In this document: positions 1 to 64,000 of the stretch, in pieces
Layout: every line of letters starts with the position of its first letter
Position numbering within the stretch: the stretch's first letter is position 1
Virus record (IMG/VR): IMGVR_UViG_3300007513_001761
Location: 32,001-96,000 of that record
Length of the DNA stretch: 64,000 nucleotides
Origin: a virus
Direction: 5' to 3' (one strand)
Notes under the pieces: generated by a model
What the model saw: the letters and a program-made list of their open reading frames with translations, nothing else
The model's database searches: none
Told to the model about the DNA's origin: nothing
Made by a program: the position numbers and the translations under genes

Positions 1-3000
1 GTAGGACCATTGCCAATCATATCTTGAGAGTATGCGATTTTCAAAGTTTCAAGAGAGCCGCCCAGCGTGGCTGACACTGTGTCTGCTACTTCGTCCGGTT
101 CGTAGGGTAAAATACCGTTGTCACAGCCAGGATCCGAGAGCATCGGTGGAGTATTGTTTTCCAAAAATGGTCCCAACCCTCCCTGAAAAATGTCTCCAAT
201 GTCTCCTAAATCTTCCAAAGCTTGATCGGTATAGCTTTGACACATCTTTTCGCTCTGTGCTGGTGAAAGCCTTCCTTCTAGAAGTTGCATGCGCATGTTA
301 CACATTTCTTCCTGTTGTTCCTCGGTTAAACAGAGAGAGGGACTTATTGCCTCTTCGGGAACTTGGTCAAGAGCTTTTTTCATCTCTTCTTTAAAGTCGG
401 CGGGCATTACATTTCCCATGTTCCTAAAAGTAGCCGCAATCGTGCTAGGACCCTTTAGGCTCGGGCGAAATTGAGGGAACTCGTATTTTACAATATCATC
501 TACAGCTTTTAAGAACTCTGGTGATGGGTTTCCAAGATAAGCTTCTTGAACTTCTCTAGCTGTCGAATTATTGGAGACCTCTTGTGTAAATCGTTGTACT
601 TCTTCCGAGTCGGTAAAAGCAGCACCCCCGTTTCCAAAAGATTGAAATAATTCAGTGATTGTAGCATCAAGAGTTTCGTCATCAACATCATCGCCGCAAA
701 TTGACTCTCTAATTGCATCAGCTACAGTGTTTTGATTGCTAAACGCTGCTGCAGTCATATCACCGACCAATTCTAATGCATTACAAATCGCTTCACTTAA
801 AATTTCACACAATTTAATCATGAGTAATTCCCAAATTTTAGCGATTAGTTCTGCAATTGCTGCTTTGGCGGCCAACTTTATCCAATACCACAAACTTACA
901 AACTTATCAAAGGGCGGAATAACAAACTGTGGCCACGCAATTTCATCCATATTCCGACAAATCGGTAAAGACAAACTTTTTATAAAATCAGCAGCGTTGG
1001 GATTAAAAAACGCGGTATTAGGACATGTAAGGGCAGCAAAAATATAACCAATAATTGGGGCGCCCGGAAAGTTGCCTAACATGTCCATTAATGATAATTC
1101 ATCTCCCAAATAAACTTCTAGCAACGCCTGAATATAAGCTTCCATAATGATATCGTTGCTTAGTTGTCCACTAACACTTCCAATGTCCACACTGGGTCCT
1201 AGGGTTCTGCGGTTTTCTTCTACATGAGAAGCCCAACCAGAATACGAAACAGAACCATATGGTCCTTCGGCGCGCGTTGCAAAGTCGCCTTTTTGAACAT
1301 CTGCAGTAGCGGCGGCCCATGGTCCTACTGGCTCTTCATCGCCATAATCGTAGTTTCCTACCACGGCATCGCTAGCCTGCTCGTTTGCTGAAGCAGATGA
1401 GAAAATATCCCCTTCTGAAAGCTTTTCATTCATCTTGTCCGACAACTCTTGTTGTTTATCAGCGGGAAGTCCAACAAACAAATCTCCAAAGTTTTCAATA
1501 GACATTGCTCGCAGTGCGCTTTCAAGCATTTTTCCTAACGCTTGCTCTAAGGTAAGACCTCCAAACAAACATTCGAGCGCTTTAACCATAAGGTCTAAAA
1601 GTCCACACAGTTTTAGGCGATTGAATTTTTCGCGACCACTCTTCCGCTCGTCGCGGTTGCCTTTTCTCTGTTCATTCCAACTTATTGCGGCGTACTTAAC
1701 ACTATTTTCCCCCCCTCTCTCGTAATTGAAAACCCAATTGCAAAAGTCAGCAAACATGTCAGCATCTTGTTGAATCTCTTCTAAGGCTTGTTCTTTGGCC
1801 AAAGTTTTAATTTTAGCTTTGTCTACTTTCCAGATAGATTCACCTGTGGCAACAGTTTTGGGCTCATTCCAGGTTGTAGAATCCTCAGCCGCTGCTGCTA
1901 GAAGCTCGTCAGAAGTCATTTCTCTTTGAACCTGGCTTTCGCTAAGGAGTATTTCCAGTTCTTCTTTTAGTTTTTCCATGTCTTCTGTTGTGTAATTGCA
2001 TGTAAAATCATGGAACATATAAGCTATAGCATCTCCGAGACTAAAAGCTTCATCTAAAATATCCTGACCTAATTCTTTTCCTTCTTCTAAAAGTGCTTCA
2101 GCTATACAACTGCGGCCCGTATGTTCACCCGACGCATCATATTCAGAGTTGGCTGTGTCGTAAATTTCAGGATATGTATATGTTTTAAGAAAATCTAACC
2201 AATCTGTGGGTTCTCGCGCTGTTAATTCCTCTACCATGTCGCGTGCCTGAACAAAATAAGCTACGGCTGTGGAATCAGACCACGCTGAAGTTGATACCAA
2301 TAATTCATCCAGGGCAGTGATTATAATTGGCTCTTCTACACATCCTTCAGCTTCAATTTCAAGTTCTTTTAAAACATACTCGCTAGTAAATGTAAAAGTA
2401 ATGCTACTAACGGCCCTGTTCCACGTAAAGGTATCAGAAAAAGGGCCCCCGGTGCCCACTATGTTATAGTTGCGCTTGTTAAGAAAAGCATCCAATTCCG
2501 GCAAAAGCTTTCCAACTTCAGAATTTTTACTACTCCAACCATAATCACCATATAAATCTAACGAAAACACAGAGTTATCGCTTAAAAATTTCAAATTACC
2601 TTGCCCTGTGCCACGGTAAACATTTAGATAGCGCGTATAAAGGAAGAGAGATTTGCGCACTTTCATTAACAATTCAAACATCTCTGACGACGCATACCAC
2701 ACTTCTATGTCGCCATCTTCATTTTCGGCGCCTTCTTCTTCAGAATCAGCCGCGTCTATAGCTTCTAAATTTTCATAAGGCACAGAATAAAGTAATTTTA
2801 ATCTGCTCATGGAACGCAATCCGACATAATAGTCAGTATGCTCTACCACTTCTTTCAAAATATCTATAGATGCCTGAGAGGTGTCTTTATTATAAGCCAG
2901 CAATAAGGCGGCAAGAGCGGCTTCCTCATATGTTCTCTGCAAATTTGCTACTTCCAAATCAGCTTGCGTATTTACTTCTTCTTCAGATAAGGACTCTATA

Positions 3001-3239
3001 TCTTCCATAAGCCCTAAGACGCTATTTTCCGCTGTTTCATAGGTAATTTGATACATACACCTTCTTTCATTTAAAAAAGGAGTATATTCGTCTAAAGTGC
3101 GCCAATTAGGAAGAATGGCAGCGCTATTGGGAATACACGGCGGGCACTCATCGGGAGCAACGGTTTCTATCGGCTCACAAACATCATTGAGTCCATCGCC
3201 GTTCGCATCTTGAAATGGTAAAAATTTGGATTCAGACAT
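1..3239 (-). CDS. Large acidic protein, probably virion structural (>1079 aa, runs off left edge)
   Basis: Missing from the ORF track because it has no stop in the window. Manual translation from ATG at 3239 (MSESKFLPFQDANGDGLNDVCEP...) stays open to base 1. AAGGA SD upstream; follows the spike-like gene. Confidence 0.75.
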   Translation of the reverse strand, partial: MSESKFLPFQDANGDGLNDVCEPIETVAPDECPPCIPNSAAILPNWRTLDEYTPFLNERRCMYQITYETAENSVLGLMEDIESLSEEEVNTQADLEVANLQRTYEEAALAALLLAYNKDTSQASIDILKEVVEHTDYYVGLRSMSRLKLLYSVPYENLEAIDAADSEEEGAENEDGDIEVWYASSEMFELLMKVRKSLFLYTRYLNVYRGTGQGNLKFLSDNSVFSLDLYGDYGWSSKNSEVGKLLPELDAFLNKRNYNIVGTGGPFSDTFTWNRAVSSITFTFTSEYVLKELEIEAEGCVEEPIIITALDELLVSTSAWSDSTAVAYFVQARDMVEELTAREPTDWLDFLKTYTYPEIYDTANSEYDASGEHTGRSCIAEALLEEGKELGQDILDEAFSLGDAIAYMFHDFTCNYTTEDMEKLKEELEILLSESQVQREMTSDELLAAAAEDSTTWNEPKTVATGESIWKVDKAKIKTLAKEQALEEIQQDADMFADFCNWVFNYERGGENSVKYAAISWNEQRKGNRDERKSGREKFNRLKLCGLLDLMVKALECLFGGLTLEQALGKMLESALRAMSIENFGDLFVGLPADKQQELSDKMNEKLSEGDIFSSASANEQASDAVVGNYDYGDEEPVGPWAAATADVQKGDFATRAEGPYGSVSYSGWASHVEENRRTLGPSVDIGSVSGQLSNDIIMEAYIQALLEVYLGDELSLMDMLGNFPGAPIIGYIFAALTCPNTAFFNPNAADFIKSLSLPICRNMDEIAWPQFVIPPFDKFVSLWYWIKLAAKAAIAELIAKIWELLMIKLCEILSEAICNALELVGDMTAAAFSNQNTVADAIRESICGDDVDDETLDATITELFQSFGNGGAAFTDSEEVQRFTQEVSNNSTAREVQEAYLGNPSPEFLKAVDDIVKYEFPQFRPSLKGPSTIAATFRNMGNVMPADFKEEMKKALDQVPEEAISPSLCLTEEQQEEMCNMRMQLLEGRLSPAQSEKMCQSYTDQALEDLGDIGDIFQGGLGPFLENNTPPMLSDPGCDNGILPYEPDEVADTVSATLGGSLETLKIAYSQDMIGNGP

Positions 3240-3270
3240 CTTTTTTCCTTTTTGCGCTCTACTTGGGTGT

Positions 3271-4311
3271 TTATGTTATGTTAACATTTCGACTGCATAT
3301 ATAGCGACTCGCGTTAGGATCAGTGTAATGTTGTCGCCAAGCCAATATCTGCCCTTGTTGAGACCATGCTGGGCCCGAGCCCTGGATGTTACATGCTGCG
3401 AGCGCGCTGGCTAAAGCGGCGGTTTGTCCGCCGGCGACCATGACCGGGTTTGTTCCCACAACCCCAATTATTGCCTGTTGAACAAGATTCATTGTAAGAG
3501 CCACTCCAGCTATAGAATCGACAATCGCTGCCAACTCTTTCAACGCCTGAAGAAGGTTTTCTCCCATAACTGCTGGCTGTAAGTAATTTAAGTGAGGATC
3601 ATGATCTGGAAAGAAAATCTTTCCAATCTCCAATATGGCTTTTGGAATTAAAAGTTCGCGACCAGCGGCATTGTTGCCGGCGATCAAATCAATAGTGGCT
3701 GCCTGTTCTATGCTGCCTCCTTTAGAGTTTGTTTCGCCCAAAAGACCCAGACCTTTGGCACCTTGTGTGCGTCCAGTTACAATTTTTACGCCTTCGTTTC
3801 CGAAGATGCGCACCTTATCAGCTTTCATGCCCACGGCCGATGAGGGTTCTTCCGGATCTCCCGTTTTACGTGCAATTCCAAAATTCGTGTCTATTGTGGT
3901 AAGAGTACTAATATAAATGCGAGCCGCGTCGGCTACAAAATTACGATTAACAATCATTCCATCACAGGGTCCCTTAGAACCACGAGATTTGGCCGCCAGA
4001 CCGACGACTAAATCGATAGTATCGCCAACGCCAAGGGCGCCGAGTCCCGAAGCTTCGGTAGAAGGGCGATCTAATCCGAAGATTAAATGCGCATTATTAT
4101 GAGACATCACCTTTTCGCCCTGGGCCGCATTGAATGTGATGAAGGGTTGAATAGGTGGGGTATTCATCAACCCACCTGTTGCTGTGTTAACAGGTGTACC
4201 TTGATCCATCAAGTCTTGAGGTGTTGCTGGTACCTCAGACTCCCCAGTCCCTTCCGGACATCTCTCAAATGTGTCTTTGTTGAAAAGTTTTCGCTTGCCT
4301 TTTGATGCCAT
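3271..4311 (-). CDS. Putative baseplate central spike (gp5/VgrG C-terminal-like) protein
   Basis: Beta-rich Gly/Val stretches (ADAARIYIS, SAVGMKADKVRIFGNEGVKIVTG) and a hydrophobic helical C-terminus; next to cell-wall hydrolase genes. Confidence 0.5.
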   Translation of the reverse strand: MASKGKRKLFNKDTFERCPEGTGESEVPATPQDLMDQGTPVNTATGGLMNTPPIQPFITFNAAQGEKVMSHNNAHLIFGLDRPSTEASGLGALGVGDTIDLVVGLAAKSRGSKGPCDGMIVNRNFVADAARIYISTLTTIDTNFGIARKTGDPEEPSSAVGMKADKVRIFGNEGVKIVTGRTQGAKGLGLLGETNSKGGSIEQAATIDLIAGNNAAGRELLIPKAILEIGKIFFPDHDPHLNYLQPAVMGENLLQALKELAAIVDSIAGVALTMNLVQQAIIGVVGTNPVMVAGGQTAALASALAACNIQGSGPAWSQQGQILAWRQHYTDPNASRYICSRNVNIT

Positions 4312-4329
4312 TTTTTTACTCTCTCCCTA

Positions 4330-4336
4330 TAAATAC
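4330..4336 (-). promoter_or_regulatory. Candidate phage promoter motif GTATTTA
   Basis: NTAnTTA motif directly before the GGGAGAG SD of the gene starting at 4311. Confidence 0.4.
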
Positions 4337-4362
4337 TCTCTTATTGTAAATCTGTGTATCTA

Positions 4363-5682
4363 TTATTCATAGTTTTTACACACATTAGTGGACGGATCTG
4401 ACCATTTTTTACACACAGCGCATGCAGCGTGAGATTTACAAAAATCCTCAACTGACCAAAATGAATCTAAATACCTTCCAAAGCTTATTTGCCCTTGAGA
4501 ACACAAATAGCCGGGGCCTTTTACCCATGAATTAAGGGCAGTCGTATAGTTCCAAACGTCTTCTTTAGAAGTACTAGATAGCCCTTCTATTTCGCTAGAA
4601 TAAGTTCCGCCTTTTCCATGAAGTATCCAGCCCGCTACCGCTAATCCTGTTCTGTCGGCGCCGTGTTTACAGTGTACTAAAACGTTCCCTTTTGCAAATT
4701 CTTTATTAAACGCACTAACCGACTCCTGGAAGCCTTGCCCCTTGATACATCCTTGATGGGCTGACATTTTCTTATATTCAATTTTTTTGCCGGCTGTTTT
4801 TTTATCTAAATATTCGATGTAAGCCTCTTCTATTTCCATCGTGATGCAGGTTGCCATCTGCGGATCCCATCCATATTCGCTATCCAAATCGTCGCGATTA
4901 AGACGAATAAATGTTGTAATATTATCTGTTTCAACCATGTATTTTATTTCACCCAATGTGGGCTGCTTATATCTATAGTTGTTGTTTCCTATCGCTAGAT
5001 AATTACCACTTGGTTTTTTTGCAGTGACAGAATCAAAATTCAAAACACCAGGCGGCACTGTAGCTGGACATTTGCCACCATCGGGGCGCTGTCCTGGGGC
5101 GGCCGTGTCTTGTACGGGATCATAACTCTTCAAGCGGGCAATCGTATTGATCAAGAATTTACCGCTCAGCGGCTCACACTGGGGCTCTTTTGGATCTCTT
5201 AAGTTGGCGCGCTCAATGAGCCGAGTTACAATGCCATGTTGAGAGTTTACTGTGTTTGTTTCTCCGTTCATATTTAAGGTTATTTCTACTATGTCGTTTT
5301 GTCGTATAGGAGAATCAGTAGAGGTTTGGTAGTCGGCAGACGTTACACACAAAGTATGCAATTTAATCAATTTAACGGCTTCCGCAATATTGCTAGTGGA
5401 ATCAAGATTACAGGGGTTTGGCAAATAATGATGCGGGCTTTTCTCGTAAAGATCATCCTTTATTCTCACTCTTATAACATAGCGTCCTATTTGAGCATCT
5501 CCAGTATTTCGGCCAGTTCCTGTATATCTATCTAAGTCGCGTTGAGAGAGAGGGAGGGCATCCGTAAGCGCTACACCTTTGAACACCTTAATTTCTCCTC
5601 GTTTTGCATTAAGCTGATTTTGAGATGCCCACATCAACAATTCTAAACGCATACGAGGCGTTGTAAATGTAGTTTTATCCAT
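4363..5682 (-). CDS. Shared N-terminal domain fused to a protein tyrosine/dual-specificity phosphatase
   Basis: HCKHGADRTG matches the PTP CX5R active site; N-terminal ~190 aa paralogous to the next two genes; TAATG overlap at 5682. Confidence 0.8.
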   Translation of the reverse strand: MDKTTFTTPRMRLELLMWASQNQLNAKRGEIKVFKGVALTDALPLSQRDLDRYTGTGRNTGDAQIGRYVIRVRIKDDLYEKSPHHYLPNPCNLDSTSNIAEAVKLIKLHTLCVTSADYQTSTDSPIRQNDIVEITLNMNGETNTVNSQHGIVTRLIERANLRDPKEPQCEPLSGKFLINTIARLKSYDPVQDTAAPGQRPDGGKCPATVPPGVLNFDSVTAKKPSGNYLAIGNNNYRYKQPTLGEIKYMVETDNITTFIRLNRDDLDSEYGWDPQMATCITMEIEEAYIEYLDKKTAGKKIEYKKMSAHQGCIKGQGFQESVSAFNKEFAKGNVLVHCKHGADRTGLAVAGWILHGKGGTYSSEIEGLSSTSKEDVWNYTTALNSWVKGPGYLCSQGQISFGRYLDSFWSVEDFCKSHAACAVCKKWSDPSTNVCKNYE

Positions 5683-6917
5683 TAACATGGCGGATCCAAT
5701 TTGCTATGTCCAAGCGACATGCTTATATAATCAGCGCGGGTGTCAATCGAGAAATCACCACCTGAGTTTTGATCGATGAATGTTTGTCTATCGCGCCCGG
5801 ACTTGAGCGATGCCCAATCATCAGCCAAAGAAAAACTGTCTGGCTTACCAATTGCCCGTGGCCAAAATACATACATATATGCATCCCCTTGATTGGCAAT
5901 GGCGCGGCCTTTCGGTTTATCAAAGTATTGCTCTACAAGCTCTAGTTGTTGATCCCAATTCATCGCATATACCTTAGTCTGTGCAGCTAATCTGTCAGCA
6001 TCCGAAAAGGGTCGAGAATATCCTTGCAGTCCTGCTGATGTGTCTGGCATAAACTGTATTAAACCAACAGCACATTTAGTCAAACGTGTAGAATGATCAG
6101 AATAGCGGCCTTCACAGCCGATATTTATCTCTTGAGGATCAAAGCCACTCTCGCCATTGATAATGTTAGCCAGCCAACCTGGATCAAAGTTAGCACTAAT
6201 ATTATTGGCAACTTTTACAATTCCGTCTGCCTGGTGTTGGCTCAGCCCATATGCTTTCATCAAATCTGCGGCTGTACGGTGGGAGGCTTTTCCGGAAAGA
6301 GAGCATTTAGTAGTTACAGGTCCGGACGAGTGATCGGCTAGCAACGTTAGTTCTGAAGTGTCGAACTTGCCTTGCAAGCTCTCACAGAGGTTTTGTAAAA
6401 AAGGATCGTACTTTGCTTTGGAAACAATTTGAATTATTTCTCCATGATCTGTATGAATATTACCTCGTGAATCGACGGTCATAGTGACTCTTACTTTGTC
6501 ACCTCTGCGCACTATAGAATCACTACTTATGCTAAAGTCTTCAGACGTTACATATGTTGTAAACATTTTTATCATCTTAATAGTCGCGACTAGATCTGGA
6601 GTTTCTCCAATCCCACAAGGATCTATTAAAAAGCGATGAGGGTTTTCTATAGGCTTCAACATATCTCCATTAGCGTTCCCAACGATCATGGCTTTAATGA
6701 TATAACGTCCAATGGTAGCTGCGTCTATTGCGCCTATTGGTCCATTTTTGGTATAATTGCGCTGCTGCTCTCGGCTTAATGGAACAGCGTCTGTTAGTGC
6801 TATAGCAGTAAATTCACGAATTTCGCCACGTCCACGTCGATTAAATCGTATTTCAAATTTATCCGCAATCGATAGGCGCAGTGCTTCTTCGGGAGTGGTG
6901 GGGTAGTCAACAGACAT
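5682..6917 (-). CDS. Shared N-terminal domain fused to a lytic transglycosylase/lysozyme-like domain
   Basis: ESGFDP and AVGLIQFMPDT are SLT-like motifs. Confidence 0.8.
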   Translation of the reverse strand: MSVDYPTTPEEALRLSIADKFEIRFNRRGRGEIREFTAIALTDAVPLSREQQRNYTKNGPIGAIDAATIGRYIIKAMIVGNANGDMLKPIENPHRFLIDPCGIGETPDLVATIKMIKMFTTYVTSEDFSISSDSIVRRGDKVRVTMTVDSRGNIHTDHGEIIQIVSKAKYDPFLQNLCESLQGKFDTSELTLLADHSSGPVTTKCSLSGKASHRTAADLMKAYGLSQHQADGIVKVANNISANFDPGWLANIINGESGFDPQEINIGCEGRYSDHSTRLTKCAVGLIQFMPDTSAGLQGYSRPFSDADRLAAQTKVYAMNWDQQLELVEQYFDKPKGRAIANQGDAYMYVFWPRAIGKPDSFSLADDWASLKSGRDRQTFIDQNSGGDFSIDTRADYISMSLGHSKLDPPC

Positions 6918-8075
6918 TTAGCCTTCCACCATGGGGCCTTCGGCTGCATCAGTCCCTGCTGGGCTCGTGGGATCTGTAGAAGCAACAGCGGGTGCAGTCG
7001 GATCATCACATTTTTGAATTGCCTTAATAAAGGGAGTTGCGTCCATGGGACTAGAACCTTTCCAAAGCTCCATATGTAAATGAGGGCCGGTACCCACGCC
7101 GGTATTTCCAACCTTTCCAATAAGATCTCCGCGACTCACGAGGTCTCCCGCCTTAATATGTGTGGGCTTCTGTGCCATGTGAAAATATTTCGTTTTATAG
7201 CCACTCCCGAGTCCTGTGTGTTTAATGTTAACGGAATTGCCTTGGCGCGTCTTGCCATCCCATGCATAAACTTTATCAATTACTCCATCAGCGGCTGCAT
7301 ATATTGGCGTGCCCGTCGAAGCTCCCCAGTCGGTGCCCTGGTGTTCTTCGCCGCCTCTAGGTCCATAGGGGCTCGTAATGGGATATGAATCATTCATTAA
7401 TGGATGCATCAAATAGAACTCAGAGTATTCTTCTGCACACACTTCTGCGTCTATCGTTATAGACGGAATAGATGTCTCTAACAACTCAATCGTATTAACA
7501 GTGAATTGTCCCTGTAAGCTTTCACATGAATCAAATTGCGGACGTGCAGGATCTGCGGCTTCTACCACTCCTAGAATTTCTCCTTGCTCCATGATCAAAG
7601 CTCCATCGCCACCTACCTGTAAAGTCACTTTAATGATATCATTCCTGTTTATGTTCATCCCGGAACTTATATCGTAGTCTGTGCTGGTGATGAATGTCGG
7701 AAACATTTTAGCTAATGCGATTGAAGTGGCTATATCTGGCGTTTTTCCCAGGCTACAAGGATCGACCAAATAACTGTGTGGGTTTTCAATAAACGGCAAT
7801 CGGTTACCAATCGCATCTCCAACGATAATGGCCTTTACCGCAGAGCGGGCTATTTTGGAATCATCCGGAGAGCTTGTCGTCGAAACAGAGGCTAGCCCAT
7901 ATCGTTCCAACATTTTCTTGCGCGAAAGTGGCACACCGTCGGTAATTGCACGGGCAGTGAACTCTCGAATTTCGCCTGGGAACCCAACGGTTGCTTTGTT
8001 TTGTTTTTGCGCGGCGTAGAGTCCTATCTTGGCCCTAGCCATTGTAAAATCACTATAATCAAGTGGCATCCACAT
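6918..8075 (-). CDS. Shared N-terminal domain fused to an M23 peptidase
   Basis: HQGTD and GPHLH zinc motifs, GTPIYAAADG, VGNTG. Confidence 0.9.
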   Translation of the reverse strand: MWMPLDYSDFTMARAKIGLYAAQKQNKATVGFPGEIREFTARAITDGVPLSRKKMLERYGLASVSTTSSPDDSKIARSAVKAIIVGDAIGNRLPFIENPHSYLVDPCSLGKTPDIATSIALAKMFPTFITSTDYDISSGMNINRNDIIKVTLQVGGDGALIMEQGEILGVVEAADPARPQFDSCESLQGQFTVNTIELLETSIPSITIDAEVCAEEYSEFYLMHPLMNDSYPITSPYGPRGGEEHQGTDWGASTGTPIYAAADGVIDKVYAWDGKTRQGNSVNIKHTGLGSGYKTKYFHMAQKPTHIKAGDLVSRGDLIGKVGNTGVGTGPHLHMELWKGSSPMDATPFIKAIQKCDDPTAPAVASTDPTSPAGTDAAEGPMVEG

Positions 8076-8364
8076 TATCTCCTTGAATTAAATCAAAGAG
8101 AGAGTTTTTGTCATCTTCGGTAAGCTCTACCTCTCGCCCAGAAGCTTTGTGTTTAAGACCGATAAGCTTTACTAGCTGTTCATTGGAACGTTGCATTGTT
8201 TCAATGTGTTTGGCGGCTACAGGGCTCAGATATTTGTTTTGTTCTGCATCTTTGGCAATGGCGTTAGCAATCTCATTTAAAAACTCTCGGGCCACTTTGC
8301 GGTCATTACGAATGTTGCCAAGCGCCTCTTCCATAAGTTTTTTTAAATCTTCTTGTTTGCTCAT
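8059..8364 (-). CDS. Helical hypothetical protein (possibly terminase small subunit-like)
   Basis: 101-aa coiled-coil ORF overlapping both neighbours; resemblance to gp16 is only architectural. Confidence 0.5.
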   Translation of the reverse strand: MSKQEDLKKLMEEALGNIRNDRKVAREFLNEIANAIAKDAEQNKYLSPVAAKHIETMQRSNEQLVKLIGLKHKASGREVELTEDDKNSLFDLIQGDNVDAT

Positions 8365-9065
8365 AATACGCCACTCTCCCAGTCTTGCTTGAACAGGTAA
8401 TACTTTTTTCTAAATTTCTTTAGAGAATTAACAATCTGTTTGGTGTTAAGTCCAGTAATCTCTCTCAAGTATAGGTAAATAGCTTTTTTGTTAAAAATTT
8501 CTATATCCTCTTTCGACTCAAATAAGATAATAATGGCTTTATAAACTTTAAGATCATTTTCCTTCATTTGGGAAGTGTCCCAAGAACTAAGTTCTGTGTG
8601 GAATGAGAGCCAGAATTCTTCGTCTTCTCTCTCGGTCACATAAGATTCATTCGTCGATAGATACTCTTCTTCGTAAGCTTTTGAGACATTTTCATAATCA
8701 ACCTCGCGCATGCTGCGTTTTTGCTGCTGCTTGACTTTATGAATGAACCAATTCTTAGTAATAACAGAAAAATAGGAAAAGGCTTTGGAGCCTTTAGTGG
8801 GGTCGTATTTATCTAAAATGGTCATAAGCCATATCTTACATTCGTCGCGCAAATAGTCGCAATTAGGAAGATTCGTAAATTTATAAGTAAAAACTATTTT
8901 ATCCACCATTTCGTTAAAAGCAGGCTGGATGAGGTTTACATATAACTCAGTTCTTTCTTTTATGCAGTCTGTGTTGCTATATCGGATAATGGCATTTTCA
9001 TGGACAACGGTAAAATAGTGATTACTCTTTTTGGCCGCTCTCTTCTTCTTCGTTTTCTTCATCAA
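8361..9065 (-). CDS. Phage RNA polymerase sigma factor (sigma70 region 2 / gp55-like)
   Basis: LDKYDPTKGSKAFSYFSVITKN region-2 motif; C-terminal HTH-like LREITGLNTKQI. Confidence 0.75.
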   Translation of the reverse strand: MMKKTKKKRAAKKSNHYFTVVHENAIIRYSNTDCIKERTELYVNLIQPAFNEMVDKIVFTYKFTNLPNCDYLRDECKIWLMTILDKYDPTKGSKAFSYFSVITKNWFIHKVKQQQKRSMREVDYENVSKAYEEEYLSTNESYVTEREDEEFWLSFHTELSSWDTSQMKENDLKVYKAIIILFESKEDIEIFNKKAIYLYLREITGLNTKQIVNSLKKFRKKYYLFKQDWESGVL

Positions 9066-9393
9066 TGAGTTCAGGTTCCTTGCTATCGTCTGTAATTTCG
9101 GGCGCTTCTGGTTCTGTCAACGAGTAAATATACTCGAAAGTTTCTAGTTGTTCGTTAAAAGACACAGCATGGTGTAGAAGATGTTCTAAGGTTTGATCTC
9201 CATAGAATGCATCCAAATCATATACAGACTTAACATGTTTTGCGAATGCATCTATCATATGTTGTAAATCTCCTAGTTCTTCTGACACCGAGAGAAGTTG
9301 CACGATGGCCGAGCGAGCATAAATAAAAATACCCACATTAAGAAACAGCGATAACGTTAGCACTGCAGATAGTATTATTTCAAGTCGGCTCAT
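9022..9393 (-). CDS. Membrane-anchored hypothetical protein
   Basis: N-terminal TM helix, acidic tail. Confidence 0.7.
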   Translation of the reverse strand: MSRLEIILSAVLTLSLFLNVGIFIYARSAIVQLLSVSEELGDLQHMIDAFAKHVKSVYDLDAFYGDQTLEHLLHHAVSFNEQLETFEYIYSLTEPEAPEITDDSKEPELIDEENEEEESGQKE

Positions 9394-9655
9394 ATGTTTC
9401 CTCTTTTGCTTTGCTTTTCTCTTGTTTTAACAACTCTTTATTGGCTTCAATAAATTCCTTTGTAATCTCTCCAACTTTGATGTCTGATGACTCTCCATCG
9501 GGTGATTTTATGATTTGTGGTGTTGTTAAACTTTTTACTAGAGAACCAGTTAGCTCACAAAATTTACATTGTAAGCTGTCGGCAGTTTCAGTTATCCGGT
9601 GAAATGCCATTTGTTCGCTGCGGCAATCCGCACAAACGTACCGGTATCGGGGCAT
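9380..9655 (-). CDS. FmdB-family zinc ribbon protein
   Basis: MPRYRYVCADC...CKFC pattern. Confidence 0.75.
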   Translation of the reverse strand: MPRYRYVCADCRSEQMAFHRITETADSLQCKFCELTGSLVKSLTTPQIIKSPDGESSDIKVGEITKEFIEANKELLKQEKSKAKEETYEPT

Positions 9656-9880
9656 TTACTTTTTCACCAAGTTTTCTAAATCTTCGTTAGAAACTTCCGC
9701 ATTGTTAGTTACCCTAACTGTGGGTGGGTTTCTAACAACAAGCCCATCTTGGGTCTCAACCAAGTCAAATCCTTGTAAAATTGGCACAATGTCCAATTCA
9801 TTTAACAAAGATTCCTGGAGGGCCATCATAATAGCCCCCATTGCTTGGTTAGACAATTTCAATTCTTTAGCTGTTGTCAT
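9656..9880 (-). CDS. Hypothetical protein
   Basis: Start MTTAKELKL at 9880 with AAGGAG SD. Confidence 0.7.
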   Translation of the reverse strand: MTTAKELKLSNQAMGAIMMALQESLLNELDIVPILQGFDLVETQDGLVVRNPPTVRVTNNAEVSNEDLENLVKK

Positions 9881-9881
9881 T

Positions 9882-10259
9882 TTAATCTCCTTTTTCGATT
9901 CTGTAGCTGTCGCTATCAAAGTGTTGTGTTGAGAACTCAAAAAGTTCTGTGTCTTGCAGAGCAATCATTCTGTGGCGTAATCCGCGATATACATGAAAGT
10001 TGTCGCCGGCCTCTAAAACAATCTCCTCTGCGTCTTCTAATTTATCTCCATCTGAGTATTTTACCAGAAGTCTTCCAGATTGAACATAAAAAACCTCGTC
10101 CTTCAATTTGTGAAAGTGCCATGAGCACTGCTTGTCCTTCTCAAAGAACAACAGCTTTCCGCAATATTCCTCACAATTTACTATCCATCTTTCCCAGCCC
10201 CAGCCTTTATCAACGTGGGTCATCGGCAAAGAAGTCGTCTGCTTTAATTCCTTTGTCAT
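9882..10259 (-). CDS. Cupin protein (sugar isomerase-like)
   Basis: KGWGWE, CSWHFHKLKDEVFYV and HR cupin motifs. Confidence 0.8.
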   Translation of the reverse strand: MTKELKQTTSLPMTHVDKGWGWERWIVNCEEYCGKLLFFEKDKQCSWHFHKLKDEVFYVQSGRLLVKYSDGDKLEDAEEIVLEAGDNFHVYRGLRHRMIALQDTELFEFSTQHFDSDSYRIEKGD

Positions 10260-10539
10260 CTATGTAAAAATCTCCTGAAGGTTTTCCTAATATCAATTTG
10301 TGGTACTTTGCTTCCCACTTTTTTAATTGTCTTTCTGTTAAATCGTGAAAATCATTGTGGGCTCTGAATCGGTTTCCGTGGTGTCTTCCCATTCCTCGCG
10401 CAGTAAAGTATACTATATTATGCCCTTCTTTATACAAAGTGTTAATTTTTTTAATTCGTTCCTCGAAAGGTTTTGCTTTTCTATAGTCTCCGTCTGTTAA
10501 TGTACAGATGGTGCCGTCGATATCAAACACATATGTCAT
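10210..10539 (-). CDS. HAD-family phosphatase (capsule biosynthesis type)
   Basis: FDIDGT, FTARG, GKP, YIDDK. Confidence 0.85.
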   Translation of the reverse strand: MTYVFDIDGTICTLTDGDYRKAKPFEERIKKINTLYKEGHNIVYFTARGMGRHHGNRFRAHNDFHDLTERQLKKWEAKYHKLILGKPSGDFYIDDKGIKADDFFADDPR

Positions 10540-10928
10540 TTCATGTTTCCTAAAATTCGAGTTGTGGAGTAATCCCCAATTCTCTTAAAAAATTTTAATT
10601 CGAGTACATATTCTTGGCCAACCACATCTTTTCCTTCCCAATCAGATCCGATGACCATAACATCTGGCGCCAGGGATCTTATCTCTTCTTCTAATTCTCG
10701 CCTGGTATTGAATACTACCACTTCGTCAATGTATTTTATACACTCTAAAGCAAATTTCCTGTCACTCACGTTATTAAAAGGTCGTTCTTCTCCCTTGTCT
10801 TTTCTAACTTTTTCGTCAGAATCAATACCGACTACTAGTTCATCTCCCAATGATTTCGCATACTTAAACATTTCAAAGTGACCACGATGCAAGATGTCAA
10901 AACATCCATTTACCCACACAAGCTTCAT
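10536..10928 (-). CDS. RfaE domain II-like sugar-phosphate adenylyl/cytidylyltransferase (HldC-like)
   Basis: NGCFDILHRGH, KGEERPFN, YSTT; ATGA overlap at 10928. Confidence 0.85.
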   Translation of the reverse strand: MKLVWVNGCFDILHRGHFEMFKYAKSLGDELVVGIDSDEKVRKDKGEERPFNNVSDRKFALECIKYIDEVVVFNTRRELEEEIRSLAPDVMVIGSDWEGKDVVGQEYVLELKFFKRIGDYSTTRILGNMK

Positions 10929-11665
10929 ACGACACTCACGCCTTTCTTTTGTACAACTTGAGTAGCGCAAGTATTCGCAAACTCAATGGCGCTGGCAATG
11001 TCTTTACTTTCTGCATAGCGCGCAACAAGAGCACTAATAAAAGTGTCGCCGGCGCCGGACGTATCTTTTATTTCTACTTTCGGTACTGGGTAATATTCGT
11101 TCAAATAACGAGCGCCTTTAGGCCCGAGAGTGATGATCATCTTTTTAATTAGTTCGTCATCTAACATGTGCTTAGTTCTATTATATTCGAACTCGTTAAT
11201 CTTGATAAATTTAATCTCACGACACCAATCCCCTAGGATCTTTTTGGTGTCTAAAAAAGTATACGGGTTCTGTTGGGCAATATAAGCTATGTCCGTTTCC
11301 GAGAGAAAACCTTTATTATAATCGGAGATAACAATCACATCATAAGGCGAAAAATCAATTTGTTCAAGCTCACAGCGCACGATGTTATCATCATTCTCAT
11401 CGCAACGCAAAATGATGTAGTTGGTTCTATCATCTACAAATCTAACTTTTCGCACAGATTCCCAATTAGCATTTGTGGCAATATCCACGCTTGCTTCGAC
11501 CAATGATTGAATATTACGATAAACATTCATCGCCATACCAGGATTGGTGTTGACGCTGTCTCTGTCTAACTTAATCACCGGCACAGGAGCTTCCGGGCAT
11601 AAACGACTACATTCACCATATTGGTAAACGTCTACACAACTTTCGCCAATCACCAGAATACGCAT
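10925..11665 (-). CDS. RfaE domain I-like PfkB sugar kinase (HldA-like)
   Basis: RLCPEAPVPV, SDYNKG, DTSGAGDTF. Confidence 0.85.
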   Translation of the reverse strand: MRILVIGESCVDVYQYGECSRLCPEAPVPVIKLDRDSVNTNPGMAMNVYRNIQSLVEASVDIATNANWESVRKVRFVDDRTNYIILRCDENDDNIVRCELEQIDFSPYDVIVISDYNKGFLSETDIAYIAQQNPYTFLDTKKILGDWCREIKFIKINEFEYNRTKHMLDDELIKKMIITLGPKGARYLNEYYPVPKVEIKDTSGAGDTFISALVARYAESKDIASAIEFANTCATQVVQKKGVSVV

Positions 11666-12861
11666 TAAGATCCTTTAACAACATCACAAATAAAGTCAAT
11701 TTCTTCGAGGGTTAATTCGGGGTAATTCGGCAAAAAGAAGCCTCGTGCGTGAATCTTATCACTCACTTCATCTCGGAATTCTGCATACAAATCAGTCCAA
11801 AATGGGTGGCGTCCAAGATTGCCAGCGCTAAATAGACGCGTCTCAATGCCATTTTCAACCAGGCGTGTCACAATCTCTTTGCGATGTTCCGTGCTATCGG
11901 CTAAGGCGCCGAAAGAAATAGATACGGGAGTATTATCACCCCACTTTTGAAACTCCACCACACCGTCCAGCTTTTCCGCGTAGAGCGTATGATTTATGTA
12001 CCGACGGTTGGCGGCCCATTCTGCTTTTTGCACCTGTCTGATGCCCAGGAACGCCTGTAAATCGGTAGATCTAAGGTTGTATCCTGGTATAAAAAACGTG
12101 AAGGGGCTGTGGAAGTCATCAATTCCATGTTTATCCATTAAGGCTTTCGAAGATTCAGCGCTCAAGTCTTTAGCCCAGCCGTGACTGCGGAGCATCAAAA
12201 GCATTTCATACAATTCTTTATCATCAGTATTAACCATGCCGCCTTCAATTGTAGAAAGCTGATGTCCGAAGTAAAATGAAAACGAGGACATGTCTCCAAC
12301 AGTACCAACCATCGTGCCATCCGAATAGGCTGCGCCTAGGGCTGCGCAGGCATCTTCTAACAAGGTGAATCCATACTTCTCTTTAAGCGCTAGAATGCGC
12401 TCTTTGTGATGAGGAACGCCGAGAACTTGCACAAAGATTACAGCATCGGGACTTTCTTCTTCGCAGATTTTCTCAAGCTGGTCAAGGTCCATTCCAAACG
12501 TATCGGCATCTGCACCGCACATAATCGGCGTTAAACCAAGCTGAATTGCGGGGGCAATTGTTGTCACCCAACCCACAGACGGCACCACGATCTTCTTGTT
12601 TGGAATGCGTCCTGCTTGCACTGCTGCAGCAACCATCAAAAGATTCGCGGAAGAGCCTGAGTTATTAAAGACCGCATACTTGGTGTCAATGTAGAGGGCC
12701 CAATCGTCTTCAACGTCCCAGGTCAGTTGACCCTTGGTGAGACGTGGGTAACCCTTGAGCCAATCGCACAATGCGTTGATATCTTCGTCATTAATCGTTT
12801 CTTTTGCGAGGGGAAATTTAATTGTCTCTTGTCTGGATATCTTATAGTTTTGATGTTTCAT
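11665..12861 (-). CDS. colD: DegT-family PLP enzyme, ColD-like GDP-4-keto-6-deoxymannose 3-dehydratase
   Basis: NSGSSANLL, EDAC, SFYFGHQLSTIEGG (His in place of the Schiff-base Lys), GYNLR; no Fe-S Cys cluster as in RfbH. Confidence 0.7.
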   Translation of the reverse strand: MKHQNYKISRQETIKFPLAKETINDEDINALCDWLKGYPRLTKGQLTWDVEDDWALYIDTKYAVFNNSGSSANLLMVAAAVQAGRIPNKKIVVPSVGWVTTIAPAIQLGLTPIMCGADADTFGMDLDQLEKICEEESPDAVIFVQVLGVPHHKERILALKEKYGFTLLEDACAALGAAYSDGTMVGTVGDMSSFSFYFGHQLSTIEGGMVNTDDKELYEMLLMLRSHGWAKDLSAESSKALMDKHGIDDFHSPFTFFIPGYNLRSTDLQAFLGIRQVQKAEWAANRRYINHTLYAEKLDGVVEFQKWGDNTPVSISFGALADSTEHRKEIVTRLVENGIETRLFSAGNLGRHPFWTDLYAEFRDEVSDKIHARGFFLPNYPELTLEEIDFICDVVKGS

Positions 12862-13388
12862 CTACAACTCCTTTTGAATGATGTTCCATTCTGGTCTCTT
12901 TCAGATAAAATGGGGTCCTGCATTAACCACTCGAAAGCCAAATCCGGATCGTTCCACAATATAGTTGCTTGGTCTTGGGGGCCCTCATAAGGTCGTGTCC
13001 ATTTATAATGAAAGATACACCTATCGCTTAGACACAAATGTCCATTTATGCATCCAGGTGGTATATAAATGGATGTAGGCTTTTCATCGCTTAGGGTGAC
13101 CATATAAGTATTTGTGTAGGTAGGCGATTTGCGCCTCATATCTGCGATAGCTAATTGAAAGGTGCCCCCAATACAAGTAACAAGTTTCCCGGTGAGTGCG
13201 TCTCCGTGGAGACCTCTTAAAACATTTTTATAAGAAATAGTTATTTTATCTTCTACAAATTGCGGAAGAAAGTTGTTTTCACCATATAGTGTCCAAATCT
13301 TTCCCCTTATATCGTCAAAGGTGTCAAGAGCAATTATCAGCGCTCCTTCAATCTCTGAACTGTGCTTTATATTATCAACGTAATACAT
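12858..13388 (-). CDS. rmlC: dTDP-4-dehydrorhamnose 3,5-epimerase
   Basis: DIRG, NVLRGLH, IYIPPGCINGH, WNDPDL, ILSERD. Confidence 0.9.
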   Translation of the reverse strand: MYYVDNIKHSSEIEGALIIALDTFDDIRGKIWTLYGENNFLPQFVEDKITISYKNVLRGLHGDALTGKLVTCIGGTFQLAIADMRRKSPTYTNTYMVTLSDEKPTSIYIPPGCINGHLCLSDRCIFHYKWTRPYEGPQDQATILWNDPDLAFEWLMQDPILSERDQNGTSFKRSCR

Positions 13389-14323
13389 TATTTTATACCA
13401 CGAATGTTGGGATAATTTTGAGTAAACCATTCAATTGTTTCTTTTAAAGAAACATCTAAGTTGGTAAATTCAAAATCCGGGAGGAGTGTTTTAAGTCTAG
13501 ATATATTTGACTTTTTTCTCAATTGGCCGTCAGGTTTGCTTTTATCAAACACCACCTCCCCTTCAAATTCAGAAAGGTTGGCTATTTTTTCTACCAATTC
13601 TTTAATAGAAAGCTCATCATCGCTCCCCACTAATAATCTATTTGGTAATGGCTGTTGCAACTCTAATATGCGTATTAAAATCTCAGCTATATCTAGAGAA
13701 TATACTAACTCTCTTTTTGCATTACCACTTCCCCATATTTTAAATGGAACATCGTCTTTTTTTGCCAATTGGCACTTATAAATTAACGAAGGGGTTACAT
13801 GACCTTCCTCTAAATTAAAATTATCATGTTTTCCAAATATATTTCCTGGTATTACGGAGCAAAAATCAACACCATATTGTCTTTTGGCTGCCTTAACATG
13901 AATGTCCACCATTCTTTTAGCGTAGGCATAAGCAAAGTGAATATGAAAAGGTTCTCCTTTCTGTATATCATCTTCTACAAACGTCTCTTGTTCTTTTGAA
14001 AAAACACACGTAGATGAAAATGCTATCAATTTCTTTACATTTGAAAGACAAGCATAACGAATAACGTTAGAGTTCATTAAGATATTATTATAAAAATAAT
14101 CTTCTTGGTAAGCTATATTGCCGCCGATACCCCCCACCTGGCCAGCGGCATGTATAACCCAATCTGGATTGACCTGCTCATACAGTCTTGCAACTTCATC
14201 TGGCTTTATTAAGTCGGTGTCTTCTCTAGTACTAAAGAAAAATTCGTGTTGAGAGTATTTTAGCGCTATTTCACGAATAGCATAACCAATTAATCCGTTT
14301 GCTCCAGTAACTAAAATTTTCAT
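13388..14323 (-). CDS. fcl: GDP-L-fucose/GDP-colitose synthase (Fcl/ColC-like)
   Basis: GANGLIG, VGGIGGN, SSTCV, YAYAK, PGNIFGKHDNF, WGSGNAKRE, KPDGQ. Confidence 0.85.
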   Translation of the reverse strand: MKILVTGANGLIGYAIREIALKYSQHEFFFSTREDTDLIKPDEVARLYEQVNPDWVIHAAGQVGGIGGNIAYQEDYFYNNILMNSNVIRYACLSNVKKLIAFSSTCVFSKEQETFVEDDIQKGEPFHIHFAYAYAKRMVDIHVKAAKRQYGVDFCSVIPGNIFGKHDNFNLEEGHVTPSLIYKCQLAKKDDVPFKIWGSGNAKRELVYSLDIAEILIRILELQQPLPNRLLVGSDDELSIKELVEKIANLSEFEGEVVFDKSKPDGQLRKKSNISRLKTLLPDFEFTNLDVSLKETIEWFTQNYPNIRGIK

Positions 14324-15162
14324 TTTTTCGCCTTATCCTTGTTAAGTAAATATTGCCCCTGCTCTATGGTGCCAAAACGCCTAGGCCAAACCGAATGATT
14401 GCCTCTCCAATTATCATAATCGATACAAATCGACCTTATGTTGACTATATCTGAGCTACAATAATCATATTGAAACAGGGGCTTGTCATTATATACAAAA
14501 GCTCCAATAATAGGGCTATTTTGCGCATTTCTGTCGGGATCCCACACGCATCTCATTATAATTTTTGGAGAATAATAAACAACGGAACCATTTCGTTGTG
14601 CGCGAAAGCCAAGATCGTGTACGTTCATATTCATGTGTTCATATCTACAATCAAGTCCACCAAGTTGTCTATAATAATTTGTATTAATCATCATAACACA
14701 GGGAATCTTCCAGTGTGGTTGAACCCCTGGAAGGTTTGTGTCTGTGTGATACGAAACATTATAATATTCTAAAGGAAATTCCTTTTGGCGGCCTTCTTCG
14801 GTATCGCTCTCCGTATATCTCATAGTAATAATATCAATCGGTTGTTTTTCTTTTATTAACTCAATTGCTAAATCAATTGAATTTTCTTCAATTTCGCCAT
14901 CATCAGTTAGCCACGTTAGATAAGTGCCTTCGGCAAGATAACCTGCCAATTGAAAACATCTAGATGGAGTGCCGAAATCTCTGATAAACTTTACATTTAT
15001 TACATTATCGAAATAAGGAGGAAGTCCTTTTGGTCCGCAGAAAATAATTTCAAATGTATATTTTTTAACTGCTAATTTAGTTCTCTCATAGAGAGATTCC
15101 CAATTTTCCGGTTGAATTCCTGGAACAATGATTGATAAGTCATATGTACCTTGATTGATCAT
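14320..15162 (-). CDS. Glycosyltransferase, GT-A/GT2-like (paralog 1 of 3)
   Basis: LSIIVP, TDD acidic motif, LGGLDCRYE. Confidence 0.7.
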   Translation of the reverse strand: MINQGTYDLSIIVPGIQPENWESLYERTKLAVKKYTFEIIFCGPKGLPPYFDNVINVKFIRDFGTPSRCFQLAGYLAEGTYLTWLTDDGEIEENSIDLAIELIKEKQPIDIITMRYTESDTEEGRQKEFPLEYYNVSYHTDTNLPGVQPHWKIPCVMMINTNYYRQLGGLDCRYEHMNMNVHDLGFRAQRNGSVVYYSPKIIMRCVWDPDRNAQNSPIIGAFVYNDKPLFQYDYCSSDIVNIRSICIDYDNWRGNHSVWPRRFGTIEQGQYLLNKDKAKK

Positions 15163-15761
15163 CTCTTGATCGCCTCCACGTTTAAGCTCATCAACATCCC
15201 ATTGACCTTATCCATGTGCGGCAAATGAGCCTGACTGCCATCGTCAATAAAGAAATGTTCCGTTTCCTTAAAAGAATAAATTCGAATGTCTTCTTCTGCA
15301 AATCCTACTTCTATGAGAAATTTCTTTAACAACTTAAAATCAAAAGTAATGTAATGAATGTCATACTCGTTTCTTTGACCCCCGTGCAAAAGTCCATGCA
15401 ATTTTTCTAAATCGGCGGTGAGTAAATAATATTTTATTACTTTTTCAAAGTCAGGCACAGATAATCGTAAAACACCATTTGGCCGAAGAAGTTCTTTCCA
15501 TCGCAATAAAACACTTTTGATTTCTTTTCTTTTAACATGTTCAAGCAAATGAGAAGCATAAATCAAGTCTACAGATGAATCTTCGATACTTTCCAGAGTA
15601 AAAACATTATCTATAATATCCGGAGAAACTTCTTGTCGAGCATCAATATTAATCCATCCGTGAAATTTGCGGCTAGAGCAACCTAAATTAAGTTTGATTC
15701 CTTGTGTCTGTTTTATAGGATCGGCCATATTAGTACCAACTCCTGTTTTCCTGTCGTTCAT
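15159..15761 (-). CDS. Class I SAM methyltransferase
   Basis: LNLGC, SHLLEH, LRPNGVLRLSVPD. Confidence 0.85.
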   Translation of the reverse strand: MNDRKTGVGTNMADPIKQTQGIKLNLGCSSRKFHGWINIDARQEVSPDIIDNVFTLESIEDSSVDLIYASHLLEHVKRKEIKSVLLRWKELLRPNGVLRLSVPDFEKVIKYYLLTADLEKLHGLLHGGQRNEYDIHYITFDFKLLKKFLIEVGFAEEDIRIYSFKETEHFFIDDGSQAHLPHMDKVNGMLMSLNVEAIKR

Positions 15762-16546
15762 TGAAATCTCCTTTTCCAGACAGCCGGCGCTTTCTTCCAG
15801 TTGTCTAATCTTATCTTTGGTTGAACGTGCATTATCCAGTGAGGATCACGGAAGCGTTTCTGCAATAACGGTTCATCATGCTGATGTTGACATTCAAAAA
15901 TTGGCATGTGGTCGCCGGTACCTCCGGGCATATGATCACAAGCGAAAAGGGGAATTTGAGCCATTTCTACTTTTGCTCCAACGTATTGAGCCCGGATGGC
16001 CATATCGGCATGCGATGCCCAGGTTCCCTCGTAGCTACAATCCCAACCACCCAAAGAATTAAAAAAATCTGCATACATAAACGCAATATTAAATAACCAC
16101 CACTCTTCGGGGACATGTGGCGAGCCTGCTGGTGTGTTACATATTTTAAAGTATGCGTCTGGTTGAAGGGTTTGTCTTTCATTGCTTCCTTTTTGACCCT
16201 CATAATATTTTGCCACTAAAACGTTATTTTGTGCAGTCCCCATATCATAAAATTCGTCCATGCACTGATCCAGCGAGTTCTCAAAGAATAAACAATCATC
16301 CGCGAGCCATGTATAAACTTTACCCTCACACAAAGACGCAGCGATATTCGATGCTCTCACGGGAGAGCCGTAATCTTTCACATATTTGACATGTTTCAAA
16401 TCCTTCAGGGCATCCGGCAGCGGATTAGGACCGCAAATTATCAATTCAAAACTACGCTTTGTAGAAGTAAGAATTGATTCATAAAGCTTTTCAAGTCTTT
16501 CTGTCCGAATACTGGGGAGAATAAGAGAAATCTCTGGCTGGCTCAT
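15758..16546 (-). CDS. Glycosyltransferase, GT-A/GT2-like (paralog 2 of 3)
   Basis: ISLILPS, LADD, LGGWDCSYE. Confidence 0.7.
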   Translation of the reverse strand: MSQPEISLILPSIRTERLEKLYESILTSTKRSFELIICGPNPLPDALKDLKHVKYVKDYGSPVRASNIAASLCEGKVYTWLADDCLFFENSLDQCMDEFYDMGTAQNNVLVAKYYEGQKGSNERQTLQPDAYFKICNTPAGSPHVPEEWWLFNIAFMYADFFNSLGGWDCSYEGTWASHADMAIRAQYVGAKVEMAQIPLFACDHMPGGTGDHMPIFECQHQHDEPLLQKRFRDPHWIMHVQPKIRLDNWKKAPAVWKRRFQ

Positions 16547-17556
16547 TCTTTACCTCGCATGTATTCAATCACTTCTCGCACAGATTCTTCCAAAGACACT
16601 TCAGCTTCAAAGCCCAAAAGCTCTTTGGCTTTTGTTGTGTTAGGGATGCGCTTTTGAACGTCATATTGGCATGCTTCATCCGAAACCGTCGAGAATTCCA
16701 AATCTGGGTTTAGGATACTCCACACAAGTTGCGATAGCTCAAGCACAGAGGTGGCCAGAGGGGTGGAAATATTGAAATCGTTGTTGTGTGCGTCTTCACT
16801 TTCTAGAGCCATTCTGATGCCTCTGGCGATGTCTTTACCGTTTGTGTAACATCGGACTTGTTCTCCCGAACCTAAAATATGCAGAGGGTTCTGTCCTTTC
16901 ATAATCTTGTTGATGATATCTGGAAGAACGTGACTCATCATTAGCTTGATATTGCCAGATTTAACCTCGTGTTCTCCGATGGCGTCTTCTTCGCCAACAC
17001 CCACGCAGTTAAAGGGGCGGATGATCGTGTAGGGAAGGTCGTACTGTTCCAAGGCTCCCTTGCAGAAGTATTCAACAGCCAACTTCTGGAACCCGTAAGT
17101 GCTCAGTGGCGGCGCACAAGTTTTAATTTCGCTTTCTGGCGTTGGGTAAACGGCAGTATTCTCGAAAACCATGCTGCTAGACAGCACAATAATGCGCTCT
17201 AAAGCCTGAGTTTGGTGAAGTTTAATAGCCAAGTCAAAAGTTGACGCCAGAATGCGCTCGTTTGTGGCCAACAAATCGTAAGCATATTTATGGAAATATG
17301 TGATACCACCGATCATAGCTGCGCCGGCAACAATGTATTGAATATCTTGAAGTACTTCTGGAACATTATTCGGATCAAAGTCAATCACATCCATCTCAAT
17401 CAGATGAAAGTTTGGATGAGTATCGTGAGGGCGTGTGATTGGCCCATACTTTGAGAAGTTGTCAACCCCAACAACCGTGTATCCTTTATCCAAAAACTCG
17501 GCACACAGGTATGAGCCGATAAAGCCTTGACTTCCTGTGATTAGTATTTTACTCAT
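16543..17556 (-). CDS. NAD-dependent NDP-sugar epimerase/dehydratase/decarboxylase
   Basis: GSQGFIG, YGFQK (YxxxK), RPFN. Confidence 0.9.
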   Translation of the reverse strand: MSKILITGSQGFIGSYLCAEFLDKGYTVVGVDNFSKYGPITRPHDTHPNFHLIEMDVIDFDPNNVPEVLQDIQYIVAGAAMIGGITYFHKYAYDLLATNERILASTFDLAIKLHQTQALERIIVLSSSMVFENTAVYPTPESEIKTCAPPLSTYGFQKLAVEYFCKGALEQYDLPYTIIRPFNCVGVGEEDAIGEHEVKSGNIKLMMSHVLPDIINKIMKGQNPLHILGSGEQVRCYTNGKDIARGIRMALESEDAHNNDFNISTPLATSVLELSQLVWSILNPDLEFSTVSDEACQYDVQKRIPNTTKAKELLGFEAEVSLEESVREVIEYMRGKE

Positions 17557-18377
17557 TAGTTTGGACTCATTGGTTGGCGTGGGATCATATTAATATAAGT
17601 TTTATCACTTCCTTTTCTCTTTGCCCAAATTGGAATCCCTATCGTTTGACAGGGTATTACCACGACTTCTTCACCAAAAGAATCATATACAGCCTGTATT
17701 ACGCCAGGATGGCACCCAGTTTTTTCGTCTAATTGTAAATAATGAGAGTTAATCTGTTCATCAGTAAAAGTGTTGGCCAAGTTTATATCTAAGCAATCAT
17801 GCCCACAAATAATGCCACCTTCTTTTACCTTCGGCAAATATGCTTCAATATCTCTCTTAACACCTTTATAGGTGTGATCCGCATCAATAAAACATAAATC
17901 TAACGAATTATCGCGTATGTGTTTGCTCATTGCAACCGAATCCCCTTTCAATATTTCCACTGTGTCTTCTATGTTGGCCGCTTTCAAATTATGCTGCAGT
18001 CTTTGTTCTGTTAACATCATCTGGTTTTCATCATTATCGTAAGCGTGGCGATCTCCTCCCTTTAAAGTACGCGGCGAATCGTGCCCTTCGTTTCCTTTAA
18101 ACCAATCGATAGCATATATTTTTCCGTTTAAATTTTTTATCGTAGGTGCGTAGTGTAATAATGTTTCTCCACACCAAACACCAACTTCAGCCATCGTAAA
18201 GGTGGGTTTTATTACACTGTGGATCAGCCAAAGCAACGCATCAATAGGTTCATCTTGTATAGCTAATGGCATTACGTGTATACCCCCTTCTTGTACCTCC
18301 AACCAATACGGGATGCCGTTAAGCAAATAAGGTCCATTATTAAGCTTTCGATAATAGCTGAGTTTGTGTTTTTTCAT
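17556..18377 (-). CDS. Class I SAM methyltransferase (Methyltransf_24-like)
   Basis: EVGVWCG, FIDADHTY, GGIICGHD. Confidence 0.85.
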   Translation of the reverse strand: MKKHKLSYYRKLNNGPYLLNGIPYWLEVQEGGIHVMPLAIQDEPIDALLWLIHSVIKPTFTMAEVGVWCGETLLHYAPTIKNLNGKIYAIDWFKGNEGHDSPRTLKGGDRHAYDNDENQMMLTEQRLQHNLKAANIEDTVEILKGDSVAMSKHIRDNSLDLCFIDADHTYKGVKRDIEAYLPKVKEGGIICGHDCLDINLANTFTDEQINSHYLQLDEKTGCHPGVIQAVYDSFGEEVVVIPCQTIGIPIWAKRKGSDKTYINMIPRQPMSPN

Positions 18378-19393
18378 TTTAGCTTTCCTTTGGTATATGG
18401 CAACATTTCAAAATCAGCGGCACGAAAAGTATGAATAATGTCCATTATTTCATCCGTATACCAATCTAATATGTTTTCAGGCATATATTCTTTCCATTTC
18501 GCCCCCAAGTTTAAAATATGCGGCATTTTCATAGATTTGCGCGGTATCTTTTGGTTTACACATAACCGATTATAATCTTCTTCGATGTGTTCTAATCGAA
18601 TAAGATATAATGGTCGCAGGGGATCGCCAACGAACTGATCACCTGGCGAAAGGTAAAAGGCTTGATCCGGCAGACCCCCAAATCGCATGCTCTGCGGATC
18701 GACAGAAGGACGTGGTCCTGGGGTTGGGAGTGTTGGGCAATCCCAAGCATCAGTCACATGTGGATGTGGGGCTCTTCCTGCATGCGCACTGTTTATCATC
18801 CACTGTTCCCATGCTTTTTGTACAAACTCTCGCTTCTTTAAGGCGTCGGCGCGGGCAAAATTGAGATCTTTCAGCTTGTTTTGGAGAGTATGAGAATTTT
18901 GATAAAAAAACCATGAAACTTCTCTGGTGTACGGGTTCCTGCAGCTTCCGTAAAATGTATACTCATCCATCTCCAAAAAGCTTTTATATAGAGAGAAGCG
19001 CGGATCGCCCATAAGCTGCAACCACCAAAACAGAGGTAAATGTTTTATATTTCCCTGTCCAACATCCGGGATCCCGGATGTGACACTAAAAACAGCATCT
19101 GCCCCCCACAGCATGTGTGGGAGACGATAGTCTATTGGGATATCGTTCGCTATAGCCCACTCAACCCCTCCATCATGTTTCGCTGCGGTGCTGTATACCC
19201 AGGGCGACCACCAGGGGAAATCTTCACCGGGCGGGTAAATAGCTGCAATAGCGCCTTTTCCCAGGCGCGCGTCTTCTTCTTCATATACCACAGAACACTC
19301 TTGACCTGTGTCCGCATGAAGGGCTGTATTAATAGAAGTTCCGCCGGCTTTAGATGTATGAATGTATATAAATCTATATTTATTAGAAATCAT
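18374..19393 (-). CDS. Sulfotransferase family 2-like protein
   Basis: FIYIHTSKAGGTSI (5'-PSB loop), RNPYTREVS (3'-PB), IRLEH, DFEMLPY. Confidence 0.75.
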   Translation of the reverse strand: MISNKYRFIYIHTSKAGGTSINTALHADTGQECSVVYEEEDARLGKGAIAAIYPPGEDFPWWSPWVYSTAAKHDGGVEWAIANDIPIDYRLPHMLWGADAVFSVTSGIPDVGQGNIKHLPLFWWLQLMGDPRFSLYKSFLEMDEYTFYGSCRNPYTREVSWFFYQNSHTLQNKLKDLNFARADALKKREFVQKAWEQWMINSAHAGRAPHPHVTDAWDCPTLPTPGPRPSVDPQSMRFGGLPDQAFYLSPGDQFVGDPLRPLYLIRLEHIEEDYNRLCVNQKIPRKSMKMPHILNLGAKWKEYMPENILDWYTDEIMDIIHTFRAADFEMLPYTKGKLK

Positions 19394-20175
19394 TTTCGCA
19401 TCCCCTTGAAAACTGTAACTCTATATTTACTGTTTTCATCCAAAAGATCTTCGAAAAAGTCTACTCCAGTATCCGCCATCAACTTGGCCATGGCAGAAAC
19501 ATCTTTGGGCAAACACATTCCCCCAAACCCTCTGAAGTTATCATTACATTCTAGATAATTGCTGTGGATGTGCTTTCGTTTAACGACAGCATTCTTTACA
19601 TTGGTATAGTCAACACCTTGTATTTTGCATGCTTCGTAAAAGCTGTTAGCAAAAATAATCAGCATTGCGTTGTATACGTTGTTGAAATACTTACAGAATT
19701 CTGCCTCGGAGGGCGTCAGGCGCACAAATTCGTCCGGAAAGGAGCCGTGACAATCTTTGAGGATCTTGTAGGTCTTGTCGTCTTCGCAACCTAAAATACA
19801 AACATCGTGATTTTCGGTGAAGTCTGTGATGGCGCACCGCTCACGCAAAAACTCGGGAACGAAGCAAACGTTCAAACCTGTTTCTTCGCGAAGGCGATCT
19901 GTTGTTCCAGGAACGACTGTAGACTTAATGGCTACAATGCCTTCATAACCTTTTGTTTTAAGTTCACCAATGACTTCTTCAACGATTGAAACATCGCAAG
20001 ACCCGTCATTATCGCGTGGTGTTGGTACACAAATGAAAACAGCTTCAGTGTCTAAAACCGCATCGATGGTGGTACCCAAAACAATATCGTGTGCGGACAC
20101 ATTATGGCCCAACAACTCAAATCCAAACTGACAGGCACCACCTACCACGCCGATTCCTACAACTCCAATATTCAT
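19390..20175 (-). CDS. ugd: UDP-glucose/GDP-mannose dehydrogenase family (short form)
   Basis: GIGVVG, CVPTP, IKSTVVPGTT, PEFLRE, GFGGMCLPKD. Confidence 0.9.
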   Translation of the reverse strand: MNIGVVGIGVVGGACQFGFELLGHNVSAHDIVLGTTIDAVLDTEAVFICVPTPRDNDGSCDVSIVEEVIGELKTKGYEGIVAIKSTVVPGTTDRLREETGLNVCFVPEFLRERCAITDFTENHDVCILGCEDDKTYKILKDCHGSFPDEFVRLTPSEAEFCKYFNNVYNAMLIIFANSFYEACKIQGVDYTNVKNAVVKRKHIHSNYLECNDNFRGFGGMCLPKDVSAMAKLMADTGVDFFEDLLDENSKYRVTVFKGMRK

Positions 20176-21002
20176 TCGTATCCAAGCTCCTTGTAACTCT
20201 GCGGCAATTTGCCGTCTTTAAATTCAAACCTTCGTTTCCAAATCGGAGATGATTGTTGCCAGTTGTCTAAATCTATTTGAATGCGCTGGTTGGCAGCGGC
20301 AGGCTGCATATAAATCTCATCAAACTTGGGCTTGTCAGAGAATGTTTGCGCATCGAAGATTGGTGCATGATCCTTTGTCTTGTTAACATAATGATTACAT
20401 GTAGTTGCGTCCGTTTGAGAGTCGAACAAGCGCCCCCCATCAGCCTGAACTCTGAACATCAGATCGTGAAGGGGATGGTTGATGTATTCAAATTGACAGT
20501 CCCAGCCGCCAAGCTCCTTAAAGTAATCCATCATCATAAAGTGATGAAGAGAGATCTTATATTCCTGGGGGATCCCTGGTAATCTCAGTTCGTTGTGGAA
20601 GTGTGCAGTCCAGAATCCCATGGGGAGCGTTTGTCCGCCGTACATCGCGCCTTCTCGATAGCGCATGTTGATTACATCTTTAGTTGTGCAAATATCGCGA
20701 TGAAATCTAACAGCATTGTCGATAGCATCCGGCAAGAAGATCGCATCATCTACGCAGTGATACATATACTCGCCTGTACATTGCAAGGCGCCAATTTGTG
20801 CGGCCCTAGTCGGGGCGCCATAATCCTTAATCAATTTGACATTATCAAAGTGAGTCATTTCTGAAGGTAAATCAAAAGGACTTACCAACACCAATTCCCA
20901 AGTATGCTCTTTGCATGCGTTAAATAAACTGCCATACATCATCAGCCATTGGTGCGTTCGAATTGCCGGCATTAAAACCGATACATCATACTCAAAGCTC
21001 AT
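20172..21002 (-). CDS. Glycosyltransferase, GT-A/GT2-like (paralog 3 of 3)
   Basis: VSVLMPA, CVDD, LGGWDCQFE. Confidence 0.7.
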   Translation of the reverse strand: MSFEYDVSVLMPAIRTHQWLMMYGSLFNACKEHTWELVLVSPFDLPSEMTHFDNVKLIKDYGAPTRAAQIGALQCTGEYMYHCVDDAIFLPDAIDNAVRFHRDICTTKDVINMRYREGAMYGGQTLPMGFWTAHFHNELRLPGIPQEYKISLHHFMMMDYFKELGGWDCQFEYINHPLHDLMFRVQADGGRLFDSQTDATTCNHYVNKTKDHAPIFDAQTFSDKPKFDEIYMQPAAANQRIQIDLDNWQQSSPIWKRRFEFKDGKLPQSYKELGYE

Positions 21003-21963
21003 AGCCTACTCCTCCCATAACTTCATTCCAAAAGGTTGTGGCGTTGAATTTCTTCTTGTAAATTTTGTAACCTTTCTCTACAATATAATTCCTTTCTTTC
21101 TCGTTGTCAAGATAATACTGCATCTTTTCTACCAAATCTTCTTCGTTTTCAAACTCTACATAATGCACGCTTGGTTTCAGGTAGTTTTCGATGGGGCTGT
21201 TTTTCCGCTCTAATAACAACGACTTACTTGCCAGGATCTCCCAGACGCGACCTTTACATTGGTCATAGCCATCGGGACCCTCTGGGAAGTTGAGGCTAAT
21301 CTTGCTTTGTCTCATTAATTGAGCATAGCGCTCGGGGCTTAAGCCTTCTTCGCGTTGACCTCCTCCCACATGAACCTGAACCCCGTTGGTGATAAGGTGA
21401 GTCAAATAACGTTGTCGCTCTGGATATCGAGGAGATCCTAAAAAGCTCACATTAATCGTTTGATGTTCTTTGCTCTCAATTGGATGATACAAGTTTTCGT
21501 CTTGAGGAGCCCAGAGCCACACTAAGTTATCAATCTTGGTGTTAGTGTTGCGCTCGGATCCCCAGCACACATGCAAGTCCGCAAATCCTTTCTCGTTCAG
21601 TTCTTGGATTTCGGGCAATCCCCACCCATCAAAAACATCGGGCCACATAAACACGGTTTTGCATCCCTTTTCGCGGATGTATTCATAGCTTGCTGCTGTA
21701 GGGTTTAAATGGGATTTCCCCAAGAGAGAAAAAATCACCACGGTTGGCTCAACCCGATCAATAAGGGTTGGCATAAATGCGTCAATGTGCTTCTTTTTAA
21801 TGAGAGAATACTCATCCATATGCACAATGTTGAATTCTACATCGGGGTATGTTGTTTTAAACGTTCGAAACAAGTTGTGATAGTTGTTTGTGAGTCCTCG
21901 GGCCGGATTCGCGTCACACCATTTCTCTGTTACAAACAACACTTTTGCGCTATTTTTCTCCAT
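20992..21963 (-). CDS. Glycosyltransferase, GT-B (CgeB/Glyco_trans_1_2-like)
   Basis: SFLGS, SKISLNF, KGRVWEIL, YYLDNEKER. Confidence 0.8.
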   Translation of the reverse strand: MEKNSAKVLFVTEKWCDANPARGLTNNYHNLFRTFKTTYPDVEFNIVHMDEYSLIKKKHIDAFMPTLIDRVEPTVVIFSLLGKSHLNPTAASYEYIREKGCKTVFMWPDVFDGWGLPEIQELNEKGFADLHVCWGSERNTNTKIDNLVWLWAPQDENLYHPIESKEHQTINVSFLGSPRYPERQRYLTHLITNGVQVHVGGGQREEGLSPERYAQLMRQSKISLNFPEGPDGYDQCKGRVWEILASKSLLLERKNSPIENYLKPSVHYVEFENEEDLVEKMQYYLDNEKERNYIVEKGYKIYKKKFNATTFWNEVMGGVGYEL

Positions 21964-22489
21964 AATAATCTCCATATTCAACCACTAAAGTGCTTTTTCC
22001 GTCAGTTCTATTATATGCCTTATAATATGCTGGGAATATATCCGATGGTTCTTCCAACCGAATCACTTCAATGTTATTTACCATCAATCGCAAACCATCG
22101 GTAAAATCGCCAACATGTTGCGCTTGCGGATGTAGTGGCCTTTCGGATCCAATTCCAGTGCGGATGATAACCTTTGGGATGTATTCCCCATGCGAGAATT
22201 CAGGCATCCTGTCTAAGTGATTGATTAGCTGATTCATTGTGAGCAACAAAAAGTTCCATCTAGGATAAATGCTAATTGGCACCGTACCGGCCACTGCAAG
22301 TCCGTTGGTGATGCCCATCTGCATTTCTTCATCTACGGGCATTTCTAAAAGCTTTTCTCTCGCGACATCCTGGAGCGTGTTAGTCATTGCTGTACCTTTA
22401 TAGGCAACCGCTTGTCCTAAAAACAAGGTATCTGGCTGTTCTCCCAGATAGGTCATGGCTCTCTGCAATTCGTCAAAATACTGTCCCAT
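21950..22489 (-). CDS. ThDP-dependent enzyme, E1-beta/transketolase pyrimidine-binding subunit (short)
   Basis: LGQAV, EMPVDEEMQMG, NQLINH, QH. Confidence 0.8.
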   Translation of the reverse strand: MGQYFDELQRAMTYLGEQPDTLFLGQAVAYKGTAMTNTLQDVAREKLLEMPVDEEMQMGITNGLAVAGTVPISIYPRWNFLLLTMNQLINHLDRMPEFSHGEYIPKVIIRTGIGSERPLHPQAQHVGDFTDGLRLMVNNIEVIRLEEPSDIFPAYYKAYNRTDGKSTLVVEYGDYYGEK

Positions 22490-23103
22490 TAAAATTGTAC
22501 CCTCTTTCCTGCACCAGCGTGCGGATATTTATCTAGTTTATAGCTGTAATATGTCACATAGTCGTCATTAACACCTTCATAGGTGAGCTTTTCTTGGTTC
22601 CAGGTTGCGCGGGTGTCAGTACAGACTGATTTACCGTTATCTTCGACAATAAAGTGAATAGGCAATTCATGATTACGAGAGTACTTGATACACTCGTGTG
22701 CAATACCTGTTTCGGATGTCATGTCTCCCATGAAGCAGTATACCTTGTTCGTACCCCCATTGCGCTTGATATCGAGAGCAAGCCCAACTGAAATCGGTAG
22801 CACTCCGGTCACAATGCCCGATGATAACACTCTGTATTCTTTGAAACACAGTGAAATGCTTCGGCCTTGTAGAATTGCAGCCTTAAGCTCCTCTGGCGGG
22901 ACTCCCTTTAATAGGCATTGATAATGACTTCTCCAAGAGCAAAGAACCCAATCTTCGGGTCCTATGTTATGTTTTTGGAATATCTCGATTACCTGTTCTT
23001 CGTTGCCGTTATATAAGTGTACCGGAGCACGGATTTGAGCGTCGTCAAAACATCGCGCAATCTCAGTTTCAAATTCAACCAATTCTTCTTTTGAAAGCAC
23101 CAT
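22489..23103 (-). CDS. ThDP-dependent enzyme, E1-alpha subunit (short)
   Basis: PVHLYNGNE, WRSHY, GDMTSETG...EDN ThDP-binding motif. Confidence 0.85.
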   Translation of the reverse strand: MVLSKEELVEFETEIARCFDDAQIRAPVHLYNGNEEQVIEIFQKHNIGPEDWVLCSWRSHYQCLLKGVPPEELKAAILQGRSISLCFKEYRVLSSGIVTGVLPISVGLALDIKRNGGTNKVYCFMGDMTSETGIAHECIKYSRNHELPIHFIVEDNGKSVCTDTRATWNQEKLTYEGVNDDYVTYYSYKLDKYPHAGAGKRVQF

Positions 23104-24611
23104 TAATCTCCTAAAAGTTTTCGTTTGAGCTTAATCTTCGTCATCTTTTCAAGATCGGCTCTTGTGTTCAGCCCGAACTTATCTTCTATCATATTAAGAT
23201 ATCGTTCATTTGTATAGTATTTTAAGAACGCTTCATCCCGAAACTTGAGAACGTCAGCGGCCGAGATGTGTTTCGTTGGAAGTGGTTGTGTTTCATACGA
23301 ATGCTGAGAATATCCCACATATTCTTCTGGCAGTTCCCATCCCTCTTTTAAGGCGTCCAAATAGAGCTTTGAGCCGGGGTATGCCATAGCCGAATAATAG
23401 TTGGCAAATTCACAATTAAGCTCCATAGACAAGTCTAACGTGTCTTGCATGGTATCAACAGTATCTTCTGGAAGTCCAAAAATATAGTTACCGATTACGT
23501 TAATGCCGTGACCTTGAATCTTTTCGACCAAATCTCGGATGTTTACTTCCGTAAATTTTCCCTTAACCACATCCTTGCGAACTACTGTGTTTCCCGACTC
23601 GATGCCCAGGGCCAACCAGTTGATACCAGCGTTCTTGAGGGTTTCAAGGTACTCTTCTTTGACTGTGTCAATACGAGCATATGCCCAAATGTTAAAGTCA
23701 TAATTCCTTTCAATCAACAGATCACACAGCTTCATAAAGTGATCCTTGTACAAGACAAACATCTCGTCAGCTATCTTAACGTTCTTAATACCCATCTGAT
23801 GGAGTAGTTCGAACTCCGAGACGATGAATTCCGGATCCCAAAAACGGAATTTATTGCGACCGTAGTCCCAATTTTCCAGATTATTGTTACCAAAGGGCGC
23901 ATTAATGCAGCAAAAACTGCACTTAAACGGGCATCCTAGGCTGGTGTATAAAGATGCGAATGGGGTCTTGTCATTGTCATTAGACATCGCATGCCAATTG
24001 GAGGTTCTATATCGATCCATTGGCAACAAGTCCCAAGCCATTCCTGGCAATTCACTTGGCAACTCTTCTTGTGTAATTAAAGGCGCGGGTCTTGTGCACA
24101 AAACATGCCCGTCGTCCCGATACCAAAGTCCCGGCACCTTTTTTAGTTGTGTAGGATCATCCATATCCACATTGAGCAATCCGGCGATTGTGAGTGGACC
24201 TTCACCCTGACACACAAAGTCGGTTTCTTCCTCTTCCATCGTTTGGCGAGAAACGGCGGACGGATGAAGTCCTATCATGAGCGTTTTTAAATCGGGGTAC
24301 CTCTGCTTAAGCTCTTGCACCAACAGGCGCGCCCCAATCATATTCTGCGTGGAAGCAGAGGGCTGCTGTCCATAGATCACAATCGCCACCAACTTGGGGC
24401 GATAGTAACCGATCATAGACGCAGATTCGGCAGCATCGATACGTGCAGCCTCACAATCCAAGATTTTGGCAGAATAGCCGTTTTTGCGTGCATTGTTAGC
24501 TAACAACGCAGCCCAAATCGGAGGTTCAATCGCAGAATACTCTTTACTGAGTTTCTGATAAATGATTGGTGCACCGTTGGGATGCACGAATAATACGTCT
24601 AATTGTTTCAT
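23103..24611 (-). CDS. Cobalamin-dependent radical SAM enzyme
   Basis: B12-binding N-terminal domain (GLHP, QGEG); CPFKCSFC; LGIESG. Confidence 0.9.
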   Translation of the reverse strand: MKQLDVLFVHPNGAPIIYQKLSKEYSAIEPPIWAALLANNARKNGYSAKILDCEAARIDAAESASMIGYYRPKLVAIVIYGQQPSASTQNMIGARLLVQELKQRYPDLKTLMIGLHPSAVSRQTMEEEETDFVCQGEGPLTIAGLLNVDMDDPTQLKKVPGLWYRDDGHVLCTRPAPLITQEELPSELPGMAWDLLPMDRYRTSNWHAMSNDNDKTPFASLYTSLGCPFKCSFCCINAPFGNNNLENWDYGRNKFRFWDPEFIVSEFELLHQMGIKNVKIADEMFVLYKDHFMKLCDLLIERNYDFNIWAYARIDTVKEEYLETLKNAGINWLALGIESGNTVVRKDVVKGKFTEVNIRDLVEKIQGHGINVIGNYIFGLPEDTVDTMQDTLDLSMELNCEFANYYSAMAYPGSKLYLDALKEGWELPEEYVGYSQHSYETQPLPTKHISAADVLKFRDEAFLKYYTNERYLNMIEDKFGLNTRADLEKMTKIKLKRKLLGD

Positions 24612-24623
24612 TTCTTGCCTAGG

Positions 24624-25556
24624 TTAATAATTTGCATACCAAGGAGATTCAATAATACTGTATGCCTTAATAAGCTGCTGAATGCCATCATCTAAATCAT
24701 ATTGACATTCAAATCCTTTGTCGTAAAACTTCTGACTACTCACAATATAATCACGAGTGTCGGGATCGGAAGTAAATTCTGCCCTCATAATTTCGAGAGG
24801 CAAGTGTTCTTGAATCTTTTCGGCCAACTGAAGCTTGTTCATGTTCAAGCTGTCGTTGCCAACGTTATAGGTTTCGTTCTTACAAGATTCCCAATTGTCG
24901 ATGACGTGCTTAAATGCCAGACATACATCCTGCAAGTGTACGTAATTTCTCATAAATTCGCACTCATATAAAACCAAAATGCGCTCACGCAATGTCTTCA
25001 GAACAAAGCTATTAACCAACAAATCGGTGCGCATGCGAGTACCAGGGCCAAAAACAGTGGCCAGTCTAAATGTAACGTGGTTTTCCACATTCTGGTATTC
25101 TTTTTCAGCTTCTACTTTTGTAATTCCATAGAGTGAAACTGGATTTAATGGAGACTCTTCTGTACAAACAGAACCATCGACGCTAACGCCGTACCCTGAA
25201 TTAGTGCAAGGATAAATTACCAATTGCTCATCAGTTTTGTTCTGAGCAATCCAGGCGTTTACTCCGTGATTGATTTCGACGGCGCTGCGCTTGTCTTTCT
25301 CACATAGCGGAAATCCTACCAGCGCTGCCAGCGGAATAATGATATCCGCTTTCTCTACGTTTTCTTTTAGTGTGGGAATATCTCTCACATCTGCTTTAAT
25401 GAATTCGAAATTAGGATGAATTGTATACCTCAACAATGAAGTAGGATCATACATCAAGTTATCGTATGCCACGACTTTGTGTCCATCATCCAACAAATGC
25501 TGCGTCAGTTCGCTACCAATGTAGCCTGCGCCGCCTGTAATTAAAATATTAGCCAT
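24624..25556 (-). CDS. NAD-dependent epimerase/dehydratase
   Basis: GGAGYIG, YGITK, RLATVFG. Confidence 0.9.
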   Translation of the reverse strand: MANILITGGAGYIGSELTQHLLDDGHKVVAYDNLMYDPTSLLRYTIHPNFEFIKADVRDIPTLKENVEKADIIIPLAALVGFPLCEKDKRSAVEINHGVNAWIAQNKTDEQLVIYPCTNSGYGVSVDGSVCTEESPLNPVSLYGITKVEAEKEYQNVENHVTFRLATVFGPGTRMRTDLLVNSFVLKTLRERILVLYECEFMRNYVHLQDVCLAFKHVIDNWESCKNETYNVGNDSLNMNKLQLAEKIQEHLPLEIMRAEFTSDPDTRDYIVSSQKFYDKGFECQYDLDDGIQQLIKAYSIIESPWYANY

Positions 25557-25847
25557 TTACCACTCCAATTTTCCTGTTAAAATGTCTTTGAGCATTACCC
25601 AATCGCAGGCTTTGGCCCAGATGGGACGAGAGAATGCTGCGGGTTTGTTCTTTTCGATAAAAAAGTGACCACTCCACGCAAAAGGATACACAATAAATGG
25701 TGCAGCCACAAGCAGCAGCCATACCTTCATATATATTACCGCAGCTACAAAGCCAATTGTAGCCATTTGTCCCATAACATGCAGCCGACGCGTCCATTTG
25801 TTTTGATGAAGCGTCAGATAGTATTCATAATATTCTTTAAACGTCAT
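25557..25847 (-). CDS. DUF962/Mpo1-like membrane protein
   Basis: YLTLH...RRLH, WSGHFFIEKNKPAAF. Confidence 0.8.
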   Translation of the reverse strand: MTFKEYYEYYLTLHQNKWTRRLHVMGQMATIGFVAAVIYMKVWLLLVAAPFIVYPFAWSGHFFIEKNKPAAFSRPIWAKACDWVMLKDILTGKLEW

Positions 25848-26059
25848 TCTTTTGTTTTTACCTTCCCATATGATATTTGATTACAAACTCTTTCATAAAA
25901 ATAATAAATAATAAACCCAGTTATGTTCATAAATAAAGCATTTAATAAAGCATCATCAGTTGTAGTACTCACTAAAATAACAAAACTATTGAGAATCGCA
26001 ATTATTCTCCATATGACAGTCTTTAAGATGCTTCTTTGTCGGGTCTCCCTAATTTCCAA
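25844..26059 (-). CDS. DUF2061-like membrane protein
   Basis: ETRQRSILKTVIWR...YYFYERV. Confidence 0.75.
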   Translation of the reverse strand: MEIRETRQRSILKTVIWRIIAILNSFVILVSTTTDDALLNALFMNITGFIIYYFYERVCNQISYGKVKTKE

Positions 26060-26457
26060 CTAATCTCCCAATCTTTAAACTCGGCTGCTAGGCAGTCAAT
26101 TTTATAATCTTTTCTACCACCTACAATCTCTTGAATTTTGTTTTTAGCCGTATTTCTAATACCATTCAGACCATGAGTTAGCTCAAGATTATTTCCATCT
26201 TTAATTCCCTTGCGATAATTTGACTCATTGTGCCAAATGTGTAAATTCATCTGTGAAAGCACAACAATAGATCTAATCAAATCTGCGTCAATCCCTTCGC
26301 TTTCAGGCAACAAAATATCAATATCATGACAAATGTCAGCAATTTCCTGAGCATATTCTGCTTTGTGTTCTGTGATAAATACTTCTTTTAACTGTGCAAT
26401 GGAAAGCCTATCTACGAGTTCAGAGAGGGTTGGTAAATATCGCCGTTCGTCAGCCAT
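26023..26457 (-). CDS. Hypothetical protein in the glycan cluster
   Basis: ELVDRLSIAQLK; overlaps both neighbours. Confidence 0.7.
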   Translation of the reverse strand: MADERRYLPTLSELVDRLSIAQLKEVFITEHKAEYAQEIADICHDIDILLPESEGIDADLIRSIVVLSQMNLHIWHNESNYRKGIKDGNNLELTHGLNGIRNTAKNKIQEIVGGRKDYKIDCLAAEFKDWEISWKLGRPDKEAS

Positions 26458-28105
26458 TTAATTCTCCTGTGTATTGTTGAAAATATCCTTTGTATTGATC
26501 AAAGTTTCTTTGTCCAAATATTTCTTTGTATTTAAAAAACACTGTCGATTCTTCTTGCAATCGTTTTTCTGAGTGTTCGGTCGAAGTGGACAACCCTTCA
26601 TTATTATAATAATATAATCCAAGGGGAATGTTAACCTTTTTAAATTTGAATCCAGACTCGACCATACGCAAGAACATCTCCCAATCGCCAGCGTGTGCTA
26701 GCTCGTCATTAAAATAACCAGCTTTCTCGTGAATACTTTTTCTCCACATCGGCATTGGCCCTGGCAAACACTTAATCATATTCTCTTTAGAAAACGAATT
26801 GCGTGAGTGTTCATAGAAAGCGCCTTGCGCAGAATTGTTCTCAAAAGTTTCGTTTGCGACAGTCGTTTGATAGCAATCAGCGTAAACCAAGTCAATTCCT
26901 GTGGAGTAGTGCAAATGTTTTGCGAGAGTTTCTAAGTAGTGTGGTGAGTGTCGATCATCCACACATGCTTGCGCAAAAAACTCGCCAGTGGCCATTTTGA
27001 GGGCCATGTTCTCAGTTTCCATGACTGTTGCTCTATAATCAAGCTTTTTGTAAACCACGTTTTTATTGGTTTTCATGAACTCTCTAATATACTTTTCTTC
27101 ATTCTCCGGTGAGTTGGCGTCAATAATGATCAATTCACACTGGTCAAAAATGGTCTGATTTTTGATGCTTTGTAAAAAATTTTCAATGTATTTTTCCCCA
27201 GCATACAGGGGACAGAAAACGGTAACTTTGGGTAATTCGGGTGCTGGGAAGTAATTTGCTTTGTTGTTATCAATCAGATCGAACCACTTATTAAGAAGCG
27301 TGGTGTTGTTCTCTCGAATGAAGTCCAACATCTCCTTCCCGTTCAATTTAAAATAATCTTCACTAGCTGCGCCAATCAAAGTGTTGGTGATTATCTTACA
27401 TCCCACGATTTTGGCTTCAATCGAAAGGCGATTATATGTTTCCAGCCATTGAGGGAAAAACACTAGATGCTTTACTTGGGCCAAATTGGCAACAAAGCTT
27501 TCAAATGGCTGATGACGTAACAGTTCATATTCCAAGCCATGGTGAGCACAAAAGCTGATAGCTGCTGGCATGCCTTTGTTTTTATTCTGAGAATCCAGCA
27601 GCGCATATTCAATCGTCTTTTCGGTTCCGATATTTTCTTCTAGAACGTTTAATTGCTCTTCTGTCCAAATGTTGCCGCTTAAACTTACAATATTATTGAG
27701 CAACAAGTTCTTCTGAATTACGCTAGCATGCTTTTTGCTCTGACACATAACTGCAGCAGCGTTGGCATAAAAATCTTTGTTGATTAATTGATTTTCTGGC
27801 GCAAGAAAGTCTTTGTAAAGAGATGGATTGTTGGAAGCCACATATTTGTGGTCATGCTCCAGAATTGCGTATGTCATGCCAGCAAACGCATGTTTAAATG
27901 CTTCTGCCAACATAAAAAAATTAGCTATAATGAAAAAACTATCTCTATTGTTTTCCAACAGTGGTCCTGTTACATTGATAGATTTTACTGTTTCTACTGT
28001 ATATTTCTCGCGCAATAATCGAATGAGGGCGTCATTGCAAAGTTCTGCGCCGCCCCTTATTTCATCCGCAAAAAAGTCAGAAATAAAAACAATTTTTTTA
28101 ATCAT
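26450..28105 (-). CDS. Two-domain glycosyltransferase (GT-B-like plus GT2)
   Basis: N-terminal GGAE...ETYNRLSIEA; C-terminal KVTVFCPLY, IIDANS, VDD, GDWEMFLR. Confidence 0.8.
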   Translation of the reverse strand: MIKKIVFISDFFADEIRGGAELCNDALIRLLREKYTVETVKSINVTGPLLENNRDSFFIIANFFMLAEAFKHAFAGMTYAILEHDHKYVASNNPSLYKDFLAPENQLINKDFYANAAAVMCQSKKHASVIQKNLLLNNIVSLSGNIWTEEQLNVLEENIGTEKTIEYALLDSQNKNKGMPAAISFCAHHGLEYELLRHQPFESFVANLAQVKHLVFFPQWLETYNRLSIEAKIVGCKIITNTLIGAASEDYFKLNGKEMLDFIRENNTTLLNKWFDLIDNNKANYFPAPELPKVTVFCPLYAGEKYIENFLQSIKNQTIFDQCELIIIDANSPENEEKYIREFMKTNKNVVYKKLDYRATVMETENMALKMATGEFFAQACVDDRHSPHYLETLAKHLHYSTGIDLVYADCYQTTVANETFENNSAQGAFYEHSRNSFSKENMIKCLPGPMPMWRKSIHEKAGYFNDELAHAGDWEMFLRMVESGFKFKKVNIPLGLYYYNNEGLSTSTEHSEKRLQEESTVFFKYKEIFGQRNFDQYKGYFQQYTGELNG

Positions 28106-29363
28106 ATGTTACAACTTGATCCAACACATCACGCCATTCTTTTTCTTCGGCAGTTTCAACAAAATGAGATAAACTTTCTACAAAAAGCGCATTCTGTTTG
28201 GTTTCTGAGAATCTTTCGTGAACTTCCATGGAATACTCACACGAATTGAGAGCAATACTATCTTCCTTTTTCTCTACAATATCATTGTAGCACAAGCGTA
28301 ATTGCTCCTTAGTTGACGATTCACGAGGATAAGCCCACATCGACTCCTTAATCAGCACGCCATCCCAGACGACCTCGTCGGGTACGGGCGCCATATCATA
28401 GGCCACGTTGTAAAACTGATCCTTTCCTTTTTCATCCACTAAAAAGTCTAATTGTCCGGACCACCCTGTACAAACTACAGGGAGACCTGAATAGCATGCT
28501 TCATAAATAGGAAGACCAAAACCTTCACCGTGAGCCAAAGAAATCAATGCAGCAATTTGTGGGTGTACATAGAGGGAATGAATTTCGTCGTCCTCCATGT
28601 CGCCATGAAGGAGATATACCTTACAAGCATGCTCACCAAGGGGTCTCAAAAAGGCTCTAAGATCGTTTTCTACCTTCTCGCGATCCATTAAACAATTCTT
28701 AGCAAAATTGGTTTTAAGCACGAGTCCGACTTCTTCGTCTCTAAACTCCTCCACAAACCACTTTACCGTGTTCGGAATGTTCTTTCGTGGCCCAAATTGC
28801 GCAACGGTCAAAAAGTTAACATCGAAATCAAGCTCAATACCCAAATCTGGCAAATTATCGAAAGTCTTAGTCGGATAATCGACTGCATCAATTTCTGTCG
28901 TTAAGGCGAATTCTTGCTCAGAGCCGGGGACATTTTGTTGTGCAACAATATATTTCGTATCTTCGTAAACTTTTTTAGAGTGATTCGAAACAACAATGAT
29001 TCTATCCATTTGATTGCCTTTTTCAATCCACTGGTGTGCTACTTTTGTCGTTTCAATACCGGCGGTATACCCAATATTTACGGGTGCCATTCTTTCCCAC
29101 TCGTTGGGAATCGTTACCTGAAGAGAAATGTCAAATTGACCACCTTGTTGAACATATGCGATTGTCTTTTCGATAGTTTGGTCGATCCAGGCGCGCTCTG
29201 TGTCTACCATCGCCATCCAAGATGTCTGTCCCCACTGCAATGGCTGAATATAAATATCAAACAGGTCTTCTCGCGAGCGTAGGGCTCTCAGAGCAAACCT
29301 TGATTGCTCTCCATACCCAGAGCGTGTCAAGAGAGGAGCCTTTAAAATAATCTTCTTTTTCAT
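28098..29363 (-). CDS. Glycosyltransferase family 4 (GT-B)
   Basis: SGYG, RKN, HGEGFGLPIYEA, TGWSG. Confidence 0.9.
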   Translation of the reverse strand: MKKKIILKAPLLTRSGYGEQSRFALRALRSREDLFDIYIQPLQWGQTSWMAMVDTERAWIDQTIEKTIAYVQQGGQFDISLQVTIPNEWERMAPVNIGYTAGIETTKVAHQWIEKGNQMDRIIVVSNHSKKVYEDTKYIVAQQNVPGSEQEFALTTEIDAVDYPTKTFDNLPDLGIELDFDVNFLTVAQFGPRKNIPNTVKWFVEEFRDEEVGLVLKTNFAKNCLMDREKVENDLRAFLRPLGEHACKVYLLHGDMEDDEIHSLYVHPQIAALISLAHGEGFGLPIYEACYSGLPVVCTGWSGQLDFLVDEKGKDQFYNVAYDMAPVPDEVVWDGVLIKESMWAYPRESSTKEQLRLCYNDIVEKKEDSIALNSCEYSMEVHERFSETKQNALFVESLSHFVETAEEKEWRDVLDQVVTYD

Positions 29364-30649
29364 TAGGCCACCTCCATCAAGTGCCATCTATCATAACCCT
29401 TTCGAGTTTCCCAGGATCCGTGAGTTTCAACTGCATTGTCCATAACTTCAATCCATTGCTTTTCAAAATTTTCAAAATTGTAATTGGTCTTAACATGCTT
29501 GATACCCTTTTCCGACATTTTCTTATATACGGCCGGGCGCATGTCAATTGCTGATTGAAGAGCTTTATTAAAGTCTTCCTGAGCAATGCGATCCTCATAA
29601 ATATAAGGCACCTCAAGGGAGCCAATTATCGCTTTCGACGAAGGTTGAAGTCCAAAGCCAAACCAGTCCTTTCCATCAGTTACCTGCTCTTGTAGTCCGC
29701 CGGTCATGTTCACAATAATAGGTGTTCCGCAAGACATCGATTCTAATGTTGCTAGTCCAAAACCTTCGGCGTCGGAAATGTTGATTGTGAAGTCTGCTGC
29801 ATTATACATCCCGGCCAATTCCAATGAGTCCACTTTTTGTGTCGAAAGTAAAACTTGTCCGTCACCGACATTTAGATGCTCAATAAGATGTGGTAAATCT
29901 TGTCCGTGGGGATCTCGTGCATCTGTATGCATCAATAAAGTGGCCTTGTCGTGGCCCACTTCGTCCAAGAATTCTTTAAACCACCAAATTAGAGTGCCCG
30001 ACTGTTTGCGCCGTGCGTTGCGATTGTTCCAAAAGAAAATTTTCTTATCTTTATTTTTATGGTGAAAACTAGATTCTACGCAAATACGCTCACGCAGAAT
30101 TTCAACCTTTGCCTTATCTTCAGCAGATTTATATTTATAAAAAATACTTGAATTAACAGCATGAGGGAGGTAATGACTCCGCACTCCTGGTGAAACTGTT
30201 TTAACAATATCGTGCGTTACCTTTGAGATACACACAATTTCGTCAGTAGAGCGATAGAATCTTCCATTAAAGTGCGGATGAGGAAAATTATCCCAGACAT
30301 GATAATACATCATGGGAACATTCGCTCGTATTTCGTTTTCAATTTCCCACAGCCAGCCAAAAAAGCGAGGATCGGTCATAAACCAAAGCATATCCGGCTT
30401 TTCCTTCTGAAGAATAGAACGAATAATCTCGTGGTTACCATATCCATCTACTGGATAAATAATCCAATCGTCTTTCCACGGTTCAACTCGTTGCGGTTGG
30501 TAGTCGGCGTGCTTCATGGCACCCCCCAAACACACAAACTCATAGCGCCCTGTCTTTAAGAGCGCCTCAATAAAATACTTCGTCTGGGTACCCACTCCAG
30601 AGGGTGATAACGGGTGATCTGACAGAGTCAGAATTTTTGTCTTTTTCAT
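29363..30649 (-). CDS. Glycosyltransferase family 4 (GT-B)
   Basis: SGVG, NRNARRK, EGFGLATLESMSCGTP. Confidence 0.9.
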   Translation of the reverse strand: MKKTKILTLSDHPLSPSGVGTQTKYFIEALLKTGRYEFVCLGGAMKHADYQPQRVEPWKDDWIIYPVDGYGNHEIIRSILQKEKPDMLWFMTDPRFFGWLWEIENEIRANVPMMYYHVWDNFPHPHFNGRFYRSTDEIVCISKVTHDIVKTVSPGVRSHYLPHAVNSSIFYKYKSAEDKAKVEILRERICVESSFHHKNKDKKIFFWNNRNARRKQSGTLIWWFKEFLDEVGHDKATLLMHTDARDPHGQDLPHLIEHLNVGDGQVLLSTQKVDSLELAGMYNAADFTINISDAEGFGLATLESMSCGTPIIVNMTGGLQEQVTDGKDWFGFGLQPSSKAIIGSLEVPYIYEDRIAQEDFNKALQSAIDMRPAVYKKMSEKGIKHVKTNYNFENFEKQWIEVMDNAVETHGSWETRKGYDRWHLMEVA

Positions 30650-30656
30650 TAATACC

Positions 30657-31418
30657 TCAAGGACAATGTTCGGTATGTCTAAAGTTGCAGTTCCTGCAAG
30701 ACAACCTATTCTTAATATAACGTTTATTTTTAATATTGTATAGTGCCGTGTTCAACATTTTTATTGCATTCGCTGTTTTACGCGGTCCACTAGTGACTCT
30801 AAATAGTTCCACTCGGTTTTTCTTAGCAGTTCTTTTTAGCAGTGCAAAGTGCGTTTCCACATCTTTTGGATCTATATTCATCTTTTGACAGAAAAAATGT
30901 TTATACAAAGTTAACTGGTATGTGACCATCTTATCGCTGCGTTTGCGCGCATCCCAACCCCACGAACAAGTCTTCCAATCGAAGACGTGAACTTTTCCAT
31001 CGGGAGTGGCCACAATCGCATCGATGTAGCCCTTAAACATATAATTATCTTCGCCCTCTAAAGGTTCATAGAGCGGCATTTCTACTGCCATGACTTCGAA
31101 CTCGTCAAAATATTCCTTTAACGCATCTTCAATTTCAGGCAAGATTTGCTTTCCTTGTCCGATCATATCATAGACAAGTTTTTTGTCTACCTCAATGTCG
31201 TCATCCAGACTAGCGATGTTCTTTTTAAATTCTTCAACAAAAAAAGCATCATTTATCTCTTCTTGAAGCAGCTTCTTTTCGCAAACCGAATGAATAGCAC
31301 TTCCAAAAGCAGTATAGGCGTTACCTCTAAAGCCGTCAATTTTGTCTAGGCGCGTCAACTTGTGGTAAAAGGCGCAAAAAACCCAATCTTTGAGTTCAGA
31401 GTATGAAATATGTGGCAA
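30657..31418 (-). CDS. PD-(D/E)XK exonuclease (RecB/Cas4-like)
   Basis: ISYS, FGSAIH, GYIDAI, DWKT, QLTLY, terminal CRNC..C; TTG start. Confidence 0.85.
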   Translation of the reverse strand: MPHISYSELKDWVFCAFYHKLTRLDKIDGFRGNAYTAFGSAIHSVCEKKLLQEEINDAFFVEEFKKNIASLDDDIEVDKKLVYDMIGQGKQILPEIEDALKEYFDEFEVMAVEMPLYEPLEGEDNYMFKGYIDAIVATPDGKVHVFDWKTCSWGWDARKRSDKMVTYQLTLYKHFFCQKMNIDPKDVETHFALLKRTAKKNRVELFRVTSGPRKTANAIKMLNTALYNIKNKRYIKNRLSCRNCNFRHTEHCP

Positions 31419-31449
31419 AGTTTTCTCGTATTTTTAAATGTTATACTAC

Positions 31450-31478
31450 AGTATAACCACATTTTTAATGATTGTCAA
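31450..31478 (-). promoter_or_regulatory. Sigma70-type promoter
   Basis: TTGACA-17 nt-TATACT upstream of the nuclease and glycan cluster. Confidence 0.75.
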
Positions 31479-32163
31479 GATCTTTTTGACGTTGAAGCAT
31501 TAATATTTTTTTATATAATGCTGGACTAATCTTTTGCAGAAAAGTGTGATTTGGGTCCAGGTAAAACTCGGTGAACCCTGTGGCGTAATATTCTTTAAGG
31601 GATGTGGGAGCATACGCTGATAGGAATACCCCGGCCACCAATGAAGATAGCTTGTCATATCCCACCGTCTTAAGGAGGAAAGCATCAAACTCTTCATTAT
31701 ATTCTGAATCCATGAAAAACGCCAAGGGTGCTTTAAATCCATGCTTCCACAAAATATCATGCAAATACTTCCTCTTTCTTAAAAATTCTTTCTCAAGTTC
31801 TTTGTCACCGTAAATGTCATATCCGTAAACGGCTTCCAGCGAGTGTGCAATTTCGTGTACAATATCATCGAACATATCTTCTTCATCATCTTGCACATTG
31901 GAAATGTACAGGGCCCCATCTTTATAAAATGCATTCACAGAGCGCTTTTCGAATTCATCAAACCAGCCCACAACAATCATTTCTACTTCTTCGAGAAGAT
32001 GTGTGGGTACAACCTCTTCTACTCTACTGATAACATTATCTAAACTAATACTGTCGCTAACGGGCGGATCTTTTACATAGACGTGGATGCCCGTGCTGGT
32101 GTAGAAGTCTTGGATGTTAGCTTGCGTCCGCTGGTGGCTCTCTCGTAAGTAGTTCAGCATCAT
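31465..32163 (-). CDS. Putative zinc metallopeptidase
   Basis: HEIAH plus a downstream EYYA third-ligand-like motif. Confidence 0.65.
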   Translation of the reverse strand: MMLNYLRESHQRTQANIQDFYTSTGIHVYVKDPPVSDSISLDNVISRVEEVVPTHLLEEVEMIVVGWFDEFEKRSVNAFYKDGALYISNVQDDEEDMFDDIVHEIAHSLEAVYGYDIYGDKELEKEFLRKRKYLHDILWKHGFKAPLAFFMDSEYNEEFDAFLLKTVGYDKLSSLVAGVFLSAYAPTSLKEYYATGFTEFYLDPNHTFLQKISPALYKKILMLQRQKDLDNH

Positions 32164-32404
32164 CTAGTCCCTGTTGGTATCCTCGCAAAAAATTCTCTTC
32201 AGCAAAAGCAAACACAAATTCAGGAAAATCCGTGGCCAATACTTCCGCAATCATATTCACGGTGACCTCTTCATTATCTAGTTTTGTACCAACGTATTCT
32301 ACCAGATATTCTTTAAGGGCAGAATCGGTTTCTACAACCATCGCCAGCATAGGATTCTCGTGTAATTCCTGTTCGCTGATTACATTTTCAATTTCTTCAC
32401 TCAT
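32117..32404 (-). CDS. Hypothetical protein
   Basis: AAGGAG SD; acidic 95-aa ORF. Confidence 0.7.
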   Translation of the reverse strand: MSEEIENVISEQELHENPMLAMVVETDSALKEYLVEYVGTKLDNEEVTVNMIAEVLATDFPEFVFAFAEENFLRGYQQGLDDAELLTREPPADAS

Positions 32405-32457
32405 AATAATTTCTCCTTTATTAATATAACAACAAATTGAAGAGTTGTTTATTTTAT

Positions 32458-33795
32458 TTATAAAACTTTAGAGGCCAACGTTGCAAGGTCTGATCTCTCG
32501 CCTTTTCTAAACGTAACGTGGCCGGCTACTCGATATTCTTTAAAGCTCTCAATCGCATGCGCTAACCCATTAGAGGTCTCATTCACATATGCGTTGTCGA
32601 TTTGTTCAATATCTCCAGTCATAACAATTTTAGTACCTTCGCCTATTCTAGTAATAATAGTCTTAACTTCGTGTTTTGTTAAATTTTGTGCTTCATCAAT
32701 CACAATAAAAGCATTTGAAATAGAACGTCCCCGAATATAAGTCAGAGCTTCAATCTCAATTTTGCCTTTTTGTGTATACATCTCCAGCGACGAACGGTCT
32801 CCCATCAAAAATTTAAGATTATCCTGAATAGGCATCAGCCAGGGTAGCATTTTCTCTTCCATCGTCCCTGGCAAGAATCCGATGTCTTTGCCCATGGGTT
32901 GAACAGGACGCGAAACTATCATGCGTGCATAATGATTGTGTTCCGTTCTGAGTCCTATGGTTTGTTGAAGCCCTGCTGCAATCGCACACAGTGTTTTACC
33001 AGAACCAGCGCGGCCAACCAATGTGACAAGCTTAATCTTGGGATCTAACAACATGTCGATTGCAAACGCCTGTTCCTTGTTTCTTGAAGAAACTTTCCAA
33101 TCGGGTACCTTGTCATGGATTGTCTTTTTGAGCGGCATCTCGTGGCTTTCAAAGCGCGCTAGCGCGCTCTTCTTGGGGTTGGAGTTGGATATCATTAGCA
33201 GATACTGGTTGGGATACCAAACTTCAGGTGCCTCGTCCTCTGAAACAATAATTTCGTCTCCAGCATAAAACCGATCAATGATTTGATCGTCTGTAAGAAA
33301 CTCAGAGAAGCCTTCATATAGCTGATCGGATGATATGACTGCCTTTTCAGAGATGTAGTCTTCTGTGAGAATTCCGATTGAATCACAAATCACACGCATG
33401 TTGATATCGCGGCTTACGACGATAGTTTTGCGCTTGGGGTGTGCTACTTGCACAGCTTTTCCTGTAGCAATGATTGCATGATCTGGAATACGCATGTCCA
33501 AATCAGAAGGAAACACCACATCTTTTAGTGATTCATAAGACATCACCCGGAGTAATCCGGCGCCCTTTGCAATTCGAACGCCCTTCTCAAGACTACCTCT
33601 TCCTCGAAGCTCATCCAAAGATCGAATAATAGCTCTAGCATTGATTCCTACGGAATCTTGGCGCTTTTTGTGCCCATCAATCTCTTCAAGCACTTTAAGA
33701 GGCAAAAACAAATCGTGATTGTCAAATTTATAAATGCAATCAGCATCTGTCAAACAAACACTAGTGTCTAATAAATAATTCTTTTTAACTGCCAT
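32458..33795 (-). CDS. phoH: PIN-PhoH protein (PhoH2/YlaK-like)
   Basis: N-terminal PIN (LDTS, EEID, SRDINMR); GRAGSGKT; IGFLPG; YIRGRS; DEAQN. Confidence 0.95.
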   Translation of the reverse strand: MAVKKNYLLDTSVCLTDADCIYKFDNHDLFLPLKVLEEIDGHKKRQDSVGINARAIIRSLDELRGRGSLEKGVRIAKGAGLLRVMSYESLKDVVFPSDLDMRIPDHAIIATGKAVQVAHPKRKTIVVSRDINMRVICDSIGILTEDYISEKAVISSDQLYEGFSEFLTDDQIIDRFYAGDEIIVSEDEAPEVWYPNQYLLMISNSNPKKSALARFESHEMPLKKTIHDKVPDWKVSSRNKEQAFAIDMLLDPKIKLVTLVGRAGSGKTLCAIAAGLQQTIGLRTEHNHYARMIVSRPVQPMGKDIGFLPGTMEEKMLPWLMPIQDNLKFLMGDRSSLEMYTQKGKIEIEALTYIRGRSISNAFIVIDEAQNLTKHEVKTIITRIGEGTKIVMTGDIEQIDNAYVNETSNGLAHAIESFKEYRVAGHVTFRKGERSDLATLASKVL

Positions 33796-33827
33796 GCGAT
33801 ACCGTATGCTGGTTCGTTAATAAGTAG

Positions 33828-34139
33828 TTAAGCCTTTTTAATTCGACGGGTTTTGCGGTTGCGCCTCTTTTTCGGGGATATTTTTTTAACTATATCTTTT
33901 TCAAATACAAAAGTTTCCACATCATCAGGCCACTTAAAGGGAATGCAACACTCCTTTCTTAGACGATCTACATCTGCTTCTTTTATCAATACCGCTTCCC
34001 ACCCTACATACGCTGGCCAATCAAAGGTGCGTCCTTTTTGTGCTTTCGTTTCAATCCGCTGGACAAGCCTTAAGTGTACAACGGGCACTCCCTCTCCCGC
34101 AGGTGAGCCAGCTATCACAATGTCGCCGGCTTTATACAC
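33828..34139 (-). CDS. Hypothetical SH3-like protein
   Basis: KAGDIV N-terminal motif, basic tail. Confidence 0.6.
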   Translation of the reverse strand: MYKAGDIVIAGSPAGEGVPVVHLRLVQRIETKAQKGRTFDWPAYVGWEAVLIKEADVDRLRKECCIPFKWPDDVETFVFEKDIVKKISPKKRRNRKTRRIKKA

Positions 34140-34403
34140 TTATTTTCGCGGCAATAACCAAATGTCATCGTCCTTTTCTTCAATCGCTTGTCCTACATCA
34201 GAACATACACATTTGCGAGACGTTACTGACTCCATGTGCGTACTAAACCCTTTACACGAGTCTTCACAGGTAGTTATAAGCTCATCTTTAAGTTCATAAG
34301 AAGATATCATAAAATAAACACCAGTAGTTACGCAGATATAAAACACGAGTTTCATAATTGTGTTGGCTATGGTGGTAACTAAATGTTTGTCATTATCTTG
34401 CAT
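34140..34403 (-). CDS. Small membrane protein with Cys-rich domain
   Basis: One TM helix; CxxxC...CxC. Confidence 0.65.
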   Translation of the reverse strand: MQDNDKHLVTTIANTIMKLVFYICVTTGVYFMISSYELKDELITTCEDSCKGFSTHMESVTSRKCVCSDVGQAIEEKDDDIWLLPRK

Positions 34404-34422
34404 ATTTCTCTCATATAAACGG

Positions 34423-34495
34423 AGCCACCGATAGGAGTCGAACCTACGACCTATTGATTACAAATCAATTGCTCTGCCAACTGAGCTACGGTGGC
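34423..34495 (-). tRNA. trnT: tRNA-Thr(UGU)
   Basis: GCCACCG acceptor stem, ATTGA-TTTGTAA-TCAAT anticodon arm, GTTCGA T-loop; CCA not encoded. Confidence 0.95.
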
Positions 34496-34498
34496 AAA

Positions 34499-34571
34499 CT
34501 GGAGCGGCGGGATTCGAACCTGCAACTTCCGGGTTAACAGCCCGACGTTCTGCCAATTGAACTACACTCCA
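34499..34571 (-). tRNA. trnN: tRNA-Asn(GUU)
   Basis: TGGAGTG/CGCTCCA stem, CTGTTAA loop, GTTCGAATC; CCA not encoded. Confidence 0.95.
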
Positions 34572-34572
34572 G

Positions 34573-34675
34573 AATCCGGTTTTTGTCGCGAACTAGGAGA
34601 ACCAGAAACCCCTGCCTACGTGTGGGTCGGGCAGCCCCCTACCGTTAATTTTAATTCCGACGATACAGCGGAATA
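34573..34675 (-). ncRNA. Candidate structured RNA leader upstream of the tRNAs
   Basis: Several complementary segments, some crossing, between a sigma70 promoter and tRNA-Asn. Confidence 0.4.
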
Positions 34676-34680
34676 TCTTT

Positions 34681-34709
34681 ATTATAATCCATCAAGCCTC
34701 TTTGTGCAA
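34681..34709 (-). promoter_or_regulatory. Sigma70-type promoter for the tRNA unit
   Basis: TTGCAC-17 nt-TATAAT. Confidence 0.75.
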
Positions 34710-34714
34710 GAACT

Positions 34715-35308
34715 TTACAACATTTCTTCGATTTGTTCTCTGATATAGTCTTCATTGAATCCATAAATGCCCCAGTGTACATTTAATTCTCGGTCAATAA
34801 AAACGAAAGTTGGCCATGAAGAAACCGGGTATCCCGCTAGCGCGGTGTAGTCGATCAAATCGCGATTTCCTTGCAGCACAGAAGTGGTCTGAATACCGTG
34901 CGTGTCTGCCCAGCCCTGGACCTCGTCCAATTCGACAGTATCTGCGGTCGGATCGTCAATCAAGACGGTAATATAATTAAATCCTTGTGATTCGTAATCA
35001 TCTTGCGTTTGTTGTACGGTTTGTGCGGCGTTTTGGCATGGGCCACACCACATAGCAGAGAAATCTAACACGATTACATTCCCCTTCAGGGCGTGAAGGC
35101 TCCAAATTTCATCGTTCTGATCTTTGAGCACCATCTCACACACGGCGGCACCTACGGCTTGTCCACAATCATCGGTGGCATATATTCCCAGTACCGGCTC
35201 TTCTTCAACAATCGGCGCTGAATCTTCTGGAACTTCTTCTGTAGGAGTCTCCAGAGTGGGAGTGCACCCAACCAAGAAAGACAAAACCAAAGCCCATAGA
35301 AACACCAT
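34715..35308 (-). CDS. TlpA/thioredoxin-like lipoprotein
   Basis: Lipobox LVGC; WCGPC; WPTFVFID. Confidence 0.85.
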   Translation of the reverse strand: MVFLWALVLSFLVGCTPTLETPTEEVPEDSAPIVEEEPVLGIYATDDCGQAVGAAVCEMVLKDQNDEIWSLHALKGNVIVLDFSAMWCGPCQNAAQTVQQTQDDYESQGFNYITVLIDDPTADTVELDEVQGWADTHGIQTTSVLQGNRDLIDYTALAGYPVSSWPTFVFIDRELNVHWGIYGFNEDYIREQIEEML

Positions 35309-35328
35309 ATCTACAAGTAACTACTCGG

Positions 35329-35832
35329 TTATTTAAATTCCCACAGATATTCTTTCCATGATTCATTGATTTGCCCCTCTGGTAGCGACTTCAATAATGT
35401 GCTTTTTGGGCGCCGTGGAGACCGCAAAGGCAACATTCCCGATTCACGAGGAGTTTTGTTACCTTTTTTCTGATTACATTTTTTGCATGCAGTCACCAAA
35501 TTTTCCCAAGTGTTTAAACCTCCGCGACTCTTTGGCAACACATGGTCCATCGTGAGATTTTCATATTTAAAATATTTGGTACAATATTGACATTGGTTAT
35601 TATCGCGCCACAGAACGTTTGGGCGGTTCGGAGAAACAGTCGAGCACCGAAACCGCACATATCTGTTTAACACAATAACAGCAGGAATATCAAAAGAACG
35701 ATTTGGAGAATGGATTTTCTTTGCATAGTTTTCTATAGCTCTCGCTTTTCCTACCAAACAAAGTACTAGAGCCTCGACCGCATCCACAATCGCAACAGGA
35801 CGATATGAGGAATCCAGTTTAAGTGCTTTCAT
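35329..35832 (-). CDS. HNH endonuclease (McrA-like)
   Basis: RD..CQYC, DHVLPKSRGG, NLVTACKKCNQKKG. Confidence 0.9.
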   Translation of the reverse strand: MKALKLDSSYRPVAIVDAVEALVLCLVGKARAIENYAKKIHSPNRSFDIPAVIVLNRYVRFRCSTVSPNRPNVLWRDNNQCQYCTKYFKYENLTMDHVLPKSRGGLNTWENLVTACKKCNQKKGNKTPRESGMLPLRSPRRPKSTLLKSLPEGQINESWKEYLWEFK

Positions 35833-35862
35833 ACTTTAACTAGGTGGGTTGAGTCTATCTAG

Positions 35863-36351
35863 TCATTTCTCAGAATGTCGATTTGTGGCCCGTTTAGGTG
35901 GTAACTCAAAATCTCTAGCTTTTTTAACCAAATCTGAGGAACTGCTAAGTTTTTGATTTCCTCCAATTCCCCACAACAACTCAACTCCAAGTTCTTCACA
36001 GACAGCCTGCTCGGGAGTATTACTACGCCCCCGATCACCGCCATTAGCAAAAAACGTTGGATTCAAGCGACGAATAGCCTCACACACCGTTCCATCGCTA
36101 TCGTCTACTGAGTCCACCAGAATAACCCCCTTAATTGCATTCAAAATTTCTACCCGTTGGGTGAATTCCATAAAAACAAACCCCTTCTTACGAAACAACC
36201 AATCATCCGAATTTGTGATCACGATCACATCTCCATACTGGGCCGCGTCTCGAATCATTCGGATATGTCCAGCGTGCACAGGGTCAAATCCGCCAGAAAC
36301 CATTACAGTCGGTTTCTTCTCCTCATCAAACATTCCATCAGCAATTGTCAT
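35863..36351 (-). CDS. Cytidylyltransferase-family protein
   Basis: SGGFDPVHAGH, FANGGDR. Confidence 0.85.
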   Translation of the reverse strand: MTIADGMFDEEKKPTVMVSGGFDPVHAGHIRMIRDAAQYGDVIVITNSDDWLFRKKGFVFMEFTQRVEILNAIKGVILVDSVDDSDGTVCEAIRRLNPTFFANGGDRGRSNTPEQAVCEELGVELLWGIGGNQKLSSSSDLVKKARDFELPPKRATNRHSEK

Positions 36352-36353
36352 CT

Positions 36354-37175
36354 TTATCTCCTATATTGTAAATCTTCTAAAATGTAAAAATCAATTATTT
36401 CAACTGTTTCTTCGGGGTTTCCAGTCTCAAAGGCTCTTCCTTTGGGTTTTAACAAGTTAAATATCTCATAATCATTGCCGTTAATCCCACAGCGATCTCC
36501 TACAAACCAAAAATCCCACTCATGTTCATCAAAATGATTAAGAGCGTATGTTTTATCCCAGTTGCACGGATAAATATCAAAAGAGGTATTACCCCCAAGC
36601 TTTACAATAACATCAATTCCGAATTTTTTTAATTCTTCCTTCAAAATTTCTAAATATTTTTTACGAATCCCATAGAGTTTATCCATTGCTTTAAAATGAT
36701 CGCGAGTGGATTGCTTAGCGTTTCTCCCAATTGGACACCAATTAATCATCGATTGGCGATTTTGAACAAAATTGCCTGTCAGGGTTATATCATATTTTTC
36801 GGTAACTATTTCTCCTTGTAAAATACACACAGTGCGCATTAATTGATTAAATTCTTTGTCTCCTAGAAATTCGCGCATTGAGGCTTTAAAAATAGTTTGC
36901 ATCCCCAGTGTTTCTTCTCCGACGGGGACCAAATATTCAGTTCCATTGCAGGGTAAAATGTGACAATTATCTCTAATAATTTTATTGTTTAAAGCTGGCC
37001 ACAACTGTTCTTGTATGTATTCTAGTCCGGAGCCTGTGAGAAATCCAATTTCTGCATATCTACACAATTCAGCTAAAGCTGTAATCATGGACATGGTTAT
37101 GGGCTTCCTGGCTTCTGTAAGAGTTCCGTCTACATCAAAGAGAACCAGTGTGCCATGACTATTCGTGGGGGTCAT
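36354..37175 (-). CDS. Eukaryote-type phosphomannomutase (HAD-IIB)
   Basis: FDVDGTLT, INWCPIGRNA, GGNTSFDIYP, WDKTYAL, GD...GNDYEIF. Confidence 0.85.
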   Translation of the reverse strand: MTPTNSHGTLVLFDVDGTLTEARKPITMSMITALAELCRYAEIGFLTGSGLEYIQEQLWPALNNKIIRDNCHILPCNGTEYLVPVGEETLGMQTIFKASMREFLGDKEFNQLMRTVCILQGEIVTEKYDITLTGNFVQNRQSMINWCPIGRNAKQSTRDHFKAMDKLYGIRKKYLEILKEELKKFGIDVIVKLGGNTSFDIYPCNWDKTYALNHFDEHEWDFWFVGDRCGINGNDYEIFNLLKPKGRAFETGNPEETVEIIDFYILEDLQYRR

Positions 37176-37180
37176 GTATC

Positions 37181-37411
37181 CTACTTGGGTTTTGGGTATT
37201 TGTTTCGCTCATCGCGATATTCATTAATGTCTATTATTATAGGGGCTTTATCTATTTTTTTGTATTGCAAAATGTTATCAATTGTTTTGTTAAGCTCGTT
37301 GATTCTTTTACGCTCATTATCCTCTTTGACAAATTTAAGAAATTTTAAAAAATAATAAAATAAGACAGAGAGGCTTACAAACAGGAGTATGCCAAGTGCA
37401 CTACCCACCAT
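37181..37411 (-). CDS. Small membrane protein
   Basis: N-terminal TM; start MVGSALG overlaps the upstream stop. Confidence 0.6.
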   Translation of the reverse strand: MVGSALGILLFVSLSVLFYYFLKFLKFVKEDNERKRINELNKTIDNILQYKKIDKAPIIIDINEYRDERNKYPKPK

Positions 37412-38363
37412 AGACGACGTAACCAACTTCAACCAATGAGCCCTCCACTGGAATAAAATCTAAATAAACTATATTAGTATTTGGTAAATAGTACCATTCT
37501 TCCGTTATCACATGATCAACATAGACGCTGATACTGTCCTCAACAGGTGTTTGAGATAATTCAATGTAATCTCTCGGTCCTGTTAAAAAGGTGCTATCAG
37601 CCAACGCTAGCTCCCAATCACTGCAAATGTCCGTGGGCATCTTACCGTAATAAGCGCTTAATTCAACGTACTTTTCTCCAATAGAGGCGGACCACCCACT
37701 TTCGCAATCACTGGTTTCTGTTTTTACTATCGACACTGTGTCGTGCTGAACTGCTACATATTCATCTTGAAGCCAGTAATGAAAGGTGTCGGCCGTAAAA
37801 ATAGATTGTTCGTCTTCATCAGAAATAAAAATAATTAATTTATCAGAGTCCTCGCGAAAAAAGCTTAAACCCTCTGTTGTCGTTGTCGTAAACTCGTAAG
37901 TAGACCAGAAGGCATGCTCTACGCTATCATTAGCCAATAGCCATGGCGCTAATAAAAAATCGATAGCAGAAGAATAAATGTCATATGGTCCTGAAAAATA
38001 GGGCTCTTTCAAAGAGGTATTGATAAAAGCAATTTGATAATCGAACGTTATTGATTCGATATCTCCTCGCAAGATCTCGACGCCGCGACTAACCTGCTCG
38101 TAATTATCTGACATTGAACCAGAAGTATCAAGCACAACCAGCACATCCAATTGTACAGTCTCGCTAGGCTGCACCAGCGAATCTACGACTACATCGGTAG
38201 GCATGACTTCTTCTACGGCTGTCGTAGCTACGATGAACTCATTTTGACAGCCTAGCAGTACAATTCCGCATATTAGAAAGGCGGCTTTTAAGGACTTAGT
38301 GATCGTCGCAGTCACACGGAGTATATCCGCAGCAAGGACATCTTTCATCCTCTTCATCCACAA
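37401..38363 (-). CDS. vWA-domain lipoprotein (true start probably downstream of 38363)
   Basis: Lipobox LLGC; DTSGSM MIDAS; ISDEDEQS; paralog of 55063..56679. Confidence 0.8.
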   Translation of the reverse strand: MWMKRMKDVLAADILRVTATITKSLKAAFLICGIVLLGCQNEFIVATTAVEEVMPTDVVVDSLVQPSETVQLDVLVVLDTSGSMSDNYEQVSRGVEILRGDIESITFDYQIAFINTSLKEPYFSGPYDIYSSAIDFLLAPWLLANDSVEHAFWSTYEFTTTTTEGLSFFREDSDKLIIFISDEDEQSIFTADTFHYWLQDEYVAVQHDTVSIVKTETSDCESGWSASIGEKYVELSAYYGKMPTDICSDWELALADSTFLTGPRDYIELSQTPVEDSISVYVDHVITEEWYYLPNTNIVYLDFIPVEGSLVEVGYVVYGG

Positions 38364-38490
38364 CCACCTCCACAGTATCTAGTCTTCTCGACAGCAATAA
38401 AAACAAATTGCCTATTTTTTTTGTCAAATCTACCAGAATGGTACGAATGCTTAATGAATCTCTTCCGGACATGGCGATAAGCCCTCCCAT
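38296..38490 (-). CDS. Small Cys-rich protein
   Basis: CPCCGYTPCDCDDH C-terminus; start uncertain. Confidence 0.45.
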   Translation of the reverse strand: MGGLIAMSGRDSLSIRTILVDLTKKIGNLFLLLSRRLDTVEVVVDEEDERCPCCGYTPCDCDDH

Positions 38491-38957
38491 ATACTTGCTT
38501 TCTCAAGCAGTATATTATATAGCATTCCGGGGGTCAAATCGCGATATCCAAAAACAGTTGTTTTTTCCCATTTTATAACATTCGCAAGAGTCAACGCGTA
38601 TGCTATCCATTCGCTGCAGTACCATCTATTTCTGTGTTTTATTCTGAAGGGCAAGAACTGTGAGGCCAACATCCCAATCCAATCATATCGTGCGCCTTTG
38701 GTGAGGGAGTAGAACTTTATAATCTCTTTATATTGAGCATGTGTTATCTCAAAAAATAAAAATTCCCATTTACTGGGATCTATATTTATATTAACTCTCG
38801 AAGAAACTTTTGAATTGTGAAAAGGGCTAATGCTAACCCAAGTATAACCATCCGGCATTACCATCTCTACATGGCTATAAATGCTTTTTGTCCACCAGCG
38901 AATAAGCTTATTGTGCCAGCGTCCTTTTCCTTTATAAAATGCTACTTTTATGATCAT
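38451..38957 (-). CDS. Permuted papain-like amidase (YiiX/YaeF-like)
   Basis: YSHVE followed by GARYD and WYCSEW. Confidence 0.75.
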   Translation of the reverse strand: MIIKVAFYKGKGRWHNKLIRWWTKSIYSHVEMVMPDGYTWVSISPFHNSKVSSRVNINIDPSKWEFLFFEITHAQYKEIIKFYSLTKGARYDWIGMLASQFLPFRIKHRNRWYCSEWIAYALTLANVIKWEKTTVFGYRDLTPGMLYNILLEKASIWEGLSPCPEEIH

Positions 38958-38964
38958 TATCAGA

Positions 38965-39174
38965 TTACGAGTCGAGGAAGTGTAAATCTTTATCTAACAC
39001 TTTTTTATAAATGCCAGGGTCCTCATCAATATATATGTCATAATCGTACATTGAGCGTTCACTTTCTTCATAAACATATAAAATAACTGCTCTTCTTGGA
39101 TGTCTTAATACTGCATTGTTTCTAAATGGGTCATAAATCACCCATTCGTCCATCTGAAATCTCTTTAGTGTCAT
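38965..39174 (-). CDS. Hypothetical SH3-like protein
   Basis: 69-aa beta-rich ORF. Confidence 0.55.
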   Translation of the reverse strand: MTLKRFQMDEWVIYDPFRNNAVLRHPRRAVILYVYEESERSMYDYDIYIDEDPGIYKKVLDKDLHFLDS

Positions 39175-39292
39175 CTTCTTCGTCTCTTATGCACATCACA
39201 CAAACAACTTGACCATCTCTTATTTCATATTCGCCCTCATAAATACATGTGTCACAGAAATCGCAAACTTTAATGCTGTAGGTTAGGTTCAT
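39131..39292 (-). CDS. Small zinc-finger protein
   Basis: CDFC...CVMC. Confidence 0.55.
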   Translation of the reverse strand: MNLTYSIKVCDFCDTCIYEGEYEIRDGQVVCVMCIRDEEDDTKEISDGRMGDL

Positions 39293-39467
39293 TCGAATCT
39301 TCTTCTCCTTCGTCTTGTTCAATATCGATAGTAGCAGTAGGTCTGATCAAATGCTTGTTACCCAACTTCTCTTTCTTTTCAATTAAATACCAGGCATCTT
39401 CTAATTGGGCCTTAAAATCATCTTCGGCTCTAACTTTTTTATGCTTGATTTTGCTTAATTTTCTCAT
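39270..39467 (-). CDS. Hypothetical protein
   Basis: Start MRKLSK at 39467 with GAGG SD, just downstream of the tmRNA. Confidence 0.55.
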   Translation of the reverse strand: MRKLSKIKHKKVRAEDDFKAQLEDAWYLIEKKEKLGNKHLIRPTATIDIEQDEGEEDSNEPNLQH

Positions 39468-39484
39468 TATGTCCTCATGATAAA

Positions 39485-39849
39485 TGGTGGAGGCGGCGGG
39501 AGTCGAACCCGCGTCCAAAATAATATCCAACAAAAGTCATTCACAAGTTTGTCAGCTTTACTATCACAAAACTGAAAAGATAGACAGACTTCCTACCATG
39601 CTTACTGTCCTGTTGCATCCCACCTGCTAAAAGCAGGAAACCCATTCTGATTTTTTAGCTTCGCAGGCATCTACCTGCTATCTCAAATTGGGTAAAAAGG
39701 CTTTGAGAAGCCCCTCGATTAGGCCGCTACTGCGACTGCTTCGAAGTGTGTGTTGTTATTAGCAACTATTGTTTTTGAACTGTTAAGGTCGTATCTAACC
39801 TACTTGCACTCTTTATTTTCCTTTACCTTGTCGAATCCGTTTCGCCCCC
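39485..39849 (-). ncRNA. ssrA: tmRNA
   Basis: 5' GGGGGCGAAACGGATTCGAC; 3' GGTTCGACTCCCGCCGCCTCCACCA; G3-U pair; tag ORF ANNNTHFEAVAVAA* at 39719-39763. Confidence 0.95.
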
Positions 39850-40049
39850 TTTTTAGTTTTAACTATAATTCCGACCGCTGTGTGATCTTCATTTTCTAAC
39901 CAAATCAGAACTTCCTTTGAAGTTTCTTCTTTAACTGTATAAGTATGTTCTATTTTTTCAATAGCGCTCTTTCTAGCCAATGCTTCTGTTTTATGTTGGC
40001 TAATTAGTTCGCCCTGGATATAGTGATTTGCTTTATACACTTTCCACAT
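39813..40049 (-). CDS. Hypothetical protein
   Basis: 78 aa; last 37 nt overlap the tmRNA 5' end. Confidence 0.55.
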   Translation of the reverse strand: MWKVYKANHYIQGELISQHKTEALARKSAIEKIEHTYTVKEETSKEVLIWLENEDHTAVGIIVKTKKGAKRIRQGKGK

Positions 40050-40054
40050 TTAAC

Positions 40055-40294
40055 TCACAAGGCTTCAATAGCATTGATCATTTCTTGTGGCTCAAAAACC
40101 GTTACGGTATCAATTCGAAACCAATTCGATGAAATATTTTTGCTTGGAGAATTGTATACGTTTGTTGGCTTTCCGCCTCTCCATTCGATTTGTAACCACT
40201 TCCAAGAATTCTCTTCTTTTTCTGCGATCACATTTCCAAATTGAATTTGTGTGGCATCATGAATGTGGTACACTGGCTTTCCTACTAATGACAT
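40055..40294 (-). CDS. Hypothetical protein
   Basis: AGGAGG SD. Confidence 0.65.
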   Translation of the reverse strand: MSLVGKPVYHIHDATQIQFGNVIAEKEENSWKWLQIEWRGGKPTNVYNSPSKNISSNWFRIDTVTVFEPQEMINAIEAL

Positions 40295-40642
40295 TTAGTC
40301 CTCCTTGTCAAAATAACTGTTAATATCATACTTTTTAGCGATGGTTCTAAATTCTGCGTATGTGATTCCTAAGAATCTTGCGGCATCCATCTTCGACTGC
40401 GTCGTTGAAATAGCAAATTTCAACAATGCTTCCTTTACAATATAGCATGCCTTGTCCCAGATGTCAAGGCCATAAAGTCTCTTATTTACATGAGCACAAG
40501 ATAGTTCCAATTTCACAGCTATCAAGTCTTCTAATGTTAAACTATTGATCAAAACTAGTAGATCTTTACTAGCAATACCTTCACTAGTTAGTTTATTAAT
40601 AACACTCTTATTAATAGTAGTTGATCTATTATCTACTTTCAT
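40295..40642 (-). CDS. Fis-like HTH DNA-binding protein
   Basis: KMDAARFLGITYAEFRTIAKKY. Confidence 0.65.
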   Translation of the reverse strand: MKVDNRSTTINKSVINKLTSEGIASKDLLVLINSLTLEDLIAVKLELSCAHVNKRLYGLDIWDKACYIVKEALLKFAISTTQSKMDAARFLGITYAEFRTIAKKYDINSYFDKED

Positions 40643-40668
40643 TAACTTTCATAAACTAACACAAACTC

Positions 40669-40697
40669 ATTATAACCAGAGGTCAAAAGCTTGTCAA
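40669..40697 (-). promoter_or_regulatory. Consensus sigma70 promoter
   Basis: TTGACA-17 nt-TATAAT; could drive the HTH gene and tmRNA. Confidence 0.85.
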
Positions 40698-40715
40698 GGA
40701 CTTTTTTAAAAAAAA

Positions 40716-41540
40716 TTAAAGTCCAAACTCTACTTCATCTGGCGTTGGACCTTCGGGCACTCCCAAATCAGCTTCTGGTTCTGGTGGTGCACCCGCATCG
40801 ACAGCATCTTCTTCTGCTCTAGCTGTGTCGTAGGCTTGGTTTGAAGGCTCGCTAACGGTGTCTGAAAGCTCAGCTTCAAACTTATCAAAATACAGTTTTG
40901 TGTTTGCGATCAAATAATCATAAAAGAGTTCTTGGTCTTCAGTGTTTGAGAGCAGTTCATACGAATCAATAATGGCGCTTTCAATCTTCTTAAAAGTCGA
41001 ATATGCCATGTTACGGCCAGTTTCATCTTCGCTTTCTAGACCAGTTCCAAAGTCTGCGCGTGGATCTTCTGGTTCCTCATCAGCAGACTTTTCTGCGTCT
41101 GTGCGGATGTCAATAAACTTCTCATCTTCCTCATCACCGATGTCAATTTCAACTTCCTCGTCCAAGGCATCGATTTCTGCCTCTTCCTCGCCGGCCTCGT
41201 TGTTGGTTTCCACGGGAGTTAACGTGTCTACGATGGCTTTGACAATATGAGAACGGAAAGAAGTTCTTTGTTCAATATTTGTTGTTAAGAGCTTGTAATC
41301 GTCTTCCAAAACTGGTATAATTTTCTTAAGGAGATCTTCTAGGACATTAATTCCTGTCGATTTGTTCGGTGTGGGGTTTACGTCGGAGACCTGCTTCTCG
41401 TTAATCAGTTTTGTCTCATGAGCAATGAGAGAACGGATGATATTCCGTAATTCTTTTTCCTCATTCAGTCTTTTCTGCTTGACGTGTTTAATCAATTGTC
41501 TTATATTAGATCTTAAGACTTTCTCTTCTTTTGGATTCAT
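40716..41540 (-). CDS. Acidic hypothetical protein, putative head-associated
   Basis: Repeated LRxxIRxLI helices, LNE/INE sites. Confidence 0.65.
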   Translation of the reverse strand: MNPKEEKVLRSNIRQLIKHVKQKRLNEEKELRNIIRSLIAHETKLINEKQVSDVNPTPNKSTGINVLEDLLKKIIPVLEDDYKLLTTNIEQRTSFRSHIVKAIVDTLTPVETNNEAGEEEAEIDALDEEVEIDIGDEEDEKFIDIRTDAEKSADEEPEDPRADFGTGLESEDETGRNMAYSTFKKIESAIIDSYELLSNTEDQELFYDYLIANTKLYFDKFEAELSDTVSEPSNQAYDTARAEEDAVDAGAPPEPEADLGVPEGPTPDEVEFGL

Positions 41541-43990
41541 GTTAAAATGCCTCTTTCAATAAATAGTTCATATACTTCGTTAACTAAGCTCATATATAAA
41601 TTTTCCTGCTGGTGGCGCTTTCTTTCACCCCGTGTAGATGGGGAGCGCGTAACTAAAGGGCGATCATCGTCCTCCTCGTCATCGGTAGGACCAAGCGCAG
41701 GACCACCAGCGCCAGCCACTGCACCGCCAGCCATACAACTCGTCTCTTCTAATTGTTCGCCGCCGGCGTCAATGCCAAGAACACCCAAAACAGCCGCCAC
41801 ATTATCGGCACTCCCTACAAAATCTTCTAGGAGTTTAGCCGCCACTGGCGTCAATACTTGTCGCCCCCCAACATCTTCGGTTTGGCCAAGTAAAAAGCGC
41901 ATATCTGACGCATGGAATTGGCGAGGTTCTTTGCCTTTTTTAACGCTAGGCATATCTTCCTTTAAATCAGCGCTTTCTAAGACGTTCATATATTCGGGAG
42001 AATGTTCAACAGGATCTACAGCGCAATTTTCGACCGGCCGCACAACAACGCCGTCCTTAGCATATTTAGATGCCATATTGAATCGCGATGGATCATCACC
42101 CTTGGAACAAACACCCAAGATGACCTCATCTCCCGGCTCCAGAGGACCCTCGTCTCCGATAAATTCATACATAGCTGTAATTGGAGACGCGTGGTCTGAA
42201 ACCTCTACTTCAACATTGTCTCCCAAGTGTTGTGTCATGATTTCCCAGATTTTACGTGAGTCTGCTGCGGTAATCTCTCGGCCGTTCGGCAAGCTACGGC
42301 TTGCATTGACCGGATTGGAGATTAATACCACTACTTTCCCGTCTGGATGGGAGGAAATCTCTTGGGCATACTGTTCTACCATCCCAAGATGTCCGCTGTG
42401 AGGTGGCTTGAACGCACCAGGGACCAAAGCGATAACTTTAGTGCCAGCAGGCGCTTGAATTGGGTCGGCCGCGCTAGCGTCCACTTGTTCTAACTCGTTT
42501 ACAAACTCTAATTCTACTGTTTCTTTAATCTCGTGATTAATGTAGGTGTAGACCGTGTTGTATATGGCTTCTTGAGCGTCTTCCTTGCGCACGATGTCTA
42601 CTAATGGTACGCCGTTCATAATATCTGCATAAACGTGATTAGGGATACGCTTGGGAGTATGATTGTTGGTGCGCATCTCGTTCAGCCACTCTTGAGCCGT
42701 TTTTGTAACATCTCGTGTTTTGGAAATCTTAATTGTGATTTGTTTCGACATTCCTTCGTTCATTCCGGAGCGTCTTGCTCTTCCAATGATTTGATTGGCC
42801 ATGGCAAACGCTCCTGTAAGTTTATAGACCTTTCCAGAGCCGGGGGGATATTCAAAAACAACCCCTTCTAAGGTTGAGGCTACGTTTTCGACTTTTTTGA
42901 GCTTTGCTAACTGTTTATCAATCAACTCACCCATTTTAACATCGCCCTGGTCGGATAATGCTTGTAAATGTTCAATTGATTGTTGAAGCTCTTGTTGCAT
43001 CCGCAAAATTTCTTTATCATGTTCTGAAACAAAGAAACTTTGAAGGCCACGCAAGACTTCGATGGCAAAATCGCTAATTGCGACTTCTAAAGGTTGCAAA
43101 ATCGAAGCTATTACCTTTTTAGAGTTGGTTTTAGTACCCAGCTTGGAAACAACAGCTTTTAAGTCCGGAGAAAGCCCCTTTTTCAAAGAGGAGGCTTTAA
43201 TTCCCTTTTTAGCTGCCTTTTCGGGATCAAAAAGGAGCATCATCATCGAATCAGTGATATCGTCGGGTAATCCTTCTTCTCTGGCAAATTGGCGAAGATA
43301 TAGCTTTACGAGATCTTTCAATGTAGCATCTACACCGAGAGGACGAGCAAATTCACGGATCTGCTCCTCAACTTCCGCTAAAGCCGTACCATCGGCCAAT
43401 CTTCGCAATTCTACGATCTTGGGACCATTAATTGTCCACAATTCTTCCCCAACTGTTGCTTCAGCAGCATCAACCAGAGAAACTAGCTCATCAAAAGCTT
43501 CATCAGCCAGATCTTCGAGTCTTTTTTGCTCTTCTTTATCTTCTTTGCTTCCCACATACTTTAATCCATGCAAAACAACTTGAGGCGCCGCATAATGAAT
43601 AATATTCGGATTTTCAGGATACATAATTTCCATATTTATGTACCTTTCCCCACCAGAAAAAAGATTCTGGAGGGTCTGTGGGTCTAGTCTTTTTAAAGCA
43701 GTTGTGAGCGCTCTGAAGCCGTTTGTAAAGGCAGACTCGGCGGGGTGGCCCCGCCATTTCTCGATATACTCTTCGGGAGTCATACCGCCTCGTTTGATGT
43801 CTGAGGAGTTGCGAGCGGTACGGATCAATCCCATAGAATCAACGGACAAAAACAAATTCTGCCCATCAACCTTTTCTGTAGTATTCTTTATGTCTGCGCG
43901 TGCTACCTTGCCGAGTACATCGATGATATCCTGAAAGGTGAGGTCCAAATCTTCGGACAAGTGCGCCATATGTCCACCAAGTCCGCCCAT
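41537..43990 (-). CDS. Ligase-fold nucleotidyltransferase fused to an HxGH cytidylyltransferase-like domain
   Basis: EKVDG (motif I), EIMY, EGVVF, YKL; PGAFKPPHSGH, HASDMR. Confidence 0.7.
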   Translation of the reverse strand: MGGLGGHMAHLSEDLDLTFQDIIDVLGKVARADIKNTTEKVDGQNLFLSVDSMGLIRTARNSSDIKRGGMTPEEYIEKWRGHPAESAFTNGFRALTTALKRLDPQTLQNLFSGGERYINMEIMYPENPNIIHYAAPQVVLHGLKYVGSKEDKEEQKRLEDLADEAFDELVSLVDAAEATVGEELWTINGPKIVELRRLADGTALAEVEEQIREFARPLGVDATLKDLVKLYLRQFAREEGLPDDITDSMMMLLFDPEKAAKKGIKASSLKKGLSPDLKAVVSKLGTKTNSKKVIASILQPLEVAISDFAIEVLRGLQSFFVSEHDKEILRMQQELQQSIEHLQALSDQGDVKMGELIDKQLAKLKKVENVASTLEGVVFEYPPGSGKVYKLTGAFAMANQIIGRARRSGMNEGMSKQITIKISKTRDVTKTAQEWLNEMRTNNHTPKRIPNHVYADIMNGVPLVDIVRKEDAQEAIYNTVYTYINHEIKETVELEFVNELEQVDASAADPIQAPAGTKVIALVPGAFKPPHSGHLGMVEQYAQEISSHPDGKVVVLISNPVNASRSLPNGREITAADSRKIWEIMTQHLGDNVEVEVSDHASPITAMYEFIGDEGPLEPGDEVILGVCSKGDDPSRFNMASKYAKDGVVVRPVENCAVDPVEHSPEYMNVLESADLKEDMPSVKKGKEPRQFHASDMRFLLGQTEDVGGRQVLTPVAAKLLEDFVGSADNVAAVLGVLGIDAGGEQLEETSCMAGGAVAGAGGPALGPTDDEEDDDRPLVTRSPSTRGERKRHQQENLYMSLVNEVYELFIERGILT

Positions 43991-44251
43991 TTAGATTTCC
44001 TCGTTTTCATTTAATGCTTCTTCAAGAATATTCAGCTTCTCTTCCAATAAACTTACCCTATTCTGTAAACGACGAGAGTACTTCTTAATTTCAGAGAGAT
44101 GCTGTTTTGCAAGCGTAATTCTACGCTGTTCGGCCATTGATTTTGGCTTCAAATTGCTGATAATCTCCTGCAAGCCCTGAATATACGTAAAAACGTTTTG
44201 TTCAAGGTCTTCATTTAGGAGGTACTTTCGCCAGTTACCATCCAGGGACAT
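43991..44251 (-). CDS. Coiled-coil protein with NWRKYL leader
   Basis: MSLDGNWRKYLLNE. Confidence 0.7.
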   Translation of the reverse strand: MSLDGNWRKYLLNEDLEQNVFTYIQGLQEIISNLKPKSMAEQRRITLAKQHLSEIKKYSRRLQNRVSLLEEKLNILEEALNENEEI

Positions 44252-44254
44252 GAT

Positions 44255-45373
44255 TTATTTGTCCTGGCTAGTTTTAGCTGCAATTGCCTTTTTGAGGGCT
44301 TCACGAACCATCGCACGAATTTGGGCTTCATTGGCGCGCCTTCCTCGATCTTTCGGCATTCGTGTCGCGTTTTCTGGTCTATCTGCCAGACCGCCTTCTT
44401 CAAGTTCGTCGCCATCCCCACAATCGCCATTCTCGCCTTCTTCCAAGCTTTCGTGGTCTTCATCATAATCACGATCACCCTCTAGGGCTTCAAGGTGATG
44501 ACGAATCGCCTTGATGTGATCTTCATCACTCATAGCGTTGTCAGAATAGTGTCTGCCTTCTTCCGCACCGGAATCTTCGCTGAGCTTGACTTCGTTTGTT
44601 TCCTCTGTCTCCTCTGTCTCACCTGTTTTATAGTGCTCATGTCCCCCCGGACCCGGAACTTCGCCAGCCTTGTGACCGACAGGGTGCTCAGCACTCTTGC
44701 CTCGGCGTTTAAATTCGTGCTTGCCGCGTTTCCATTTGCTACCTTCTTCTTCCTCAAGCTCGACTTCTTCTTTTGTGACGTTGCCTTCTTCTTCGCGCTC
44801 TGTTGGCTTGTCTTTTTCTTTTGCGCCGGGTTCAAGGGTGCCCCCTGGCCCAATTTCTTCATTCAGGTGGTCTAGATTAAAGCTAAACCCCCACTGTTCT
44901 GTTAGGAGAGTTTTAATCTCTTTATTTTTCCAATCTTTTGTAGACATCGTTTTGTTAACTCCTTTATTTAGATGTTCAAAGTAAATAGTGCTCTTGATAC
45001 TGTCTTCCCAGTCTCGAAAGCACAAATTTCCCATTTCATATGCTTCACTTTCCATATTTCTTAAATGATCGTTGTTTTGGGCGTAACCTTCGCCCATTTC
45101 GTTTTCGCCCACCTCATCGAACTGGCCATTGCAATTTTGTGTATGATGTACCAATTCGTGCGATAATGACCGCATAATATCCTTTGGATGTCGATCTTGG
45201 ACGTAAATAGTTACTGATTTGGCTCCTGGATCGTAATAAGCGGTCTTTCCAAGCGGATTTTTCGCATTTTCGGCGTCATTACGCAAAAAAAGCCTTGGCG
45301 GGTCCTTAAAACCCATCTTTTCTTGCGCAAAAGGCATAAATTGCTTGATTAGCGGTTTCAAAACGTCAATCAT
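44255..45373 (-). CDS. Zinc metallopeptidase-like domain with acidic C-terminal module
   Basis: HELVH...MESEAY; in-frame internal ATG at 44947. Confidence 0.7.
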   Translation of the reverse strand: MIDVLKPLIKQFMPFAQEKMGFKDPPRLFLRNDAENAKNPLGKTAYYDPGAKSVTIYVQDRHPKDIMRSLSHELVHHTQNCNGQFDEVGENEMGEGYAQNNDHLRNMESEAYEMGNLCFRDWEDSIKSTIYFEHLNKGVNKTMSTKDWKNKEIKTLLTEQWGFSFNLDHLNEEIGPGGTLEPGAKEKDKPTEREEEGNVTKEEVELEEEEGSKWKRGKHEFKRRGKSAEHPVGHKAGEVPGPGGHEHYKTGETEETEETNEVKLSEDSGAEEGRHYSDNAMSDEDHIKAIRHHLEALEGDRDYDEDHESLEEGENGDCGDGDELEEGGLADRPENATRMPKDRGRRANEAQIRAMVREALKKAIAAKTSQDK

Positions 45374-45710
45374 CGTCTAAAAATACCTCTTTTTGATCTT
45401 GAGAGTACCAAATATATTCTAAATAGTTTCCAAACGGGTCTTTTACATAAATACCTACAGTTCCATCTCGATGGTGCACCGCATCGCCCTTATCCTGCGG
45501 TAAATCGCAAAAATTCTCAACTAAAATCCCAAAATGAGGGTGAGCGTAGTGTTTTTTGTCTACCAGGGCAATATTTGTGTTTTCTATTTGCAATCTAATG
45601 TACTTTTCGTCTCGAAAGGTTACTTTTCCGCTCAAGTGTGCGGTATACCACTCCTCGGCCACCTCTAAATCATCTACTAAGACGGCTATGTGATCAACTT
45701 TGGACTTCAT
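45366..45710 (-). CDS. VOC/glyoxalase-family protein
   Basis: DHIAVLVDD, HFG, YVKDPFGNYLE. Confidence 0.85.
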   Translation of the reverse strand: MKSKVDHIAVLVDDLEVAEEWYTAHLSGKVTFRDEKYIRLQIENTNIALVDKKHYAHPHFGILVENFCDLPQDKGDAVHHRDGTVGIYVKDPFGNYLEYIWYSQDQKEVFLDDD

Positions 45711-45975
45711 TTGACAACTCTTCACGTTTTGAGGGGGATACTAATCGTAAACTAAGGGTAAAGAACTCGATTTCCCGACCACCATGCCCCTGCAGGGGTA
45801 TAACACGAGAAACTGACACCAATCGATTGGATTTAATTTCGTTTTTAATGTCGATAATGATGCCATAATGTACTTTCCAGTCGTTTTCTTCTTCATTCCA
45901 CTTGGACCACTCCACGATATCTCCGACTGACAACTCTCGGGCTAATAATTCTCCAAATTTTAATGATTCATCCAT
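45694..45975 (-). CDS. Hypothetical SH3-like protein
   Basis: LSVGDIVEW...GIII...LRLVS. Confidence 0.65.
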   Translation of the reverse strand: MDESLKFGELLARELSVGDIVEWSKWNEEENDWKVHYGIIIDIKNEIKSNRLVSVSRVIPLQGHGGREIEFFTLSLRLVSPSKREELSNEVQS

Positions 45976-46186
45976 TGTAGGCGACCATCCAGGCGCACTT
46001 TCCCTTAGATAAAAGGCTTTTCATGCAGTCAATGGCAGCGCTTTGGTCCTCAAAAGGGCCGTCTGTCATTAAAGTTACACTTTCCTCAGTATAAAAGTAT
46101 ACCAAATAGATTTTGGCTTGAAAGGTTTTGGTTTTATCATGAAAAATAAAACGTCTTTTGCTTCTTCTACGAACATTTTTACCCAT
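45968..46186 (-). CDS. Hypothetical protein
   Basis: 72-aa ORF with CTAATTA upstream. Confidence 0.6.
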   Translation of the reverse strand: MGKNVRRRSKRRFIFHDKTKTFQAKIYLVYFYTEESVTLMTDGPFEDQSAAIDCMKSLLSKGKCAWMVAYNG

Positions 46187-46211
46187 TACGTAGAATAATT
46201 AGATTTTTTAT

Positions 46212-46361
46212 TTATAAATACCTAGAATTCTTTGCTTGAGTGGCCAAAAGTGCTGCTAACAGAGTAATGGCAGTAAATTCAAACCCCCACACTCCATAAG
46301 AAACCCAACATAACACCATTATTGCAAGAACTTTCCAAAACAGATTAAATTCAAATAACAT
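46212..46361 (-). CDS. Small membrane protein (49 aa)
   Basis: Manual translation MLFEFNLFWKVLAIMVLCWVSYGVWGFEFTAITLLAALL...; fills the gap with a TAATG overlap. Confidence 0.55.
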   Translation of the reverse strand: MLFEFNLFWKVLAIMVLCWVSYGVWGFEFTAITLLAALLATQAKNSRYL

Positions 46362-46651
46362 TAGTTATATCCAACACGGATTATTTCCGATTCTTCAATG
46401 AGTATCACCTCACCATTAATAGTATAAACCATTATTCTATCTAGTTCATCTTTTTTTTCATCTAAGACATAACATACTACACCTCGCGCAATCATTGCAA
46501 CGTTTCTTTGGGTAATATCATAACATCCGATGTATCCGGAACCTTTAATAAGCACTGTGGGTAATAGATCTCCATGATCTTCCGGTAAATTGCCGGTAAT
46601 CTGTTTAATTATCTTTTTCAGTAACGTTTTATTTAAGGTATGCGTACTCAT
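46361..46651 (-). CDS. Hypothetical protein
   Basis: 96 aa; CTAGTTA 4 nt before the ATG. Confidence 0.65.
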   Translation of the reverse strand: MSTHTLNKTLLKKIIKQITGNLPEDHGDLLPTVLIKGSGYIGCYDITQRNVAMIARGVVCYVLDEKKDELDRIMVYTINGEVILIEESEIIRVGYN

Positions 46652-46744
46652 ATTGTAACTAGAGATGCAAAAGCTTAAAAAAAGTTACAAATATCGCTAC
46701 TATTCTTGCCATCAAACCAATAATTCAAGATTTTGAAATTTATT

Positions 46745-47065
46745 TTAGAACATTTCCGAATATGCCATCATCGCGGCCATTAAAAACTGAACAACAGCAA
46801 AAACTGTCACGGCACGCGTTTTAAAGATCTTCAATTCTTCAATTTCATCGAGGGCGCCCTTAAGTTGCGTCGGAGAAGCAACCTCATCTAGTTTTTCTTT
46901 CCAAGTTTTGAGATCTTGAACGCGATCTTCTTTTGCTTTCATCTCTGTTAATTGGTTTTTTACATCTTGTAATTCAGTTCGAAGTCCTTCGATTCCCGTG
47001 GTCAAAGTTTCAAGTTGTTGAATTACTAATTTAGAGTAAGTTTCCCACCCGTTTGTGTCCGTCAT
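46745..47065 (-). CDS. Coiled-coil protein with C-terminal TM helix
   Basis: GGAGG SD before MTDTNG; heptads followed by a hydrophobic tail. Confidence 0.7.
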   Translation of the reverse strand: MTDTNGWETYSKLVIQQLETLTTGIEGLRTELQDVKNQLTEMKAKEDRVQDLKTWKEKLDEVASPTQLKGALDEIEELKIFKTRAVTVFAVVQFLMAAMMAYSEMF

Positions 47066-47118
47066 TGTAAAATCCTCCGACATTTTTAAATAGTCAATTA
47101 ATGGAGAACAATTTAAGA

Positions 47119-47706
47119 TTAATCGTCGCGGACGTAGTTTTCATCGATATCGTCGGCGTATCTCACCTTTCTTGCTCTAATTTTGAGGTCGGGAAAAACA
47201 TCTTTTAGTTCTTCGACGGCTGCAACGTTCTTACCCGAGTCATCAAAGAACAAAACGTCTGTCGCACCCATCTGGATACGATCATGGATCCATGACGATT
47301 TAGCATGCGGATCCGAGTCGCCTAAAAGCTCGAATGTGATCTTCGACGTATCAAAACCTATACCCTCTAAGTAATCTCGGATAGGTTCCTCTGCCTCGGG
47401 CGCCCTCGCAGTTAAGATCGCAATTTCGCGACCTTCTGTGCCCGCATTGATAGCGTTCCTTAAGATATTTGTGATTTGCTTGATTTCTCGTGGATTAATG
47501 ACTTGATCAAATTCAGTAAAATCATATACATAATCTTGGCGTGGTTCATGAGTTGCATATTCAGCCGGCGTCATTTCCAAATTTTCTCCGGCGTCTGTTG
47601 TGATATGAATCTTGGAATCAGACTTGGCCAGAGTATCATCAAAATCAAAAACGCGAAGTTTGGATTCGCGTAAATACTCTCGCCAATTTTCAAGTAGGAG
47701 TTTCAT
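47119..47706 (-). CDS. HAD-family phosphatase with MKLLLENWREYL leader
   Basis: FDFDDTL, LTAR, K, FFDDS; start reassigned to 47706. Confidence 0.8.
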   Translation of the reverse strand: MKLLLENWREYLRESKLRVFDFDDTLAKSDSKIHITTDAGENLEMTPAEYATHEPRQDYVYDFTEFDQVINPREIKQITNILRNAINAGTEGREIAILTARAPEAEEPIRDYLEGIGFDTSKITFELLGDSDPHAKSSWIHDRIQMGATDVLFFDDSGKNVAAVEELKDVFPDLKIRARKVRYADDIDENYVRDD

Positions 47707-47710
47707 TATA

Positions 47711-48739
47711 CTAATTTGTAGGACCCTTCGAATGAGTAGTGGCAGTCGCATAAACAGGCTTGTCGGCACCCCCCGTGAGGTTCCATTTCCCCCAACCGAC
47801 CTCCTCGCCCTCGGCATTAAAATATGCAACCTCGGCTGAGATTTCGGTTGTGCCCAAAGCCTTTGCGAGAGCCTGTTGTGCAGTATCTGTTGCTATCTGG
47901 CCCCCGTTTGCGCCTAATTCGGCTAGCCCAGGAATGGTTATAGTAATTGATGACTGGCCAGCAGCGGTTTTTGTCAATTTGTCGATTTCAAGATCTGCAA
48001 TTTCACTTGTGCTGGCAGTATCCAAAGTACCTTCAGCACCATCGGTTGCTTGGGTTATATCCAATCCCAATGTTTCTTTAGCATTATCGGCCGCTTGTGC
48101 TATTTTTTGTAATCCCACATCAGCAGATTGGTTCAAAGTATTAGCAACTTGCCCAAGTTTTTGTTTCCACTGTGGTACCACCTTTTCTGCAGTTTCTGGT
48201 GTAAAATCTTGGGACACCTGTGCCACTCCGTCTGCAACCTCCGGGTCAATCGTCGACAGCGCGCTGGCGAGATCCGGCAATCCTTCGGGACTCCCACCGC
48301 TGGCCATGGCTTGAGACATCGCTGTTGTGGCGGCAGCAAGAGCTAGTCCCCTTAGTGTGAATTTAATGGCTTTTGCAATTGCTGGATTCTGCTTCTCGAA
48401 TGCCTTAAGTTTCTTCATAACATTGATTACAGGACCAACTGCCTTACCTTTCAGTTTTTGAAGGGCCATATACGCTTGGGTTGACGCTTTTATAATAGAA
48501 TCGTCAATTGCTGAATCTGTTGTTTGTTCTTTGAGGTTTGCAAACATATAATCGATTGATTGTTCCCAGCTTTCTAAAAATCTGATTGTGTCTTCATTCG
48601 ATTCGGATAGTGTGTTGATCGCCTCGTAGAATGATGTTTTGGATACATCATTGGCTTCAAAAAGATACAAACTTCCGTAAATATCCGACACTTGTTCCTG
48701 CAAGAGATACTTTCGCCAATTTTCAAGTAGGAGTTTCAT
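47711..48739 (-). CDS. Hypothetical protein with MKLLLENWRKYL leader
   Basis: Ala/Thr-rich helical body with a hydrophobic segment. Confidence 0.75.
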   Translation of the reverse strand: MKLLLENWRKYLLQEQVSDIYGSLYLFEANDVSKTSFYEAINTLSESNEDTIRFLESWEQSIDYMFANLKEQTTDSAIDDSIIKASTQAYMALQKLKGKAVGPVINVMKKLKAFEKQNPAIAKAIKFTLRGLALAAATTAMSQAMASGGSPEGLPDLASALSTIDPEVADGVAQVSQDFTPETAEKVVPQWKQKLGQVANTLNQSADVGLQKIAQAADNAKETLGLDITQATDGAEGTLDTASTSEIADLEIDKLTKTAAGQSSITITIPGLAELGANGGQIATDTAQQALAKALGTTEISAEVAYFNAEGEEVGWGKWNLTGGADKPVYATATTHSKGPTN

Positions 48740-49419
48740 AATTTATTCTCCATAGGAGTTAAAACTTTTGGGTTTACCACAAAAACTTGTTCATATCCCT
48801 GATGAAAATCTTTTTTATTCCAAACAATATCATATTCCAACTCACGAACTCTATTAATTTGTTCCTCATTATATCCAATCGAATCCATAGAAATCATAGC
48901 AACAGGCCCTATACTGAATTTTAAATCACTTAAATCCATCCATTTAGCGCCTTGAGAGATTTTAAAAGAGTTTAACTCTCCATGCATTGACGATAAATTC
49001 TTGTTTGCTGAGAGATATAAGGGAGTTAAATCTCCTTCTATCTTTCCACCATGATACCAAGTTTCTTGGTTTTCATTTATAGTCCTCACTAATTCAGGAT
49101 TCAACACAACAATCGAGGGTTCTTCTCCGTTGGGTTCTATAACTTTAACAATATCATATCCTTTAAACATTTCTTGTGGCTGCCAAATTTCTTGAAACTC
49201 TTGCCACCAAAAAACCTTGGGATAAACATTTGCTTGAGACAAATCAATTTCAACTTCAGATACTTGCCCATCTTTATGTTGTGCTGCATATTTTTCAGCA
49301 TATGTTTTATCTTTTGAATAGAACGTTCCAATGCGAGTAGGTAAGAAGTCCTTACCGCCTCCGTGATAATATACTTCCTCTTTCAAATACTCTCGCCAAT
49401 TTTCAAGTATAAGTTTCAT
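48736..49419 (-). CDS. Tandem ADP-ribosyltransferase-like domains with MKLILENWREYL leader
   Basis: Two repeats of YHGG...(F/L)S...YD...VxNP separated by INE; ATGA overlap at 49419. Confidence 0.55.
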   Translation of the reverse strand: MKLILENWREYLKEEVYYHGGGKDFLPTRIGTFYSKDKTYAEKYAAQHKDGQVSEVEIDLSQANVYPKVFWWQEFQEIWQPQEMFKGYDIVKVIEPNGEEPSIVVLNPELVRTINENQETWYHGGKIEGDLTPLYLSANKNLSSMHGELNSFKISQGAKWMDLSDLKFSIGPVAMISMDSIGYNEEQINRVRELEYDIVWNKKDFHQGYEQVFVVNPKVLTPMENKL

Positions 49420-49940
49420 TTCTTCAGCCCTTTTATATTGTGACCACCGCGCGCCCACTCTGAGTGCATGATGTGTCCTGTCTGATTATAGTCTCGCCAG
49501 CCCAGCGCATGACCAAGCTCGTGTTCCATAATTCTCTCCGAATCTCCCCAACCTGACATTATCTCTATTTTAGCTTTGAGGATTTGATTAGTATCCTTAT
49601 GTACCCAGGTTCTTGTGATTGCTAAGTGTTCTGACATGTGAAAATCTTGACTCGCTAGATTAATTAGTATTTCTCCATACAAAACAATATCTTTGAGACA
49701 ACTAAAATCATCAGAGTCAGCCACAATTACTTCTCCAATGGTGTATCCCAGCTTTCGCCAAAACTCGGCCGCTTGTTCTACTCGTGCAGGCTTAACCGGC
49801 GCACCATCGCAGATGATGATCGTTGGCTCAACTTTCCATTCGGCGTTTTGAATCGGAGGTCCAAAAACGATTGAAGCCTCTTCCGGCGGTTGAGTACTGA
49901 TCCCATACGAGAATACTAAAAACCACAACAGAGACTTCAT
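49416..49940 (-). CDS. Matrixin-like (M10) exported metallopeptidase
   Basis: Signal peptide; HELGHALG...IM Met-turn. Confidence 0.75.
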   Translation of the reverse strand: MKSLLWFLVFSYGISTQPPEEASIVFGPPIQNAEWKVEPTIIICDGAPVKPARVEQAAEFWRKLGYTIGEVIVADSDDFSCLKDIVLYGEILINLASQDFHMSEHLAITRTWVHKDTNQILKAKIEIMSGWGDSERIMEHELGHALGWRDYNQTGHIMHSEWARGGHNIKGLKK

Positions 49941-49952
49941 TCATTGATACTC

Positions 49953-50069
49953 CTAATCACCACCATAAGTGATCCAAAGTTCGATCACCTCTTCATACTC
50001 TGCGATGTCACTGGCTTTCAATTCTTCCAGCCCATCATCCAGATGTTTCGTCTTTTCTTCTGTTTCCAT
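49953..50069 (-). CDS. Small acidic protein (38 aa)
   Basis: Manual translation METEEKTKHL...WITYGGD*; fills the gap. Confidence 0.4.
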   Translation of the reverse strand: METEEKTKHLDDGLEELKASDIAEYEEVIELWITYGGD

Positions 50070-50454
50070 ATCGTTCTCTCACTTTGTCGGCTAATGGAAT
50101 AGGTTCTCCATCACCGTCTACTCTTATATAGGTAATTTCTGTCTCACAAACCGCTTTTTGTGTTCCATTATATGGGCTATGCCTACGAGCCTCCAGCCGG
50201 ATACACACAGAGGTCGTCCCAACGCCGCACACTTCCCCGTAAATTTTGATTAGATGTCCAGGTCTCACTGGCTTTTTGAAGGTGGTCTCAGACATCTTGA
50301 GGGTCACCATGCGCGGTGTATCGCAGCACTGGGCCGCATATGCACCACCGGCTTCGTCTAGCCAACTGAGCATGACTCCTCCGAAGAGATTGCCATGGAC
50401 TCCGATGTTCTGCCCCTTGCAGATGTGGGTTGAAATCAGTTCCATCTCATCCAT
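50035..50454 (-). CDS. Acyl-CoA thioesterase (hotdog fold, YciA-like)
   Basis: HGNLFGGVMLSWLDEAG, FKKPVRPG, VGTTS. Confidence 0.9.
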   Translation of the reverse strand: MDEMELISTHICKGQNIGVHGNLFGGVMLSWLDEAGGAYAAQCCDTPRMVTLKMSETTFKKPVRPGHLIKIYGEVCGVGTTSVCIRLEARRHSPYNGTQKAVCETEITYIRVDGDGEPIPLADKVRERYGNRRKDETSG

Positions 50455-53065
50455 TCAACGCAGCGAGCAAACGCTCGACTTTCAATAACTGAGTCTCTTC
50501 ATTTTTGTAGCTTTCAGCATAACCACCAGCGCCAGAACCCACTTGTGTTCCACTAAGGGGGATTTTCTCCTGAAGCATGTCCCGAAAAACCTCGTTAGCA
50601 ACTCGATTAATTTCGTCTTGATCGTCCCAAACCTCTACAAGGTTGCGTAAAACTGCGGCTTGTGCGTCAGAACTCTCCTCGTGTACCGAAAACATAACAT
50701 TAAGCTCTTCGCTTTCACCTTCGGTACCATGAATGCCGACAAGGTCAATATCTAAGGGCATTTCTGGGTAGTGTTCCATTTTTGTGTTTTTGAATGCTGG
50801 TGCTGTCATTCGTCGTCTAATCTCAAGCCAGTAATTGCGATCTGCGAAAATCTGAGCGGCTTGTTCTTCTGTGGCACCCAAATCAGCATACCACACTTCT
50901 GGGTGGGCTGTGAAATTGATAAATTCGAATTCATCCATTTCATAACCTTCTTCTGCGTGGGTTTCCCAATGATACAAATCCAGATTGTCATTCACTACAT
51001 CGTTTCCTAAGTGCATCACACCACCGCCTTTCATTGCGCCTTCGCGCTTAAAGAAGTTCGTTAAAAGAAACTTGATAGGTTCGCGTTTTTCGTCAACTTC
51101 GGCATCAACCGCCTCACAAAAATCTTCATAGTCTTCTGGAGCATAGGCATATTCTTGACCACCCCTACCTAAAAGCTTGCTTGGTTCAACATCAATTCGT
51201 AAATAGTTTCGCGCCTGCCCTCCAGCGCCCGGAGTCCGACGCATCTGGTTGGGATAATCTGCCTTAACCCACGGAAAGCCATATTCTTGCAATTGTTCTA
51301 GCGCATAACCAATTACCTCAATGCCAGGCCATATTTTCCATTCATCATCATCCCAGGTTATAATGATGTCAGCCTCACATGCTATATACACGCCATCACC
51401 ACCATCATCAAGAGCAGTAGCTTCAACTGAGGTGACTGCCATCATTTCATTAACGCGTTCTGATATTGCGTTACATTCGGCTTGATAGCGTTCCAGCAAT
51501 CCACTCACTAGGTTTGAATCAAGCTCGTCTTCTGTGGTTTCATCGCGCTTGGGTGTCCCGGAGACTTGTGCTTTTTTGCCGAACAGTGCTGCCACTAAAC
51601 TAGAAATAGGGGTGTCTTCGTAAGAACCTCCAAATTTAATGAAGTTGCTAAGATCGATTGTTCCAAATTGCCATGGTTCATCGCCCCATTTATCACCGTA
51701 AGCGCGACTAGTATCTCTGGGTGCGTCTTCTAGCTGTTTGGCTTGATTTTCTTGAGCCCAAGTCATTACGCGTTTGCGGAATCCGGGTATTGCCGCTCCG
51801 TAAACCCGGCTTTCGGGTACCGCTAGTTGCACGCCGTCATAGGGATTAAATTCCTTCTCGCCGGCGCGCTTGATACGCAAAAAGAGCGCACGCAACTCTT
51901 CCTTGCTCAAATGATCCGGAAGATCATCGAGTTTGCCGTACTTGGCTAGCAAAGACTCTTGCTCCTCGGCGCTGTAGTAACGTACTTGTCGTATACGCAA
52001 ACGAGAAACAGGATTAATCCAGCCATTATCGTAATGACTTCGCGTGTCATCAAAAAAGACCTCATCTTCTTGAAATTCGCGGCTGTCAACAATTTGGTCT
52101 AAGGTTACATCTTTGCCGTAGTTCTCTAAAATGTTTTCTGTTTTCGCAACATATGCGACGGCGCCGTGTCCATGAGCTTCGGCCACTGCACATTTATAAT
52201 AGGAGTCACCACCGCCGCGCGATGGAGGAGAATGACAAGAAGTAATATCCTCAAAGTCACTCATCCGTAAAATATCGATAGGATTGCGAGTGATAATAAT
52301 AGAATATTGATTTCCGCTCGCCTTGTCAAGATTCTTTTTAATATAATCAGCATTTTCTTGCCAATAACGCGCCAACTCCTGAATAGCTTTAGTTGACGCC
52401 AACTCTCGGGGAATTCCACCCCTGACTTGGGCGCCCATCATGTCAATGTAAGATCCTAATCTATAATAATTTTTTAATTCTTCTTCACTTAATGCTGCCT
52501 CGATCTCTGTACCGGTAAATCCAGTAACAGTGTTCGGGGTCTTCTCTTCTATTTTTTTTCTTAAAACATCATATTTGATGCGATAATCTATCATTTTGGA
52601 TAAAAACTTACCAATTTTCATCTTAATTTTCTTGCTTTTGTGGGACATTCCACGACCCAAATTCATAATCGTGTTTGTCATTCCATCGGGACTTAAGTCA
52701 ACCAATTGGCGTTCACCTTCAATTGTGCCTTTTTCCCAATCAACGGTGTAGCCCAGATCGTCCCATAATCTTATAAACCTTCCTAGCTCTGTACCGGCAT
52801 CCAAGGTGGGAAAATCAAGAATTAAGCGCATTTTGCCATCGAAAATCTTATCGAATGCCATGTCTTCGCTTGGCATGTCATCAATGGCCGTTCGAATGTG
52901 CTCTATTTCATCTTCCGAGATTTCTCTAAGTAATCTGTCTTTCTTTTCCAGCTTGATGATTTGTTTTTTGTATAATTCTTTACTTTCTTCGTCTGCGGGC
53001 GGCGTTCCTTGTCCAAAACCACCCTCAGTAAGAAATTTCTTCCATGTATTATTAAAAGTTCTCAT
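50447..53065 (-). CDS. Large hypothetical protein with NTWKKFLTE leader
   Basis: 872 aa; MRTFNNTWKKFLTE; conserved-looking RMSDFEDITSCHSP. Confidence 0.75.
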   Translation of the reverse strand: MRTFNNTWKKFLTEGGFGQGTPPADEESKELYKKQIIKLEKKDRLLREISEDEIEHIRTAIDDMPSEDMAFDKIFDGKMRLILDFPTLDAGTELGRFIRLWDDLGYTVDWEKGTIEGERQLVDLSPDGMTNTIMNLGRGMSHKSKKIKMKIGKFLSKMIDYRIKYDVLRKKIEEKTPNTVTGFTGTEIEAALSEEELKNYYRLGSYIDMMGAQVRGGIPRELASTKAIQELARYWQENADYIKKNLDKASGNQYSIIITRNPIDILRMSDFEDITSCHSPPSRGGGDSYYKCAVAEAHGHGAVAYVAKTENILENYGKDVTLDQIVDSREFQEDEVFFDDTRSHYDNGWINPVSRLRIRQVRYYSAEEQESLLAKYGKLDDLPDHLSKEELRALFLRIKRAGEKEFNPYDGVQLAVPESRVYGAAIPGFRKRVMTWAQENQAKQLEDAPRDTSRAYGDKWGDEPWQFGTIDLSNFIKFGGSYEDTPISSLVAALFGKKAQVSGTPKRDETTEDELDSNLVSGLLERYQAECNAISERVNEMMAVTSVEATALDDGGDGVYIACEADIIITWDDDEWKIWPGIEVIGYALEQLQEYGFPWVKADYPNQMRRTPGAGGQARNYLRIDVEPSKLLGRGGQEYAYAPEDYEDFCEAVDAEVDEKREPIKFLLTNFFKREGAMKGGGVMHLGNDVVNDNLDLYHWETHAEEGYEMDEFEFINFTAHPEVWYADLGATEEQAAQIFADRNYWLEIRRRMTAPAFKNTKMEHYPEMPLDIDLVGIHGTEGESEELNVMFSVHEESSDAQAAVLRNLVEVWDDQDEINRVANEVFRDMLQEKIPLSGTQVGSGAGGYAESYKNEETQLLKVERLLAALNG

Positions 53066-53211
53066 AATTTATCCATCCATTCGTACAGTGCCACAACCAT
53101 CACAACCTGGAAAACACAAAATGTTAAATACAACACGCATGCTTTCAAATCTCCATAATAATCAGTCTCGTCAATCCAGAATTCTCTCCAAATATGGTGA
53201 AACCTAATCAT
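53062..53211 (-). CDS. Small membrane protein (49 aa)
   Basis: Manual translation MIRFHHIWREFWIDE...; overlaps both neighbours. Confidence 0.5.
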   Translation of the reverse strand: MIRFHHIWREFWIDETDYYGDLKACVLYLTFCVFQVVMVVALYEWMDKL

Positions 53212-53683
53212 CTTTTACATTTTTTAATGCCTTGTCTAATAAATAGACTGGAAATGTTCTTAATTCGAGAGCTTTTTCGCTTTTTATTTCCTCAATTGTT
53301 GCCCATTTGTGATCTGAATGTTCAATAATTCCTGTTTTTGGGTTTTTAACAAACTTTACATCACCGCTCCACTGCGTAGTGACGTAATAATATTTGTCTG
53401 CGTCATCAGTTTGTATTTTATCAACGTATTTTAAATTTGTTAAGGAAGAGTCAAGCCCAGTTTCTTCTTGTAGTTCTCTTAGGGCCCCAGCCTCAATAGA
53501 ATTATCGTCATCGTCTATGTGACCACCGGGCAAATCCCAATATCCTTGTTTAGAATCTTCGCCAGGCGAACGTTTAATTACAAGAATCTTCATATCTTCG
53601 TCTATACAAACGATTGAAGCTATGGATTTACGTTCTTTTTTATTTTCTTTAAGATAAGTGGTCCATGTAGTCGAATAACTCAT
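53204..53683 (-). CDS. Nudix hydrolase with TWTTYLKE leader
   Basis: PGGHID...GALRELQEETG Nudix box. Confidence 0.9.
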   Translation of the reverse strand: MSYSTTWTTYLKENKKERKSIASIVCIDEDMKILVIKRSPGEDSKQGYWDLPGGHIDDDDNSIEAGALRELQEETGLDSSLTNLKYVDKIQTDDADKYYYVTTQWSGDVKFVKNPKTGIIEHSDHKWATIEEIKSEKALELRTFPVYLLDKALKNVKDD

Positions 53684-53686
53684 GGG

Positions 53687-54451
53687 TTAGCGGCATGCCC
53701 TGTGTTTGTTATTTTTCGCTTCGCATAACATTTGCAATGCTAAATCCATGTGGATGTTTTGAATTGGAGCCACCCACATCAAATTTGCGATTACTTGATG
53801 ATAGCCCGTAGAGTGTGCGTGCTCAACGTCTATGCCCCACAAAACTCCCACGATGTCTCCAGTCGAATCATAAACCAAAGAGCCGCTGCAGCCAAACCAG
53901 CCGTGCGTATGTAGCAGTATTTGCATCCCCGCATCCGTTAAAATCTCATACCCCGCTACCCGGCCACGAAAGGTCATCAATCGATGATCGGAGGGATATC
54001 CAGAGTAAGTAATTTCTTCTCCTACGTCTATAATGTCTTTGCGCGGAGAGAACTTCAAAGGTTTCGCAAATTGAAATTCTTGTAGAACATATAAAACAGC
54101 TACATCGTGCAATTCGTCAGAATAAACCAAGACACATTCTCTAATTTCTGTTCCTTGGAGCGCATAGTACCGGCCACCTAAAATCCCGTCTGCTACATGT
54201 TGTGCAGTGAAAACCAAGGTTAAACCTTTGTAATTAACCAAAGCGCCACTTCCATGACCTCCGCGTGCACCAGCCTTAACTACTTTTACAGCAGCATCCC
54301 GGACCTTTTGTTCGACTGCGGTGATAGTAGAGCTAATGGGGACCGGCTCTGTGTTCATAGATGTATCTAAAAACGGGGCAACTTCTTCCATGCTTGCAGC
54401 CTGCACAGTTGTCGAAAACAAGAGCGCGGCAATGATCATAATGTATTTCAT
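53687..54451 (-). CDS. Trypsin-like (S1) exported serine protease
   Basis: Signal peptide MKYIMII; TAQHV, DVAVL, GCSGS; AAGGAG SD. Confidence 0.85.
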   Translation of the reverse strand: MKYIMIIAALLFSTTVQAASMEEVAPFLDTSMNTEPVPISSTITAVEQKVRDAAVKVVKAGARGGHGSGALVNYKGLTLVFTAQHVADGILGGRYYALQGTEIRECVLVYSDELHDVAVLYVLQEFQFAKPLKFSPRKDIIDVGEEITYSGYPSDHRLMTFRGRVAGYEILTDAGMQILLHTHGWFGCSGSLVYDSTGDIVGVLWGIDVEHAHSTGYHQVIANLMWVAPIQNIHMDLALQMLCEAKNNKHRACR

Positions 54452-54453
54452 TT

Positions 54454-55023
54454 TTATAATGTTCTCCTTTTTGAATCTAAAATGGTACTCACTAAATGAA
54501 TTCGATTGGATTCTCCTCCGTTTAGCGCTGTATGATATCTTAATGTGTTGGTATAATAAACTGAACCATTGGCCGGCAAGTGCGTACAAAAATTATCCGC
54601 TATAAACAAGCAGCCTGGATTGGTTAGAAGTGGGATGTGGAGCCGAGGTTCTGGATCTCGATGGTAACTTAAACATCCGCGAGGTTCCAATAAAAGAAGG
54701 CGCATGCGCCCCAACGTAAAATATGCGGATAATTCTTCATACACTGTTTCAAAATACGTGTTTTTTATTTCGGGAATTAATTCTGTGTAAAGACTTTCAT
54801 CTACAAAGTTTTCGCGTTGAACTTCTTTATACTCATCGTTTTTCATCCAAAATATTCCACGTGGATCCACTTCTTCTCTATTGGGAATGCAATTTAAGCT
54901 AATGGCTTTTACTAATCCGTTAGAATGCTCAATGTCATCCAATAATGTAACATATGCAACCAATAATTCATCTATGTCAAATCTAACAAACGAGAGGTCG
55001 TATATATCATTGTTATAAATCAT
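54454..55023 (-). CDS. Asp/Asn beta-hydroxylase-like 2OG-Fe(II) oxygenase
   Basis: YHRD, RLHIPL, HTALNGG, RIHLV. Confidence 0.8.
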   Translation of the reverse strand: MIYNNDIYDLSFVRFDIDELLVAYVTLLDDIEHSNGLVKAISLNCIPNREEVDPRGIFWMKNDEYKEVQRENFVDESLYTELIPEIKNTYFETVYEELSAYFTLGRMRLLLLEPRGCLSYHRDPEPRLHIPLLTNPGCLFIADNFCTHLPANGSVYYTNTLRYHTALNGGESNRIHLVSTILDSKRRTL

Positions 55024-55062
55024 ACCCAATCCTGAATAAGAACAAAGTAATTAGAACCATTT

Positions 55063-56679
55063 TTAAGTACCCGTATCCTTTTCTTCAGGACAGTCATAAA
55101 TTGGAGCATAACTGATGTAAATCTCAGAACCCGCCGAAGGGATATTGCTGTTATCAAAAACCACTACATTCCCGGTAGACTCGTAGGTCCAATCAGTGCT
55201 GGTAACCCCGTCTACCTTTACATAAATCGATTGTTCTATGGGTTCTTGTGTCAGAAGAAACGAGGACTTTAAGATCGATTCGTTGGCCAAAGTCTCCAGC
55301 GGGGTACCCCAGTCATCTTCGCAGATTGATAAGTACACTCCATTTAAATATGAAACAGTAGTGTAGTACTCAGTGCCTTCTTGCGCTCCACCGTTGGCAG
55401 TGCAGCCACCAGGATAGTCGCCAGCCACAGCGTGCGCTGTAACATAGTCTGCATCGCCCTTTGCAGCTACCGTATATGTTTTGATACTAGTAGGAGTAAT
55501 TCCACTTGAAGAATCATCTTCGTCAGATACATATATAATGATTAATTTGGAATCAGTTCTCCAAAAATCACTTCCAGGTCCAAAGTCGTAACCGGCTTGA
55601 AGGGCGTAATAAGAATAGAAAAGACCTTTTTCGCTAGCGCTGCCTTGTGTTCCAATATCATCAATGATGGTGGCTACTTCTGAGACAGGGTCAAGAGTGG
55701 AAGTGGTAATTAGAGTTCCTTCTGCGTGATAGCTGTCGGTGGTAATAAATCCTATGTGATAATCCACACCAGACGTATCTAATACGTTCATAAACGTATC
55801 AAAGTTGGTAGCCAGTTGTGTTTGTTTATCGTTCATGGAACACGAATTGTCTACGACAAATAAAATATCCACTGCATCAATTTGGCTTTGCTCAAACGTT
55901 TCTTCATAAGTTGAGGTATAGGCGCCATCAGCTACTTGATCAGCACTAGCTAACGGCGTTTGAGGATCATTAGACTGAATCTCGATAACAGCAGCATCCG
56001 TATCAATGTCTGTTGGATAATATTGTACCTGCAAGACTACAGCATCCCCCGGAGCCAAAATCCAAGGCAGAGCACCATATGTGTCTTCGTAATCTTCTAT
56101 CGCAAAATCGGCTGGGTATGTCACAAAATAATCAATTTGGTCGATAACTAGCTCTACATCTCCGATATTGGTAATTGTAACGTCGAGACTCTCCTCGCAG
56201 CCAACCAACACAGAATTAAAGTCAAAAGTTTCAGGCTCAACGCTAATAACAGGGGCCGAACCGTCTCCTACCAATGTGACAGGAACCGTTGGTGTCTCAT
56301 AATCATTAGAGAGAATAGAGACAGAATTAGAATTCGTCTCATATGTTTCAGGGTCGTAAGTTACTGTAAATGTTGCGCTTTCTTCCGGTTCAAGCGAATC
56401 ATTACCCACGAGAGAAGAGACGGTAAATGCACTGCTAGCAATATCAAGCTGGATGCTATCTATATCTAATGTATCGGTGCCACCATTTGTGATTGTCACA
56501 GTCTCGGTAACCGTATCCCCATCTGCATTGAGGGTTCCGAAATTTATGAGTGTAGGGTCCACCAGTATATCTGGATTCTCGGGAGGTGGCGGATTGTCAG
56601 TTTCTATCTTAGTTACACTATAATCGCTGCATGCTCCCAAAAGTACTACAAAAGGTAGTAATTTTAATAGGTGCCCCAT
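55063..56679 (-). CDS. Lipoprotein with two Ig-like (choice-of-anchor D-type) domains and a vWA domain
   Basis: Lipobox LGAC; two VTITNxG...SND repeats; DILFVVDNSCSM; VSDEDD. Confidence 0.85.
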   Translation of the reverse strand: MGHLLKLLPFVVLLGACSDYSVTKIETDNPPPPENPDILVDPTLINFGTLNADGDTVTETVTITNGGTDTLDIDSIQLDIASSAFTVSSLVGNDSLEPEESATFTVTYDPETYETNSNSVSILSNDYETPTVPVTLVGDGSAPVISVEPETFDFNSVLVGCEESLDVTITNIGDVELVIDQIDYFVTYPADFAIEDYEDTYGALPWILAPGDAVVLQVQYYPTDIDTDAAVIEIQSNDPQTPLASADQVADGAYTSTYEETFEQSQIDAVDILFVVDNSCSMNDKQTQLATNFDTFMNVLDTSGVDYHIGFITTDSYHAEGTLITTSTLDPVSEVATIIDDIGTQGSASEKGLFYSYYALQAGYDFGPGSDFWRTDSKLIIIYVSDEDDSSSGITPTSIKTYTVAAKGDADYVTAHAVAGDYPGGCTANGGAQEGTEYYTTVSYLNGVYLSICEDDWGTPLETLANESILKSSFLLTQEPIEQSIYVKVDGVTSTDWTYESTGNVVVFDNSNIPSAGSEIYISYAPIYDCPEEKDTGT

Positions 56680-56703
56680 ATTATTAACTATGCTGCCGCC
56701 ACG

Positions 56704-56856
56704 CTATTTTCGTAAGAAAATGAAATTAAGCAACAAAACATTTATGATAGAGAGAACCTGCAAATGAGAAAGTTGCAGATGTGTAGCCAACACAAACAAC
56801 ACAATGTTGGCCACAATAGCCGAGATGCACGAATAAAAGTAGATTTTTCCTAGCAC
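56704..56856 (-). CDS. Small membrane protein (50 aa)
   Basis: GTG start 6 nt after CTAGTTA; two hydrophobic segments. Confidence 0.5.
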   Translation of the reverse strand: MLGKIYFYSCISAIVANIVLFVLATHLQLSHLQVLSIINVLLLNFIFLRK

Positions 56857-56879
56857 TTTAAATAACTAGGGAATTAAAT

Positions 56880-57125
56880 TTAAGAATGTGAAATTATTCT
56901 TATATTGTGCGTGATTTCAATTTTCCTTTGGCGCCCAGTATCGAACATATAGGCATATACATGAGGAAACATTCCCATCTGATAGTCGTCTTCTCGTTCA
57001 ATCTTGTCAGTTACGACAATTCCATAACTTTCTTGCTCGATTTCCATTTCATAGCTCATTTGTCTTAAGCTAATCAAATCGCCCTTTTTAATTTCCCAAG
57101 TTACATGACTGTAATTACGGCTCAT
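56880..57125 (-). CDS. Hypothetical SH3-like protein
   Basis: IKKGDLI...GIVV...IRIIS. Confidence 0.6.
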   Translation of the reverse strand: MSRNYSHVTWEIKKGDLISLRQMSYEMEIEQESYGIVVTDKIEREDDYQMGMFPHVYAYMFDTGRQRKIEITHNIRIISHS

Positions 57126-57589
57126 AAGTTGTCAATTTCCTCTTGCATCCACTCTTCGGCCATTTCGAAATTAGCGAAGATAGGCGAGAAGCCAGCGAGA
57201 TATCGAGACGTGCCCATCTCCAAGAGTGCCCATTGCCACTTCCAGTCGCTCTCAGCACATAGGGTAAGGGCAGCACAGGCGTGCACCCCCGCTTCAATTT
57301 TCACGTCCTTTAGGCGCCCGCGCACGACGCGAGAACGTTTGCGCATGTCAGCTTCCTTGGTTAGTGATTGTCTTTCTTGCTCTCGCATTTGTGGCAAATC
57401 TCCTCTCAAGATGAGTACATGCGAATCGCGATATTTTTTACTAAATTTTTTTCTAACATTTTCGTTGTAATACTCATTCACCGTTTCCGGGTCACCATAC
57501 TCAAACACATGAAAGGGAGCTTTAGCGCGTCTCCCGTTTTTAAAAAGCTTATACACATTCCAATTATAATTCAAAAGAACCTCCGTCAA
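57122..57589 (-). CDS. Hypothetical protein
   Basis: 155-aa ORF overlapping neighbours. Confidence 0.65.
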   Translation of the reverse strand: MTEVLLNYNWNVYKLFKNGRRAKAPFHVFEYGDPETVNEYYNENVRKKFSKKYRDSHVLILRGDLPQMREQERQSLTKEADMRKRSRVVRGRLKDVKIEAGVHACAALTLCAESDWKWQWALLEMGTSRYLAGFSPIFANFEMAEEWMQEEIDNL

Positions 57590-57863
57590 TAGATTGCCAT
57601 TTTATTATACCAAGAATTATAGATAATTTCAACTGTTCTTCTTCCCAAAGTGAAAGTTTTAGAGCTTCATTGGTGCGGAATTGGCCTCCACGCTCTCCAC
57701 TTGTCCACTTGATTTCCCAAAAATATAAATCGTCTTGAAGGATGTCGATTCGACGTTCGCGCTTAAGCAAGAAACCTATCGCGTTAGTAGAAGCATCAAT
57801 TATCACATCGCCAACAGCGAGAGTGATTTGATTTAGTTCTTCTTTAAGTGCATCGATTGTCAT
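57564..57863 (-). CDS. Hypothetical SH3-like protein
   Basis: LAVGDVIID...IGFL...WEIKW; paralog of 57874..58143. Confidence 0.65.
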   Translation of the reverse strand: MTIDALKEELNQITLAVGDVIIDASTNAIGFLLKRERRIDILQDDLYFWEIKWTSGERGGQFRTNEALKLSLWEEEQLKLSIILGIIKWQSIDGGSFEL

Positions 57864-57873
57864 GCATTAATTA

Positions 57874-58143
57874 TCACCCAGGTGCACTTAAAACGCATGT
57901 TTCTATTAAAAGAATTAATCCTTCTTCGGTATAGGTTTGCAAGCGATCCAGTGGCCATGGTCCAGGACCCACCCAAAAAATATCCCAGACCCACACAACT
58001 CCCGCCTCATAATTGATTTCTTCCATAACCAAGACTAAATCGTCATCTTCTTCGAAGATGTTATATCGTCTGACTAGCACGCCGATTTCTCTCGCAGCGT
58101 GGTCTATAAGTATGTCGCCAGATTTAAGGGGTTTTTGCTCCAT
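57874..58143 (-). CDS. Hypothetical SH3-like protein
   Basis: LKSGDILID...IGVL...WDIFW...EEGL. Confidence 0.65.
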   Translation of the reverse strand: MEQKPLKSGDILIDHAAREIGVLVRRYNIFEEDDDLVLVMEEINYEAGVVWVWDIFWVGPGPWPLDRLQTYTEEGLILLIETCVLSAPG

Positions 58144-58399
58144 GCATGCGAACTCTCAACCAATTAGGTTCTTCGTTGATGCAAGATGCAATTTGTGTAT
58201 ATGTATTGTCGCTCGCATCAACTATACATATGTTGTTCGGGCCCTTAATCGGCACAATGTTCGAATCCGAAGTGTTTCTAAACATATTTGCGGCAAAATT
58301 GACAGCAGTTGTGGGTCGATCTTCCACAATCGGTCTCTCCGCATAATCAAAACCAAATAAAAAAGCGGCTACTAAGCCAAACATGGTTAAAAGTTTCAT
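58124..58399 (-). CDS. Exported/membrane hypothetical protein
   Basis: Signal-like N-terminus; GAGGA SD. Confidence 0.6.
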   Translation of the reverse strand: MKLLTMFGLVAAFLFGFDYAERPIVEDRPTTAVNFAANMFRNTSDSNIVPIKGPNNICIVDASDNTYTQIASCINEEPNWLRVRMHGAKTP

Positions 58400-58414
58400 T
58401 TTTTACAATCCTCG

Positions 58415-58609
58415 TTATACTACTTTGTAATGACCATAATTAGTCCACATAATCCAAGCATCCTTTTTAATTTTCGGAAATCGAACATACATCATTTTAG
58501 TTTCTCGATTGACTTCCAACACAAAACCAAGCGAGCGCTTTTGTTTTGTCATATCTTTGACAAAGTCGCCTTTCTTGGCAATTTTAAAAGGGGCAGCAAA
58601 CGGATCCAT
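58415..58609 (-). CDS. Hypothetical SH3-like protein
   Basis: Start MDPFAAP; KKGDFV...GFVLEV. Confidence 0.6.
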   Translation of the reverse strand: MDPFAAPFKIAKKGDFVKDMTKQKRSLGFVLEVNRETKMMYVRFPKIKKDAWIMWTNYGHYKVV

Positions 58610-58610
58610 T

Positions 58611-58880
58611 CTATACCTTAATGCGATCAATAATATACGGATGATGGAACGACAAATCTTTGTACAACTTCTTGATGACCTTCTTGGCAATTTCGCCAAT
58701 GTCTTCTTTCGTCTTTTTAGAGTCCAAAGCTTTTGCTAGTTCGTCTTCTAAAGCTTTCTTTAGCTCCTTTTGGAAAGAATTGTCCAATTCCTTGGAAATC
58801 ATTTTTTTGATTTCGGCCTTATCGGTCTTGGTCAATTCTTCCACAATGAGTTGCTTGAGTCGTTGTTCAGTTAATCGCAT
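58611..58880 (-). CDS. Helical protein with MRLTEQRLKQLIVEEL leader
   Basis: Repeated IKKxIxxEL-type helices. Confidence 0.7.
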   Translation of the reverse strand: MRLTEQRLKQLIVEELTKTDKAEIKKMISKELDNSFQKELKKALEDELAKALDSKKTKEDIGEIAKKVIKKLYKDLSFHHPYIIDRIKV

Positions 58881-58924
58881 TCCATCACACCTTTAAACAG
58901 TATACCATAAATAGTTCGCAAAAG

Positions 58925-59176
58925 CTATTGGGAATCAGATTTTTTATCAGCAATTTTCTGAAGGATTAGATCGTACTTATCCGAGGGTAGATCAGAGAGG
59001 TAGTCAGCCACCACATTAGACGCCGCCTCTATGTACACAGTACCCTGGTCATCGCAATAAGGGCACGCAGCCCACCTACCGGGCTCCATCGCATTGTAAT
59101 AGCCTCCAGCGCTGAAATGGCCGCCCCCCGAACACATTGTACACTTAATTCGAACATACAGCTTATCTAAAGGCAT
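58925..59176 (-). CDS. DnaJ-like zinc finger protein
   Basis: CTMCSGGG...CPYCDDQG. Confidence 0.65.
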   Translation of the reverse strand: MPLDKLYVRIKCTMCSGGGHFSAGGYYNAMEPGRWAACPYCDDQGTVYIEAASNVVADYLSDLPSDKYDLILQKIADKKSDSQ

Positions 59177-59187
59177 ACTGTAAGTAA

Positions 59188-59487
59188 CTATGGCATTGGA
59201 TACCTTTTACGCACTACGCGGTGTGGAACAAGACGATTATCTAAATTGTATATGCGCACGTCTCCATCCGGCATACGCACCACTGTGCCCACCCACTCGC
59301 ATATAAAGATATTACGCGGGTCTGTAATGATTCTCGTGGCCGAACCATTGTTCGCGCAATGCGCGGGTGCGGAGGCGCCGGATTTACCACTGATTAGTGA
59401 CCAATAAATAGGTGCACGGCACATTGGGCACATAGGCACCAATTCGAACCGTTCGCCCGTTTCCTTCCTCACATACGCGCGCTTCAT
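59188..59487 (-). CDS. Hypothetical Cys-containing protein
   Basis: CPMC...C...C. Confidence 0.6.
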   Translation of the reverse strand: MKRAYVRKETGERFELVPMCPMCRAPIYWSLISGKSGASAPAHCANNGSATRIITDPRNIFICEWVGTVVRMPDGDVRIYNLDNRLVPHRVVRKRYPMP

Positions 59488-59496
59488 TCATACTAA

Positions 59497-59769
59497 CTAT
59501 GCGCGGTTCACCAATCTTAGGAACCTGGCGCTATTAATTCTCGCTTTTTCCTGGTATATGTTTGTATCCCTAAACCAATACACTAATATGTTAGGGGTAC
59601 CATTTTTATTTGTGCTCTCTCGCACTTCTAATACAATCCCATACGGCTGCGGGATCGTATACTTATTGATATCGTTGTCTTCTCCGAGTAACGGATCCCC
59701 TATACTATACGCTCTATACGTTCTCGTTACTAGGTCTCCGACCTTGAATTTCTTCTTCTTGATGCTCAT
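59497..59769 (-). CDS. Hypothetical SH3-like protein
   Basis: FKVGDLV...GIVLEV...VYWF...LRLV. Confidence 0.65.
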   Translation of the reverse strand: MSIKKKKFKVGDLVTRTYRAYSIGDPLLGEDNDINKYTIPQPYGIVLEVRESTNKNGTPNILVYWFRDTNIYQEKARINSARFLRLVNRA

Positions 59770-59884
59770 GTTTGTATAGGTATCTGTTCTCGACCTCTGT
59801 ATTAAGTAGTCTCTCGCACTCCGGACATCTCGCCGGCAATTCCCTCACTGTGCCTGTGCGGCAGTGTGCGCATGTGTAGCTCAT
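59714..59884 (-). CDS. Small zinc-ribbon protein (56 aa)
   Basis: Manual translation MSYTCAHC...RCPECERL; AAGGAGG SD. Confidence 0.6.
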   Translation of the reverse strand: MSYTCAHCRTGTVRELPARCPECERLLNTEVENRYLYKHEHQEEEIQGRRPSNENV

Positions 59885-59907
59885 GATACCCTCCTTAGTA
59901 TGTATCC

Positions 59908-59936
59908 ATCATACCACAAAATGCGGGGGTGTGCAA
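59908..59936 (-). promoter_or_regulatory. Sigma70-type promoter
   Basis: TTGCAC-17 nt-TATGAT with TG at -15/-14. Confidence 0.7.
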
Positions 59937-60025
59937 GTCCTAGTTTTCAGTTTTTTATAATCTGAAATTTTTAGGCGCGTATCGAGAACGGGCCATACCA
60001 CGGCATGGCACGGTGCGTCTATGCA

Positions 60026-60059
60026 GGGACATAGATCCCGGAGGGGAGGGGGAGGGGGG
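60026..60059 (+). other. G-tract cluster in a non-coding gap
   Basis: GGG...GGAGGGGAGGGGGAGGGGGG. Confidence 0.6.
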
Positions 60060-60139
60060 TACTACCGCATAGCTGACGTTGCAAGCGCATTACTAGCGAT
60101 GTTAAGTGAGTGTCAAGTGTTACGGTTGTAAAGTATATG

Positions 60140-60271
60140 TCATTTGTTACTGTATACGTTGTTATACAATACTCTTATATACACTAACGCAATGATAGTA
60201 CCCCAGAATGTAATGTTAGTTGGTAACTGTAATAGCTTTTTAATATATCTTTTTGTATTACTCTCGGACAT
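60140..60271 (-). CDS. Small membrane protein (43 aa)
   Basis: Manual translation MSESNTKRYIKK...; AGGA SD. Confidence 0.4.
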   Translation of the reverse strand: MSESNTKRYIKKLLQLPTNITFWGTIIALVYIRVLYNNVYSNK

Positions 60272-60393
60272 TTTCCTACTCTCCCTCAATGTATATAGTG
60301 TAACTCTCGCACACACGGCCCCATCGCAACGCTGTCACAAAAAAGCGCGAAAGAAAAAGGCGTGAGATTACAGCTACTTAGTTAACGTTCGCC

Positions 60394-60519
60394 TTAAGGG
60401 GAGACGATTAGTTCTGCTGTTGGTATGCCAATGGTGAACGACAGCACAGCCGTGGCCACTAAGACCGCACACAAGACCAACGCACCAACGCCGTCTACGA
60501 TTGTATCGGTATCACGCAT
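60394..60519 (-). CDS. Small membrane protein (41 aa)
   Basis: Manual translation MRDTDTIVDGVGALVLC...; AAGGAG SD. Confidence 0.5.
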   Translation of the reverse strand: MRDTDTIVDGVGALVLCAVLVATAVLSFTIGIPTAELIVSP

Positions 60520-60723
60520 AGTGATTCTCCTTTATAGTATATGTTTTGATAGGGTGAAAGCTCATACGGTAGCGTATACATAGTTATACGGACAGTAAAA
60601 GACTTGACAAAAGATTGCGCTTGACATGCGGTGGGTATATGTATATGGCCCCCTCGCACAACTCCCACAATACTATTACAAATATAATCACATAACAAAC
60701 GCAATCCCTTTATGTACTTCGGG

Positions 60724-60879
60724 CTATTCATTACCTATATCCACTTTGTTTAATGTTGTGTTAAATGCTACTCTCACACAAAAGCCTCTACCTGTCCATT
60801 CTCTGAATGCATTAATAGCATCATCTATAGCTGTGAATGTATTGAACAGTGTACCGTTAATGAATAGCTGATGTACCAT
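60724..60879 (-). CDS. Small hypothetical protein (51 aa)
   Basis: Manual translation MVHQLFINGTLF...; GAGG SD. Confidence 0.45.
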   Translation of the reverse strand: MVHQLFINGTLFNTFTAIDDAINAFREWTGRGFCVRVAFNTTLNKVDIGNE

Positions 60880-60887
60880 ATATATTT

Positions 60888-61160
60888 TTATACCTCTCGG
60901 AACTTTGTCTTGTTACCATGACGCCACAACTTTACAATCTCGCCGTGCGGAGTTAAAACTTTATAGCGGTGTTCTCCGTCTTCGCCCATACACAAGAACA
61001 CATCGCCATCGGTGTAAATGTGTACGTTGGATCGTATTGAGTTATCAGTAGATGTATTCGCTAGCGCGCCGTACATGGTTCGCATCCACTTCTCGTGTTT
61101 GTTCTTTTGTAACCCTTGCAACATATACAAGTTGCCAAGTTTCATCTGTAGTCTATTCAT
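60888..61160 (-). CDS. Hypothetical protein
   Basis: Start MNRLQMKLGNLY with ATGA overlap. Confidence 0.55.
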   Translation of the reverse strand: MNRLQMKLGNLYMLQGLQKNKHEKWMRTMYGALANTSTDNSIRSNVHIYTDGDVFLCMGEDGEHRYKVLTPHGEIVKLWRHGNKTKFREV

Positions 61161-61258
61161 AACGTTGCCTTTATTAAGTTGCCTGCGAATGTTACAATCT
61201 CTACTCTGTACTCCCAAAGTACGATTGTAATCGCGGCTGTGATTAGTCTGTCTACCAT
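61157..61258 (-). CDS. Small membrane protein (33 aa)
   Basis: MVDRLITAAITIVLWEYR...; GGGAG SD. Confidence 0.4.
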   Translation of the reverse strand: MVDRLITAAITIVLWEYRVEIVTFAGNLIKATL

Positions 61259-61259
61259 T

Positions 61260-61472
61260 TTATTCTCCCTTTTGTACTCTCATATGTTTTAGTAATGACT
61301 TGTCGAACAGTCGAGGTTGACTGTCACCAACTAACAATACTTTGTGATTCTCTATTACAACTCCATCGGTGCGGTTGATCCGATTGATGCCCAGATAGAT
61401 ACCTGTGCGTCGGTTAATGTCTCGGCAATGGCCATTGATGTAATCAAGTTTGAATAGTTCACCGGGTTTCAT
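61260..61472 (-). CDS. SH3/KOW-like micro-protein
   Basis: MKPGELF. Confidence 0.7.
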   Translation of the reverse strand: MKPGELFKLDYINGHCRDINRRTGIYLGINRINRTDGVVIENHKVLLVGDSQPRLFDKSLLKHMRVQKGE

Positions 61473-61656
61473 TAATCACCTCTAAATCTCTATCCAAAAC
61501 GCGGCGAGGGGCGCGGTTGCCGATGAAGTGAACCTCAAGCAAAGTGTGCGCACCCTGGATGTGCGTCTGATCAAACTTACGCAAGATAAGGCCAACAGAA
61601 CCAGCAGGTAAAAGGATTGAACTGCGCGTTATTCTCACTAAATCACCGGGCTGCAT
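61459..61656 (-). CDS. SH3/KOW-like micro-protein
   Basis: MQPGDLV...LEVINETR*; start reassigned to 61656. Confidence 0.7.
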   Translation of the reverse strand: MQPGDLVRITRSSILLPAGSVGLILRKFDQTHIQGAHTLLEVHFIGNRAPRRVLDRDLEVINETR

Positions 61657-61840
61657 TGATAACCTCCAACCACTTAATAGGTTCCCATGATATCTCTTGA
61701 TCTTGAATCCAATAAACTTTAACGCGCGGTCGTGTACTCGGATCAACACGCAGCGCACCATTAGCGGTAGTCTGTAAAACAACACCGAGAGGCACGATCT
61801 TTTCATCACAAGGAAACTTTACCAGATCACCGACTTTCAT
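61643..61840 (-). CDS. SH3/KOW-like micro-protein
   Basis: MKVGDLV...LEVINAAR*. Confidence 0.75.
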   Translation of the reverse strand: MKVGDLVKFPCDEKIVPLGVVLQTTANGALRVDPSTRPRVKVYWIQDQEISWEPIKWLEVINAAR

Positions 61841-62039
61841 TTTTTACCACCTCGATGTCGTCAACGTTTGCAATCTGAACGCAACCGTTACCCCACGCAA
61901 CGAGCCAGTGGTGTACGCCCTCAAGCAGATATAGCCCCATGTCCGCGTCTGCTGGGCGAACAAGCACACCAAGTGTACCACCATAAAGGGTCCACAGCGG
62001 ATCGGTCTCAATCTCTCTAACCAGATCACCGACTTTCAT
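61827..62039 (-). CDS. SH3/KOW-like micro-protein
   Basis: MKVGDLV...IEVVKNESR*. Confidence 0.75.
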   Translation of the reverse strand: MKVGDLVREIETDPLWTLYGGTLGVLVRPADADMGLYLLEGVHHWLVAWGNGCVQIANVDDIEVVKNESR

Positions 62040-62217
62040 TTAGAACCTCCACATCGCACAGAGCAGCCGAACACCAGCGCCCATCGGAAAGCTGCACATC
62101 GATGATTGTGTTTGACTCTTCTTCTGCGTCAATCACCATTGCAATGCCGATCACATACTGACCGCCATGGCGTGCGTTGGCGCGCCGATAGACGCGAACC
62201 AGATCACCGACTTTCAT
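62026..62217 (-). CDS. SH3/KOW-like micro-protein
   Basis: MKVGDLV...VEVLNESR*. Confidence 0.75.
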   Translation of the reverse strand: MKVGDLVRVYRRANARHGGQYVIGIAMVIDAEEESNTIIDVQLSDGRWCSAALCDVEVLNESR

Positions 62218-62518
62218 TTTTTACCCCCTCGATGTGACGGCAACGACGCCGAAACTGATAGCCGGGACACGAGCAACGCCATGCGCCGCCGAACTCTTCC
62301 ACCCGGTACGTCGCACCCTTGGAGCCTGTCACGGTCCACCGCTGCATCTGCGTGGCCGTCTCGCTCGGAGCGTTCCACGTCATGTACTTGGGAAGGTCTG
62401 CGCGAGTTGTGCCATCGGGCACAGGGATCCACGTCCCACCGCTGATCGCGTACAACTGCCCGTCCAGCATGCGGGACAGGATCGGGTTCCATGGAACGGT
62501 GACGGGTTTATCGGTCAT
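62204..62518 (-). CDS. SWIM zinc-finger protein
   Basis: GSKGATYRV...CSCPGYQFRRRCRHI; start MTDKPV. Confidence 0.75.
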   Translation of the reverse strand: MTDKPVTVPWNPILSRMLDGQLYAISGGTWIPVPDGTTRADLPKYMTWNAPSETATQMQRWTVTGSKGATYRVEEFGGAWRCSCPGYQFRRRCRHIEGVKNESR

Positions 62519-62744
62519 TGATAGCCTCAAAATAATGTACGTTAAAGGTTTCTTTTCGGCTACCTGCCAAGAAGGTGGCCATCGGGTTGCCAGACAAACA
62601 GGTAGAAAGGCTCACCAGTACGCCGACCGTGCCGTGCAAGGCTGTGAAGGAGCCGCTCCCAGACCGGGATCCGCTGCTGATGTCTTTGAAGCGAACGAGA
62701 TCGCCCACTTTCAGTCCGGTATCGTTTTCAAAATATGGGTTCAT
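62508..62744 (-). CDS. SH3/KOW-like micro-protein
   Basis: MNPYFENDTGLKVGDLVRF...FEAINDR*; ATGA overlap. Confidence 0.65.
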   Translation of the reverse strand: MNPYFENDTGLKVGDLVRFKDISSGSRSGSGSFTALHGTVGVLVSLSTCLSGNPMATFLAGSRKETFNVHYFEAINDR

Positions 62745-62950
62745 GCTTGGGCAACCTCGGAGATTTCGGCAGCAAAGAGCAACGCATTCACGCGCTGCAT
62801 GTTTGTTTGCACTGCATCGTTGGGCGGTGTGGCCAAGTCGGCATAGATGGCAAGCTGGAGCACCAGCACGTTGCACGCAGCAGCTTGCTGCTCCATGGGC
62901 GTGAGTGCCTTTGGGGCGTTGCTGGCGGAAAGGGTCAGGTCGCTGAACAT
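62741..62950 (-). CDS. Small helical hypothetical protein
   Basis: Start MFSDLT with GAGGA SD. Confidence 0.6.
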   Translation of the reverse strand: MFSDLTLSASNAPKALTPMEQQAAACNVLVLQLAIYADLATPPNDAVQTNMQRVNALLFAAEISEVAQA

Positions 62951-63043
62951 GTAAATCCTCGGGGGGTGCGGGCAAATCTCTAACTTATGATCTATTATCT
63001 CATATGCGAGCGAGAAAAGCAAGCCGATCCTGTCAAGAGAATG

Positions 63044-63268
63044 TCAAGTCACAGCCTCCAACCACATCGGGTGAAAACACAGGATCTTCGCGCCAAACTG
63101 GACATGGTACAGATCCCTGTTTTTATGCCGTCTCTCTGATCTGACGACTTCCACAACCAGACCGGTCCTGCTCTCTGGGAGCATCGGATCGTGGGTGCCG
63201 TCAATCACCCGAACCAGATCGCCAACGGCGAAAGGTTTATTCGTCTTCGTCGGTGTAGTAGCCATCAA
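63044..63268 (-). CDS. SH3/KOW-like micro-protein
   Basis: FAVGDLVRV...GLVVEV...LEAV. Confidence 0.65.
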   Translation of the reverse strand: MMATTPTKTNKPFAVGDLVRVIDGTHDPMLPESRTGLVVEVVRSERRHKNRDLYHVQFGAKILCFHPMWLEAVT

Positions 63269-63446
63269 GGTTTGTTTGGGAAGAGGACAAGGGCATTCGA
63301 TAAACCATCTCGTCCTGAATGAAATAGGCGTGCTGCTCCATATCGGGCAAATAAGCTAGGATATGGTCAAGTAGTTCTTTGAGTTTCTCAATCTCTTCTT
63401 CGTTGCGCATGCGCCGGTAGTCGTCAAGGTTTATTAGCTCGCCCAT
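63237..63446 (-). CDS. Hypothetical protein
   Basis: Start MGELINLDDYR with TGATG overlap. Confidence 0.6.
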   Translation of the reverse strand: MGELINLDDYRRMRNEEEIEKLKELLDHILAYLPDMEQHAYFIQDEMVYRMPLSSSQTNLDGYYTDEDE

Positions 63447-63751
63447 CAGAAAGGCACCTCTAAATAGGGGTCTTGCGTGAAGGGTGTCGCCTCGAAGATA
63501 ATCGGCAACATGACGAGAGTAACCCCGGAACGCATGGCCAAGCCGACGTGACAACTTGTGGTCTGAGACTTGAAGGCGTTGCCGCCTGCCATGTACTCGG
63601 CCACAATGGTGCCGCCCATGCTTGTACGATGTCCGATCTTGAGATGGTAGGAATAAAGGTTTGTTCCGTCTGTGCTCATGGTGCAACGTCCATTGCGTGC
63701 GCGCTCTCCGCGCTTCCATGCTTCAATAACTCCTTGATTGGTGGTTCTCAT
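63446..63751 (-). CDS. Hypothetical phage protein
   Basis: TDGTNLYSY...SQTTSCHV; AAGGAG SD. Confidence 0.7.
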   Translation of the reverse strand: MRTTNQGVIEAWKRGERARNGRCTMSTDGTNLYSYHLKIGHRTSMGGTIVAEYMAGGNAFKSQTTSCHVGLAMRSGVTLVMLPIIFEATPFTQDPYLEVPF

Positions 63752-63763
63752 GGTTGTAACTCC

Positions 63764-64000
63764 TTAATCGACCGCAATGACGCGCTCGTTGGTTTCAAAG
63801 TAGGGACGATCCGCATATGCCTTCGTCGTCATCCACATACGCTGGCATGCGCTGGGAATGGGCTTAGGAGCACACATATCGGTGAGGATGATGTGACCGT
63901 CAAAGTTGTTTTCGTTGACGTACTTGGTGGGTGCATCAAAACACGTCCCACCGCAAAGCACTCGTTCCCATGCGCGGGTCTGTCCACGCTTCCAAGTATA
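63764..64000 (-). CDS. vWA-like domain protein (DUF2201-type C-terminus), 5' part outside window
   Basis: Frame open to 64000; GGTCF...IILTD motif. Confidence 0.7.
   Translation of the reverse strand, partial: YTWKRGQTRAWERVLCGGTCFDAPTKYVNENNFDGHIILTDMCAPKPIPSACQRMWMTTKAYADRPYFETNERVIAVD

Follow-up and report, generated by a model that had tools for sequence, protein, structure and literature searches.

In bacteriophage T4, the spike protein gp5 is processed to gp5*, which consists of the OB and lysozyme domains and is paired with the gp5C beta-helix needle (PDB 1k28). The VgrG proteins of type VI secretion fuse a gp27-like part, an OB domain, and a beta-helix, and evolved VgrGs carry a variable effector after the helix. 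VgrG paralogs that bear different effectors can share one trimeric spike, and VgrG1, VgrG2, and VgrG3 of V. cholerae form mixed trimers. The spikes of Mu (gp45), P1, phiKZ, and A-1(L) (gp25) have a helix and an OB domain at the N-terminus of the baseplate-axis protein and run on into a beta-strand needle, without an enzyme. For cyanophage A-1(L), the central spike is composed of an N-terminal helix, an OB domain, and a beta domain, with the lytic domains placed on the hub and not on the spike (PMC10966104).

The locus described here lies in a window of 64,000 nucleotides (the whole stretch of DNA analysed) and contains three tandem paralogs that place different enzymes on one shared N-terminal domain, termed the carrier. 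With a probability of roughly 60%, their products are tail lysins of the gp5* kind whose heads can be exchanged, located at the baseplate centre of a ~200-kb uncultured marine myovirus. As in T4 gp5, an N-terminal OB domain is followed by a peptidoglycan-cleaving domain, the gene belongs to the baseplate module of a contractile tail, and the split between enzyme and putative needle falls at the place where gp5 is cleaved. However, there is no sequence similarity to gp5, and the enzyme-bearing polypeptide does not include a needle. One to three tandem paralogs replace a single gene, and about 37 exchangeable enzyme types, including a phosphatase, replace the fixed lysozyme. Evolved VgrGs offer a second likeness, an OB-bearing spike subunit with a variable C-terminal effector, but here the payload directly follows the OB domain, and the carrier proteins have no Phage_GPD part. 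With the spikes of Mu, P1, phiKZ, and A-1(L), the paralogs share the N-terminal helix and OB domain, and differ in carrying an enzyme instead of a needle.

Three paralogs and their enzymes

The three open reading frames and the gene of a 346-aa partner protein (3271..4311) are located on the minus strand, in agreement with the preliminary description. Paralog 1 (6918..8075; 385 aa) joins its helix and OB carrier (about 7476-8075) to an M23 metallopeptidase. Paralog 2 (5682..6917; 411 aa) joins its carrier (6333-6917) to a lytic-transglycosylase-like domain (aa ~236-400). Paralog 3 (4363..5688; 441 aa) has a carrier (5119-5688), a Cys-based phosphatase domain, and a Cys-rich C-terminal tail; its likely start is the ATG at 5682 (439 aa), the codon used by relatives. 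The genes had been described as tightly coupled, which is what the junctions display: the TAA of paralog 1 is immediately followed by the ATG of paralog 2, and paralogs 2 and 3 overlap in TAATG. The start of paralog 1 overlaps the upstream 101-aa gene by 11-17 nt, and a 51-nt spacer separates paralog 3 from the 346-aa gene.

Approximately 190 N-terminal residues, proposed earlier to be common to the three proteins, are indeed shared at 33-43% identity in pairwise BLASTP, with E-values from 1e-27 to 1e-40 (43% over 168 aa, E 1e-40; 35% over 157 aa, E 2e-27; 33% over 203 aa, E 3e-30). The motifs listed for this region are found in the alignment. Similarity is confined to the first ~200 residues, after which the C-terminal halves diverge, and the Pfam matches, PDB profile matches, and P-loop described below agree with the proposed M23, SLT/lysozyme-like, and CX5R phosphatase payloads.

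The M23 domain of paralog 1 (aa 244-345, about 7041-7346) matches Pfam PF01551 (Peptidase_M23) at E 2e-25, with 89.2 bits against a cut-off of 28.7, and its zinc motifs HxxxD and HxH are present as HQGTD and HLH. For paralog 2, PDB 9udh_A, a “lytic transglycosidase”, is matched at E 2e-9. The Pfam SLT match (E 5e-4, 20.0 bits) is slightly below its cut-off of 21.3, and further matches are phrog_196, “baseplate hub” (E 4e-14), and Phage_lysozyme2 (E 8e-3). The catalytic Glu-Ser was looked for, and the motif NGESGF is present. Paralogs 1 and 2 are predicted to be two wall cutters, acting on the peptide bond (M23) and the glycan strand (lytic transglycosylase), respectively.

The P-loop of paralog 3, HCKHGADRTG, is intact (about 4645-4674), and its form HC.HG.DRTG is invariant across 10 homologues of the phosphatase. 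By this HCX5R(S/T) P-loop, the domain is assigned on sequence grounds to the Cys-based PTP/dual-specificity superfamily. The Pfam matches are to DSPc (E 9e-5, 22.7 bits against a cut-off of 33.5), Y_phosphatase3 (E 2e-4, 21.6 bits against 22.2), and Tc-R-P (E 6e-3). Against PDB, the family profile finds the polynucleotide 5'-phosphatase 1yn9 (E 1e-5) and TpbA (4r0s; E 1e-3). Of these, 1yn9 is the baculovirus enzyme BVP, 4r0s is the periplasmic TpbA of Pseudomonas, and Tc-R-P is the phosphatase of polymorphic toxin systems. What these have in common with paralog 3 is the active-site loop VHCxHGxDRTG, with similarity limited to about 50 residues around it; unlike them, the paralog 3 phosphatase forms one polypeptide with a phage tail carrier and possesses its own Cys-rich tail. 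No general-acid Asp is assignable from the alignment of paralog 3 homologues. Among the payloads of the three tail genes, the phosphatase is the unusual enzyme. It is an add-on payload, because it is found only in arrays that hold some other payload and never alone.

Fold of the carrier and of the partner protein

Structure prediction of the shared domain gives an N-terminal helix and an OB barrel, the layout of central spikes. In the AF2 model of the paralog 2 carrier (pLDDT 73.6), the helix spans residues 9-21 and a five-strand barrel spans residues 32-166. In VIA comparisons, the model aligns to residues 6-112 of T4 gp5 (1k28_A) with a Z of 6.0 and an rmsd of 3.5 over 92 aligned residues. 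Other spikes give similar values, namely P1 (9vzk_q, Z 6.0), phiKZ (6orj_A, Z 5.3), Mu (9ki1_V, Z 5.0), and 8kea_D (Z 5.3, 107 aligned, N-terminal helix included); VgrG1 (Z 5.0) and the A-1(L) and PVC spikes are also aligned. Generic OB proteins, the IF1 and S1 domains, score the same or higher (Z 6.4-7.6, with IF1 at 7.6). All of the values are below 8, and the OB match is at the level of fold only.

In sequence searches, Pfam Gp5_OB (PF06714) has no carrier match at E<=0.1 by hmmscan and none at E<=10 in a six-frame genome search, hhalign of the carrier family profile with T4 gp5 finds nothing (probability 0.1), and a PDB profile search with the carrier domain returns chance-level matches only. 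The ESM Atlas suggests Gp5_OB as a lead only (0.88). Foldseek against PDB finds nothing under E 1e-3 for the carrier or the 346-aa model, and a BFVD search recovers unannotated family members only. Of the earlier proposal that the shared domain is a gp5/VgrG-type OB fold, the part that stands is the alignment of the fold to spikes; a kinship closer than that to generic OB proteins does not emerge, nor does a Gp5_OB sequence match.

The paralogs end after the enzyme domain and lack a C-terminal trimeric beta-helix of Gp5_C repeats; PF06715 (Gp5_C) has no match in the source record of the window (G000) or in two complete relatives. The label “gp5-C-terminal-like”, previously given to the 346-aa protein, is an interpretation and not an observation. 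The protein matches nothing in Pfam, PHROG, or PDB, a PDB profile search with its family is at chance level, and hhalign of its family profile finds nothing against T4 gp5 or the carrier profile. The family has more than 715 homologues, all without annotation. The AF2 monomer (pLDDT 67.7) has a beta-rich, weakly modelled middle and a C-terminal helical hairpin, and fold searches with it caught the helical end only. DUF2345 (0.84) and Gp5_C (0.83) are ESM Atlas leads only. The protein is a candidate for the needle or a distal part of the spike.

It is also conceivable that the proteins are virion-borne with the carrier off the three-fold spike axis, located in a six-fold hub ring, on the tape-measure protein or in the tube lumen (as ejected proteins), or on the 2,250-aa protein encoded nearby. 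The OB Z-scores do not discriminate among these sites, and the hub location of the lytic domains in A-1(L) noted above is a precedent. Copy numbers of one, two, and three all divide six, while a two-gene array misfits a symmetric trimer, and the 346-aa gene might be a complete spike, given that its AF2 model shows five or six strands between residues 67 and 172. Nevertheless, the carrier aligns to the N-terminal OB domain of spikes, including the N-terminal helix, and not to hub barrels, and Pfam identifies no separate OB plus beta-helix spike in the complete relatives. Off-axis docking is considered unlikely.

Genomic slot and payload exchange

The neighbouring genes place the array where it was first thought to be, in a contractile-tail baseplate module beside gp25 and gp6. 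The gene order is fixed in more than 100 loci as orf101, one to three carrier copies, the 346-aa gene, a ~2,200-aa gene, gp25, and gp6, and is identical across viral loci and bounded metagenome loci. By synteny, orf101 (the 101-aa gene, 8059..8364, minus strand) is directly upstream of the array, overlapping the first gene's start, and it has no Pfam or PHROG family match. The 346-aa gene is directly downstream in every bounded array. Between it and gp25 is a gene for a 2,250-aa protein (28487-35239 of G000), of which the C-terminal 1,079 aa are encoded at 1..3239 of the window (minus strand). Conservation of this gene extends to every relative (phmmer E 0); its product is without a counterpart in Pfam, PHROG, or PDB, with a PDB profile search at chance level. 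Further downstream are gp25 (PF04965, E 1e-12) and a gp6/J-like protein (phrog_6, E 3e-23). A 3,232-aa protein has no PHROGs or Pfam match except for a Laminin_G_3 stretch. Upstream of the module, a 234-aa gene (8361..9065, minus strand) is weakly like the T4 gp55 late sigma factor (phrog_234, E 5e-4) and has homologues in all relatives (E ~1e-125) and in phages Mel-JY01 and immuto. There is no enrichment of the T4 late-promoter motif TATAAATA, with 7 matches against 4.3 expected.

Both complete relatives (~200 kb) have a tail sheath gene. Elsewhere in their genomes no canonical Gp5_OB, Gp5_C, Phage_GPD, or gp27 domains were found. In G000 and five relatives there is no match to PF05954 (Phage_GPD), and the searches recognised no hub protein. 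Both also encode, about 100 kb away from the array, a separate protein with PG-binding and Amidase_2 domains and without the carrier. This last protein bears on a reading of the paralogs as modular endolysins, in which a conserved N-terminal cell-wall-binding domain with swappable catalysis would act at lysis and be absent from the virion. The constant N-terminus and variable C-terminal peptidoglycan hydrolase resemble the architecture of Gram-negative modular endolysins, and PHROGs labels the M23 part of paralog 1 “endolysin”. Such a role is very improbable given that the complete relatives already own a classical endolysin, that the slot in the baseplate operon is fixed and translationally coupled to structural neighbours, that the flanking genes examined include no holin-like or spanin-like neighbour, and that a phosphatase payload would be senseless for lysis.

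No cultured phage carries the carrier or 346-aa family in tblastn searches with a typical carrier domain and the 346-aa protein. The region has no match in a nucleotide search of 50,697 GenBank phages, a GTDB genome scan found no relative, and a viral-contig scan with the window's own motifs found one relative only, already known. Judged by gp6, Microcystis phage Mel-JY01 and Flavobacterium phage immuto come closest among cultured phages (30-31% identity). These share the sigma-like gene, gp25, and gp6; other genes occupy the array slot, and HMM and hhalign searches of both phages give no match to either family.

The carrier family is without a name and has 251 cluster representatives, in which the domain is always N-terminal and starts at residue 1; the family HMM matches paralog 1 at E 1e-50. 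Surveying relatives for the number and type of payloads, as had been suggested, reveals extensive variation, with about 37 payload clusters on one to three copies. A Pfam census of 120 members counts M23 (20), VanY (16), Amidase_2 (8), M15_4 (7), Phage_lysozyme2 (7), Muramidase (4), DUF2272 (4), DSPc (3), SLT (2), and GDSL (1). A single copy is the rule among relatives, although some hold two. Three-gene arrays have arisen at least three times independently, and more than three copies are never seen in 80+ bounded arrays. Two loci, L023 and L027, have flanking DNA that is 96% identical and carriers that are 93.6% identical, with unrelated payloads (M23 versus an unknown type). Within single arrays, L016 combines two carriers that are 90.7% identical with payloads that are unrelated, and the carriers of L011 are 70-76% identical. 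The enzyme half is, as judged from these sequences, an exchangeable cassette, with recombination just after the conserved Cys-x2-Leu-x3-Phe motif. In the clade of L010, L015, L018, and L032, carriers group by array position across phages while payloads differ.

Proposed assembly and delivery at the tail tip

We infer that the proteins are part of the virion as functional counterparts of gp5*, the OB and lysozyme product of T4 gp5 cleavage. The N-terminal helix and OB barrel most likely dock on the tail axis beneath the baseplate hub, in the manner of the T4 gp5 OB domain, and the needle probably comes from a separate gene, with the 346-aa protein as the candidate. Upon tail contraction, the C-terminal enzyme would be carried into the host periplasm. 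Most probably, the paralogs occupy the same three OB sites, jointly or in competition, and form mixed trimers, in which positions may be fixed where the arrays are old. Given that single-copy arrays predominate among relatives and two-copy arrays also occur, the strict one-of-each (1:1:1) trimer raised earlier as a possibility cannot hold generally.

An alternative stoichiometry is that each paralog forms its own homotrimer, with one kind per virion, producing a population with mixed tips as a form of bet-hedging. This would suit a single spike per tail, and the near-identical carriers of recent duplicates, such as those of L016 and L011, should assemble interchangeably. On the other hand, the overlap of stop codons with the next start codons points to equimolar co-synthesis, and the position-conserved carriers of the L010/L015/L018/L032 clade suggest distinct, non-interchangeable roles. 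Moreover, the phosphatase is never alone, so that a phosphatase-only particle would be without a wall-cutting enzyme. Paralog-specific homotrimers are considered improbable.

A further possibility is a defined heterotrimer on the three-fold axis of one tail, in which each carrier is fitted to its own position and three activities are delivered together. Hints of it are the ceiling of three copies, the repeated origin of three-gene arrays, the conservation of carriers by position in different phages, the overlap between stop and start codons, and the restriction of the phosphatase to arrays with another payload. The suggestion is tentative and probably does not hold in this strict form. If true, such a heterotrimer would be for phages what mixed VgrG spikes are for type VI secretion, and the phosphatase would represent a new type of phage effector, either injected or delivered to the periplasm.

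The carrier genes define a widespread, unnamed module of marine myoviruses, in which a small OB-fold anchor, probably at the baseplate centre, carries dozens of enzyme heads with clean cassette exchange and has expanded to as many as three copies, several times separately. With this module, the existence of heterotrimeric phage spikes can be tested directly, and the anchor with its cassette boundary could scaffold engineered tail-borne enzymes. As the phosphatase head suggests, the activities that a tail tip can deliver are not limited to degrading the wall. The family is a natural system for understanding how phages adapt their tools for penetrating the cell envelope to different hosts.

Three paralogs sharing a carrier domain

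The IMG/VR source record of the window is linear, 113,248 bp long and 61% complete by CheckV estimate, with all of its genes on the minus strand. The four open reading frames named in the preliminary description are present: paralog 1 (6918-8075), paralog 2 (5682-6917), paralog 3 (4363-5682) and a gene for a 346-aa protein (3271-4311). The common N-terminus attributed to the paralogs, here called the carrier domain, is confirmed by BLASTP, which aligns them over the first ~200 residues only (43%, 35% and 33% pairwise identity at E 1e-40, 2e-27 and 3e-30) and detects nothing significant beyond. The differing C-terminal enzymes, or payloads, are largely those proposed. A Peptidase_M23 domain is recognised in paralog 1 (89 bits; cut-off 28.7), and paralog 3 has the Cys-X5-Arg phosphatase loop HCKHGADRTG, with weak matches to DSPc, Y_phosphatase3 and Tc-R-P. 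For paralog 2, the lysozyme-like assignment holds through a match to a lytic transglycosidase of solved structure (9udh_A, E 2e-9), but the SLT score itself falls just under the cut-off. The tight coupling of the genes is translational, as judged from the junctions: TAA followed directly by ATG between paralogs 1 and 2, a TAATG overlap between paralogs 2 and 3, and an overlap of the first paralog gene with an upstream 101-aa gene (8059-8364). Ahead of the 346-aa gene lie 51 nt of spacer that include a separate Shine-Dalgarno-like site.

Searched against 1.84 billion proteins, a profile built from the three carrier domains matches 251 cluster representatives, 62 of them at E < 1e-10. The domain is always N-terminal, in proteins mostly of 370-460 aa. 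The carrier domain is a real, large, unnamed family, which neither Pfam nor PHROG includes. Two cysteines are near-universal, one in a PDPC motif and one in a C..L...F motif (residues 101 and 178 of paralog 2; window about 6615-6617 and 6384-6386, minus strand). The pair may form a disulfide, which would fit an extracellular virion protein.

Payload variation among relatives, raised in the preliminary description, is extensive. Clustering of the C-terminal halves gives ~37 unrelated groups, many without any family. Pfam domains in the C-terminal parts of 120 family members include M23 (20 members), VanY (16), Amidase_2 (8), Peptidase_M15_4 and Phage_lysozyme2 (7 each), Muramidase and DUF2272 (4 each), DSPc (3), SLT (2) and GDSL lipase (1). 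Related loci L023 and L027 share ~96% DNA identity on both flanks and 93.6% identity between their carriers, while their payloads are wholly replaced, M23 in one and an unknown type in the other; similarity ends just past the Cys-x2-Leu-x3-Phe motif and returns at the stop codon. The two copies in locus L016 likewise have carriers 90.7% identical and unrelated payloads. Near-identical carriers and flanks joined to unrelated payloads indicate that the enzyme half is a cassette.

In ten homologues of the phosphatase payload, drawn from different phages, the HC.HG.DRTG loop is invariant, as are one Arg upstream of it and one Glu, a pattern that indicates selection on the active site. In the P-loop region, a profile built from these sequences matches baculovirus polynucleotide 5'-phosphatase (E 1e-5), TpbA (E 1e-3) and capping-enzyme RNA-triphosphatase domains (E 8e-3). 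Phosphatase payloads, found in the window, five viral and six metagenome loci, all lie in multi-copy arrays beside at least one other payload; none occurs in ~68 single-gene arrays, counts that are phylogenetically non-independent. The C-terminus of the window's phosphatase (4363-4560, minus strand) is a conserved Cys-rich tail, FCK.H..CA.CK, common to homologues in other phages, perhaps a knot formed by metal or disulfides.

Predicted fold of the carrier domain

The AlphaFold2 carrier model, built from a 110-sequence alignment (mean pLDDT 73.6), has a helix at its N-terminus (9-21) and then a barrel of five strands (32-166) that contains loop insertions. Foldseek returned nothing under E 1e-3. 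With VIA-align, the model matches many proteins of the tail axis, in every case at their OB domain: T4 gp5 (1k28_A, Z 6.0, rmsd 3.5, 92 aligned, gp5 residues 6-112), the P1 baseplate (9vzk_q, Z 6.0), the phiKZ central spike (6orj_A, Z 5.3), A-1(L) (8kea_D, Z 5.3, 107 aligned, N-terminal helix included), Mu (9ki1_V, Z 5.0), VgrG1 (4uhv_A, Z 5.0), and the PVC, AlgoCIS and Streptomyces CIS spikes (Z 4.4-4.7). Generic OB proteins are matched as well, with IF1 up to Z 7.6 and S1 and ribosomal OB domains at ~Z 6. The proposed likeness to the gp5/VgrG OB domain thus stands at the level of fold but lacks a sequence link to Pfam Gp5_OB. Because all Z scores are below 8, spikes score no higher than generic OB proteins and that link is absent, the modelled likeness is best read as fold-level agreement, not proof of homology. 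A Gp5_OB cluster at 0.88 in the ESM Atlas is a lead only. The A-1(L) central spike begins with an N-terminal helix entwined with the C-terminus of the tape measure; an OB fold and a beta-strand domain follow (PMC10966104). The first two of these elements correspond to the carrier layout.

Baseplate setting and clade

The carrier domain retrieved 39 IMG/VR and 77 metagenome loci, all with one gene order: 91-aa, 123-aa, sigma-like and 101-aa genes, one to three carrier-enzyme genes, the 346-aa gene, a giant gene, gp25 and gp6. Downstream of the window's array lie a 2,250-aa gene, gp25/W (PF04965, E 1e-12), a gp6/J-like wedge gene (phrog_6, E 3e-23), a 669-aa gene and a 3,232-aa gene. The two conserved giant genes, both within the baseplate module, occupy 28487-35239 (2,250 aa; window part 1-3239, minus strand) and 14578-24276 (3,232 aa) of the whole record. 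Their products match nothing in Pfam, PHROG or PDB except for a Laminin_G_3 stretch in the 3,232-aa protein. Invariant cysteines are numerous at the N-terminus of the 2,250-aa protein, which could be a tape measure, hub or injected protein. Phage_GPD, gp27 domain 1, Gp5_OB, Gp5_C and PAAR have no match in the window's record, nor does Phage_GPD in five relatives' records, nor gp27 domain 1 and Gp5_C in two complete relatives. Since these canonical domains were not found, position makes the carrier-enzyme genes, along with the conserved genes around them, candidates for encoding the hub-spike complex.

Few genes of the clade are as conserved as the sigma-like gene (8361-9065, minus strand, 234 aa; E ~1e-125 between relatives), whose place is always three genes ahead of the 346-aa gene. 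It adjoins gp25 and gp6 also in phages Mel-JY01 and immuto. Its match to the late sigma factor gp55 of T4 is weak (phrog_234, E 5e-4), and the product may be a late sigma factor or a structural protein. Directly upstream of the tail module, 10210-31000 (minus strand) is an extended stretch of sugar-nucleotide and glycosyltransferase genes, among them those for heptose isomerase and kinase/adenylyltransferase, an aminotransferase, epimerases, methyltransferases and at least three glycosyltransferases. A PhoH-like gene, of a kind typical of marine phages, lies at 32458-33795 (minus strand; phrog_2765, E 1e-106).

More than 715 homologues of the 346-aa protein are known, none with an annotation. 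Its AF2 monomer (mean pLDDT 67.7) shows a poorly modelled beta-rich middle, with strands within residues 67-172 and then GETNS..GG and IELIAGNN motifs, and a confident C-terminal helical hairpin. Fold searches gave generic coiled coils only, and DUF2345 and Gp5_C clusters at 0.83-0.84 in the ESM Atlas are leads only. These results do not confirm the gp5-C-terminal likeness proposed in the preliminary description; the protein could be a needle, a complete spike with its own OB domain, or something else. Some homologues (L010, L015, L032, L016, L043) have an extra 40-60-residue N-terminal segment; several of these, not all, come from three-gene arrays.

Both complete relatives, of 203 kb (terminal repeats) and 194 kb, encode a tail sheath, so the clade is one of ~200-kb phages with contractile tails. 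The carrier and 346-aa families are absent from 50,697 GenBank phage records and from the GTDB genomes scanned; the clade is wholly uncultured. That the carrier-enzyme proteins are endolysins was considered and rejected, as both complete relatives have a separate classical Gram-negative-type endolysin without carrier domain (PG-binding motif and Amidase_2, E 1e-18; L126:1722-2678:+ and L127:1925-2836:-), located ~100 kb away from the baseplate genes. The corresponding region is missing from the record that contains the window, which is 61% complete.

Array history and a possible split spike

Viral loci, some cut by a contig end, hold one, two or three carrier-enzyme genes in 25, 8 and 6 of 39 cases, and metagenome arrays bounded by the 101-aa and 346-aa genes in 43, 4 and 4; neither set includes an array of more than three. 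In a maximum-likelihood tree of 61 carriers, three-gene arrays have at least three independent origins: the window and L005 (separate clade, support 100/100), L011 (carriers 70-76% mutually identical), and a clade of L010/L013, L015, L018 and L032. In this last clade, carriers group by array position (position 1, 100/99; position 3, 97/96; position 2, 98/88 in three of four phages only), and the payload at a given position varies between phages. The grouping fits carriers with distinct roles, and could also reflect a mere old triplication with kept gene order. Recent duplicates, whose carriers are almost identical, would be expected to mix without restriction.

The best-supported reading is that the carrier-enzyme proteins are tail-borne and resemble gp5*, the OB and lysozyme product of T4 gp5 cleavage. 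The OB anchor would be positioned on or near the tail axis, and the exchangeable enzyme would act on the envelope during penetration. In T4, gp5 is cut into two parts that remain associated, one with the OB and lysozyme domains and one with the beta-helix (PDB 1k28), so separate genes divided at that point are plausible. The 1:1:1 heterotrimer suggested in the preliminary description is not the general design, since one-gene and two-gene arrays exist. Such an assembly of the three paralogs is possible and, if true, would be the interesting case.
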